A stretch of DNA of 56,760 nt from Spirogloea muscicola (Eukaryota). Where the stretch lies: positions 760,604-817,363 of the forward strand of contig WELB01000025.1 in assembly GCA_009602725.1 (NCBI GenBank), in the 5' to 3' direction. How positions within the stretch are numbered: position 1 is the first letter of the stretch; each line of letters opens with the position of its first letter. This document shows, piece by piece, positions 1 through 56,760 of this stretch. The notes under the pieces are model-generated. The model worked only from the letters and a program-made list of their open reading frames with translations. It did no database searches and was not told where the DNA came from. Made by a program: the position numbers and the translations under genes.

Positions 1-3000
1 GAGGGGGAGGAGGGGGAGGAGGGGGAGGGGGACGGGGAGGGGGAGGAGGAGGATGAGGAGGAGGAGGAGGAGGAGGAGGTCGAGGAGGAGGGAGGTGCTG
101 CAGAAGAGGAGGAGGCGGCGAACCAGGGGGCTGGCGTAGCGACGGGGAAGAGGGCCAAGGCAGCCGCTGCCGAGCCGCCCACAAAGCGGCGGAAGGGCGT
201 GAAGGGGGCTGCGAAGCGGCAGCTGCCAGGCGAGGCGGCAGGCAGCGAGACAGATGAGGAGGTAGCTGCGCAGCGCAAGCGGCGGAGCAGCCACGGCGCT
301 GCGGGGCCTGCCAAGTGGGTGTCCACTTCACAGCCCATTGGTACTTGACGGCGCAGCATAAGAGTGCATGCGTGGCAGCAGGGAAAGCAGCAGCGTCTGA
401 CATGTTTTGGGTCTGCCTGTCGTTGTCCTGCCAGCCCTTTCCATGAGCACAGGGGCCGCGTTCTTGAGGAGGTCGACTTGCTGGCTTTGGCGGCCGGCCA
501 CTCCAGATATGCGACGGCGATGCCAGCAGCAGGTATCCCCAGGGGCAAGTGGGTCACCGACCAGAGTTCTATGCCGGAGGTAAGTTGACAAGGTTATCTG
601 TGCAGTCAGACTTGAAACTTGTATCCCTATACTAGTATTCAGCGTCTGACCGCTAATACATCATATTGACTTGTCAAAGCTTAGTCTGCTGCTAGTCATT
701 CTCATTGATGGAGCACCCGGTTTGTTGCATGTCCATGTCCAGCTAGGGGTCCTTCTCCTCCTGGCCCTTACAAGCCTTCACACATACCCCTAAACACCTG
801 AGCCTGTAAGGTCCATGCGTGCTTTGGGAGCAACAGTTCAAGTGCAATCAACAGCTGAGATGAGCATGAAGCAGTTGGCTTGTCCTGACTAGCTGAGGTC
901 CAGTAGCTGGGCTCGTTGCTGCAGGAGTGCCCGCTTTCGAGCTGCGGGTTGAAGCACCGGTTGATGAAGCACTGGGCGAGCTCCCACCCTGGGGCCCAGC
1001 TGTCGGGATTTGTGTCCACGGAACAGCATCAATTCTTCTCTCTTTGTGAGCAGTTTCACCAGTCTCTAGCTCGTGATTATTGCCTTGATTGGCTCCTGTA
1101 CTCTAACGATATGGATATGAAAAGGGTGATAGGGTAGATTTCTCTACGGTGAAGTATGGAGGAGCCTAAAGAAGTCCTCGTACATGGTAGTGGCTAGCAG
1201 GACAAGTGTTGAGGATGGTTACTGCTATGCCATTTCTGACTCTTGACAGCTGTTGCTTTCTTCAATCCTGCTGCGGCACCTGACCACAGGCAACTCTTAC
1301 AGGGACATCCTCCACACAGCTTGGCCAAAGTTGGGGGCAGATGCACAACTTGTAGATGCGTACCTCCTCCACATTGTAAGGCCTTGCCACGATGACGACA
1401 TCTGTGTTGCAGGTCTCTTAGTGCAAGAGTTTGCAGTCCTGTTCAAGACATGGAGCTGTCCATGTAAATCAGCATGTTGGCATGTGGTTTGACGACCAGG
1501 TTCTCCTTCTCACATGGTCTTGCCCTCCACAGATGAATCACCTTCTGAAGACGCGAGATGAGGTCACGAAGAACAACGAGAAGAAACTGCTGGAGGAAGA
1601 AGGCACACAGGATCAAGGTTTCACACGACCAAAGGTGACAGACAAGTCAAGCTCGGCAACAAAGCTCTAACTGAACCCCATAGGCAGGGTGCAAGAGCGT
1701 CTGGTGTGTACCTTCATGCTGCCCTTCTGGGGAAAAATGGCAACAGAATTGCATGTCCTTCTATGCTAGCTTGTCATGCCTAAATTTCCTCGTCTTCTCA
1801 AGCGGATGAAGGATCAAGAGGATGAAGATGACCCTCTGCGTTCACAGGTTCTTATTCTCTTACCTTTCCGGAGCTTGGCCCTGAAGCTCATAGAGCGCTT
1901 CATTGAGGTTGCCCCCCCATCTCAAAAGGTCAGCACAAACATGAAAGAGCCGACTTCATCTGATAAGTACTGTGTCAGTACCTCTGAGCACGGAATACTT
2001 GCTGTGCTCAGAATTGCGTTGATCAAGAAGACTAATGCATAGCATAAGAATGGCACAGGTTTATGGTGGTCACTCATTCATCCAGATCTCGTCCAGCCTT
2101 TGTTCAGATCACCCAGCAGCATGATTGATGCAAGGATGGAAAATGTTATCTGGGTTATCGCAGACAACAGTGGAGGAGAAGGACCGCTTCTTTGATGATT
2201 TTGGAGTGGAAGAGGCTGAAGGTGAGGCTGTGGGCGAGAAAACATTGCCGAGCGAAGCGGCTGCAGATCATGACAGAGGGGACGAAGATAGAGCAGCGTC
2301 CCTCATGCTTGGCAGGAAGAAGCCCCTCGACCACACTGCACTGTTTAGTGGCAACAATGATGATCACTTCCGTATTGGAATCAAGCTTACTAGGTGTGTA
2401 ATCACCAGCAGGCCCCTGTAAGTGAGCAATGAAGTCATGCTCAGCAGTCATGCTCAGTCATGTGCATCACATACTCGGTGCTGATCATTCCCTTGATTTT
2501 GTCAGGAGAAGCATAAAGCTGTATACGGATTTCTATAATTCAGACATCATCGTGGCTTCCCCCATCGGCATGATTACTGTAAGCCACTTGTGACTGCGGA
2601 AAGCCGATCAGAGCCAAGGCAAGGAAAAAGAGTCTGAGCCAGTCAACACCATCATACTTACTTGATGCACATGGCACAAAGTCATACTGACTGTCTGTGC
2701 TACTTCCAGAGGATTGGGGAGGCCTCCTCCGAGAAGGACAAGGATGTTGACTTCCTGTCCTCCATTGAGGTAGTTCTCACAACTTCCTCTGACAGCTAAG
2801 GTGCAGCATGCACGTCTTGGTCGCATAAGAGCAGGAAAAGCACACTATAAATTTAAATTAGAGACTAATCTGGCTAATCATTACCAAGAATAGGTATTAT
2901 AGCAAAGCGGACGTTGTGTCTGTACATGATGCATGACAGTCAAGCTGGCACCAACATCGTATGCTTGTTCCTCTCAAACGTGTCAGATTCTGGTTGTTGG

Positions 3001-6000
3001 CTATGCGGACGTCATTCTTATGCAGGTCAGACTAATTCCCTCAATGTCAGACATACTGCCTCAATGTGAATAGCAGCAATTATCCTGATAGGTTGTAACT
3101 TTGACTGCACAAGATGTGTAAATACTTAAGGGCTGTACTGACTTCAATTGAGCTTTGGAGGCACTTAAGGCAAGCTCTGTCAGTACTTGTGCCACGCTCT
3201 GCAAAGCGTGGCACAAGCACTCTTTGCCTCACTGCCATGCTTCTGTGCACAGAATTGGTCACATGTGGTTGCTGTTGTAGAGAGCCTCAATCAGCTCCCG
3301 CAGCGGCAGCACGGCACTGATCTCATGCGAGTACGGGAATGGTGAGTTCCGATAATCAGTCAGCCTGCCGCAGGACATCGGTGATTGAGATCTGCAAATT
3401 GGTCAGTCTCCCTTGTATCTAAGTGATCTACTTTTACGTCCTCTGTGTCAAATGGCTTCTTGTAATTCACTTGTTGTGATTTTGCAATGGCTTCAAGTGC
3501 TTCATGAGCTTATCAGTGAGGTAATTGACCTTCCAAGGTGTACTATCACCTGATCATTGTATTCTGCATATCAGGTACCTGAACGGGTGGGCCAAGCATT
3601 ATCGCCAAACAATTATCCACTCTGCCTATGCTGATGCTGGTAAGATTGTGTTCCATATTATATTGACAGCGGCTGAGGGAACTTGCTACTTCTCATCATT
3701 GCTTTATACATTTTCGACTCTGTGAAGGATTTGCCACGCTGTTTCATCAAGTCAAGCCCCTTCTCGCGCCATAGCTTGCAGATGGTGGGATTGCTTACTC
3801 ATACGTAGTCTATCAATCTGATGCACTTAGCAAGCTTCAATATACTTGCTCATTTCATCAGTCTGATACTGGCTATGCTGTTTTGCAGGTCTCAATGCTC
3901 TGTTCCAAAGGACCTGCATGAATCACGCCGGCAAAGTACGTATAAGCAGCCATTAGTGTCCGGAGGGCATATACAGTGCCAAGGTTCTCAATATACTAGA
4001 TATATCATGGATGTAATCAAATTGCTTGCCTGTATGATTCTCTATGCAAGTGCATTGACTGATCTCCAAGTAATTCTTGAGAAGCTCCCTAGAGCGTAAA
4101 TGTCGTCAGTATCTGTTGTATGTCGTTTACGGTCAATCGTGTCTGAATTGAGAGTCTGTATTGTTAGCTTGACCAGCTGGGTTTGTGCATCTACACAATC
4201 ATTGCAGTTGCTGCAACAAATGTCATTGGATTGCAATCTTGCAGGTGAAGCTGCACATTGAGCATGCGGGACTCCTGTCCAAGGTAGTCCCCCAAGTGCA
4301 ACAGGTCTACGAGAGGCTGGAATCCAAGTCTCTTGCCTCTGTGGATGATGCAAGGCTTGAGCACTTTGCAAAGCAGGTGACGCATTTTGTGAGGAGTTAA
4401 GATTGTTGACAGGTGCATTCAGATGCTTGTGTGCTTGCCTCTTGATCACAAGTTGACAGATCTTGTACGATTACATAAAGTCAAAGAATAAGACATGCCC
4501 ATATCCCACCTGGAGCATCATGGACCTGAAGCAGGTTCACAAATCTTAAGCAAGCATATATTTATATTCTTGGACGAAAGGAAGAGATATGAAGCCGAGT
4601 CAGTGGACGGGCTTTGTTTATCGGCGGTCTCTTCTGATCAGGCTTCACGCCTCATTTTATCTGCAGGTTTATCCTCGTGTTCGAGATTCATTACAGGTAA
4701 TTTCCATATACAAGTTTACTTCGTCTCTGTGCCTCATTCTACCTAACAAAACTTACGTGGGGTCATATCAGTGTTGGACGTTGCACAACTATCACAACCT
4801 TGAGCAATTTGATGAAGGCAACAGTAGAGGTGGGTACGACCCTCCAAAATTTCTTATTGGAGCTCTTGCACTCACCAGGCTGTTCCTCTTACCAGGTGGG
4901 AACGCTCATTTTTGTCAGGTCGTACTTTGACTTTGTGCGATTGAGGAACTTCCTCAAGGCTCAAAATTCATCATTCTGCCTCTTGGGCGAGTACGTGCAC
5001 CGTCTCCATGATGTTGTCATTGTTGTGATGTTGTCACCCCATATTCCAATGCTCCCGGAGACCCCAGATACTTTACGATGACAACATGGGCCAAGACCTT
5101 GTGAATCCTCTAGGATCCAGACCATCATGTAACTTTTCCATGTACTTGGCGATGCACATGCAGAGTATATGAACATTGCAAGTTTCTGAGGACATCATGA
5201 CTGCTTCACTCGCAGATACACAAAGCAGAGTGATATTTCCAGGTCGCGGTCCTGGTTCTTCCACGGCAAGCGGAGCATCATGCTGTACACAGAGCGCGCA
5301 CACTTCTATCACCGGTACAGGGTGAGGACTTGCAAATTGAGCGATTGAAAGGCATGTGTTGTCAAATTGCCATTTCTTGTGCCAGATTGCTAAGCTCACT
5401 TGAGTGTCAGTGTATTTCCTTGCACTAATCTTGCTACTTGAGGCAACTGGCTGTGGAGCAGCTGAGAGGCATCCAGGAGCTCATCTTCTACTCGCTCCCT
5501 GACAATGCCAACTTCTATGCAGAGGTAAGAGACCTCCACTACAATTCGGCGCTGGCTAGCAATGACAGTGCTACTCTTGTCACTGCTCTTCTTCTGTAAA
5601 CCCTGCTGAGTGCTCGCGTCTTGATCTGGCTCCTTGCTCTTGGTGCCCTTCATTGGCAGCTCCTGAATTTGCTGGAGGGCGCAGCCAACCCCAGGTGCAC
5701 AGTCCTCTTCACCAAGTTCGACAAGCTCCAGGTGCCCTCCCAAGCGGACCTCAAAGTTTCTGCTTGTCTGCTCGGGCAACCTTGCAGCAGGCTCTGCTCC
5801 TTATTTGCAAGGCAGCAAGCTTCCCGTCAAGGTCATTGCAGCGGAAAAACGTATCGCCGTTGCCCATTCATAACAATCTCATGGTCTACTGGCGGCTAGT
5901 AGATGCAAATCTCTGAAATCGAACGTGGCTGCAGACAGAGAGCTGGACACGACTTTGCGCAACTCAAACGCAATCAGAGCCGCGCCTGGCACCTGTTGAC

Positions 6001-6104
6001 GCCCTCCTCCTCGTCTTTTGCGGCACCAGGTTGAGCGCATTGTGGGCAGCACGCGGGCGTCGCGGCTCCTGCATTCGGAGAATCGGACGTTCATGTTTTG
6101 CTGA
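1..6104 (+). CDS. UTP25: U3 snoRNA-associated protein 25 (UTP25/DEF/NOF1-like), multi-exon, 5'-partial
   Basis: Spliced exons give the UTP25 motifs in order: CNSYRDILH, NHLLKTRDEVTKNNEK, DQGFTRPKVLILLPFR, FSGNNDDHFRIGIK, IKLYTDFYNSDIIVASPIG, DFLSSIE, MQNWSHV, TLIFVRSYFDFVRLRNFLK, LYTERAHFYHRY, VERIVG..RTFMFC* (TGA 6102-6104). The acidic N-terminus runs off the window start. Confidence 0.95.
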
Positions 6105-6843
6105 GATCTATGTGGCATCCAGCGGTGATCCGTCCCCCTTCATTTGCAGAAATAAGGCTACTCACTTGCTGCCGCATTGACTCATCGCACACTGCCTTCG
6201 GCTAAATATTACTACTGTGCACACACGAGAGCCTTCGTGCAGGTACAGTTGCGGAGACTTGACCAGGTCCATGTCACAGGGCGTGCATTGGTGTTCAGAT
6301 GACGTTGTGACTTCTCCATCAGGTAGCGGGCAGACATGCCACAGGCGGCCCTTTCGGATTGGTTTGCCAGCGGTGGCCAGCAGTCTGGTGGCAGGCCAAG
6401 CCCAGGCGGCCTGTGACCAGCTGCAAAGTGTGCTACTGCGGCCAGCTGCACGACAGCTTTTGGCATGAAAGCTGGGCCTTCGTAACGCCAACTTTCTTGA
6501 TGGGCCCGGCGAGCCATGACGGGTCAGCCTACCCACAAAGGCGGCCGCAGCATCAAGTGCAGGCTGCGGTGCCGCTGGGAGAACTCTCGTGTGTCTGTGA
6601 TGATCGAAGGTCAAAGTGGCTAAGTGCGAAGGCAAGCACAGCTGATGACGTACATTTAATCTGATTGCTCAATAACCACGGGTTAGGACATAAAGGCCGC
6701 TAATAGATGCCTGAGTACCATATGGCAAACTCCAAGTTTGGCTTTGATCAGTCGGCCGCCCACACCAAGTCATCTACAGGCTGGTGCCGGCATCGTCTCG
6801 GGGGCTCGGGCCAGCGGGCGAGGCGCCGCATTGTGCGGCGGGC

Positions 6844-9318
6844 ATGGCGGGCGCGCTGCTGACGGAGCTCTCCTGCGCGGCGCGGGGGCTCGAGGGCCAC
6901 CTGCCGCAGGGGGGCCCGGCGGCGGCGACTTGGCCGTCGCTGCCGCCGCCGCTGGCATTGCCCACATTCGCCTTNGACGAGCGCAGCGCCGGCCGGTGAT
7001 GGCGACGGCGGCTTTGCCGTCGACGCCGCAGAGCTCGCCCACGAGGCGCCGGCGGCGGGGCCGCCGTCGCCGCCCACGACCACGGCAGCAGCGGCGGATG
7101 GCGACGAGGCGGCATTGCCTATCGGCTGCGGCAACGTGCAGTCCGTCGACAGCGGCCTGCTCGACCGGCTGGCGGCGCTGTCGGCGACGAGGCCCGGCGC
7201 CAACGCCGCCAGCAGGAGCGCCGCCGCCGCCGCCGCCGCGCCCCACGACGTAGGCGCCCACCTGTTCCCGCCGCCGCTCCTGCCGGCCGAGCCCTTCTCG
7301 CCGCGCCAGCGGCTGGCAGCGGCCGTCGCGATCCAGGAGGACCTCGTCGCCGACGGCAGCTTCCCGCTGGCGTCGCCCACTGTGCTCTTCCTCGCCAAGT
7401 CCGCTCCGGCGTTCGTGGACCGCGTCATCGCCGCCGCGCAGTACCGCCACCAGCTGCCGGAGCAGCCTGCCAGCGGCGGCGAAGGCAGCTGGGCAACCAG
7501 CGCCGCTTCTTCGATGTCACAGCAGCCCGCTGCAACCAAGGCGCTGGTATCGAGCTACCTGCGCTCATCGCTGCGTGGCACACTGCTGGTACACTACTTT
7601 GAGGTCCTCGGCATGTCTGCCAAAGACATGGTGGTTGTTGCGCCGCACGCAAAGGGTGGCTTCTATGGCGTCATGATGCGCATCGAGTTCTTCAAGCGCA
7701 TCGGCGTCAAGGAGGCAGCTATTGGCAAGATGCTCATCCGGTACTCGCGTGTCCTGGGCCTGCACGTTGAGAAGAACATGATTCCAACTCTGCAGTACCT
7801 TGAGGTGAGGCCGCCTCAGACTAGACCTTGATCGCGTGCCTACTCTTGTTGCTTCATATGTCGGCCATTCGCCTCAATTCCGTGCCAGCAAATCTTGTGA
7901 AGTGGAGAAACGCGACACTGCTATTGCTCTGACAGACTCTCGCTTCTCCTCACTGCAATGCAGGACATTGGCGTAGACCGCAAAGACTTCGGGAAGATGG
8001 TCGCCAGCTACCCGCAGCTCCTGAGCTTCAATGTCGATGATAACCTGCAAGTCAAGGTCAGTGCAACAAGGAATCTGAAGTTTCTCCACATCAGCTTGAA
8101 AGCAGCCTGCTTTCCGTGGAGTTACAGCAATTGGTACAATGCAGGCGTTGTATTTCACCTTTCTGGTCAGCTCAGTGGATGTTGCTCATTGCCGTTGCAC
8201 CATCTCAAACAACTAGCTGCAACTATTGCCAACTTCTGTCCAATGCTGCATATCTCTTGTCAATAGCGCAGTGCTTCCCAAAGTAGCAGTTACTTTTGTA
8301 AAGTCCCCACTGCACACGTTGATTGAGGACATGTGTGCAGTCATTTCTATGACACAACAGTGTTCAGATGATCGCAAACTTCATCCATGTTATCAAGTGA
8401 GCAGGCTTGCCACTGATGCAGGTGGAGTACCTCAAGAGTATTGGCATCACGCGCGAGGAGCTGGGCAAGGTGCTGTCTCGTCAACCTCAGGTGCAACTCA
8501 GTGCCAATTCAAGCTTGCTACTTATCCAGCTAAAGTTGCTTATGCTAAAGGATAAGCTTGAGGTTATTTGACTAGTTGAAGACAACCTTTCTGGCAGCTG
8601 CTGGGGCGGAGCCTGGACAAGCAACTCTATCTGGCCGTCAAGCTTCTCACCAAGGCAGGCTTTTCACAGGACTCCATTGCAAGCATGATAATGCGCTACC
8701 CAGCACTGTTGTGCCACAGGTAAGCTCTGAGCTCTGACCACCAACAGTCTCAGTGGGCACTTTACCTTGACTCACTTTTACAAGTCAATGATGTTCTTGG
8801 ACTGCACTTAGATGGAGCTTGCCTGCAGTTTAGCTATTTGGCAGTCTATGGAGCAAGAATGTAGATGACATAGATGCAATCAGGATGACAATTTAAATAG
8901 AGATATCTTAGACCAAGGGATGGTGCATGGATTACGACGATGCATGGTGTATGGATTCTCTAGCAGCGTGTTTACTAATTCTGCACTTGTTCTTTACAGT
9001 GTGGAGCACACTCTCATTCCAAAGCTGCAATATGCCCTGGATACCATGCAACGCTTGCACAATGAACTCGTGATATTTCCTCAATACTTTGGGTACTCCT
9101 TGGAGGGGAGAATCAAGCTGCGGCACGAGGTACTAGCACGGAAGGGCCGCAAGGTCAGCCTGGGTTACATGCTGGTTGCAAGTGATGACGTTTTTGCTGC
9201 CAGATTCAGTGTTCCACTTGAGTGGCTAGAGGTACCTCCAGGAAGTCAGGTCCTGGACCACTGCAGTGATTTTGATGCTGCTCCAGTTGATGAGAGCAGC
9301 GTTCCTGCTCCTGCATGA
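6844..9318 (+). CDS. mTERF-family (mitochondrial transcription termination factor) organellar protein, 5 exons
   Basis: Repeated mTERF helices (IGKMLIRYSRVLGLHVEKNMIPTLQYLE; FGKMVASYPQLLSFNVDDNLQVKVEYLKSIG; MIMRYPALLCHSVEHTLIPKLQY) and the typical C-terminus FPQYFGYSLEGRIKLRH...MLVASDDVFAARF. The start codon is inferred across a frame-breaking single N at 6975. Confidence 0.9.
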
Positions 9319-9667
9319 AGGAACGCCCAGTGAACTATCCGAAAGACAACCATTTTGCTTATTTGGACCTCAATATCGTACACTATCTATGATATGCACA
9401 CTGCCACTCTTGAATTGCATAGAAGGCAACTGTTATAGGTGATGAGCATCTGTCAGCATTTGTCAATTTAGTAAGCAAGGAGGAATGCTCATACTTGCAA
9501 AGGCAAGCTACTCATGGGGCAGGTACTGAACAATCATCTGAACAGTTGAACAATCATATCTCGGCAATTGGATCCAAAGCTGGGCTACTTAGGAGAGCAA
9601 CCTCTTCAAGCTCAGCAGCTGCGGGAAGTGTTGAGCTTGCACTTGAACCTTCAGTATGAGCTTGCAT

Positions 9668-11804
9668 TCAAAGCTTCTGGATGAGAATGATTCGCTGGCC
9701 TTTGATCCTCACTTCTGTAATGCGGCCAAGATGCCGCAGCACCTGACATCACATGGCACTTAGTTTGCTGCTCACATGGCACTTGGCTGCTTCAGTGTCA
9801 AGGTGACAATCTGTGAATGTATCCCCCAATGGCAATAAGAAGATAGTCATGTTCCCGATCATGAATTCAGATTCACGATCCAGTACAAAGCAACTGACAT
9901 GTCTGTAGCGCACCAGAGACCAGGATATAAAAGCTTACAGTCAGTATGGCCCTTCCAGAGTTGTCCAACTTGAGTGACAACCCTCCTCGCAAGTCACTCT
10001 CCAGCAAAAAGCCCTTGCCTCTAACACCCTCTGTAGCGGCCACTTCCTTCAGCACCTGGAGCAGCTCCTCAGTAGCGACCCAAGCAGCCATCCATGTGTA
10101 TCTTTGTCAGCTTCTGCACTACATGTGTATTAAGGCCACAACATCCTAGCACCTGATGTCAGATTTGATGTGTATCTCCATGCATAGATTGGAGCGAAAG
10201 ATTAGCAAAGTGAGACTTTTGTACCACGACTTTCTCCAGGGCGTCTTTGCTCAGCTGCAGAGGATGCGGGACAAGAACATGTTTGTCAGTCATAGCAACC
10301 ATAAGTCACCAAGGTGATTGCACAATGCACAGAAGCCTACACTTCAAGCAGGGAAGATGCTCGTGCTTCTAGGTGGTCATAGCAGGATCACCTTGCGCTT
10401 TGGTGCTCCAAGAAGTACTTCTGTAGCCTCAGCAAAGGTCACAAGCTCATCCAGAGCTGTGTTGACCTTGTCAATGGTCAGTCGCCCTCGCATGTAGCTG
10501 TCACCGAGTGTCAATCAAGCAGTGTGCCCCTCTAATTGTCAATTTGTGCCAATGATGCTAACAAATCCCATACCTCGCCTCCACGCAATCTCCGAATGTC
10601 TGGGTTTTCCCAAGGATGCATACCAGGCATGGCCTCACAAGCAATTAGGACAATCATGTGTGACATACTTTGAATATTTGCAGTGTGATCAGGGCTGCAG
10701 CATGGAACATTACCTGGACACTGATGCCAATTCGTCCACACCAATGTACTGTCGAGGCAGACAGTTGACCACCTTCCTCCCCTGCCACCATCTCATTGGA
10801 GCTCAATATGAGCTGACTCTGTTGTTGTCGTCATTGTCATCCACCTGGTAGAGCAGACTTGCCTAAGGCAAGCGATATGATGACTTGTACATTTTGCATA
10901 TGGGGGACTCTTGAAGAGAGGTACCTGCAGTCTGACCTTCTGTGCAGTTTGGCTAGCCATGGCAGCCGAATGAGACCCTTCTTCTGAGTCGTTCTCACTA
11001 GCGCCAGGCAATGGCGAATGAATCCTGCAACAATGAGCATATATAAGGCCATGTCTATGGAGAAGCGCGCGCGAGTCTGCGTCAAGCTCTAGAACCTTGT
11101 AGTCTTGAGCTGCATGTTGCCACCAGGAAGCCGGCTTGGGAGGTTGGCAGCAATGTGCTCCAAGCGGGCGTGCTGCCGATTTGCGGCCTCAATCAACCGC
11201 TGCAAGGGCTTGGTGATGGTCGCTTTATTTAGTACGTCAAAGGCAGCTGTATGGTGCTATGCCTGACATAGACTGTCTTCACCTGATCTTGATAACATGT
11301 CACATTCATCGATTATTCACGACGGACTTGTCTAGTAGATTACTTGACCTCGATGATGGCGCGCGCACCTGCGCTTGCGGTATCAGCTGCGCCTCCGCCC
11401 TGATCTGGCACTGCAGGTCCCTGTACTGTTGCTCTAGGCAGCACAAAGAGGCATCCAGCGCAGCCAGCTGCCAGACGGCGCTCGCCGGTGGCGCTGCATG
11501 CGAAGCCATCGGCCGCACGACGGTGATGAATGCCGCAAATTCGAGAAGGCCGCAAAGGCCACAATTCAGCGGGTGCGGGTGACCATCGCCGAAGCAGCTT
11601 CGCTGGGCCTCGGCTCGGAGGCGAGCGCGCAGAAGGCAGGGCGGCCGCCGGGCAAGGCGGCATGCAGTGACACGGCTCTGCGGCCGCTCGCGAGCTGAGC
11701 TCACCTCCCCGCAGCAGCACGGCCTCCTTGAGCGCCGCCGTCTGGGCGTTGAAGGTCGCCGCGAGCTGCGCCAGCGGCGGGGCGTCGGCCCCCACGACCG
11801 CCAT
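9668..11804 (-). CDS. SKA1: Spindle and kinetochore-associated protein 1
   Basis: Minus-strand exons: MAVVGADAPPLAQLAATFNAQTAALKEAVLLR; YIGVDELASVSSYMRGRLTIDKVNTALDELVTFAE; FLLESDLRGGLSLKLDNSGRAILT|VLRHLGRITEVRIKGQRIILIQKL*. These match the SKA1 C-terminal microtubule-binding domain. Confidence 0.9.
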
Positions 11805-12697
11805 GGCGAGCGCCCGCGCGAGCCGCCCGCGCCTCCCGCCNCGGCCCCGCGAAGCCCGCCGCGGAGCCCGCCGCGGGCGCCCGGAGCGAGCCGCCCGCGT
11901 CGTCGCCCGCCCTTTTCCCGGATTTCGTAAATTCGAATTGTGAGAGCCACGTCAGCAAGGCGCGGAACCCCTTGCCCACGGGGCTTGAGAAGCATGGTGT
12001 GTGCCGGCCGCGTCCGGCCGTCCAAGTGTGAATCGGCCCTTAGGTGATGGAGGGCCTCTGTGGCCAGGTACCAAGGCAAACGGGCTCCGCGCCTCGCTGA
12101 CGGGGCTCTCTGGAGTTCAGAACGCTTTGTGACGTATTACCTGGTCAATTGTGAGTAAGCAAAACCCAAGCCTCCCTGACCAGAGTAGCGGAGACCGCAG
12201 GAACGCTGTCAGCTTGACTGGTCCCGCAAGTAAACGAACCATCGACTGCTGCGGCTGGGTATTGCCACAATGGTGGCAGCAACTCACGCATGTAACCACT
12301 TCAGGATGTTGTCGCGAGCCTAAGGTTCTTTTCCCAACATTGCAAGACTGCTGCAGACTGATTGCAGACTGTCGTTTGGCACCAGCTGAAGTCAGCTGTG
12401 GTCCAGGACCAAAGCACGCCTTTGGTAGCATACAATGGCATCAAGCTGCCCGAGGCATGGTGCGCTGCAGTGCTCGGAGGGCCAGGGAAGCGGAACTAGC
12501 TAATCCTGCCAGCTTAGCATAGCAACCCACGGGCTTTGTGGCTAAGTCCACTAGCTAAGCTCAGCCGCATGCCTGCGCCAGCAGGCTCACTCATGCAGAG
12601 CCAGTGCCGAATGCAATTTACCTCAGCGCCGAAGGCAGTTCACCTATCTATTCACTTTCTACAAGGCCGACGAAAGGCCATGCAGGAAGGTCTGAGT

Positions 12698-15411
12698 TCA
12701 CCTCCTGTCATACCCATAATCCTGGAGCAGCTTCTCATCCTGCCTCCACTTCTCCTGCACCTTCACGTGTAACTGCACATTCCATCAATCCAGCACTCTG
12801 CTGTCAAGGAGCAGCACGCCCAGAAATCGAGCACAAGGCATTGTGTTACATGCTGTCGTCTTGCTTAGTCAATTCAGTGATCAGACCTCGAGGAAGACAG
12901 GCTTGCCAACAAAGTCCTCGATGTCCAGGCGGGCTGCAGTTGCCAACGTCTTCAGGGACAGGCCACCCTGAGGAGAAAGTCGGAGCAATACAGACTGAGA
13001 ACTTAGCGTTTTGACAATCAAAACACCACATGAAAGAGTAAGGACATAGGGTACATACTACCCGCCGGCCCTCAGGCGCCCGGACTGCTGCTTGATGCAC
13101 GCCATCTGCAGTTTTTAATCAACACAAGCTCACCTTTCCAAGCAAAATCCCCTTCTGGCTCTCCCTCTCGACGATGATGTCGAGCTCAATGAAGTCCTTG
13201 ACGCCCTCCTTGCGCTCCACGTAGGTAAGCACGTTGACCTGCAGAGCCACTCCAGCAAGTCAAGCACAGAACTAAAATTAAAACGCCATGTTCTTAGGCC
13301 AATCTCTTCACCACAAGCTGTATAACTGTATCTTGTGCAGCCCCATCATGGTAAAAGCAAGTGGGAAGCAAACGGAAACGGATTTGATGAGACTATGCTG
13401 CTCAATTACCTGGCAGGCATACGGCACCTCCTGCTGATACTGCAAGAAAATTTTCTCCCTCACAATCTCAGCTACGAAGAAACGTTCCGGGTGCTCGCTC
13501 ACAATATCCTGATTGAAAGCAGTCATGTGCGTGCGTAAGCGCACACATAAATCATCAGATGCGGAAGTCGGACCAACCAGAACTAGCTCATCTCCCGACT
13601 CAAGTGAGATTGATGGTATATCTTTCACTGTTCTGGACTTGTTCAAATGTACCCCAAGTTACAAGAAAGTGCAGGACGGTGTGCTTTATTTCCACTGGAT
13701 GTAGGGTGATCTGGCTGCTACTTTCCTTACAACCATATACAAATGCAGTCTGGCTGCACTATACTGACACGTGAGGGAGACCTTACCTTAGGGTAAAGGG
13801 CAGGGCCCAGGGGGAGCTTCGAGACAACCCACTCTTTGAGCTCCTCCATGCCCTGCCCCTGCCTTGCGCTAATCGCAATGACCTCATTCGCTCCACTGTG
13901 CTCCCTGTACCACTGACGCACCTCGCAAAAGAGCTTTCATTTCTTTGGAAGTCCACATGCATTGGTCAACATCTGAGGGGATCAGATCCAGGGTTTGCTT
14001 AAAGTGCCATGCAAGGATGTCACGAAGGAGATAGATTGCATTTGGGACCAATTTCTTTCAGCCAAACATAGTGAAAGCAGGTTAGCCAGACATGCTTGAT
14101 AATATTATAACCCAGGAGGCTGATCGGCAGCCAGCATCCTTACTGCCAGCTTCTTGGCCAGCTCGCCGGGCTTGATGAGGTCCCTCTTGTTAAGCACAAT
14201 CAGGACGGGTTTTCGCCGCGCTGTTGCGAGGAACTCCTCATCGAGCATATCAATGCTTGCCTGCACTCCAACTCATTCGATCATGCAGCTGTAGCTGACC
14301 TGAAATATAGAGTCGTTCTTTGAGTACATAGTCCTTTCAGCAAGTACAAATGGCTGCAAGAACACCACCTCTTACAAAGTGCCACTTATGGAGGTCACAA
14401 ATTCCCAGACAAGGGGTTCATCAACAAGTAGACAAGCTAGAGGAGGGCAAGGTATGTACATGCTCCATGTGCATGCAAACATCCACAAGGAACAGCACGC
14501 AGTCCGCATTGACAGCGGCGCTGCGCACGTTGGACATCATCATCTCGTCCAGCATGTGCATTTGCTTGGCCATGACGCCTGGTGTATCATACAGCACCAT
14601 CTGCGCACATCACTGCTGCGCACCCTGAGCATTGGCACACTGAGCATCGCACTGTCTGGCTCAGAATGAGCAGCCACGTTCTTGTGCTGAGCAGCTGAAA
14701 GCTTGTTACTAACGTATGCGCTACATACGCTATGCATAAGGAAGTCGCTGCGTAACAATTACTACTAGTTACTGGCAGGAAAGTCCATAATACCCACTGC
14801 TAGTCTTTGAGAGCTGAGGTGCAATAGATAGTGACCTGGTACTTGGCATCGGAGCAGATGCCGAGGATGCGGTGCCGCGTCGTCTGCGGCTTCTTGGTTA
14901 CAATGGACAGCTTCTGGCCGATGAGCTGGTTGAGCAGCGTGCTCTTGCCCACGTTGGGCCGCCCCACGAGCGCCACATACCCTGCGCCGCGGCCGCCGCC
15001 GCTGGCCCTTGTGGGTCGACGGCCTCGCCCACGACGCTGCCACAGATGGCCTCGGACGTCGTGCTCGCGCCACTGGGAAGCGGCGGCGAGAAGCTAAGGA
15101 GTAGCCACTGCGGCTCAGTCACGCGGCCAGAGCTGAGTGCTAGGGCATGACGGCGCACCGGCGCGATGGCCGGGGGGGCACTCTGGCAAGCCGCCGCCGC
15201 CGTGGGAGCCCCAGGGGTCGTCGCGGCGCGCCTCCGGCGGCGGCGCCGGGGGCNNNNNNNNNNNNNNNNNNNNNNNNNNNNNNNNNNNNNNNNNNNNNNN
15301 NNNNNNNNNNNNNNNNNNNNNNGCGCCGCTTCTGCCGCGAGCGGAGGTGGCGGCGGCGGGTCGCCAGGGCGGCAGTGGCGGCGGCGGCCGCCACAGGCCG
15401 CTGCGCTGCAT
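12698..15411 (-). CDS. ERA: GTPase Era, probably plastid-targeted, with C-terminal KH domain
   Basis: [45 protein letters not shown] (G1/G2), LYDTPG (G3), VLNKRD (G4), ISA (G5), [54 protein letters not shown]. There is an N gap in the transit-peptide exon, and the last exon end is approximate. Confidence 0.93.
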
Positions 15412-15619
15412 GGCTGCGGCGCCTCAGCCTGCCGGCCCCATGGCGGACCCCCGCCGCTCCGCCGCCTCCGCAAAGCAAAGCAAAGCAAGGCCCCGTCCTG
15501 AAACCCTCCCCCCTCACTCCGACCTCCCAAACCCCTACGCTTCAAGCGCCTCTCCTGTCACAGCTCCGCGCTCCCCGGCTTGCCTTCGCGGCGGCGGCGG
15601 CGGCGTCGTCTTCGTCACG

Positions 15620-17603
15620 ATGGTGTGCATACGACAGGCGACGGTGAGTTCTCAGGGCCACGCGCCGTTGCCGCTACCGCCGCCGCCGGCATCGTTGAGT
15701 GCTCGCTGTGATAAGCAGGAGATTGGCAAGACCACGGTTTGCGCTGCAGAGGCGCGCCGTACCTCGTTACGAGCTGACCTCCGCTCCAGCTTATGACTCA
15801 GAGGCCCTGGCTCTGGGGTTGCTGCACCTTGTGACAGCCATGCCTGTGGCTGGGTTTCTGTCCATTTCGCGAACGCAGGTTGAAGACCTGCTTGCGATGC
15901 AGAGCACCAACCTCATGTGCTTGCCGGAGAACTACCAGATGAAGGTGAGGGGTCCCCATCACCCGCCGTCGCCGCTGCCGCCGCCGCCAGCATCGCTGGC
16001 ATCATTGCCGCTGCGCCGCCGCTCTCCAGCTGCGCTAACACAGAAAACTGAGACGTGCTACCCCATTGGGCTCGTGCGCGCTGCAGTACTACTTGTACCA
16101 CATACTGTCCTGGCCGCAGCTACTGTACGTCGCCGAGGACTACAACAAGAAGATCGTCGGCTACGTGCTGGCCAAGATGTGCGGGGCCCGTCTCTCATTG
16201 CCACAGCCAGCCGACATGGCAATTAGCGTCCATGCCCGTGCGGCTCTCAGCAGCACCCTCTGGCCATGTCCAGCCCCTGGCAGGCTCCCTGACGCCTGCC
16301 GAGCCACGGACGCGGCAGGGACGAGGAGTCCGCGGAGCCCCACGGCCACATCACCTCCCTCGCAGTCCTCCGCACCCACCGCAAGCTCGGCCTGGCGACC
16401 AAGCTCATGAGCGCCGCCCGTGAGTCCCTGTCGCCATTGCGTCTGCACCGTGAGCTGGATCACACAGGTCACTGGCTGCAGAAGAGGGCAGGACGGTCCA
16501 CTGCTTTGCCACCTGCCAAACCCCACCTGTTTTGCCTCAGCTGTAATCTTGGTGAAGCTCCTCTAATCGTGCTCACTGCACGGTCTCTTCTCCCATTTGC
16601 CTCAATTGCATAGTCAGTCCCTCTCACTCTACAAGCTTCAGCTCCACCCACGACTGATGGTTGGCACTAGTGTATTCCTGGAAATGTATGTCCAGAGAGT
16701 GCCATGGCGGAGGTCTTTGGGGCTGAGTACGTCTCACTGCATGTGCGCAAGAGCAACCGAGCAGCCTTCCACTTGTACACCGAGACCCTTGGATACAAGT
16801 AGGTCCTGCTGAAAGTCACTCCGGTGCTATCTCATACTTCAGAAGTATATCATCTGAAGGAGTCACTCTCAGAGCAGCTCATTGACATGGCTGATCTAGC
16901 CTTGCACCAGCTTCCTATGTCGTCGCAACATTCATCTGATCGCTGCTCTGTTGGTTCTAATGCCTCTGATTTCCTGGATCTTGCAAAAGGATACATGACA
17001 TTGAGGCCAAGTATTATGCCGACAATGAGGATGCATATGACATGCGGAAAATGCTAAAAGTCAAGCCAGAGAAGCCAGCCGGTATGACAACCTGTCAGCA
17101 TGAAAGTGCTGTGTCAGATGTATTGATACTGTAGTTGTTGATGTCTGTGTCATGAGCTTTGCAGATGTGTTTCCATGACTGCAGCGTGCTCTGCTTGATT
17201 GGTATCTTCAATTTTCTGAGATGCGACTGACCGTGGCATTGCAGCATCAGGAAGTGATCTTGCTCATCGTCTGACCTCTGCAGGCGAGTCAAAGTTTGAC
17301 AAGAAGGAGAAAGACTCAAGGATTTCCAGCAAGACGACCACTGCTACTGCCACGAGCAATGAGGTCCAGGTAGAAGCGAAGGCAGAGGTTGACAGAGAAG
17401 CTAGCGGAGAGAGTGTGCAAGAACACAGTGCGGAAAAGGATCTGAACGAGGGCGAGGACAGTGCAGTCAACGGGCCGTCCACGCCTCCAAGGGCCGAGGA
17501 AAGAGACAGCAAGCAGAACGGTGATGCTGGTCAAGGCGGCGCAGCTGGCATAGACACGAGCTTGCAAGAGCCGCTAGATACAGACAAAGGACTGGCCAGC
17601 TGA
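15620..17603 (+). CDS. NAA10: N-terminal acetyltransferase A catalytic subunit (NAA10/ARD1)
   Basis: [124 protein letters not shown], then an acidic tail ending at TGA 17601-17603. Confidence 0.96.
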
Positions 17604-17907
17604 GGCAGCTGACTGCCGCATTTTAGCAAGCTATGAATGTACTGTGACAAGCCATTATTGAAAGGTTTGGGCGGGCCCTTGATGTGCCTTGTTGATCTGT
17701 TTGCTTATTCTGGGGGCAATCTTGTCAAGGCCAATGGCCAGGAGTTACAGCATCATTTATTTCACACTGTTTGCGGCGTCCTGTCACCCTGAAGCTTTTA
17801 GCTGCAAATCACCAAATTTCTCGCAGCCCCTAACGGCAGCTTTCTAGCAGGTGCAGTACCTTGGTCTGGGGTTGGTTTTGGGGATCAGGATTTACTACCG
17901 AGGCCCC

Positions 17908-20241
17908 CTATGGCAACAGGCCTACTGCGCTGGGTGCACGAGGCCGAGGAGGGCACACCACGTAGACGTTGTCTATAGGCTGGCAGGTGTTTACGAAAAA
18001 GATCGTTCCCAGTGGACAGTTGACGTGTCCAATGTCCGCGCCGTCGACGCATATGCAGTAGGATCGGCATGTTATGTCAGCCGTGTTGGTGTAGAATCCG
18101 TAGCCGCCATCGCCCCCTGCCTCACAACAGGTGCTGCCAGCCGGTGCCGGCAATGTATTGCACTGCAAAAGGTGAACATTTTTGTTTTAATATTAATCCT
18201 CTCGAGCATTTGCAGCGCGATGTTTCACATGGGCCATACTTTCTGTGTTTGCAATCATTCAGGCAAGCTTTCAAGAATAAGGTCCACATACATCTTCAAG
18301 AAGAGGAGGCAAACGAAGCAGATCAGCCTGTGTGACACAAAGTGTAGACGAAGTCAAGCTTATGGTGTGGCACCTTCCAATTGGGTGGAGAAGGTGGAGG
18401 CGGCGGCCTGACAGTGGGAGGTGGTGACGGTGGGGACGGCGGCGGCGACGGTGGTATGGGCATCTTTTGCACCTCACAGGCTCCTATAAAAGGATCAAAG
18501 AGCAGCTGCACAAGGAATTTCCTGGAGTTCACGCCAAGCAGATTGTACTCGTATGCCCCTCCAACTGTGCCGCCAGTGAAATCCGCCTTTGGTGGCACTG
18601 AAGGTGGCACAGCAGTGCTGAATTGCCAGATGCACAGATCCCCAACTTCTTCTTCAGGCCCGTCAGTCCACCCGGAGCCGTCTACGGGGTCTGTCACAGA
18701 TTCTGCGAGCTGCCAGGCAGCAGTCCGTAGTAGCGGGTGAACAAACACTCACACGCTGGTGCAGCATCTCCACACTTCTCGCAGGTATGACATGGCTCTT
18801 ACCTCGTGACCGATAACGCTGATCATGCCATCGACGCCAACGTTGCCATTGGGCGACGCCTGGAAGCCTCCCAAGATTGAGCCGATGCAAGCATCTGGGC
18901 ACTGGGTCGCAGCGTTCCCAATGAAAGCCATCTTTATCGCCAGAGTCTCGCCCGCAAAGCCTGCCAGCTGCTTGGCAGCTTTGGCGTCAACGATGGTGCT
19001 GATGTACTGGAAATAGCTTTTCACAGGCTTTGCGAGGGTCGAGATGTAGTAGAACACGTCATGCCAGCCGCAGTAGTTGGTACAGAACCCCGAGGTCTCC
19101 ATGACATCCTCGCTCCCAAGCACAAGGTACACGGCAGAGGTGTCCAGCGGAAGCTTGCCTTGTATGATCTGCCCCGCGATTATCCTATAATTCAATAGCA
19201 ACGCGGGCCAAACGGCCTAGTCAACGTTCTGGAGGAGCAAGCAGTGCAGGCTTTTGTGTGCACACGAGCAAGATCAGCACAGCGTGCAAGTGGTCTGGGA
19301 GGATGGCGCATCATTCAACAAGAGAGCAAGCTTGCACCTGCTCGTGTTCTGCTAGAGTGTTGTTCTGATCTGATGCTAGAAACTTCCTATCAACAGCTGG
19401 GAGAAAACCAGCACTTTGTTCAGATCGGCGCAACTTCTCACCTGAACACCTGAGTATCTAAAATTTGTGTTCCATAGCTGTAAGAATCCACTGCTTCCCC
19501 CTTCAAAGCGACGTGGCCATTGACGTGGTTGCCAAGGCTGTCGTAGAACCTGCACAGGACCTTAAAGGCAGGTAAAAAGAATGCACAGTAGTCTAAACCT
19601 GCTGCAGCACATACAAATGCACTGTATGTTACACTTAAAGAGCAGGAGTCACATATAAAGCTGGTGCAAACGACTTGCCTTGTGAGGATGCTCCACCAGC
19701 CGGCTACAGTGGGCAGGCTAGAGAAGTTGCTGCTGCTGTTTAAGGACGTGATGAAGTCCCGCACAATCTGCTTTGCCGGCTCAGCTGACCAGTTCCCGTA
19801 CCACAAAATGTAGACGTTAAGGGGGCCATAGACGATGGGCCCTCCGTTGTAGAAGAGCCCATGGGTCTTATGGGCAGGTGATTGCGAGATAGCCGGTGAA
19901 GGTGCAAACGAGCTGCTCAGCGTGGCGGCAGCAGCAGCTGGCAGAAGGCTGGCGCTCTGGCGCTGCACTGGCAGGTAGACCGGGCTGATGCGCTTTGCGG
20001 CGGCGGCGAGTAGGCATGATCTGGCCATGACGAGCAGGAGGACCACCAGCACGTTGTGAGCTGCCGAGAGATGCAAGCGCTGCTCTCGGGGCCGTCTTTG
20101 TGACCCTGTCCTTGCAGCATCCCGTGTGGACACGCCTCCTGGTTGGACAATTGCTCGAGCCGCCTCGACGACCCTGGCCCTTGTAGTGGGCTCACACTCG
20201 GTGCACTGCGAGAAGCAGCGGCAAGTGTAGACGTTGTCCAT
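17908..20241 (-). CDS. EXORDIUM/Phi-1-like protein + Pro-rich linker + Cys-rich CBM14-like (peritrophin-A) domain, copy 1
   Basis: Hydrophobic N-terminal segment (VLVVLLLVMARSCLLAAAA); Phi-1 motifs LFYNGGPIV, VYILWYGNW, GWWSIL, DSYSYG, FCTNYCGWH, MAFIGNAATQCPDAC, SPNGNVGVDGMISVIGHELAESVTDP, EVGDLC, RKFLVQLLFDP; SPPP linker; last exon 17908-18162 CNT..CC..GFY..DITCRSYCICVDG..CPLGTIF..C..C. The start codon is uncertain. Confidence 0.88.
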
Positions 20242-20825
20242 TGGTGCGTAGCAGACGAGTGACAAAGCTGCTCTCTGTTGGCAGCTTCACCGCAGGCTTT
20301 CTCTATCGTTGAGATGCCCGTCGCCCGCCATCATACTCAATGGGCATTGCAGCTCTGGACGCAGGGCGTGGCATGCTGCCGATGTCCGACACGCCTGTCG
20401 CTGTGGACCGTGTCGAGCAACAAGCACGGCTGGTGCCCTTTCAGTCAAGCAGCGTTCTCGAGAGGCAGCTGGAATGGCCAGGGGAGGCTGCTGGCGGCAG
20501 CTTGCGGTGCGGACTTGCGCAGCTGCAGGCCGTTGTGGTAGACGCGGGGCCTGAAGAGAAGGCCGGGAGGGAGGGCGGGCGAGGAGAGGTTGATTTGGGT
20601 TCTCTGGAGGCAGATCCGCAGCTCCGCAACTTCCTCTGGCTGCCGCCCGGGGAGCCTTCCTCGGCTAGGCCCGGGAAGGCGCGGCATGGCAACCGCCTGC
20701 TGGCCAGGCCGGCTCTAATTTGGGCCAGCTCTGACCAGGAAGGGGGGGGGGGGGGGGNNNNNNNNNNNNNNNNNNNNNNNNNNNNNNNNNNNNNNNNNNN
20801 NNNNNNNNNNNNNNNNNNNNNNNNT

Positions 20826-20827
<2 letters not shown>

Positions 20828-20917
<90 letters not shown>
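20828..20917. repeat. (CT)n/(GA)n microsatellite next to an N gap
   Basis: About 90 bp of uninterrupted CT dinucleotide between the divergent EXO copies 1 and 2. Confidence 0.95.
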
Positions 20918-20921
<4 letters not shown>

Positions 20922-21348
20922 TCCCCCGACAACTCTCCCCATCCCTCCCTCCCACTCTCCCCCCTCTCTCTTCCCCCCAAACATCTCTCTCCCTCTCGCC
21001 ATCTCCTTCCCCCGCCTCGCCAACCGCCCGGGGGGCCCGCCTGCAGTTATTGAATCGACGGCCGGGGCCGGCGATGCGGCGCATCCGACGGCAGTAGGGA
21101 GCCCCGCGCCGTCGGTCCGGCTGCCCAGCCCGCCGCCGCCCCCCAGGCAGCCCGACCGCCGGGGCAGTAAGTCCCCCCCCGCCCTCCCGCCGGCGGGCCG
21201 CCTTGGCCGCCATGGCCGTCCCCCCCGCCGCGCCGGTGCCGCGCCGCCGGGGTTTGAACCCGTGTCGTCTAAGTCACACTCTCTCCGCCCCCCCAGCTGC
21301 CTGCCGCGCTCCGCCGGCCTGCCCGCCGGAGCGCCTACCCCGCCCTCC

Positions 21349-23693
21349 ATGGCCGGCGTGCTGGCCGCCCTGCTCGCCCTGCTGGCCCGGCTCAGCCTGC
21401 CCGTCGCGCAGGCAGCTGACGTTGCCGTCGTCACGGGCTCCAACGACTACGAGCTGCAGTGGCCGTACTCGGTGGGCATCGACTTCCTCGGGGGCCCCGT
21501 CATCACGGTCGACTCCCCCGTCTACCTCTACTTCTACGGCAACTGGCCACGGTTCGGCGACCGCTGGCTCGTCAGCGCCTTCATCCAATCGCTTCAGAAG
21601 AAGCATGCCATGGGCAAGTTCAAGAGTGTGTACAACTGGTGGCAAATCGCAACAAGGTCAGTTCCACTTGTACATGTGCTTCATTGCCTATAACAGCCTC
21701 TGACCACTGTGGCTCCCTTGGTAATGTACTGTGGCTCCCTTGGTAATGTATGATAAATCACTTCTCTAAAATTGTCCCTTCGAGCTTCTGTTGACAACCT
21801 GCTTGCAGTCTGCTTGTGTAGGTGGTATGACGTGAGCTTGTAGCAGCCTCCATCTCAGAACCTTGCTTTCCTAATGCTTTGCTTGATAGTCCATGCCTAT
21901 TCAGCTGTATCAGTATATTTTCCATTTGTTGACAGTGCCCTTGCTCTTGCCTACCGCGTTTTGCTGGTACAAGAAAGCCCTCAGGTTAAAAAATAATTCG
22001 TCTCATACCTTGACCAGGCAGCACAGAAGAGCTAGCAAGTCCAACTTCATCTGCATGTCTCTTTGTAGGTACGAAGACATATACGGGCTCAATGTGAATT
22101 CTCAGCTGTTCTTAGGCAGGCAAATCGTTGATCGATACTCAGTTGGCCATGGTCCACTCACTCAGCAAGACCTGTACAATGCTCTAATAGCCAAGTTTGA
22201 CAGTGGCCACTTTCCATTTGAGCTGGGAGCATTCTACGTTGTAATGACCAGGTAAGAGGTGCGAGGCATCTCTCACCCTCTGCTTCTGTTTCACAAGACT
22301 CTTAGAGCAGCTCATCATAGTTTGAATAGGGAGGTCAGAAGATGGAACTGTCCTCTCTGTGACTGCCACTTTCCATATGCATGCACCTTTCTGGGAAAAA
22401 TATAGGACACACACTGAACATCTTCAGTTGGGTCCTTTTACCTCCGTGCAGTCCAGATATAGAAGTGGATAATCTGTGCACAACCTGCGGAGGCCACTTC
22501 CTTGGAACATATATTAACGTAACTGATAATAACTACTACGGAGTTGAGTTTATTAATGTCGGCCTTGGCTCTCCATCCTGCCGAGGGGCATGCATACCCA
22601 ACACAACAGCCTCCGGGTCGCCTAGGATTGTGACGACCAGCGCACGTGGCAATCCAGCGCTGGATGCCATGATTGGCAGATTGAGCCAGCTCCTCGTTCA
22701 AACGGCAACTGACCCGTTAGTAGGTCAGAGTTGGGGTAAGTATGGGCCCTCAGGCTTCGAGGGAGTCGCAGACTTGTGTAATGGGATCTACAGTGGCCCT
22801 TCAAGCTCAATTGATGTCAAAGTTGGCGTCAACAGCTGGGGGACCTTTAATTACAATTTAGTTGGAGCCTACTCAAGGCTCTTCCTTCTGCCAGCACTTT
22901 GGGATCCCCTTCTGGGTTCCTGCCAAATTCAGGTACCGAAATTTTGCAATTTGACCCCTCAGTCAGCTGAGTGTGCAGGGACTGTTTACTAGTGCGGTAA
23001 GGACTGCTAGAGAGCACCGATTTCGATGGTAAAATTATCTGATTTTCTGTCTGTGCAGGCATTGACACCTCCTGGACACCCTCCTCCATCCCCGCCACCT
23101 CCACCAACTCCTCCACCTCCTCCATCACCTCCCAACTTCCAGGTAATGTTTTGTCCAATACCTTGCCAATATTTATGACATTGCCCAATTAAAGCTCTTC
23201 CTCCTCGCCTCATCACTAGATGGCAGGAGAAGGTCCACTTTCCGTAAATTCTGGAACACTGGTCCTTCTATATTCCAATCCTGGCCGCAAAGGTCGTTGT
23301 CAGATTGTTTTGTTCTCTTGCAATTGAAATTATCTCACTGGCAGGGTCATAGACCACCTCTTTGTTCACTTGGACTCCACATTGTCTTCTTGGTAGAGGC
23401 CCTTTTCTCTCCATGTGAGTCGTGGCATGATACTCCCGACAAACTTTCTGTGGGTGCAGTGCTTTGGTTCTCCTGCCCTACCTGGCAGTGAGTGTTGCTC
23501 CCCATACCCAGGTTACAGTGGCTTTGTGCCAGACTACTCCGACTCTTCTTGTAGGACCTTCTGTACATGTATCAATGGCACTGACATTGATCACGTGCAA
23601 TGTCCTTTAGGAACCACTTTTGACACACTAATAGGTGCTTGCAATCCACTCGATGGTATTGTCAACACTTGTCCTAGACAATATGGCTATTGA
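21349..23693 (+). CDS. EXORDIUM/Phi-1-like protein + Pro-rich linker + Cys-rich CBM14-like domain, copy 2
   Basis: Signal peptide MAGVLAALLALLARLSLPVAQA; IDFLGGPVI, VYLYFYGNW, YNWWQIATR|YED, DRYSVG, LCTTCGGH, GNPALDAMIGRLSQLLVQTATDP, VADLCNGIY, RLFLLPALWDP; exon 23059-23142 Pro-rich; last exon 23460-23693 CFG..CC..GFVPD..SCRTFCTCING..CPLGTTFD..C..CP. Confidence 0.88.
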
Positions 23694-24709
23694 ATTCTCA
23701 GACTTCTACGCTACTATGACTCTATGTTTGCCAACTATGACATGCTTGTTGATATTCCGGGCTTGTAGCTTCTCAGACCAGAAATGCATATTGCTCGTGC
23801 CGTGCACAACATGCCGGGTCTGGCTGGTGGGTTAATCATGAAAAGAGCCAAGAGAAATGCTGCAGCAGGAGGGCGCGCCAGAGAACCCATGCTTGATGCT
23901 GATGATCACCGAGTGGAAAACAAAGCGACCTTGTAGGTTCCGAAAGAGCTGGGCTCTCGGAAATGGCAGAGCCCGTGGAGCCGAGCCACTCTGTCAGCCG
24001 GACAGGAGCCCCGCTGGTTGGTGCGGGCTGGTCTGCACGAGGCAAAGCCTGTCTGAGGGTCTGAATGGCCAAGTATGAGGGCAAACACATTCACGGATGT
24101 CCACCACCTGCTACTAAGCAGTAGTCAGCAGGAACATGTCTTTCATCGAGACCCGAACACCAATCCGCATACCCAAGGGTGGGCGGGTGAGCGACAGAGC
24201 GAGTGCGGCGGTACACGCGCCGAGGTGGAATTGAGTAACAAGTGATGGGAGGCCTGCGTGGCTGAGCACATCCACAGCTGCACATAACCTGCTACGAAGC
24301 CGACCCGCTCAGTGACCACGGGGTCAGGAAGCAAGCGCGGCCAGATTAACTGGATAGTGGAGGTCGCCGTCGATGTGTCCGATGTCGGGAGGAGGCAACG
24401 GGCGGGGCACGCACGAGGAAGGCGGTGCACTTGGAATGGAGCCAATTGGAGCCTATGCACTGTTCCGGCAAAAGCTAGTGCAAAACGTGGGGCTACATAA
24501 ATAGGAGATGGCGCGCGGATAATGGAGGCCAAATTTGCCAATACACTGTTCAGGCAAAAAGCTGGTGCCAGGAGTGGGGCCCACATAAAAGTGGGGCCTC
24601 AAAGTAACAGTGTGACGTCAGTGCCCTCGAGTGAGCACGTATGAACATTTTCGACAGGCTAACTCGGGGAGCCGGAGCACTGCCACGAAAGTAAGCTCAA
24701 ACAAACGGG

Positions 24710-27620
24710 GGGCAGTGAAAAGAAGCAAGCGCGGCCAGATTAATTGGTGGCTGGGAGAGGCCAGCCCAAAAGAATGGACAAGGTCTGAAGGAGTCGGAGT
24801 GCTAAGGACTGAGACAGCAGTAAGCGAACTCTCAGTGAAAAGCGAGCCCGAAAAGAAAGCCACGATAGCCAGTGGCGGCCTGACTCAAGAGGAAAAGTGT
24901 AGAGTGCGCTTATCCAAACGTGGTGAAAAGCCAGACCCAAAAAGGTGGACAAGGGGACTGGCGAAGCGGCCGGGGAGCGGGGGCCCCACCCGATCCTGTC
25001 GGTGATCGCTCGCTTCTCTCAGCGGCGAGGGGCGCGCTCTCGTCGGCCGCTTCGGCGGGACGGCGGCGGGCGTGTTGGCCCCGGCTTGGGGCGGCAGGTT
25101 TGGCAACCACCCCCCCGCCAACAGCAGCGAAGAAGTGGCACTCCCAATTGGGGCAAGGGCTGTGAAAAGCCAGTCTTGCCGACAAGAGCCGCCGCCGCTT
25201 GGTGGTCGCATCCGCGGCGGCCAACCGCAAGCTCCTCGCCGAGCTCTGGCCCGCCGCCGCGTCCAGCCCAGCCCCTGGCGTGTGGCTGGCCTTCGCAGCC
25301 CTCGCGAGCAATTCCTTTGGAACAGCTTAGTGGCTATCCATTGTGTCCATTCTTTCTGAGCTGTGTCTCCTACAGCCCTCGCCTCCTTTGATAAAAAGAA
25401 AAGCAAGCGCGGCCAGATTTTGATAAACACGAGTGGCTCTCCCAAAAGAGAAGTGCGCGCCCATAGAGAAGAGGGGCTGGGGCTGCGAACAGCCAGCCCG
25501 AAAAGGGTTGACAAGGTCCGAAGGGGCCAAAAGCGCTGGCTCAAAGCTTGATTAGGATAGATCGCTTAGTAATTACGAGTGAGGAGCCGCAAATCCGAGA
25601 GACTAACAGCCGGAAAGCAATTCCCTGGACGAAAGCCAGAGGCTGCAGCTAGAGCACGGCCATAAAAAGCAGGTGCAACGAGTGGGCCATGGACTCCTGG
25701 AGGGAGGGTGGCGCATACGCATAGGTAGCGTGAGCTAGCAAGCCAGCGGCGTTGAAGTCAGCCTGCTCACCTGCTTACCTTTGGAAGAGCTGACTTCTAT
25801 TTCAGGACTCCGGCTCCTTCAGACCTTGTTCACTCCTTTTTGGCTGGCCTCTCACAGCCACCCGTCAATCTGGCTGCGGTTTCTGGTTTTCACAGCCCTC
25901 GGACCCCAGGACAAGTGCTAATTCTGGCCAGATCGCCGCGTCAGCCGCGTCGAGCGCGCCCGCAGTAGCCCGTCGTCCGCCCTCCTTCCCAGTGTGCGGC
26001 TGCTTAACAGGGATTGATGTTTACGGTTTGCGGAAGCTGCTTGACATTGCCCGACCTCGTTTGGGCTAGCCTTTCACAGCCCCCGCCCACATTTGAAGAG
26101 CTGGCTTTTTCAACAGCCCTCGCCCCCTTTGGATGAGTTTACTTTCTTTCTTATGCAATTCCCCTTCCCGACTTTCAAAACCTTTTTTGGCTTCTGCACG
26201 CTGGGCTTTCACAGCTTTCGCCCCTTCTGGCAAGAGCTGCTTCTTTCTCTTTCACAGCCATCGCCCCAATGCTCGGGATGAATTCACCTCTAGTGGGCTT
26301 AGGCCTTTCTCAGCCATTCCTTGGATGTAGGTAAGGCCTTGGAAGAGTATCTTCTCCTGACTCTTTTTGGACAAGCTCATCCTTCTGTGGTCTGGCTTTT
26401 CACGAAACAACTATATTTTAGCCCTCGCTCCCTTGGATGAGCTCGTTTCTCCTGTGAGTTCCTTTTGGGCTGGCTTGTCTCTGCCATTGCCCCCTTCTCG
26501 TTCCTTGTTCATTCTTGTGGGCTGGCTTTATCCTAGAGCCTTTCTCCTGGAATCCCGAAGCCCTGTGCCGACCACGTGGGTCCCACCCTCGGGCCGCCCT
26601 GATGTTCGCGCATCAGGAAGGCCTCAAGGAGCCCCGTCCTGGGATGGGAGCCCATCCGGGCTGGGCGGGCGGGCCGCGCAGTTGCAGCCGGTGGAGGAGC
26701 AGCCGCCCGGCGCTGCGGGAGGGCGGCAGAGGCGTAGCCCCATGGCCGGGCGGCGCAGCCCCATGGCCGACCTTTTCTTGGCCCTGTGCTTTCTGGTTGT
26801 TTTGGCCATACACCCCAGGCTTCCTGTCGAGGGCGGTCGGCAGGGCGCCCCCGCAGTCGAGGAGCGCTCGCGCGCGGGGGGCGGTGCCGCCATGGCCCGG
26901 AATAGCTGCCCCCGCTCCGCGCGCGCTGGGCAGAGCGGGTCATTCACGCCCGTCCCATGCCCCATCGGACGGGCCGACCGGTAGGAGGAGGCGTGGCCGG
27001 GGGATTCACCCCGGACCATGCTCCCTGGGGACACCCAGCTCCGCCGCCTCGTCATGACCGTCGGAAGAAGTGGCTCCTCAAACGGGGGCAAGTCGGAAGC
27101 GGTTCTCCTGCGTGGGGGGGACATGGGCCGAGCGTCGGGGCGGGGGGCCCCCGGCCGGCGCGGAGGCAGCCCCGGCGCCGGGTTGGGCCACAAGGGCGGC
27201 GNCCGCCCACCTTGTCCCCCCCGCCATGGAATGTGAATTGAGCGATACAGGGCCTGTGTGGCCAAGTGCAAGCCAAGTGGCAAGCATATTGGCGGACACC
27301 CACATTGGCGGACACCCTCTCCTCCCTTCTTTGGCTCCTTCGAACGCTGTCCATCATCCAGCATCGTTTATCTGATCTGGGCTGGTCAAAGTCACAGCCA
27401 TCGCCCTCTACTTGGGATAGTTTACCGGCAGCTAGTCTGTCGGATGTGAGGCTCCTCACTCGTAACTACTAAGTGGTCCATCCTCCCCCGTTCTGCCATA
27501 GCCTCTTCAGGCCCCGCAGTCGCTGCTCAGCTCGTAGTTTGGCCCCTTCGAACCTTGTCAATTCTTTTCGGGCTGGCTTCTCACAGCCCCTTGCCCCCAT
27601 TGGGAGAGCCACTTCTTCCT
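24710..27620. repeat. Cluster of diverged copies of a dispersed ~50-110 bp intergenic repeat (core GGCTGTGAAAAGCCAGCCC..AAAAGAAT(G/T)GACAAGGTC)
   Basis: + copies near 24710-24803, 24925-24955, 25130-25175 and 25430-25530; inverted copies near 25805-25900, 26065-26270, 26380-26530, 27375-27420 and 27545-27620. The 27549-27620 copy is nearly the exact reverse complement of 52206-52276. Confidence 0.8.
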
Positions 27621-28383
27621 CTACTGGAAGAGTCTGTCCTCTCCTCCCGCCATTCGCTGCTGCTCGCCCCTCCGCCCGCTCTGCCTGCCTAAAGCCCTGT
27701 GGATCCCCTCCCTGATACAGTATTGAACGCCCTCTGTATTCACCTGGCTGGCCGTCATAGCCGCTGTTAAGACATCAGCATCCGCATTCGTCTTGCTCGC
27801 CCTCGGCCCTCGTACCTCCCCCAGGCCCTCCCCTCCGTCCCGCCCGCCTATGTGCACTTCCTCCTTCCCCGTCCCATCCGCTGTCGCAGTCGCCAGTGCG
27901 AGCAAGACGAGAAGCCGCAGTTGCCGCTGCCGGTTCTCTCGCGCAGCCCCCCACCTCCTCGGCTCTCCCAGCCGGCCCTCGAAGGCCTCGGCAGCCGCTC
28001 CGCCGCCTGCTGGCGCCGCTGCCGCCGTCGCCGCCGCTGCTCGCTCTACGAGCTCGCCGGCCGCCGGCGCCTTCTCTCGGTGCGGGAGGCTCTCGGCAGC
28101 CCGACCCACCTGCGCCGGGCGCCCTCCTTGGTGCACGAAGAGCTCGGGGCCGGGCACCGTCGCGGGCAGCGGTTGTGCAGCTTCTCGCCCTTCTCTGCAG
28201 CCCGAGGGTTGCGACCTTTGGCGGAAGCCCAGCGCCCCGGCTCGTCCCTACTAGGTGAACGAGTGCAGCTTCTGGAGCTAATACTGGGGGAGCTGCGGAC
28301 TGTAGGCAGTCTCCAGCACCAGGTGGCTGCCCATGAGGCTGTTCTAGAGCTGGGCTGATGTGCTCAGTGGAGCAAAGCACAAG

Positions 28384-31300
28384 ATGAGCAAGTGGGTGCG
28401 GCAGGTCCCAAGGCACGGGGCCGCCGTGGCCACCACACGGTGGTGCAGCAGGCCAGCTCGCGGAGCGCTGCTTCTGGCCGCTCTGCTTCTCTGTGGGCTT
28501 GTTGAGACCAACTCACACAAAGCCATCTACCCGATTCGCAGCAGGTGAACGCCTTACTCAGAACAATGTGCTCTAACTTCGTTCAGATCGTTTTGTCAGG
28601 TCTTGCAGCGCCACCCCTTTCCTCTTCTCCGTCCTGGCCGCCGCTTTGTGGCCCCTAAAACCCTCTTGTATCTGTTACATTTTCTGAGATATCTGCTTGC
28701 CCCTCGCCCTTTCAGTTTCCTCCTGTCCAGTCCTCACCCCTTTCCCTCCCTCTGAAATTGGCACCTGACCAGAGCCTCTAGGGTGTGCGTGGCGCAGAAG
28801 CAAAGCTTCCAAAGTGGCCTTCCGGGCTGCCCAGAAGAGCAAGGAGCCCGAGGACAGCAAGTCCGAGCTCTATGCTGGCAGTAGCAATGACACAGGCTTC
28901 ACTGCTCAGGGGATGGACTACCAAGGCGGGCCTGTCATGGTGGCAGGTACCTCCCAGAAACTCCGCTTGCTGCGGGCTGCATGGCCGGCAGTCTGCCTGC
29001 TGCACCGAAGTCTGGCCAAAGGAAGTGGGTGACTGGAAGCGGCAGTGTGTGGCCACCTGCAGGATGCTGCAGTATGTCCTTTTCTGAGTTTCTCACACAG
29101 GAGCGACAAGAAGTCCTTTAATACGACCGACTGCTTTCCTCCCAATCTGCAGACCTATCGGTGTACATAATATGGTACGGCGCCTGGCCAAATAGCTCGA
29201 AGCTGGCTCCCATCCGAAACTTTATAGCTGCTTGCAGCAGCGATGGAGGGACGCAGCCGAGCCCGAGTGCAAAAGACTGGTGGAGGGTGAGGCCAGCTTC
29301 TTCTGAGATTCTCAGTGCTCTATGTTGAGCTCCCTAAACGTAGAGGCAGACACAAGACACAGTATAAGGCTGGTGTGTACACTGTATGTGTACACTGTAT
29401 GTGTAAGTGTACACTTTCTGACAAGTAGGTCCAGAGTCACCTATCAACCAGAGAAAGTGACTAAGCTCACGATCCTCCCGACCTTGTGCAGCTGGCTGCC
29501 CTGTATCAGGATGGCAATGGCCAAAAGGTCACCTCTCATTTGACATTGAAGAACGAAACCTATGATTCCTACTCTCAAGGAGCTAGCTTAATGAATGGCG
29601 TCTTCCCTATAGTTCAAAGGTAATTGTATAGTCCTGTTTTCCCCTTATACAGAGAGAAAGCGAAGGTCTTGTTACACTGCTTTCATTGCAAAGAGCACAA
29701 CCTTGTCGCTAGCGCTACGATTAATGAACTTCAGGGGTATGATATATGTGACCAACTGCGCATGAAATTGAGCACAAAGTAGAATGCCCACATGTTGTCA
29801 TGCTCCAAGTATGGCATGCTCACTTATTGCTGGCTCTTTCTTACCAGGGCGTTGGATTTGAAGGTGCTCCCAGTAGATGCGAACGGGGTGTACGTTGTGA
29901 TCACCAGGTCAGTCTGCCTCTTCAAGTGATTCATGCGTGCCAGGACATGTTTGCCTGCTTTCCGGCTATAGGTGGCAAAAAGTACTGACAGTCATCAACT
30001 TCCAATCCCTATACCTTTGCAGCAAGGACGTTGCAGAAGGAGCCTTCTGTAGCGCATATTGTGGCTACCACGATGCCACGACCTACATAGCAGCGGGCAA
30101 ATCAACTGCTATCAAGTGTAAGTTGGCAGATCAAACTTTGTAATTGAGTGCCTTATTAGCATGAGAACTGTGTCAACTCCATGACTGACTGTTGTATCTC
30201 CTCTTGGGGTGCTGGCAGTTGCATTCATGGGAGACTCCTCATCAACCCCTGACTGCCTTTACGGCTGCGCACCGATCGGGATCGTGGACGGCACCACAAC
30301 TTCGCCTAGCGGTGACCAGGGCATTGACGGCATTGTCAACATTCTGGGTCACGAATTGGCAGAGGCTGCGACGGACCCCATCCCGGGTACAGGGTGGAGC
30401 ATCCAGGACGGCGGTCCAAACCAAGGCGCAGAGGTTGCAGGTGCGTTGCCATTGCTTGTAGCGGCAATCGAGCTGCTCCAGCTCACGGACATGCACGCAC
30501 TTGCAATGCTGCGGAGTATTGTGTCGCCGTCCACCCTTCATTGGGCAGCGTCATTCGTCTTGCAGACCTCTGCGCGTGGCAATTCGGAACCACGGACCAG
30601 GTCCGCACGGCACGCTCGTCGGGCGGGTCGTACGCGTACAACCTGCAAGGGCCGTCCGGCCAGAAGTACATGGTACAAATCTTGTGGGACCCACTGCGAG
30701 GCGACTGCGAGCTGACAGTGAGTGTGCCTCTTACGCAGCTGCCAGTCATGCTGAAGGCATGCATCAGGCTCATGCAGACTCTAAGAAGTTGCCATGACTG
30801 ATGCTCGACCTCATACGGAGCACGGACGACTTGCTTTGGCGTTGGCTTCGCAGGCGCAGAGCCAGCCCCCACCGGCTCCGTCTCCTCCCCCCTTCCCTCC
30901 TCCCTTCCCTCCTCCACGCACTCCTTCTCCCGCAGCCCCCAGCGCGCCGCTCAATAGCAAGCCGCCGCCATCCCCTCGGCCACCGCCGCCGCCACGCTCG
31001 CCGCCGCCACCGCGCCCGCCGCCGCCGCNNNNNNNNNNNNNNNNNNNNNNNNNNNNNNNNNNNNNNNNNNNNNNNNNNNNNNNNNNNNNNNNNNNNNNNN
31101 NNNNNNNNNNNNNNNNNNNNNNNNNNNNNNNNNNNNNNNNNNNNNNNNNNNNNNNNNNNNNNNNNNNNNNNNNNNNNNNNNNNNNNNNNNNNNNNNNNNN
31201 NNNNNNNNNNNNNNNNNNNNNNNNNNNNNNNNNNNNNNNNNNNNNNNNNNNNNNNNNNNNNNNNNNNNNNNNNNNNNNNNNNNNNNNNNNNNNNNNNNNN

Positions 31301-32327
31301 NNNNNNNNNNNNNNNNNNNNNNNNNNNNNNNNNNNNNNNNNNNNNNNNNNNNNNNNNNNNNNNNNNNNNNNNNNNNNNNNNNNNNNNNNNNNNNNNNNNN
31401 NNNNNNNNNNNNNNNNNNNNNNNNNNNNNCCTCCTCCTCGCCCTCCTCCCACTTCGCCCCCCCCTCCACCACTGCCACGGCCGCCACCTCCGCCACCTCC
31501 ACACTCTCCTGTCACTTCACCGCCGCCGCCGCCGCCGCCTCCGCCGCCGCCCTCTCCTCCTCCACCTACGCCTCCTCCCCAGCTGCCGCCCCCACCTCCG
31601 AGTCCAGCCGTCCCCCCTCCTTCGCCAACACCAACTCCCTCTCCCGCGCCTCTGCCGCCGTCGCCCCCGCCTCCGGTGCCCCCCCCTCCGTCGCCATCGC
31701 CGCCCCCACCATCTCCTCCGCCACCCACGCCCCCACCTCCATCTCCGGCTCCACCTTCCCCAACTCCCACCGCCCCCTCAAGTCCCTCGACGCCGCCTCC
31801 AACGAATGCCAGCAGTCCGGGACAGCCTGGCGCTGCAACTTGCAATGCGGCCGCGGCGCCTGCCTCCAGCTCCTGCTGCACAAATACGGTGAGCAGCAAG
31901 CAGTACTCCTCAGTAAGCTTAGCCTGCTGCAAGGTATCGTTCAGCTGCATCGCTTCTAGTGCTGATTTGTATCGCTACATAGTAACGAACAGGCACAAAC
32001 TATTGCAGCCCAGCCTGCCAGGTGCTTCCACTTGACCTGACGGATGTTATGGTGGTGTTGCAGACTTCGGGCTTCGCTACCGCGTTTGATGATGCAACCT
32101 GCCAGTCCTTCTGCGTCTGTGTCAACGGCGTGGACGCCATGCGTGTCACATGCCCCAGCGGCACGATTTTCGACAGCACACGGCTCCTCTGCGCACCTCT
32201 AGACAGTGTGACCAACCCCTGCCCACGACTGGTGGTGGCAGCAGGTGTCCATCACACGCCAGCATTTCCACCAGTGAAGCCGCCGCCGCCACCACCACCA
32301 CACCACTATCACCACCACCACCAGTGA
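28384..32327 (+). CDS. EXORDIUM/Phi-1-like protein + long extensin-like stalk + Cys-rich CBM14-like domain + His-rich tail, copy 3
   Basis: Signal-like GALLLAALLLCGLVET; MDYQGGPVM, VYIIWYGAW, KDWWR, YDSYSQG, LPVDANGVYVVIT, FCSAYCGYH, SPSGDQGIDGIVNILGHELAEAATDP, EVADLCAWQF, QKYMVQILWDP; SP2-SP4/TP repeats 30866-31800 (containing a ~400-N gap); TCNA..CC|..FDDATCQSFCVCVNG..CPSGTIFD..C..CP; ends PPPHHYHHHHQ*. Confidence 0.87.
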
Positions 32328-33526
32328 AGCATCTGAACGCTCACCACGTCAAGAGGCCATGATCATGAGTACATCAAGTACGGACATGGCTTCTCTGATG
32401 CACTCACTCCTTTCTTTCTACAACCAACAGAGGCCCCTGAAGGGCCTCTGTTTCTTTCTGAGCTGGCCTCTCCCAGCCACCCCCCTCCCCTGGAAGCGTC
32501 TTTTCCTCAAGGGCATAGGCTGCTAGTTTAGAATAAGGTGACAGCATTGCCTGCCGATGACACCACAGCCGTGCCTCCTCAAGAGAGGTTCCCTGGGCCG
32601 CCGTGGTGTCCTCTGCAGCTTCTGATGAGCTTAGTGGACTGTAAATCGACTGCCAGCTTCTGAGCTTCCTTGGGCTCAAGCCCATCATTGCTGGCCGACA
32701 CGCAGGCAGTCATAGGGCAAACTAGACACTCTTTATAAAGTCGTGCTCTGCACTCCACATCTACTTACGGTGGAGAGAAAAGCAGCTGGCAAAAAGCAAG
32801 CTGCAATTAGCTTCTTACGATGTGGCTCTTAGTACTGGGCTGTCCAGCACCTTTGGAGCCTCGAGAAGGATGTGTTAGGAATGACATCCTTGATTGATTG
32901 TGAATACACAACTACACAACTACACAACTATATTTGATTTTGAATACCTCGAACATGTGCTTAGCATGATAGATATAGCATCATAAGGGGAATGTATGTG
33001 AGAGAAGCAGGCTTGATACAAGGCTTGGCTACATAGACAATGCATATCTGTAAGACCTGCGAACAGATTGTATGATAAAACCGTACAAGGCTTTTGAGTC
33101 GCTGGGAAGATCCACTACTTCTGTACAGGAATATGATAAGATGTACTGTAACAAGCGTTCTGCCATTCCTTGACAAGAAGAGAGGATAGACAGCAAGCAG
33201 TATATTGGAAAGAGCACAGCACAGTAGAGCGCAGTATTGGAGATAATTAAGGGGGACAACATGCATCCTAAAATCGTTACCCTCCAAGTTGCAATAGGCC
33301 ACTAGCATTGCTTAATTGCAATACTAGGGTACACTAATGAGAAACTGTCCACTGTTTTTCCGTCCAGCCAAGGTAAAAGCTCTCATAGGACGTCCACAAC
33401 ATCCTTGAGAAGCACCATTCTAAGACAACATGCTCAAGATCTGTAAGTCCCAGCCTGCAAGTGGGAGACAGAGGGCTTCAGCAGAGCGGGCCATGAACTC
33501 AGCGTGAGCCAGGTAAGGAGCGGCAC

Positions 33527-33630
33527 GCGAGCGGGTCAGAGATGGCAAAGTAGCAGTGACAGTGGTAACTTCAGCCGCCCGGAGGCCTGTCAGAAACACG
33601 GACCAAACTGCACTCATCATGCCCGCTCGC
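33527..33630 (-). ncRNA. U18: C/D-box snoRNA U18 (snR18/SNORD18 homolog)
   Basis: Minus strand: 9-bp terminal stem GCGAGCGGG/CCCGCTCGC, box C ATGATGA (33614-33620), guide TTGGTCCGTGTTT directly before D' CTGA (33590-33593), and box D CTGA (33536-33539). The guide is the known U18 antisense element, complementary to LSU rRNA GAAACACGGACCAA. Confidence 0.9.
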
Positions 33631-33844
33631 CCCCGCGAAAAGCCGACGACAGAAGGCGCTATGAGCACACACTCAGATGCCACAGCAGGCGCAACTGCAG
33701 CAGCAGCTCTCAAGTGACAGAGACGTATGGCAAGGCCAGCACGAATTGGGTTTGGAGCGTCAACAAAGTGGAGGTGAGGACAGTATTCTGGGTTGCTGGG
33801 GTTTGGGGTTTCTGACTTGGGTCGGAGAGGGGAGGAGGAAAGCT

Positions 33845-33931
33845 GGCGGGATCAGAAACAGCCTCATGGAGTCGTCAGCTAGTATGCATCAGTCTGGTAA
33901 CGGATGATGGTTTGCTTCATCACGTCCCGCC
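33845..33931 (-). ncRNA. C/D-box snoRNA with SNORD95(U95)-like D-box guide and a putative 18S D' guide
   Basis: Stem GGCGGGA/TCCCGCC, box C GTGATGA (33917-33923), internal CTGA, and box D CTGA (33852-33855) preceded by GAGGCTGTTT (antisense to LSU AACAGCCUC). Upstream TCATCCGTTACCA is antisense (one G-U pair) to 18S UGGUAACGGGUGA. Confidence 0.82.
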
Positions 33932-34449
33932 GGCCACTCCCGCGCTCAGGCACTCAATGACACGACTCACAAGGACTCGTGGCATAAGCCCCGGCTCGCG
34001 ATTGCTAGTCGCTCCGCAAGCGACTCGCAGCCAGACCCACAATGCCAACCTACTGGGCGTTGGCGAAACGAGGCCGACCTCGCCACACGGCGCACTCGCC
34101 TGTCCGAGTACCGGCTGGAGCTGCGTGACGGCGGTGTCACGTCTCGGCGATGGTCTGGCAAGCGCAGCCGCAGCAAGCACCGCAGCAACGGGTCAGGGTT
34201 TAAGGCGGAGGAGGGCCTGACGGTGTGGAAGCGAGGGAGCGCGCAATGCCACTGTGGCGGCCGTGCGATGGCTGTGGGCCGCCGCCAGTGGGGCCCAAGC
34301 CGCGGCAGCGGCGCTCTCGGGCCCCGTGGAGAGCGGCGGCCCGCCAGTTGTCTGGGCTGGCGCCGGCGAGCGCGCTCGCCGGCGGTTCTCTCTGCGGCGG
34401 GGGCTCCGGCGGCGGCGGCGGCATTCGCGGGGGCGCGCCCGCCGCGCCT

Positions 34450-34534
<85 letters not shown>

Positions 34535-35998
34535 NNNNNNNNNNNNNNNNNNNNNNNNNNNNNNNNNNNNNNNNNNNNNNNNNNNNNNNNNNNNNNNNNN
34601 NNNNNNNNNNNNNNNNNNNNNNGGCGCCGGCGCCGGCGCCGGCGGCGACGAAGCCCTTAAACCCTGGGAGCTCGAACGCCTCTCCTGGCCCCTTAAACCC
34701 TTTGTAGATTCTCTTTCTGAGATGGCCGATCACAGCCATCGCCCTCTGCTGGAAGAGTCTGTCTCTCCTGGGCTCTCCACGGACTCTCGCGCTATCATTG
34801 AGTCTACAGCGCTCCCAGGCACTCGCGATACACCAGCGTGCTGGTCGTGCATGAGCCCAGGCTAATGGCTTCCGTGGTGGTGGTTTGGCGCCTCAGTGTA
34901 GCATGTCAGCTATGCATGTGCTCACTCGGACATCTTAGTGTCCCCCTTAGCCAGCTCGTTACCCAGTTAACAGGACATTTGTAAGGCTAGAATTGGCCTC
35001 CATTTCAATTTCATGCGCACCGCGCGCCTTCTCTCACTCTCGGCTCCTTCTGACCTTGTTCAGCTCATCCTGTAGCTGATCGCCCACCATCGCTACATGA
35101 GCAAAGTTCCTCGCCACACTGGGCAGCCCAGGTCAACATCGGCCACAGGAACTTCCACAGCAGATGCCCGTTTGCAGCACGGCCAAGATCTGAAGAGGCA
35201 GATTGCCTGTGTGACATGCTGAAGAAGCATGCGGAAGCGGAAGAGGTGCATGACTCATATCTGCCCTGGGTAGCTGGGCGCGGCACAGCCGCAGCCCAAG
35301 GTGACGCGCACCTTTTGCGTCTCGCAGATTCGTCCTTCGCCTCTGTCACAATCTCGACCAGTTGTTTGCATGCATGCATTGTCTAGTGGGCCTCCTCTTC
35401 ATCATATGGCGCACACTCATCCCCATGTGAATGTGTTTGATCGCGTCCACTAGCGAAACAGCTCTTCCAACTGACAGCAGTGGCTGTGAGAGGCCAGCTT
35501 CCACTGGATCACCAGCTATCTGCAATTACTACAAAACACTTCTTGCAGATTCTCTCAAGCTGCAGACTGACAGGGCACACCAAGCTGGGACCTAGCTGAC
35601 CACCTGTTCACCTTTCCACCTTCACATGGTGAACAAAGTTTGGAGTGCTGAGTACTTGCTCAAATGACAACACAGTGGCGTGGACAGTGCCACCAAAAGT
35701 ATGACGCGCAAGGCCTGATCGATGGAAAAACCATCCATGCCCAATGGATTGCTTCCAGCTTGATGGCAATGTGCCAAAGTCCACAGAGCTAATTGAGCTG
35801 TTGTTGGTGCTAACTTCAAGCAGGCAATTCCTGTACACCATCCCTCTATTTGGGATGATGTATACCGTGAAGCTTGCAGAATGGGCACTAGTGTCTATCT
35901 ATTTCACTGTGCTGCGTGCATGGACTTGCTTACTTCTTGAGTGTCCTTGCTTCCCTCATGACCGCCAAGTATGGTCGCATGCCCACAGTCATTCTAGA

Positions 35999-38626
35999 CT
36001 ATCTACTAGCAGCTTCTATCTTCTCTTGCAAACGGGCCTCCTTGACATCTATGGACTCATCAGCAGAACTGGTCATGGCAAGTTCTTGATAGCCATCCTT
36101 TGATTTCTTCTTCGCAGTGCATTTGAGGGCGAAGGAGAGGAATATGAGGGAGACACCCACCAAGTGCATAAGGGAAAACGGCTTCGTGAAGATCAAGTAT
36201 GAAATGAACAATGTAAAGGCCTTCCTTAAGGAGGTCACCTGCATAGTGCACACAAGAGGTGCAAGAAGTAGAGGCATTAGAACTTGTTGAAGCAGTCAAC
36301 AGCGCATGGTTGCTGGTTGCTGATCCATGAGATCTACAAAGGCACTCCTCCGCCCTCTTAGTGAGGAGCATACAATCCGCAAACTTGGTATTGTATGCTG
36401 CAGTAGAGGAGAGAAGGTAACAAGAAATGTATAACGTGAACAAAAGACCAGGACTAAGGAGGAGGTGAAAGCATGAGTTGCTCAAGATGGAAAATTTGCT
36501 GGTGACATCAGAGGTTGATACCACATAAGTCGTGGCAGCACCGAAGAGAGCCACGGAGGAGAGGACAGCAAGCTGACCAATGTAGGATGCTAGAGCTGCT
36601 ACACAGATCACAATGTACACCTTGGGTTCCTACACAACAAAGCACTGGTGTATAACTCACCCAAGGGCAGCATTGATCAACAATAGAACTACAAACCCGC
36701 ATGACAAGGGGGGAAGCATGCTGCTAGTGTGATACTGGCAACTGCAAGTTCATCAATTCGTGAATGAGGAGTACAGTGCAGGCTGGTCAAAACCCAAGTA
36801 CTTTCAATAGAAGGTGAATAGATTACCAGATTCAGAATGCTTGGTGAAGAGGAGAGTTCTCCAGTGATGACCATCGGAGGGATGAGGAAGAGCAGCCCGG
36901 CTGCGCTGGAGCAGAAGACAACCTCCTCCTGGTCACGCAAATTCAGGAACAACTATATGAGATTGGCACATGTGTCAGTATATCTAGCAGAAGTGCAACA
37001 CTGGATACATATCACCAAAGTGGGAGTCTTCTAGTGCAGATGTAGCCGGGCTTACTTGGCTCGTCGAGGGGCCTACAGTGAAGAGCAGCTCTTGCAGATT
37101 ACCCAGGAATGCGTCAAAAATAAGTGCCCCTATAATCAAGATTACGCCTGCTAATGCAAATGTTGGCGTAACTTGGGCATCCGCTAATGTGAATATGATC
37201 AGGCCAATAACGAGCAATATGGCCTGTCTGTACTCATGCGCCTTGTATGATCGCCGCAGGCCAGGGAACAAATGGCTCACAGCCATGACCGGAATGACCT
37301 GTACAAATGCGAATGTGAGCAGAAAGACAGCTGTGTGTGCTCAAGCTTGGCCTGTCATTAGAAAAGGAGAGGGTGCACTCATTGACTCAACACTCGCAGT
37401 GGCCAACATGGCACAAGACAATGGATCACTCATGCAGCAGCTTAACTGTAACACCAGGTTCTAGCTGCAAACAACTTTATCAAACTAGATGACGGGGCAA
37501 GCAGTACTAAGCAGCAAGTTCCCGACTCAAGTCCAAGAATCAGCAATTTCAACAAGCCAGATAAGAAGAGGCACCTGTTCGCATTTCTGAGAGAAGATAA
37601 TTAGTATGGTGGCTCACCTTGCAGGACTTGAAGATAATCTGCGCAGCATAGTTGATGTACTGGAGGGAGCACTTTGTGAGTCCCATGCTGCCCACCAAGA
37701 CGGCGCCAAGCTTGAAGTAAGCTCCCCATGGATGCGTTATTTGCGAAGGTCGGAAGCCGTGAATGTATGCCAGCACAATGTATATGGCAAACTGGGAGAA
37801 GGTGAAGTACCAAGGGTACCTGCAATGCACAAGCCTGTTTGTTCAGCACCTTGCAAAGGTTGTACTCATAGCGGCAGTTAAAGGACCTGAATTCAAGTAG
37901 TCGGTCTTGAGCCTGCCGGACAATCAGCACATGTTGAAGATTTTAAGCACAGGGTCTCCTTTCTCTTGGCAGATTGGGACGTGCCTAAATTCAAGTGTCT
38001 TGAATAAAAACTCCTGCAAATGCGAGAAGACAGAATTTGAGTGAGCTGCGCGACCACTCATCATGAGCAAGCAACTGCCAACAGTGCAAATTGAGCTGCT
38101 TTTGAGCTTCTCAGTCCGACTTGATTGAGCAGTGTCATCTTGCACAATTCCCACTTGCTGCAGAAAAAGGGTAAACTCAACTTTGCTAGCAGTATAGAGG
38201 ATCGTGGGAACTACATGTGTCAGTGAATGCCTTGTGCAAGATCAGCTTGGTCTGAGTGAGGCATCTGAGGCAGTGGCCATTGGTTTGCACCTCGCAGATC
38301 GCATTGATGACAAAGCCGAAGAATATGCCGCAGCAGCAGGCGACGAGCTGCAGCCACCGGGGCAGCCAGCTGAGGTTGATGCCAAAGGCATAGACCTGTG
38401 GCGTGGTGGAGGCCGCGACGGCAACCTGTGCGCCCTTACTGTCGGCAGCAAGGTGGCCCCTCGTCTGCCAGCTGATGTCTACGACTGCCTCCCGCGGGGC
38501 CTCGTGGTCGTGGTCGTGCGCGCGCTGAGTGAGGCCGAGGCCCGCGCCATCGGAGCCGCCCGCCGCGGCGCCGGTCCGGGCGATGGATATCGGCTGCGGG
38601 AGCATGGCGATCTCATGCATCTTCAT
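35999..38626 (-). CDS. UAA-family nucleotide-sugar/PAPS transporter (UTr2/UTr4, SLC35B3-like)
   Basis: FGINLSWLPRWLQLVACCCGIFFGFVINAICE|EFLF; YPWYFTFSQF; VLVGSMGLTKCSLQYINYAAQIIFKSCK|VIPVM; IIFTLADAQVTPTF; DAFLGNLQE; ALFGAATT; VTSLRKAFTLFISYLIFTKPF. Confidence 0.92.
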
Positions 38627-40026
38627 GGCGCCGCCGGTCCGGAGACCTCCGGATGGCGACCAACTCGAGGAGACGGAGCTCGGATATCAGCGAACGAGCT
38701 CGGAATGGCCGTTCGCGCAGCATGGCCGTCTCCACGGATCCTCCGCCGAGCCTGGCGAGGCAGCCGCCGGTGGAACGCCGGGGCCAGCGGCGGAAGATCG
38801 TTATGTCAATTCAAGACCAGCGTGCCCGGCAGCCGGATCGCTCAGTCTCCGCAGGCTCCTCAGTTCGTCGCAACGAGTGAGCGCATGCAGAGCCACTTCA
38901 GGGCAGCCGGCGGAGCTGCACGATAGCCCGAGCCCCGCTCTCGTCCGGCAGCCGGCGAAGAAGCGCCGCCTGGCCGGCGAGGGATGACTAGCCGCCGCCG
39001 CCGCCGCCGCGAATCGGCTCCTCGGCTCAGCCTCCCGCGCGCCGCCGCCGCCGTCGCCGCCTGCGCCGCNCCGCCGCCGCCGTCGCCGCTGCACGGCGCG
39101 GCGCCGGCGACGGGGCGAGCGCCGGGGACCGTAGCGCTGGCCAGATCGCCAGGGGGATGTGAGGTTGGCACCTCGGAGGGAGCCGCACGGTAAGCGGATG
39201 AACGGCCTGAGGGGAGAGGTGGAATGGAGGGAGGGAGGGGATGGGCCCCCCGCACTCCCCGCCGCGTCGCGCGCCGTGAGGTGCGGAGAGGGCTCCACCT
39301 GCCCCCCCCCTTCCCCCGCCTTAACGGGGGCCCGGTCGGCTGCTCTTAGCGGCACCCCACCGACCGGGAAATCCTCCCGCCGTTACCGGCCCGCCACTTA
39401 GCCGGAAACAAGCGGGAGCTTCTCACTACCAGCTTCCGAGTGGGCTCCTGCGAGCAGGCAGAGCCCTCGCTGCTGCCTCTGGCTCTGGCCAGGGGACCCG
39501 CTTCCAGGAACCCAGTCTCTCTGACTTGAGGATGCTTAGCAGGGGTTACTGAGTGCTTCGTAGCTGCTTCGTTTCTTTTGTGTGCTTGTTGTTCTCAGTG
39601 CTTCCCCTGGCCCCTTCTCGTCCTTTGTTCATTCTTTCTTGGGCTGGCTTTTTCCAGCCCCTATCCTCAATGGGCAGGCCCTTCTTCCTAAATACAAAAG
39701 GCCAGTCGAGACTGCCACAAGGCCAACAATCAACTGAGAGCCACGGCTCCAGCGACAACGTGGATTGACAAGCCCCACCGATAAAAGCCTTTTTAGGCAG
39801 GTAAGAGATAAGTCCATCCATGTCTAGCTTGTGACGTGTGAGACGGGGTTGACACTCAGACTTACTGTAGCCCAGTTGAACCGGATGGACAGATCTGCTA
39901 ACTCCTTCAACATTGGTTGCAACTTACCTACTCTGTAACAGCAGCTCATTCGGTCTTAATACCAAATGCTTCGACTCCCTGCTACTTTCAGATACTATTC
40001 GCTGCTGTAAGCTGCTGTGGGCTGCA

Positions 40027-42821
40027 CTATGCTATTTTAGTTGCAACTTTGGGAGGACTCAGAACTGCTTTCGCTCGTGAGTAGGCGAAAACTCCTGCCA
40101 GTGCCACTGCCGTACCTGTTGCAAGGTACAAAATTGTTATGTAAGTGAAGGCCCGTGAGAGAAGCGCCTTGAGGCTTCTTCGAGTCCAGATCTTCTGTTG
40201 ACCCAGCAGAATGACTGGCACGCAGATCATCGACATCATACCTGTCATTGCTGATTTGAGGTCATGAGACTCAGTGGTTGGGTATAGCAAGCAACCGAGA
40301 GGGTCGGAGGTGTGGACTTACCAATCCCATTGATTGTGGAGACAGGTGTGCGAAAGAAGAGGACCGAGGTCACAATGACAATCACGCGCTTGACGCAATT
40401 GCCAACAGAGTGAGTCACAGGAGATACCCTTTGGAGGATCATGTATGATACCTACCACAAGCAAGTAGACTGTCGTTTCACAAGAAGCGCAGCTCAATGG
40501 ACGAATACTGATATGCCATATCACTTAGAAGCTCAGCACTATTGGACTATGACATTGGATGAGAACTCAAACGTACAGCAGTACGTACAGCACAATCACT
40601 TCAAGCAAGCAGATGCCGTCAGTGCTACACATAGAGAGCACAAACACATGCCACATTGTCCCATTTGATCTGACAGTACCTGCTGATAGGAATGGAAGCA
40701 CAGTCCAGCTATCAGTGTTCGCGTTATTATTGTCTTCACATCCAGTCCCTGTCACAATGACAGTATGGTTCGTATCAGCCATCAATTTTCCATGAGACTA
40801 GGATATGCTAAGAGCTAATCGTTGGTAAGATGCAAAGATGAGAGGGGTCTGCAGTGAAATTGAGTCGCGGAGAAGTTCGTACTGCAGCCTCAAGGTAAGC
40901 TGGACTTAATGTGACGCCTTCAACCAGGAGAGCAACTGGAGCCAAGAGGAAGAAGGAAATGATGGTGATGACAGAGAAGAGATTGATGTTGTCCAGTGCA
41001 TCTTTCTGCACAAGAAGGACAATGCAGGACAAGGATGGTAAGGACTAAGCTCAATGATATTTCCCAGTGCTTACTGCCAATGCAGCTCATGCCCACGATG
41101 AAAAAGCATTTGCCACACTCAAGCATGACTACAATGTTCACAAATAAGGCGGAACAAGTGCTTGAGACAACTGGGCAGTACGCCTCACATCCTTCTTGAT
41201 CATGAGCTTCTTGCTAAGGACGTTCCGAGACTGGAAAGTAAGATTGGATGCCATAGCACTCAGGAAACCAGCCCTGCAGTCACGCTCTTCCAACAATGTT
41301 AGCAGACCAATGGGGATCATCTTCACGCAGTGCTCATACGGGTGACTAGAAGCAACGTGCGCATTGGACAGCTCAGACCATGCAGTACGATAATATTGCA
41401 TTTTGCTGCATTCCATCATGACAATACATGCATCATGCCTCATTGATTTGCAGATAACGATATGCTTGGCTTGCAGAAATACTGGTGAAGAGGCTCAGGA
41501 GAGTATGCGCCTGTTTTTACCAGTTGAATGAAGCTTCTGTGGCGGAGGCTAGGGCCACACCGCCCACGATTGGAAGTAGAGAAGCAATGACCCATGGGTG
41601 CGGCGACTGCCATTTAAGGTGCAGCAATACATGCAATGAGCAGGTTAAGCAGGTAAATAATTTTCACAGTACTAGCAAGATGAAGAAGCACAGAGGTACG
41701 TTTAGAAAGAGGAGGATCACACAAAGGGGGCAGCCCGGCAGCTTACATCGCCCAGCAGCATCGCCGACAGGAGCACTGAGAAGAAGGGCTCAAGCGCCTT
41801 AATAGTGTGCGTAAATGACACCGCCACTTTGCCCAAGCTCACGTTAGTGAACAGGTTGCCCAGGGTGTGGACTGCGGCCAGCGGAAGGATGGCAACCACC
41901 TTCAAGCGTCACAAGCAGAGCTCATTGGATGGTGAAGGACCCTCTGCGAGACTTAAGAATCACCTGAAAGCTCTTGACGTGAGCAAGCTAGCCCAAGCTA
42001 CCATTGTGCAGATCGTGTAACAGGTGCTTTGGTATGACATGTTCACAGTGAATGATGCGTGCACAGTGGCTACACCCAGATAGTACCCTTGTCCGCTGTC
42101 CCTTGACCAGTCATCCCCTGAACAGTCCATTCTCAAGACTCTGCCTTTGAATATTAAGAGTCGAGAAGAAGCTAGCATTGCTGCATGTCTTAAGGCAGCT
42201 CAAAATCTGGACTGTCATGGCATGATTGCAGGGGGAGTTTTGACCAAGCAGTCCAGTACTAAGTCTGGTCTGACCACCTGCTCTTGGGTGATCTGCGGCC
42301 GCTTGTACAGGCCCGTGATCCACATGACGAGCACCACGACCGTGCCTATCGCAAACTGGAGCGCCGTGATGGTGATAGGGTACGGGAAGGCCTTGAGGAC
42401 CTGCAACAAGCAGCGCGTGGCGCGTCGCAACATGGCCAATGCAGCTGCTATCAGCTTGCCAAAACCCACAGTGCCACATGTGGCTGATGCCGCACCTCTG
42501 GAGTTGCCTAACGACGGTGGCGGAAAAAGCCACGTTCTTAGTGCCTTTCTCCACGGCAGGTGGGACCTGCCGCGGAGCCGCCCGCCTCTGCCGAAGACAA
42601 TGGCGAGAGTTGAACACTCGCCTGCTTGTTGTAGATGTTGAAGAAGATGTTGAAGAGGTACCAGAGGCCAAAGAGCGAGCCGAGGAGCAGCGTACTGCTC
42701 GCCGGCGACGACTGCGCGGGGGCGGCCGCCGCCCCGCCCAAGCCGTGCACGGGCTCGGGCGCCGCATCGCCGGCACTGCCGGCATTGCCGCCGCCGTCCG
42801 CAGAAGCGGCGGCGCTCGCCN

Positions 42822-42871
<50 letters not shown>

Positions 42872-42925
42872 CCCGGCGGCGGCGGCGGCGGCGGCGGCGC
42901 GCGCGGCGCAGGTCGAGGCCGCCAT
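40027..42925 (-). CDS. PPT: Plastid phosphoenolpyruvate/phosphate translocator (TPT family)
   Basis: [138 protein letters not shown]. The transit-peptide region is disrupted by a poly-T/N assembly artefact. Confidence 0.93.
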
Positions 42926-43281
42926 GGCGGCCGTGCCCGGGCGCGGTGGGCCAGCTCGGTGATCAAGGCGGGAGCGAGGCAGCGGAGGGGAGTTGGGGAG
43001 TCCACGGCCAGGGCAGCGGCGCCGCCAGATGTGGTGGCGCCGCCAGATGTGGCGCCGTCCCCGGGGCCCGCTCCTGACGGCGGCGAGAAGGAGCCCGGGG
43101 CTACACTCTTGGCACCGTGCCACATTGGGGGCGCCTCGAATTCAGCGGCGCGGCTGGCGGTGCCCGGGCACTGCACAAGGGAGGCCCACGTGCTCTCGCT
43201 CGCGCCAACCCGGACAAGGACAGGTCCTCTCACCGTCCTCACATTTTCCGACTCTTTTTGCACCATTGCCATCTGGCGATG

Positions 43282-43379
43282 GTTGTGAAAGGCAAGCCCA
43301 GAAAGAGTGGACAAGGTCTTCAAATGGAATCTGGGAAAGGCAAGCCCAGAAAGAGTGGACAAGGTCTTCCAATGGAATC
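43282..43379 (+). repeat. Tandem pair of the dispersed intergenic repeat (~49-bp unit)
   Basis: GAAAGGCAAGCCCAGAAAGAGTGGACAAGGTCTT(C)AAATGGAATC occurs twice in tandem and has the same core as the 24.7-27.6 kb repeats. Confidence 0.85.
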
Positions 43380-44049
43380 ATGGTCTCTGAAATAGCCATC
43401 CGACGAACCGTTCGGAACCAGCCATCCAAAGAACTGTCAATACACAGGAACACTGATCTAGACGCCACTCTTGCCCAATATTTGTTACAGATTGAATCAT
43501 TCTGTATGAAAGGTATGAGCCTGCTCGTCTGTAGAAGCTTGAGCGAGACCAGTAGCCTGTGGGGCTGGGGACCGAGCACGAAGCTGGAAACAAACGCTGC
43601 TGGGTCTAAAGACCAGCTATGCAGGATCACAGCATATACAAGAAACGCAAAATCCATTTGGCTCAAGGTAATGTTGCAGTTATGGTTCCCCTGATATAAT
43701 TGGTGCTTATTGGTAGTAAAGCTACGAAACTCATTCAAAGAGTGGCAACAATGATAGAGCATCTGAAGAGTGGCAATAAGTTCAGAATTTGAGGCTTTAA
43801 GTGATGCGAAGGACACCATATAGCTCTCACAAAGCTTGACTGCTTGTGTCCTATAGGGTCACCTGCTGTGTATGTCACACTTGGCTTACACACCATGCTT
43901 AATGTATGCAGCCCTACATAGCTGCCGGGAATATCATATAGTGCCTTACTGCTGCTGCTGAGTGATGTCAAAGCAGCTCACGTCTGCCGTCTGCCGCAAG
44001 ACTTAAGCACAGCTTTGCTTCACCAGGATCAGGACTCCGGCTGAATAGC

Positions 44050-44823
44050 TTAGCTTGTGGGCCGCAACTCGAAGCCCTCACTGACAGTCTCGTCCCAAGA
44101 GGACACATCAACGGCACTAACTCGTGCCATGGCTGGCCCCTCATGGCAAAGCTTCAGCATAAGATCAACGGCTGCTGGCGGTCCCGACAAAACAGCCTCC
44201 ACTGTTCCATCGCTGCGGTTGCGTACCCAGCCGTTGAGGCCCAGACGCAATGCTGTCTCTTCTGTCCACTTGCGAAAGAACACGCCTTGCACCGTACCCT
44301 TCACGACTGCATTTACCTGGCGAGACCATGCTAAGAAGCTCAATAAGCCAGCAAGTGCTAGCACAATTGACGCAAAGCATCGAGGCAGACATCCCATGCA
44401 AAGACTACAAGTGCAGGCCATTCCCGATATAATGCATGCCTGATAAATTGACCAAGTCGAAAGCGACAGATGAAGTATTCAGAGCCTCAGACTTTTGTAA
44501 GAGACCTTCTTGACGTCGTGAGAGACCTTCCTTTGCGAAGTAACGTGCTTGCTTGACGCAGTGACTTCCTCACCCTGCTGCGCCATGCACTGCAACCTCT
44601 TTACGGCTGAAGAGGAGCTGCAAGACCGTAATGGGTCAGTGGAAAAATTCGGACGCCTTGTGCCGGCAGAATCAATCCAGGCGCAAGGAATTGCGGGGCC
44701 CTCTGGCTGAAACAGCCCAGGCGCCGCAAGGATGGCAATCGGTGCCAGTCTCCGCAGTGCAGCCGCCGAGGCCGGTGCAACGGCGCTGCAGAGGAACCCG
44801 CTGCGGAGCGCCAAGTGCCTCAT
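44050..44823 (-). CDS. ACYP: Acylphosphatase with N-terminal organellar targeting extension, 2 exons
   Basis: VKGTVQGVFFRKWTEETALRLGLNGWVRNRSDGTVEAVLSG...LCHEGPAMARVSAV...FELRPTS* contains both acylphosphatase signatures. Exon 1 runs MRHLALRSG...MAQQGEEV...QRK. Confidence 0.93.
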
Positions 44824-44869
44824 CGCGCCATCAGCGGCGGCGGCGGCGGCGTCGGCGACGGCGGTAGCC

Positions 44870-44909
<40 letters not shown>

Positions 44910-45283
44910 GCGAGCAATGTGGATTGCGTGATGATGGAGCTGGTGCACACGTGGCACCCCTCCGGCGAGTGGCCGTGTCACGTCGGATTAGTGGTCGCCG
45001 TTCACACGGTCGTCTGTTGTGGGAAGTGGGAAGAAGCAAGTGGGGTTCGGTTGGTGTGCTCGTGGGCTTTGATGGGGCCAAAACTGCCATCGAGCCGGGG
45101 CCTGGTAACGGCGATGTTCTCCGGGGGGTGCGCCCAGCGTTCGCCGACCGATTTAGATTACGGAGAGGCAACCCGCCCAGCCCAGCCTGCTTCCCCGCTT
45201 TCCCCACCATTCCCTTCCGCCAATTGTGTGCCGCCGACCCCAGGGCCTGCCTCGCCGCCCGCGACTTCCCCGCGCCATCGGCG

Positions 45284-45318
<35 letters not shown>

Positions 45319-45322
45319 CACC

Positions 45323-47344
45323 ATGGAGCGGGACCCTTTCGCGGAGCTCATGCAGCCGGTGCCGGAGGCCAAGGCGGCGGCCGCGGGCGCCGGCGGCGGC
45401 ACCGACGGCGACGGCGGTGGCGGCAAGGGCCTGGACCTCGACGACAGCGTGCTGCCGAGCTACGACTTCCAGCCGCTGCACGGCGGCGCCGCCGCTGCCG
45501 CCAAGGTGCGTCGCCATGCTAGGACAGGCGCTGCTTGCGGAGCCTCGGTGCTCGCAGGTGTCACGTCAATTGGTGCCCGAAAAGGCCCCTGGGGGCGCAT
45601 CCGCATCCTCAATTGCTTCCTACTCGCATCCTGAATTGGTGCCGCTTGACATAGTCCAGCCTGCGCACATCGTTGACCTTGCGGGCCCTGACTTCCGTGC
45701 CCTTGGCTTCCATGTGGGAGGAGGCAAACATCGCCTTCTGTGACCACTGTTTTGATGTTGCAAAGAATGGAAAGAGCAACAAGTTCTAAATTGAAAGTCA
45801 CAGGTTCAAATCCTGTAGAGTGCGTTCAATCGAAGGTTGACGTGCGGAAGCCTGGCTCCTTTGTCCTCCCCTACCGCAGAAGGACACGCAGGCGACTGGA
45901 GCAGGAGCGGCGCGTCCGACCAGCGGCCCCCTGGCAGCCATGGTCAAGAGCGGGCCGGCTGCCCCCACTCGTGGACAGGTCGGTGTCGCTCGCGTATATC
46001 CACCAAATTGCAAGGGCACAGCAGTCACCATACTTTGGTGCAGTTTCTTGTGCTGATCTTGTTACGTAATTTCACCATTGCATACCATGGTGCACGTGAC
46101 CATAGCCATGGCCTAGTCATAGGAAAGAGCCTCCTAACCCAACACGTTCACTGGCCTTATCGGATGACTGATCACCGGCGTTCCAGTACGATGTAGGTTA
46201 CGGACAGTCCCGAGGCTTCAGCAGCCGCGGAGGCAGCCGTGGAGCGCGGCATGAAGAAGTATGCGGAGAAACTTATGGAAGTGCTGGAGGACATGGGCGA
46301 GCGCCTGCAACGGCTGGAGGGCACTGCGACTCGCCTGGAGGCTGCGGTGGCAGATGTGCAGCATGCCATTGATGAGAGCCACGGCGCTGCTGAGGGCCGC
46401 GCCCGCAATTTCGAGAACATGGTCCGTGAGGTGAGGCTGGTTGCCGGCTTGACTTCTCAAAGAATTCCGCCTGCCTTAGCGGTTTTGGGTCTCCAGTAGA
46501 AATGTCTTTGGTGAAGTCAGTTACCGCAAGACTGGCAGCTGTTGCCGCTTGAGCACGTTCGAGTGACGTCGCCGTGACCTGCCTATTGGCAGGTCCAGCG
46601 AGGCGTCCAGCTGCTCCGCGACAAGCAGGAACTTGTGGAGGCTCAGGCAGAGCTTGCGAAAATGCAGATTGTGGCGGCGGCGGCATCGGGCAAGACTATC
46701 GACGATGCTCCTGCTCCCCTTCCGGCGCCGGCGCACCCTGAGCCGGCAGAGGTTGTTCTGCCCTCGGCCCCGCCGCAGGTCTCGCCAGCAGCGATGGCAG
46801 CGCCACCTGCCCCTGCGTACTTGCCGGCGCTTCCGCTACCACCAGCATCCCAGGGATTGCAGCAGGCGATTGCTCAATACCCTGCTCAGCAGCAGCAGCA
46901 GCTGCCGCCACCGCAGCAACCTCCGCCTGCTCAGCAGCAGCAGCAGCAGCAGCAGCTGCCGCCGCCGCCCCCGATGCAGCAGCAGCAGCAAGCCCCACAA
47001 GCCCAGTACCACCAACAGCAGGCCCTGCAGCAGCAGCAGCAGCAGCAGCCGCCGCCACCCCCGTCTCTCGCATACCATCAACAGCCCCAGAACTCCCTCG
47101 CCCCACAGCAGCCACAGCAGCAGCCGCCGATGGGCTACCAGCACCAGCAGGCACAACAGCCGGTCAGTCTGCAAGTATCTGACATTTTATGCTTGCTTGT
47201 AGCTTGCTTCATGAGAGAGAGGATGATTTAAGGAAGTACTCAGAGACTGGCAATAAATGACCAGCAAATGCTTGGCTTGCAAATAGGCGCAGGTCTCAGC
47301 GCAGCAGATGCTGCAAATGCAGCCGTATGTGCCACCGCAGCAGC

Positions 47345-47390
<46 letters not shown>

Positions 47391-48765
47391 GCCGCCACAG
47401 CAGCATCAGCAGCAGCAATACGGGCAGCCCGAACAGGCAGGCGCATATGGCCAAGCCTCAGCGCAGAGCCTATCATCGCCATCTGTGCCATACGCTCAAG
47501 CTCCCCAGCAGCCTCTCCAGCAGGTATAGTGCGCTTGATTACCCTGCGGTTTGTATGTATCACCATGTGCAGATGACTGTGATAGCACATGACAATTGTC
47601 ATGTAACTCTATTCCTTATCACAAATTGGCATTGTGATGTGTCTGCTACTTGATGTTCAGCACGTGCAGTCGGCCATGTCGGAGGTGCCGTCTTACCTGC
47701 CTCAGGGCCACCCTGCCGCGTATGCGGAGCGCCTGCAGCTGGCACTGCAATCCGGCGATCGGTTGCCGCCTCCGCCGCTGCAGCAACAATTGATGCCGCC
47801 AATGGGCATGCAGTCACCGTACGAGGTGCCGCTCCACAGAAACTCCTCACTGAGCGGCCCCTCGGCTTCCAGCTATCAGCCATATGAGGCCCAGGCGTCT
47901 GCCCCTAATCAATCGCCCATGCAGTACCGCTTTGCACAGGTGCGCTGCTGGCAGCCCATGTACTGCTTGTTGCTGAAGCACCGTCTTCCTCTTGTCTTTG
48001 TAATTATCAATTCTGCTGATAGCCACTTGCATACTGCTCACTCCTTTGAGCTTATGCCACAAAGCACAGCATCACAGCCATAGCGTGTACTTAGAGCATA
48101 TGTCTCTTGGTTGAGGTCATTGATCTGGAAGGATCTGCATGCTTATGAATTTTCCTATCCTGGCAGCCGGTGGCCTCGGCTCCAACAACCAGCACGGGCA
48201 TTAGCTCCTACCCACGACTGCAGGTGCAGTGGCGCGCACTCGCTCATCTCGAAGTTGGGCAGAAAGCACGGTGCAACAGCTTGTAAGCCATGCATATATG
48301 TATGTAGTCAACTGCGACTGGCGAGTGGCTCCACGAGTAATGTCCGTTTTGTGGCATTTGTAGATGGCCCAGCCTGTGGGCAGCCCCCCACCGCTTGCGA
48401 GGGAGGCTAACAGTGGCTCTGCAGCCCAGGGGGGCTCTGCTCCCCTAGGAACAAGCCGCGTACCTATCGACAAGGTGATTGAGGACGTCTCAGCCATGGG
48501 CTTCTCCAAGGACCAGGTAAGAGGCCAGCTCTATTTGGTCGCTGAGTCTTTGGCTTGTGTACGTCAATGTCTGATCCTTTGAAGCACAAGCTCCAGCAGA
48601 GTGTTAAATTTCAGAACTTGGCCTGCTTACTTTCAGGTGCGGACCGTGGTGAGACGTCTGACTGAGAACGGGCAAGCTGTGGACCTAAATATTGTGCTCG
48701 ATAAGCTCATGAATGGCGGTGTTGGCAGTGATACGCAGGCCCACAAGGGCTGGTTCAGCAGATGA
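45323..48765 (+). CDS. FLOE/DUF1421-family Gln/Pro-rich prion-like protein (FLOE2-like)
   Basis: DDSVLPSYDFQPL N-terminal motif; coiled coil VERGMKKYAEKLMEVLEDMGERLQRLE...VQRGVQLLRDKQELVEAQAELAKMQ; long Q/P/S-rich region; C-terminal DUF1421/UBA-like RVPIDKVIEDVSAMGFSKDQVRTVVRRLTENGQAVDLNIVLDKLMNG..KGWFSR*. Confidence 0.9.
45768..45824 (+). pseudogene. Truncated, degenerate organellar (mitochondrial-type) tRNA-Arg(UCU) fragment in FLOE intron 1
   Basis: TGGAAAGAGCAACAAGTTCTAAATTGAAAGTCACAGGTTCAAATCCTGTAGAGTGCG shows the D-arm 3' side, a TCT anticodon in a TTCTAA loop, and a perfect T-arm ACAGG-TTCAAAT-CCTGT. The 5' acceptor strand is absent. Confidence 0.65.
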
Positions 48766-49371
48766 AGTGTTGGCCTTGTCTGTGCAAGGTCCGCTTTTGC
48801 AGCTGCGGATTCTTCAGAGCCTTGTCCTAGGACAGAATCTCTGAGTTTGGCATTAGCGTTGCCGCTTTCTCAAGCAGAAGCTCTTATGAGCAGCCAAGCT
48901 TGAGAGAAGCACCGTTTGTTGCAGCTATGTTGGTGATGAATGGCTATCCAGCCCACTAGGCACGTGGGTTGTGACACATGTGCAGTTGATATTCAGTCTG
49001 TAGCTGGTCAAAGCGAGATAGCTGTATAATTTTTACAGGGGGCTTGCCTTCGTGCATGTAACTATGTGATAGAGCTGTAATGAGTGATGGAGGGCCAAGT
49101 ACAGAGGCAAGCACATCTTTTCAAGATATACATTACCCTGCAACGGTTGCTTAGGTGTTCTGTCCATAAACATATCTTCATTGGCCATCAGACTTTCTTA
49201 GGAGATCAGTACTTGATCAGGACAAACCATGTAATCACATATGCCCTTATGCATAATGTGCTTCGAGGCAGCACAAGCCAAATGCTTATATTACATGATC
49301 AGAGGGCCACATACCCTGTCTCTAATCTAGTCCTGTGCAGACCCTTGTTATCTTGTATACCTACAACAAGC

Positions 49372-51900
49372 TCATGTGGTCCTCCTTGTAAATCGAACAA
49401 TGTACTTGTACACTGTTGTGGGTTTGTCCGCCATCATGAGGCCAAGGACGTCCATTGAGGAAAGCCCCTGGCCATTCGACCCTGCAGCCCCTCCCACCAG
49501 AGGATACATTGCAATTCGCTGAAACGCCTGCATGACGTAGATTGAAAAGCTCAGCCAGCTGCTTTCGTCATAGTTGCACAATGCTGCACAGAGAGAAGAG
49601 CACAACGAAACAGCAAGGTCATCAGGCCTTGCGCACAGCAAAAGGCACATGCTTGGTACAGCTCATTGCAAGTCCACAGCGCACAGGACAACAGCCAGGG
49701 GCCAGACAGCAAGCATCTTGTCTATGGCTCTGCTCGTGCCCCTTGCCACACCTGTGCACAAGATATTAGCTGTCTAGACCTGCTAAGATAGAGCAGGACT
49801 GTGCACCTCGATATTGTCCACGTGCCTCGCTGTGGCATCCCATCGATATCTTGTCAAATTTCTACTGGCCTGCACCAAGAAGGTGAATTTGATCAAGCTC
49901 AAAGGCAGCCCATAAAGTAGTGAAGACTGGGGCCCTGAGCTTGACGTTCACAAAGGCAGTGCTCCTGCTCCTGTGAGCAAGGGAAGGCATACAAGCACAA
50001 GGCTACACTTCCAGTGGAACTTTTTTGTTCCAAGAATATCCAGCCAGAGTTGGTCTCTTTGTGCTACTTTTTGCCGGCATTATGCTGCATCTTAAGTCAT
50101 AACCAGACCTTTACTGATGGAGGCCCGTTGACTCTTGTGCTGTTGTCAAAGACCTGATAACAAACAAAAAAGTTGACATATCAGCCTCATACATTGGAAC
50201 TAGCACTGCAGCCGAGGATTAACACATCAAAAAGGAAAAACACAATGTGCACAGAAGCAACTTCTGAGAATTCTGAGAATACACCAGGACTTGGCAAGTT
50301 GCAAGGTTCAGGCACTGAATGGAGCGGCAGGTTGGAGAGGCGCCGCAGAAGAGGAGGGATAAGGTGGGGCGTGCCTGTTTTGAGTACTCAGAGGTGTCAA
50401 ACTGGCCAGGAGCAGACAGCTCAAAGGAGCGCTTGGTGATCAAGCTCTCCACCTGCAGCTCTTCCCAAGTGAAGAAAGTCGTGCATGACCAGGTTCAACA
50501 CGCAGCCCTAAGTGTTTCGATTGTTGGTGCATAAAGCAGATGCAGCAAGCAGGGACCAGCAATGCCCGACGAAGTACAGACGCAGTGAATGCTAGCACCA
50601 GCATGCCGTGCTGATAATCGTCAGATCCAGTAGGCAGAGGCACAATGATACTTGGGCTCTGGAGGGAAAGCTTGGATCTGACAATGGGGCCGAAGAGCAC
50701 ATGGACATCCTGATGGGCACCTTGAGACCGCCCTCCAGTGTGAGCACGAGGCGATTGGGGGACTTGGGCGACCACTTGCCCTCCTTGATGTACCCTGGTC
50801 CGACGGACGCCTCCACCAGCGACTGCACAAGCAGTGTGACCAACAAGTTCATCCAATTTTAAGCGCTGTTTTCCCAACAGCCCAATAAGCTTCAAGGTAA
50901 GCGAATCTGTAAGTGCAAACCGTGCCAGCAGAGAAAGAGGTGCACCGTGGTCGTGAACAGGCGGTCGCCGATGACGTATCCACCAAAGGGCACAAACTTG
51001 GCCGCATAGTTGGTGGTCGTGTTCAGCTGCTTGCGGGCCTGCTGCACAGTCCTGACGTCCGCGACCTCGTCGCCCTGCAAGGGGCACGTCAAGGCAAAGT
51101 ATGTGCTATGCAACTTGTACAAAGCGGCTGGAGCCTGGGCAGCCGAGAGCTTCTGTCGACACCGGAGGCCAGTGAATGGCAAGCCCGAGACAACGCAAAC
51201 ATGAGCCCGAGGCATGCGCATGCCGTGTTGGACGTAGGCACAGGCGGACCTGGGGGGTGTCAACGGCGATCAGCGTCGAATGGCAGTCCCAGGTGCCTTC
51301 AAAGATGCTGCAGAAATGCCGCAGCGCATCAACCGGTGCCACGAGACCAATCTCGTGTACTGGGCGAATGCCCACGATCGAGATTATGAAGCTCTAAGGC
51401 TGAGTGAACAAATATTCGCTTGTAGACACCGTCAAAGCCTCACAAGTCCCAGCTTGCTAAACCCTGAGTCCCAGAACACTGCCGAAGTCCCATGGCCTCA
51501 AGGAGGTCCGAGAGGAAGCCCAGAACCCAGAGTCTCAGAACACTGCCAAAGTCCCACGGCCTCAAGTAAGGTCCAGACGAAGCCCAGACCGACTCGGGCG
51601 AGACGAGGGGCCCGTCGGAAGCGGCGCACTTTGGATAGTAGATGTCGGGGTCGCCGATGCCGAGGCCCCGCAGCAGCATGTTGCCAGCGGGGCCCCGCTC
51701 CGCGGCGGCCGCCGCCGCCGTCGCCGCCGCCGGAAGGGGCACCGCCGCCGCCGCGNAGTGCGGGGGGCCTTGCCGGGCCTCCTTCTCAGCTCCCCTCGTC
51801 CGTTGAGGGCGCCCGGAGGAGGCGGTCCAAGGCCGGTGGCGACGCCGGCGCCGGCGACGGCGGCGGCGGCGGCGGCGGCGACGGCGGCGGCGGCGGCCAT
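49372..51900 (-). CDS. DUF6816-like plant/cyanobacterial protein, probably thylakoid-targeted
   Basis: Ala-rich transit peptide, then GIGDPDIYYPK|IFEGTWDCHSTLIAVDTPQ; YAAKFVPFGGYVIGDRLFTTT; WSPKSPNRLVLTL; FDTSEYSKQ; NLTRYRW; IEAFQRIAMYP; KPTTVYKYIVRFTR. The gene is clear, but the family assignment comes from remembered motifs. Confidence 0.7.
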
Positions 51901-52079
51901 GATGGCGGCGCTTGCTATGTACCAGACTAGGGTTCTCGCTAGTATCAGGGTTTAAGCAGATATGAAGGATTGCTGTTAGAAGAGGCTGTGTGAACCATCC
52001 AGGTGCATATGGATGGTCTAAGCGGAACGAGACTGCCCACATCAGGCTGCCAAGCTGGGACCTCGCCAAATGTTCGACG

Positions 52080-52278
52080 TGAAGAAGCAGCTTCATTTCC
52101 AAAGGGGGGCGAGGGCTGTGAAAAGTCAGCCCACAGACGATAGAACACGTCCAAGTGAACAAGGTCGACTTTGACTCGGCCTGTTGACACTTGACTGTGA
52201 ACGAGAGAAGAAGTGGCTCTCCCAATGGGGGCAAGGGCTGTGAGAAGTCAGCCCGAAAAGAATTGACAAGGTTCAAGA
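52080..52278 (+). repeat. Two copies of the dispersed intergenic repeat
   Basis: GAAGAAG..GGGGGC(G/A)AGGGCTGTGA(A/G)AAGTCAGCCC..ACAAGGT at 52081-52168 and 52206-52276. Confidence 0.8.
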
Positions 52279-52990
52279 GAAAGGCTGCTGATAACCACGA
52301 ACAAGAACATAGTCATCTATCATTGAAGGTACTTTCTTCCGCCAGCCCTCCAGCCTAGTGCATACCAAGGACGCTTCTTAAGTGTATCTACAGCACATGG
52401 ATCCGCAGGCTGGGGCTCAGGGCTTACATAGTTCCGCATCAGCGACAATAAGTCAGATGAGCTGAGGGGAGGAGGGACTTACCCACCGCGCAAGTCAGTG
52501 GCTGCTGCAAGAATACGATCAGTACGGCGGGCAAGCGACTGGGGACGGCGAATGTTTGCGCTCTAGACAACATGACTGTCTACCTGGAGGTCCTACAATC
52601 TGGTATTTAGGCTGCCCAGCGGTGCTGAGGATGTACGCCGGCTAAGTGAATGTTGTGTTGCCAGTTACTACAGACGCACATCTTGACACCAGTTCCAAAG
52701 AGGCTGGCGGCGACAGTAAGTAAAGCACCAACCTGCAGCAGCAAGGTGGATGCCTTTGGGCATCCATGCTGCAGCTAATTCAGCTCACAGCTTCTGTTAC
52801 AATCAAAAAGGTAACTGGACGCGAGCGCAAGCTTAGCAGCCCCAGTGTCCAGCTAAAGACCATGTCTGAGCACCTTATACTGACAGGCACTCCAACAGAA
52901 GCCAGACAAATGCAAGTGGAAGCTCAATTTGAGAGGTAGAAAGCGCAGGCAGGGCAATGGCCAGCCTTGCACCACGGCTCCTTGAGGTGC

Positions 52991-55900
52991 TCAGACATGG
53001 TCTGCTCGCTCCCGGGCCATCCCCCCATTAGACAGCTCGTCATCCGGAGTCACGCCGGTTGTTCGCACGTGGTGCCCAACAGCCGCCTGCTGCTTCCTGA
53101 AGTGATCAGGGGCATACAGCTTCATTCCGGCCTCCTCACCATTGTACGCAGAGCTGCCACAAAGGTGCAAGAGATGTCAGCAAAAAGATACAGCTAGCTT
53201 CAGATGTCACTTGCTAATTACACTGGAGTACTTCTGTAGGTACAGAGAGTCGCCAAGGCGAATCTGGCTCACAAACACTGCGCTTGCAGAAATGTAGAAG
53301 CACGCCGCAAGCCGCCACCATCTAAGAGCTCTTGCGAGCCGCCGCAGTGCTGCTGCATGGCACACTTGCAGTTGCTGCTGCAGTGACGGCTCCTCACCCT
53401 CCGTGCCGCGTGGTGTCCATGCCAGCAATCTCGTCATCCGGTGAAATGCGGAGGAGGTTGAAGCGGTGGAGGAGGAAGAAGAGGGGGCCCATAGTGACCG
53501 AAACCCAAGCCACGACGCAGATAATGAGGAGGAGCTGCGCAGCCAAGAGCTTGCCGCCGCCACCCTGAAGGAGGCCATACGGTGTCCCGCTGCCCCGACT
53601 GTACGCCTGCAACCATCACGGCATCAAGCATCTGCTATTACTGGGGTGTATACTAAGAACGGCTACCGACTAACTCTGCACGCCTTCCTTGACAAGGTTG
53701 GCAAGCAGTATTAACAAAGGCACCTTATAGAACGTAAAGTCTGCAGCTCTTGCATTTCGATTAATGGGAGGCTCACTCACCTCCATCACGAATTCCTTCT
53801 TGGCCAGCAGGCCGACACAGATGAGGCCCCAGGCCCCACAGCCGCCGTGCAGCTGCGCAGCCTGCAGGGGGTCATCAAACTGCACCCAGCACCAGAGGCA
53901 GCCCTTAGATCAGCTTATACAATCTGCACTCAGGGCTTGTAGGAGCTTTGACTTCCTTCCGAAAAGGACTTGCCAATGTCACATGACTTGCCAAAGTCAG
54001 ACCCCGAAATCACCAGAGAGACTACTGGGCCTAGCATGGAGGAGTTGAGGCGTACTTACGTGGAGCTTCTCGCTCAGCAATACAAGGCCCATCAGGACCC
54101 AGGCCGCCACAAATCTGCACATTAAGACCGAGGCAGCAGCCTGTGAGGGTGCCATTGGCAGCGGCACCACATTGAGAGGTGAAGTGCAAGGATGTCAACG
54201 CACAACTACGAGGTACAAAAAGCTGCTGCGAAGAGGACAATGTCAGGTCTCTATCTGAGTGCACCCGCAGAGGATGGCAGCCCAGGGCTCAAGCACGTGG
54301 CAGCCAGCGGTGATGGCTGCAAAGCCACCTAAGAGGCCATTGCAAACGTCGAGCACACTCCAGTGGCCGTCAAGCGCGCGCTTTCCAAAGAGTGTGGTGA
54401 CGGCTGCCGCCGACCCCGCGAGCGTCGTTGTCACCGCCGCCCGGCCGATGAAGGTCCAGTTGCCCTGTCACACCAGCAAGGCTAGCAGCGCTTAGAGCAA
54501 GCGCCAATGCCCAGACTTTTGCGATTGCAGCAAAATCATGGCCAGCTTGAATTCAGCAGCTCTCATTTGCAAGTCTGTCTGCAAGCTTGTAAGCAATTGC
54601 CATGCGAGGTGCAGATGGAAGTCGGGCTAGTTTTGAATGGAAGTCAAAGTGTGAGCAAGGGTTAGCAAAGAGAGCAGAAGAGTTCCTGTACACTGACCTG
54701 AGTGTCCGTATAATTGGGCGTGATACGGAGGAACGAGCCGGGGTTGAATCCATACCAGCCGAACCAGAGCAAGAACGTGCCGAGCACCACCAATGCCGCA
54801 CTGTGTGCCTTCATGCTCACCACCTAAGCTTCCACATTGCCGTCATTGCCGCAGCATGGATGAGGTCGTGGCCAGAGGGGCGACTGCGGTCGGTGACAGC
54901 CGTGAGGCACGCCACTGTGATAGCATGCGTGGTGAGGAAGCCACCCAGACTTGCCACACTTGTAGATGCAAATATGACACTTAGTGCTTAAATTGAGAAT
55001 GATCATGGCCGCATTTGGTGGGTGGTAGATGCTGGTGGGCCCACCTTGCCACCCTTGTCGAAACGGCCAATGCGGGGGCCCTCAATGAGAGCGCCCCAGA
55101 GGCCCGCGATGCCGCCAACCATGTGCACAACGCCGGAGCCCGCCCAATCCATGGCACCAGTGCGGAAGAGCAGCTGGTCTGTGTTGGTCGCAGATAACCA
55201 GCCGTCCGCCGACCACACCCAGTGTGACACAATTGGATACACAAAGCCCGTGAGGAAGCACGAGTAGATGAGGTATGCCGAGAATTGCGTGCGCTCGGCG
55301 ATTGAGCCCGACGTGATGCCCGCCGCTGCAATGGCAAAGGCCCACTGCACGCGCGCACAGCAGTGAGGCAGGAGAGGTGAAGAAATATGAGTCGAGGAGA
55401 AGCAAATGGGGGACTTTTAGGAGGGCCGCGGAGGGAGGGGGGGAAAGGGAGGTGGAGGAAGGAGGTGAGACAGCTGGTGAAGGTAGGGAGTGAGAGAGAG
55501 AACAGAGAGAGAAAGTGACGAAAGAAACGGCAGGAGTAACGAGAGGCCAAGGTCGTCAGTCGATTCGCGGCCGTCCAACCGCGGCCAATGCGAGAGCTTG
55601 CAAAGTGTGCGCCTCGGCAGAGGCGGTGCTGGGAGTGCTGCGGCGAGCCCCACAGACCTGGAAGAGGAAGAAGCTGTAGTCGAAGGTGTTGTGATAGTCG
55701 GGGACGTGGTGCAGGGCGAAGTAGTTGGTGCCGATGAAGCCGTTGCGGTTGGCGCCCCGGCCGAACGCAAAGCCGAAGCCGAAGAGGTAGTAGGAGAGGC
55801 CGCCGCAGGCAGCGTCCAGCAGGTTGGTGAGCATGATGTTCATCGTGTTCTTGGCCCGCACCGTGCCCGCGCACAGCATCGCGAAGCCCAGCTGCCCTCT

Positions 55901-56228
55901 CCCCACCAACGCGCGGCTCGTCAGGCCGGGTCCCACTTGCAATGTCGCCCGCATTGTCAGGCGGACACCGCCGGGACCCGGCAATGGGTGCCGGCGGGGG
56001 CTGGGAGGGAGGCGCGACCTGCATGGCGAAGACGAGGTAGGCAGAGAAGAGGAGGAAGGTGTTGTCGAGCGCAATCTGGGTCCACTGCAGCTGGACGCCC
56101 AGCAGGTCGAGCTTGGAGCAGAGGAGCTGCGCAGCGGGGCCGCCCGCGGCCGCCGTCAGGTTGGCCAGCTCCCCGGCCTGGCACTGGAACGGGTACGAGT
56201 ACAGCGTCGGCGCCGCGTACGACGCCAT
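52991..56228 (-). CDS. AMT1: Ammonium transporter, AMT1 family, 9 exons
   Basis: [161 protein letters not shown]; stop TGA at 52991-52993. Confidence 0.96.
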
Positions 56229-56248
56229 GGCGGCGACAGGACGGCGAG

Positions 56249-56281
<33 letters not shown>

Positions 56282-56760
56282 TCCGCCGCCGCCGCAAGGG
56301 GAATGGGATTGGGGGGGTGTGTTCTGGCGGCGGGAGGGGGCGGCTAAGGGTTTACATACGGCGGAGGGGGGGAGTGGAAGAAAGCGGCTGCTGATATGAA
56401 AGAATCGGCTGTGAAATGCCAGCCAGATGCATACAGGTGTTCATGACGGAGCCAAAGGCTAGGCAGACAGGGCGCCCTTAATACCCCCGTGTCAGCAGTA
56501 GGAAGTCAGATGAGCTGAGGGGAGGAAGAGCAACCCCGCTGCGCAAGCCAGAGGCTGCTGCAAGGGCGCGACCAGCGCGGCGGTGCAAAGCAAGCGCTTG
56601 GGAGCGCTGCAGGGACATAGACAGTCGCATACGGTAGCAGGACACCAGACCCAAAGGCACCGAGCCACCGGGAAGGGCAGCACCCTGCTCCCGGCGCCGC
56701 TGGTCAGCTTGAGAGGCCAGCAGCGAAAGTAACGAGGACCACCGACCCCCGTAACACCCA

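Follow-up and report, generated by a model that had tools for sequence, protein, structure and literature searches.

Three neighbouring genes of the streptophyte alga Spirogloea muscicola each join an EXORDIUM (Phi_1/EXO) domain to a proline-rich linker and a nine-cysteine domain of the CBM14 type. Based on conserved residues and a modelled fold, we tentatively favour the reading that these genes encode a metallo(glyco)peptidase, secreted and tethered to the wall, together with a paralog that is a pseudoenzyme. The mechanism of EXO/EXL proteins is still called unclear in the literature, and the cluster would make the long-unknown biochemistry of this wall family directly testable: it offers named residues for the predicted metal site, two copies in which the site is retained and, next to them, a natural control without the motif. 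The ligand of the CBM14 targeting module would show where the enzyme works. More broadly, the cluster would indicate that the algal sister lineages of land plants possess wall or defence tools built on CBM14, a toolkit missing from three land-plant genomes.

Gene models

The window (the whole analysed stretch of 56,760 nucleotides) derives from S. muscicola scaffold s25. The earlier note had described three diverged paralogs with an EXO-linker-Cys layout, one on the minus and two on the plus strand, and this is confirmed within 17908..32327: gene A (-), gene B (+) and gene C (+) all run from Phi_1/EXO through a Pro linker to the nine-Cys domain, their spliced frames are open and Pfam Phi_1 matches the EXO exons of all three (48.4, 43.6 and 24.7 bits for those of gene A). 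Over the whole domain, Phi_1 (PF04674) exceeds the gathering cut-off in protein models P0002 (155.7 bits), P0003 (129.1) and P0001 (104.2). Identity between the paralogs is 31-43% for the EXO domains and 43-49% for the Cys domains.

Gene A (17908..20028, minus strand) was modelled from its spliced frame and splice sites with five exons (20028-19679, which has a GC donor, 19549-19442, 19184-18803, 18709-18374 and 18162-17908), yielding 476 residues and no internal stops. Its EXO/Phi_1 domain (18467..19857) has an intact HExxE motif whose codons are divided by the intron 18802-18710; the linker (18374..18466; 31 residues, 58% Pro) and the nine-Cys domain (17950..18162) follow. Gene B (SM000025S08445; 21349..23693, plus strand) also has five exons (21349-21656, 22069-22251, 22452-22932, 23059-23142 and 23460-23693) and encodes 429 residues, again with no internal stops. 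In its EXO/Phi_1 domain (21481..22932) the residues H287, E288, E291 and Q354 (gene C numbering) are changed to Q, L, Q and P; the linker exon lies at 23059..23142 (28 residues, 61% Pro) and the nine-Cys domain at 23460..23675.

Gene C (28384..32327, plus strand) has ten exons (28384-28544, 28798-28946, 29153-29286, 29492-29619, 29848-29907, 30023-30117, 30219-30440, 30566-30717, 30854-(gap)-31888 and 32064-32327). The EXO/Phi_1 domain (28913..30717, HExxE starting at 30350) is followed by a long Pro-rich linker (30854..31840) that is interrupted by an assembly gap of 401 N (31029..31429); the frame is open on either side (58 residues before the gap, 137 after it) and the protein is presumed to continue across it. 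The nine-Cys domain (31841..32225) is split by the intron 31889-32063, its first three Cys being encoded in the linker exon, and a Pro/His-rich tail extends to 32327.

A hydrophobic leader had been proposed for all three genes. It was recognised in B and C by eye rather than by a predictor (the N-terminus of gene B resembles a signal peptide); in gene A the hydrophobic stretch sits upstream of Met 20028, in frame with an ATG at 20241, so that start and leader of this gene are uncertain. Contamination as the source of the cluster was rejected, because intron-rich plant housekeeping genes flank it and homeologs are present on s311.

A predicted metal site on a zincin-like fold

A and C retain the complete cluster of His, Glu and Asp residues around HExxE, which B has lost. 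Across 90 bacterial homologs, H227, D279, H287, E291, D295, E314, D317 and Q354 are each found in 90/90 and E288 in 89/90, the D317 column being inflated since 40 of the 90 rows were chosen with patterns that include D317. The extended motif HExxExxxDP is present in A, C and 89/90 bacterial rows and missing in B, while a loose HE-x-x-E pattern occurs in 138 of 148 new best representatives (from the best 150 of 3034 hits).

In the AlphaFold model of the gene C EXO domain (EXO-C; core pLDDT mostly >90) the HExxE motif is placed on helix 276-294, after a strand order similar to that of metzincins. With VIA, 23 of the 24 top rows are metallopeptidases (ADAM17, SVMPs, ADAMTS, archaemetzincins, ulilysin, fragilysin); the fold matches include 6o38 and 6z2o, presumably the glycopeptidases CpaA and OgpA. 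Z is 5.6-8.1 for the metallopeptidases among the top rows and 5.1-8.1 for the metzincin matches overall, at an rmsd of 3.6-6.0 Å and 5-12% identity; given the VIA warning that a Z under 8 may mean merely a common arrangement, the metzincin match is weak. Foldseek agrees weakly (E at least 0.013, with 0 rows at E 0.001). Sequence searches of solved structures gave nothing for EXO (0 structures at E 10 with the A3 profile), and nothing in an NCBIfam scan came close to a cut-off. The metzincin zinc motif HExxHxxGxxH/D is absent from A, B and C, HExxE standing in A and C.

The hint in the earlier note that EXO domains are enzymes gains support from the weak fold match together with the near-invariant cluster in the bacterial homologs. 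The EXO part of all three proteins is predicted to fold like a zinc protease, with intact sites predicted in A and C and a likely disabled one in B, a predicted pseudoenzyme. Judged from the model, A and C probably bind a metal and hydrolyse something, and the chance that the bond cut is a peptide bond appears even. More speculatively, EXORDIUM/Phi_1 proteins may be unrecognised secreted zincin-fold HExxE metallopeptidases, and perhaps the first glycopeptidases of green plants to act on wall glycoproteins (extensin/AGP), which zygnematophytes would aim by CBM14 or other tails; EXL3/5/7 may then remain active and EXO/PHI-1 be pseudoenzymes, a split repeated here by A and C (active) and B (dead). 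In the open-access literature we found no paper that combines EXORDIUM with AlphaFold and zinc, and none, going by titles and the beginnings of abstracts, on EXORDIUM structure as a metalloprotease.

The metallo(glyco)peptidase would be exported via its N-terminal leader, after which a pro-region of 40-50 residues (delimited by eye) would be removed in A and C. In the proposed site, H287 and E291 on the long helix would bind the metal together with either D295 or E314; E288 would act as the general base, and H227 would assist from the edge strand. These residues are conserved, and their roles are assigned by analogy to HExxH zincins. The Pro linker would serve as a spacer, probably O-glycosylated on hydroxyproline, and the CBM14 module would gather the enzyme on a polymer, likely a wall glycan; crystalline chitin is the less likely polymer, as the customary aromatic site is absent. 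In A and C the EXO head would cleave glycoproteins of the wall or mucilage of the alga itself. Gene B, like another Spirogloea pair on s137/s67, would act as a non-catalytic binder or regulator. If a peptide bond is indeed cut, the alga's own wall is a somewhat better candidate target than a microbe.

The nine-Cys domain and its ligand

The pattern C-x-C-x9-13-CP-x-G-x2-F has 3 matches in the six frames of the window, where 100 base shuffles yielded 0.01 on average. The cysteine signature given in the earlier note recurs in all three domains, though with nine Cys instead of eight (an extra C-x10 precedes the CC): a six-Cys core with CP-x-G-x-x-F plus three additional Cys, all nine conserved in Spirogloea and Closterium. 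Assignment to CBM14 (PF01607) holds at the Pfam cut-off of 22.1 bits for B (28.9), C (29.9 for the last exon) and Closterium (26.3-27.2), while A falls short at 17.6. The best ESM Atlas match is a CBM14 cluster (features 0.90), and the best PDB match of a three-domain profile is EHEP (weak, E 0.017), with further weak sequence matches to insect chitinase CBM14. A search of solved structures with the single gene B domain returned irrelevant matches only, the single-sequence fold of P0001 reached a pLDDT of 37, and the CBM profile found no relative among viral contigs (70 pattern matches, 0 confirmed).

The earlier view that CBM14 is foreign to green plants was not borne out. The counts of Feng et al. 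2024 (Suppl. Table 4h) show it to be a commonplace domain of green algae (Chlamydomonas 4, Volvox 2, Klebsormidium 6, Chara 2, Spirogloea 3, Penium 6, Mesotaenium 8, Zygnema 6-9), with 0 in each of three land plants. Recent transfer from animals or fungi is therefore not needed. In the same source (Feng et al. 2024, Suppl. Table 4), algal CBM14 is also joined to papain-like proteases (Peptidase_C1), to LysM proteases and to GH18/GH19 chitinases; the last two pairings point to chitin, against the explanation that we favour. Our search of the open-access literature returned no paper linking CBM14 and Zygnematophyceae.

Chitin is also the crux of the alternative that survives best, although we consider it rather unlikely: a CBM14 that truly binds chitin would direct the same predicted metallopeptidase head to the walls of fungi or chytrids, there to cleave wall proteins or secreted effectors, B being a decoy or coat. 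This is in line with the Pfam and ESM Atlas matches, with the streptophyte-algal pairing of CBM14 with GH18, GH19 and LysM+Peptidase_C1, and with a Peritrophin-1-like protein listed in the Penium secretome. Against it, the chitin site requires W465 in CHIT1 and W100/D102 in Avr4, whereas the Trp/Tyr and Asp beside the fifth core Cys, past the cysteine partner of CP-x-G-x-x-F, are replaced by C-Q-P, C-N-P or C-A-P in A/B/C and by C-S-A-P in Closterium. Trp is absent from the three domains, which are acidic (net -3 to -6) where the CHIT1 domain is basic, and other zygnematophyte EXOs carry a different Cys tail on the same linker. Chitin binding, as originally proposed, is weakened by the missing C-terminal aromatic/Asp site and by the fact that some CBM14 folds, namely EHEP and Der p 23, bind no chitin (PMC10619976). 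Since chitin-contact residues vary among binders (PMC10619976), loss of one site is not decisive. In each domain 4-7 Tyr/Phe are present.

EXO relatives and catalysis

An own-wall target would agree with Arabidopsis EXO, an extracellular protein through which cell expansion is mediated (PMC2661892), and with an EXL of Mesotaenium that goes up together with XTH and FAS1 under osmotic stress (PMC12820192). From zygnematophytes to crops, EXO/EXL proteins are abundant in wall and plasmodesmata and have been linked to brassinosteroid growth, to carbon starvation and to osmotic stress. Inspection by eye of the Schroder 2009 supplement agrees with the earlier statement that land-plant EXO/EXL proteins are single-domain (42/42 plant entries, about 280-375 residues); HExxE is kept in 13/42 and missing in 29/42, including EXO. 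The best-studied members EXO, PHI-1 and EXL1 are all without the motif, and their growth phenotype therefore needs no catalysis.

On a 46-row tree the starred branches require at least 4 changes of the HExxE motif. Gene B and EXO/PHI-1 are separate there, yet p-AU is 0.34 for the question of a shared HExxE loss. A 100/99 branch separates the algal rows from 50 acidobacterial ones; a Solibacter homolog of the family was already noted in 2009. Tails of ricin-B, B-lectin, CBM4_9, BTRD1, TIG and Ig type occur on other EXO relatives, a layout like that of secreted hydrolases, which favours an enzymatic head. Neighbours of the bacterial homologs are mixed and give no consistent substrate hint (97 of 141 candidate ORFs scanned).

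The changes of HExxE fit a second, unlikely alternative, in which EXO, though of zincin ancestry, would be a scaffold that binds a metal or a glycan. The proteins would then be non-catalytic and would cross-link or sense with two heads, perhaps joined to one another by a disulfide at the unpaired ninth Cys. Retention of B and the s137/s67 pair without HExxE would agree with this, as would the 29 plant EXOs lacking the motif, the repeated changes on the tree and the conservation of all nine Cys in two genera. However, the His/Glu/Asp cluster is near-invariant in bacteria, algae and EXL3/5/7, including the non-ligand Glu of HE, a pattern typical of catalytic sites, and inactive paralogs are common alongside active zincins (PMC3650047).

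Less probable still is a metal enzyme other than a peptidase, for instance one that attacks wall polysaccharide as an esterase, a deacetylase or a glycan lyase/hydrolase and whose CBM is an ordinary carbohydrate-binding module. The carboxylate-rich site (HExxE, D295, E314, D317) is unlike that of every listed metzincin, the relatives are dominated by lectin and CBM tails and the fold similarity is distant; nonetheless, every close fold match is a peptidase or an inactive relative of one, and no glycoside hydrolase, deacetylase or esterase appears among the top 29 VIA rows, an absence that does not exclude them.

Support for the fusion

Judging from the sequence, the EXO-Cys fusion is very probably transcribed in A, B and C. 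A phase-0 intron between linker and first Cys is common to A and B, and an intron of the same phase-0 type after the last EXO Cys to B and C. Published models join EXO to the Cys domain in gene B, in its s311 homeolog (P0003) and in the s311 homeolog of gene A (P0005, SM000311S11922), once each. Those of gene C and its homeolog end before the CBM: model SM000025S08443 spans 28384-30957 only and ends in another frame, in a tail where the homeologs differ at 8/31 residues (core: 20/367), a pattern that a wrong frame would produce.

The same nine-Cys fusion is found in 3/4 members of a Closterium cluster, and the CBM_14;Phi_1 pair is already tabulated by domain counts for Penium (2) and Spirogloea (1) (Feng et al. 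2024 Suppl. Tables 4g/4n), giving three genera, Penium from the published table. The whole CBM domain is absent from the fourth Closterium member and from P0053, and the s137/s67 pair scores 15.9-16.6 bits for CBM_14, below the cut-off. Word-index protein searches matched the window's own models only.

It is very improbable that the Cys exons are separate small genes or skipped, with EXO proteins ending after the linker: the short gene C models, the N gap and the tail-less Closterium model would allow it, but no stop follows the linker in its frame, three Cys of C lie within the linker exon, A and B share intron position and phase, the published C tail fits a wrong frame and the fusion recurs across genera.

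Comparison with known systems

The closest relatives are the plant EXORDIUM/PHI-1/EXL proteins (PF04674, IPR006766), with which the cluster shares the full Phi_1 domain (129-156 bits for the complete B and C models), six conserved Cys and, as read by eye in B and C, a putative leader. A and C resemble the EXL3/5/7 group in having HExxE plus E-x-x-D-L-C, although they keep Asp at 295 where that group has Asn; gene B resembles EXO/PHI-1/EXL1 in being without HExxE. The listed land-plant proteins are single-domain, whereas those of Spirogloea add a Pro linker and a CBM14. Bacterial Phi_1-family proteins (Acidobacteriota) show 35-43% identity to EXO-C and the same invariant cluster, often with lectin or Ig tails, but no CBM14 was seen on them.

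With the metzincins (ADAM17, snake-venom metalloproteinases, archaemetzincin AmzA, ulilysin, and the O-glycopeptidases OgpA and Amuc_1438) the cluster would share the predicted fold, the HE on a long active-site helix and, as predicted for A and C, secretion with a pro-region; it differs in having HExxE in place of HExxHxxGxxH/D. Bacterial glycopeptidases carry a C-terminal binding module, similar to the EXO-CBM14 layout.

Among CBM14/peritrophin-A/ChtBD2 domains (PF01607: CHIT1 ChBD, Avr4, tachycitin, EHEP, Der p 23) the six-Cys core spacing and CP-x-G-x-x-F are the same; different are the nine Cys (extra C-x10-C and C-x-C), the lack of Trp, the C-x-P that replaces C-D/T-W/Y at the chitin site and the EXO partner instead of a chitinase. 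The CBM_14;Peptidase_C1 and CBM_14;GH18/GH19 fusions of streptophyte algae (Feng et al. 2024) likewise join CBM14 to a hydrolase, but their heads are known enzymes; this comparison is by domain counts only.

Finally, the linker, which the earlier note had called an extensin stalk, shares with chimeric extensins (e.g. LRX) SP3-5 repeats attached to a folded domain, clear in A (2 SP3+ motifs) and C (at least 8) and marginal in B (1). It differs in lacking Tyr cross-linking motifs (0 Tyr in all sequenced linker parts of A, B and C, 401 bases of C being unread), in its short length in A and B (31 and 28 residues; only C is long) and in its position between two domains.

Gene models and joining of the domains

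All three paralogs splice to open frames: A (-) gives 476 aa, with canonical splice sites except one GC donor, B (+) 429 aa, and C (+) 425 aa upstream and 240 aa downstream of a 401-base gap, the latter two with canonical sites throughout. Pfam matched Phi_1 in each, and CBM_14 over the cut-off in B and C and under it in A. The Cys pattern occurs three times (0.01 expected). The layout of EXO domain, Pro-rich linker and terminal Cys domain proposed in the earlier note is borne out. In their sequenced parts the linkers contain 58-64% Pro and no Tyr, and measure 31 aa (A), 28 aa (B) and at least 195 aa (C). A phase-0 intron between linker and first Cys has a position common to A and B, another phase-0 intron, after the last EXO Cys, is common to B and C, and the linker exon of C holds the first three Cys of the Cys domain.

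In the published models of B, its homeolog P0003 and P0005 (the homeolog of A), EXO and Cys domain are joined, P0005 skipping the linker. Speaking against a join, the models of C and its homeolog (P0002 and P0004) stop before the gap, in another frame (window 30854-30957). Between these two, 8 of 31 tail residues differ, compared with 20 of 367 core residues, as would fit a wrong reading frame; this reading of the linker exon is probably an annotation error due to the N gap. The gene models provide strong, if indirect, evidence that EXO and Cys domain belong to one protein. Two further details concern the termini and exons: 17 exon-2 residues (window 22069-22119) are absent from the published B model and kept in P0003, which itself is without the stretch of the last exon that holds the first Cys, and C ends after the CBM in a tail rich in Pro and His that bears a PPVK motif (window 32226-32327) and could be a wall anchor or metal binder.

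The CBM exon of B matches EukProt SM000025S08445 at 100% (gene locus s25:781952-784296, equal to window 21349-23693), and a protein cluster look-up places homeologs on Spirogloea muscicola scaffold s311. The flanking genes show the locus to be ordinary algal nuclear DNA: UTP25, mTERF, SKA1, GTPase and GNAT on the left (125 of 128 frames scanned), and UAA and TPT transporters, acylphosphatase, DUF6816 and an ammonium transporter on the right (135/150). The UAA and TPT family (nucleotide-sugar-type) genes are adjacent, just downstream of the cluster (window 35600-42900). Between B and C lie nested direct and inverted non-coding repeats (window 24086-27619; the longest arms measure 71 nt, and arms are 82-94% complementary), in which Pfam found no match and which look like a repetitive or foldback element.

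Distribution of the fusion

The Cys domains of A, B and C each have nine Cys (spacing 10, 0, 15-18, 3, 1, 10, 10-12, 9), and the domain is assigned to CBM14 by profile, Cys core and Atlas features (0.90 to a CBM14 cluster). A two-domain profile search returned 3034 representatives at E 0.001. Among the best 150, of which 148 were new, three new ones carry the Cys domain (P0005, P0025, P0029) and P0053 a truncated start. P0025 is from Closterium NIES-64; in its cluster 3/4 members show the complete nine-Cys domain and exceed the CBM_14 cut-off. Another Spirogloea pair, P0029 and P0157 (s137/s67), has six Cys and CBM_14 scores under the threshold.

The earlier note had weighed whether the architecture is already common and characterised. 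It is indeed tabulated: the supplement of Feng et al. 2024 (PMC11096116) counts CBM_14;Phi_1 once in Spirogloea, twice in Penium and 0 times in the other 14 genomes. Yet as far as our searches of the literature reach no description was found, and the words CBM, exordium and peritrophin are absent from the main text of that preprint. The same source has CBM_14 on its own for Chlamydomonas, Volvox, Klebsormidium, Chara and all zygnematophytes (0/3 land plants). Its Suppl. Table 4 further records a great expansion of Phi_1 (33 in Spirogloea, 78 in Penium) and fusions to kinase (Zygnema) and legume lectin (Penium). Spirogloea EXOs were placed in a tree, with InterPro run, by Gombos et al. (10.1101/2022.06.01.492581), and a Peritrophin-1-like protein is among the Penium secretome entries (PMC6027541). 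The feature is real and its parts are known, the EXO-CBM14 fusion itself being modestly novel.

A different Cys-bearing tail follows the Pro linker in Mesotaenium P0012, P0030 and P0038 and Netrium transcript P0017, in all of which Pfam found no match to it. Together with P0014 and P0081, these proteins have in common a C-terminal domain of ~110 aa without Pfam match, perhaps a binding module that is not yet catalogued.

A count by eye over the sequences supplied with Schroder et al. 2009 (PMC2661892) gives 42 plant EXO entries, all single-domain; HExxE is kept in 13, including EXL3, EXL5 and EXL7, and missing in 29, including EXO, PHI-1, EXL1, 2, 4 and 6. A quick 46-row tree, whose row types were assigned by motif and in which P0008 is the only named row, requires at least four changes of this motif. 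B stands apart from three EXO-type rows, though on its long branch grouping them is still allowed (p-AU 0.34). The six CBM14-bearing rows need three changes, with a single origin still conceivable. A 100/99 branch separates the algal rows from 50 acidobacterial rows; as the tree is unrooted, we claim no direction of transfer between algae and Acidobacteriota.

Conserved site and predicted fold of EXO

Pfam searches of two 401-genome samples around one acidobacterial match found Phi_1 in 14/401 (phylum) and 40/401 (order) genomes, and a metagenome scan added 80 of 565 confirmed loci. In alignment A3 (50 bacterial rows, selected without the motif, and 4 algal), H227, D279, D295, E314 and D317 (gene C numbering) are invariant and H287, E288 and E291 nearly so. 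In A5 eight polar residues are kept in 90/90 bacterial rows and E288 in 89/90, 40 of these rows having been found by patterns containing D317. A and C retain all site residues; B has Q, L, Q and P at 287, 288, 291 and 354. Among zincins it is common to find inactive paralogs that carry Q or L substitutions (PMC3650047).

In Terriglobales genomes (L032, L033, L034, L035, L038, L042, L043) 2-4 Phi_1 genes stand in tandem arrays, and several such arrays adjoin zf-HC2 (anti-sigma-type) genes. Just upstream of an acidobacterial Phi_1 gene, L001:1515-2678 encodes a secreted protein with a similar HExxE-xxx-DP motif and no match in Pfam or NCBIfam, likely a distant sister family.

The AlphaFold EXO model from A5 has a mean pLDDT of 75.3 (core mostly >90), with HExxE on helix 276-294. 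Foldseek lists abundant metzincins, gephyrin E domains also ranking high, with no row at E 0.001. In a VIA-align comparison with 48,161 chains, 23 of the 24 top rows are metallopeptidases (Z 8.1-5.6, rmsd 3.6-6.0, the matches covering residues 102-360), GPI transamidase chain S being the only other one. Given the tool's caution that Z under 8 is common, we grade a metallopeptidase-like (metzincin-like) fold as likely, not proven.

Mechanism and rival explanations

Layout (head, linker, binding module), conserved site and fold together predict a metal hydrolase that is secreted and, in the simplest case, a peptidase. The tails of other EXO relatives (68/148 scanned), among them lectin, CBM4_9, BTRD1, TIG and Ig domains, are consistent with this layout. 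The earlier hint that EXO domains are enzymes gains support, as a prediction, from the 90-row site and the model. Tentatively, the substrate would be the alga's own wall glycoproteins, favoured because of EXO-family biology and the missing chitin site. Arabidopsis EXO is extracellular with a role in cell expansion (PMC2661892), a Mesotaenium EXL is induced together with XTH and FAS1 (PMC12820192), and a member occurs in the Marchantia wall proteome (PMC8792609). See also PMC8481617 and PMC6362431.

Chitin-targeted defence is the main rival, though less likely. Other algal CBM_14 partners are Peptidase_C1 (some with LysM), GH18, GH19 and kinases (PMC11096116), of which the chitinases and LysM proteases argue for chitin. 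The chitin-binding-like character suggested earlier holds for the domain assignment, but not for the aromatic/Asp site: next to the fifth core Cys, W465 is required in CHIT1, and W100 and D102 in Avr4 (PMC4844120, PMC6128652), whereas here we find C-Q-P, C-N-P and C-A-P (Spirogloea) or C-S-A-P (Closterium), and the Cys domains of A, B and C are acidic with zero Trp. EHEP and Der p 23 have the same fold without chitin binding, and contact residues vary among CBM14 binders (PMC10619976), so that site loss only reduces the probability of chitin binding; CBM14 identity by itself would not imply it. A non-catalytic scaffold, with which the substitutions in B could agree, is a little less likely still, given the near-invariant polar site. 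A non-peptidase enzyme would share the polar site and is quite improbable beside the metallopeptidase-like model. An annotation artefact, for which the frames of P0002 and P0004 might speak, is hardly credible next to the joined models of B and P0003.

The main value of the metal hydrolase reading is that it allows an enzyme role of EXORDIUM to be tested, a predicted inactive paralog (B) being built in.

Comparison with known metallopeptidases

A CLCA1 preprint uses the term HEXXE but names two His ligands, and hence offers no precedent for the EXO motif. EXO carries HExxE, which places it outside the metzincins by definition, yet by analogy it may work like one.
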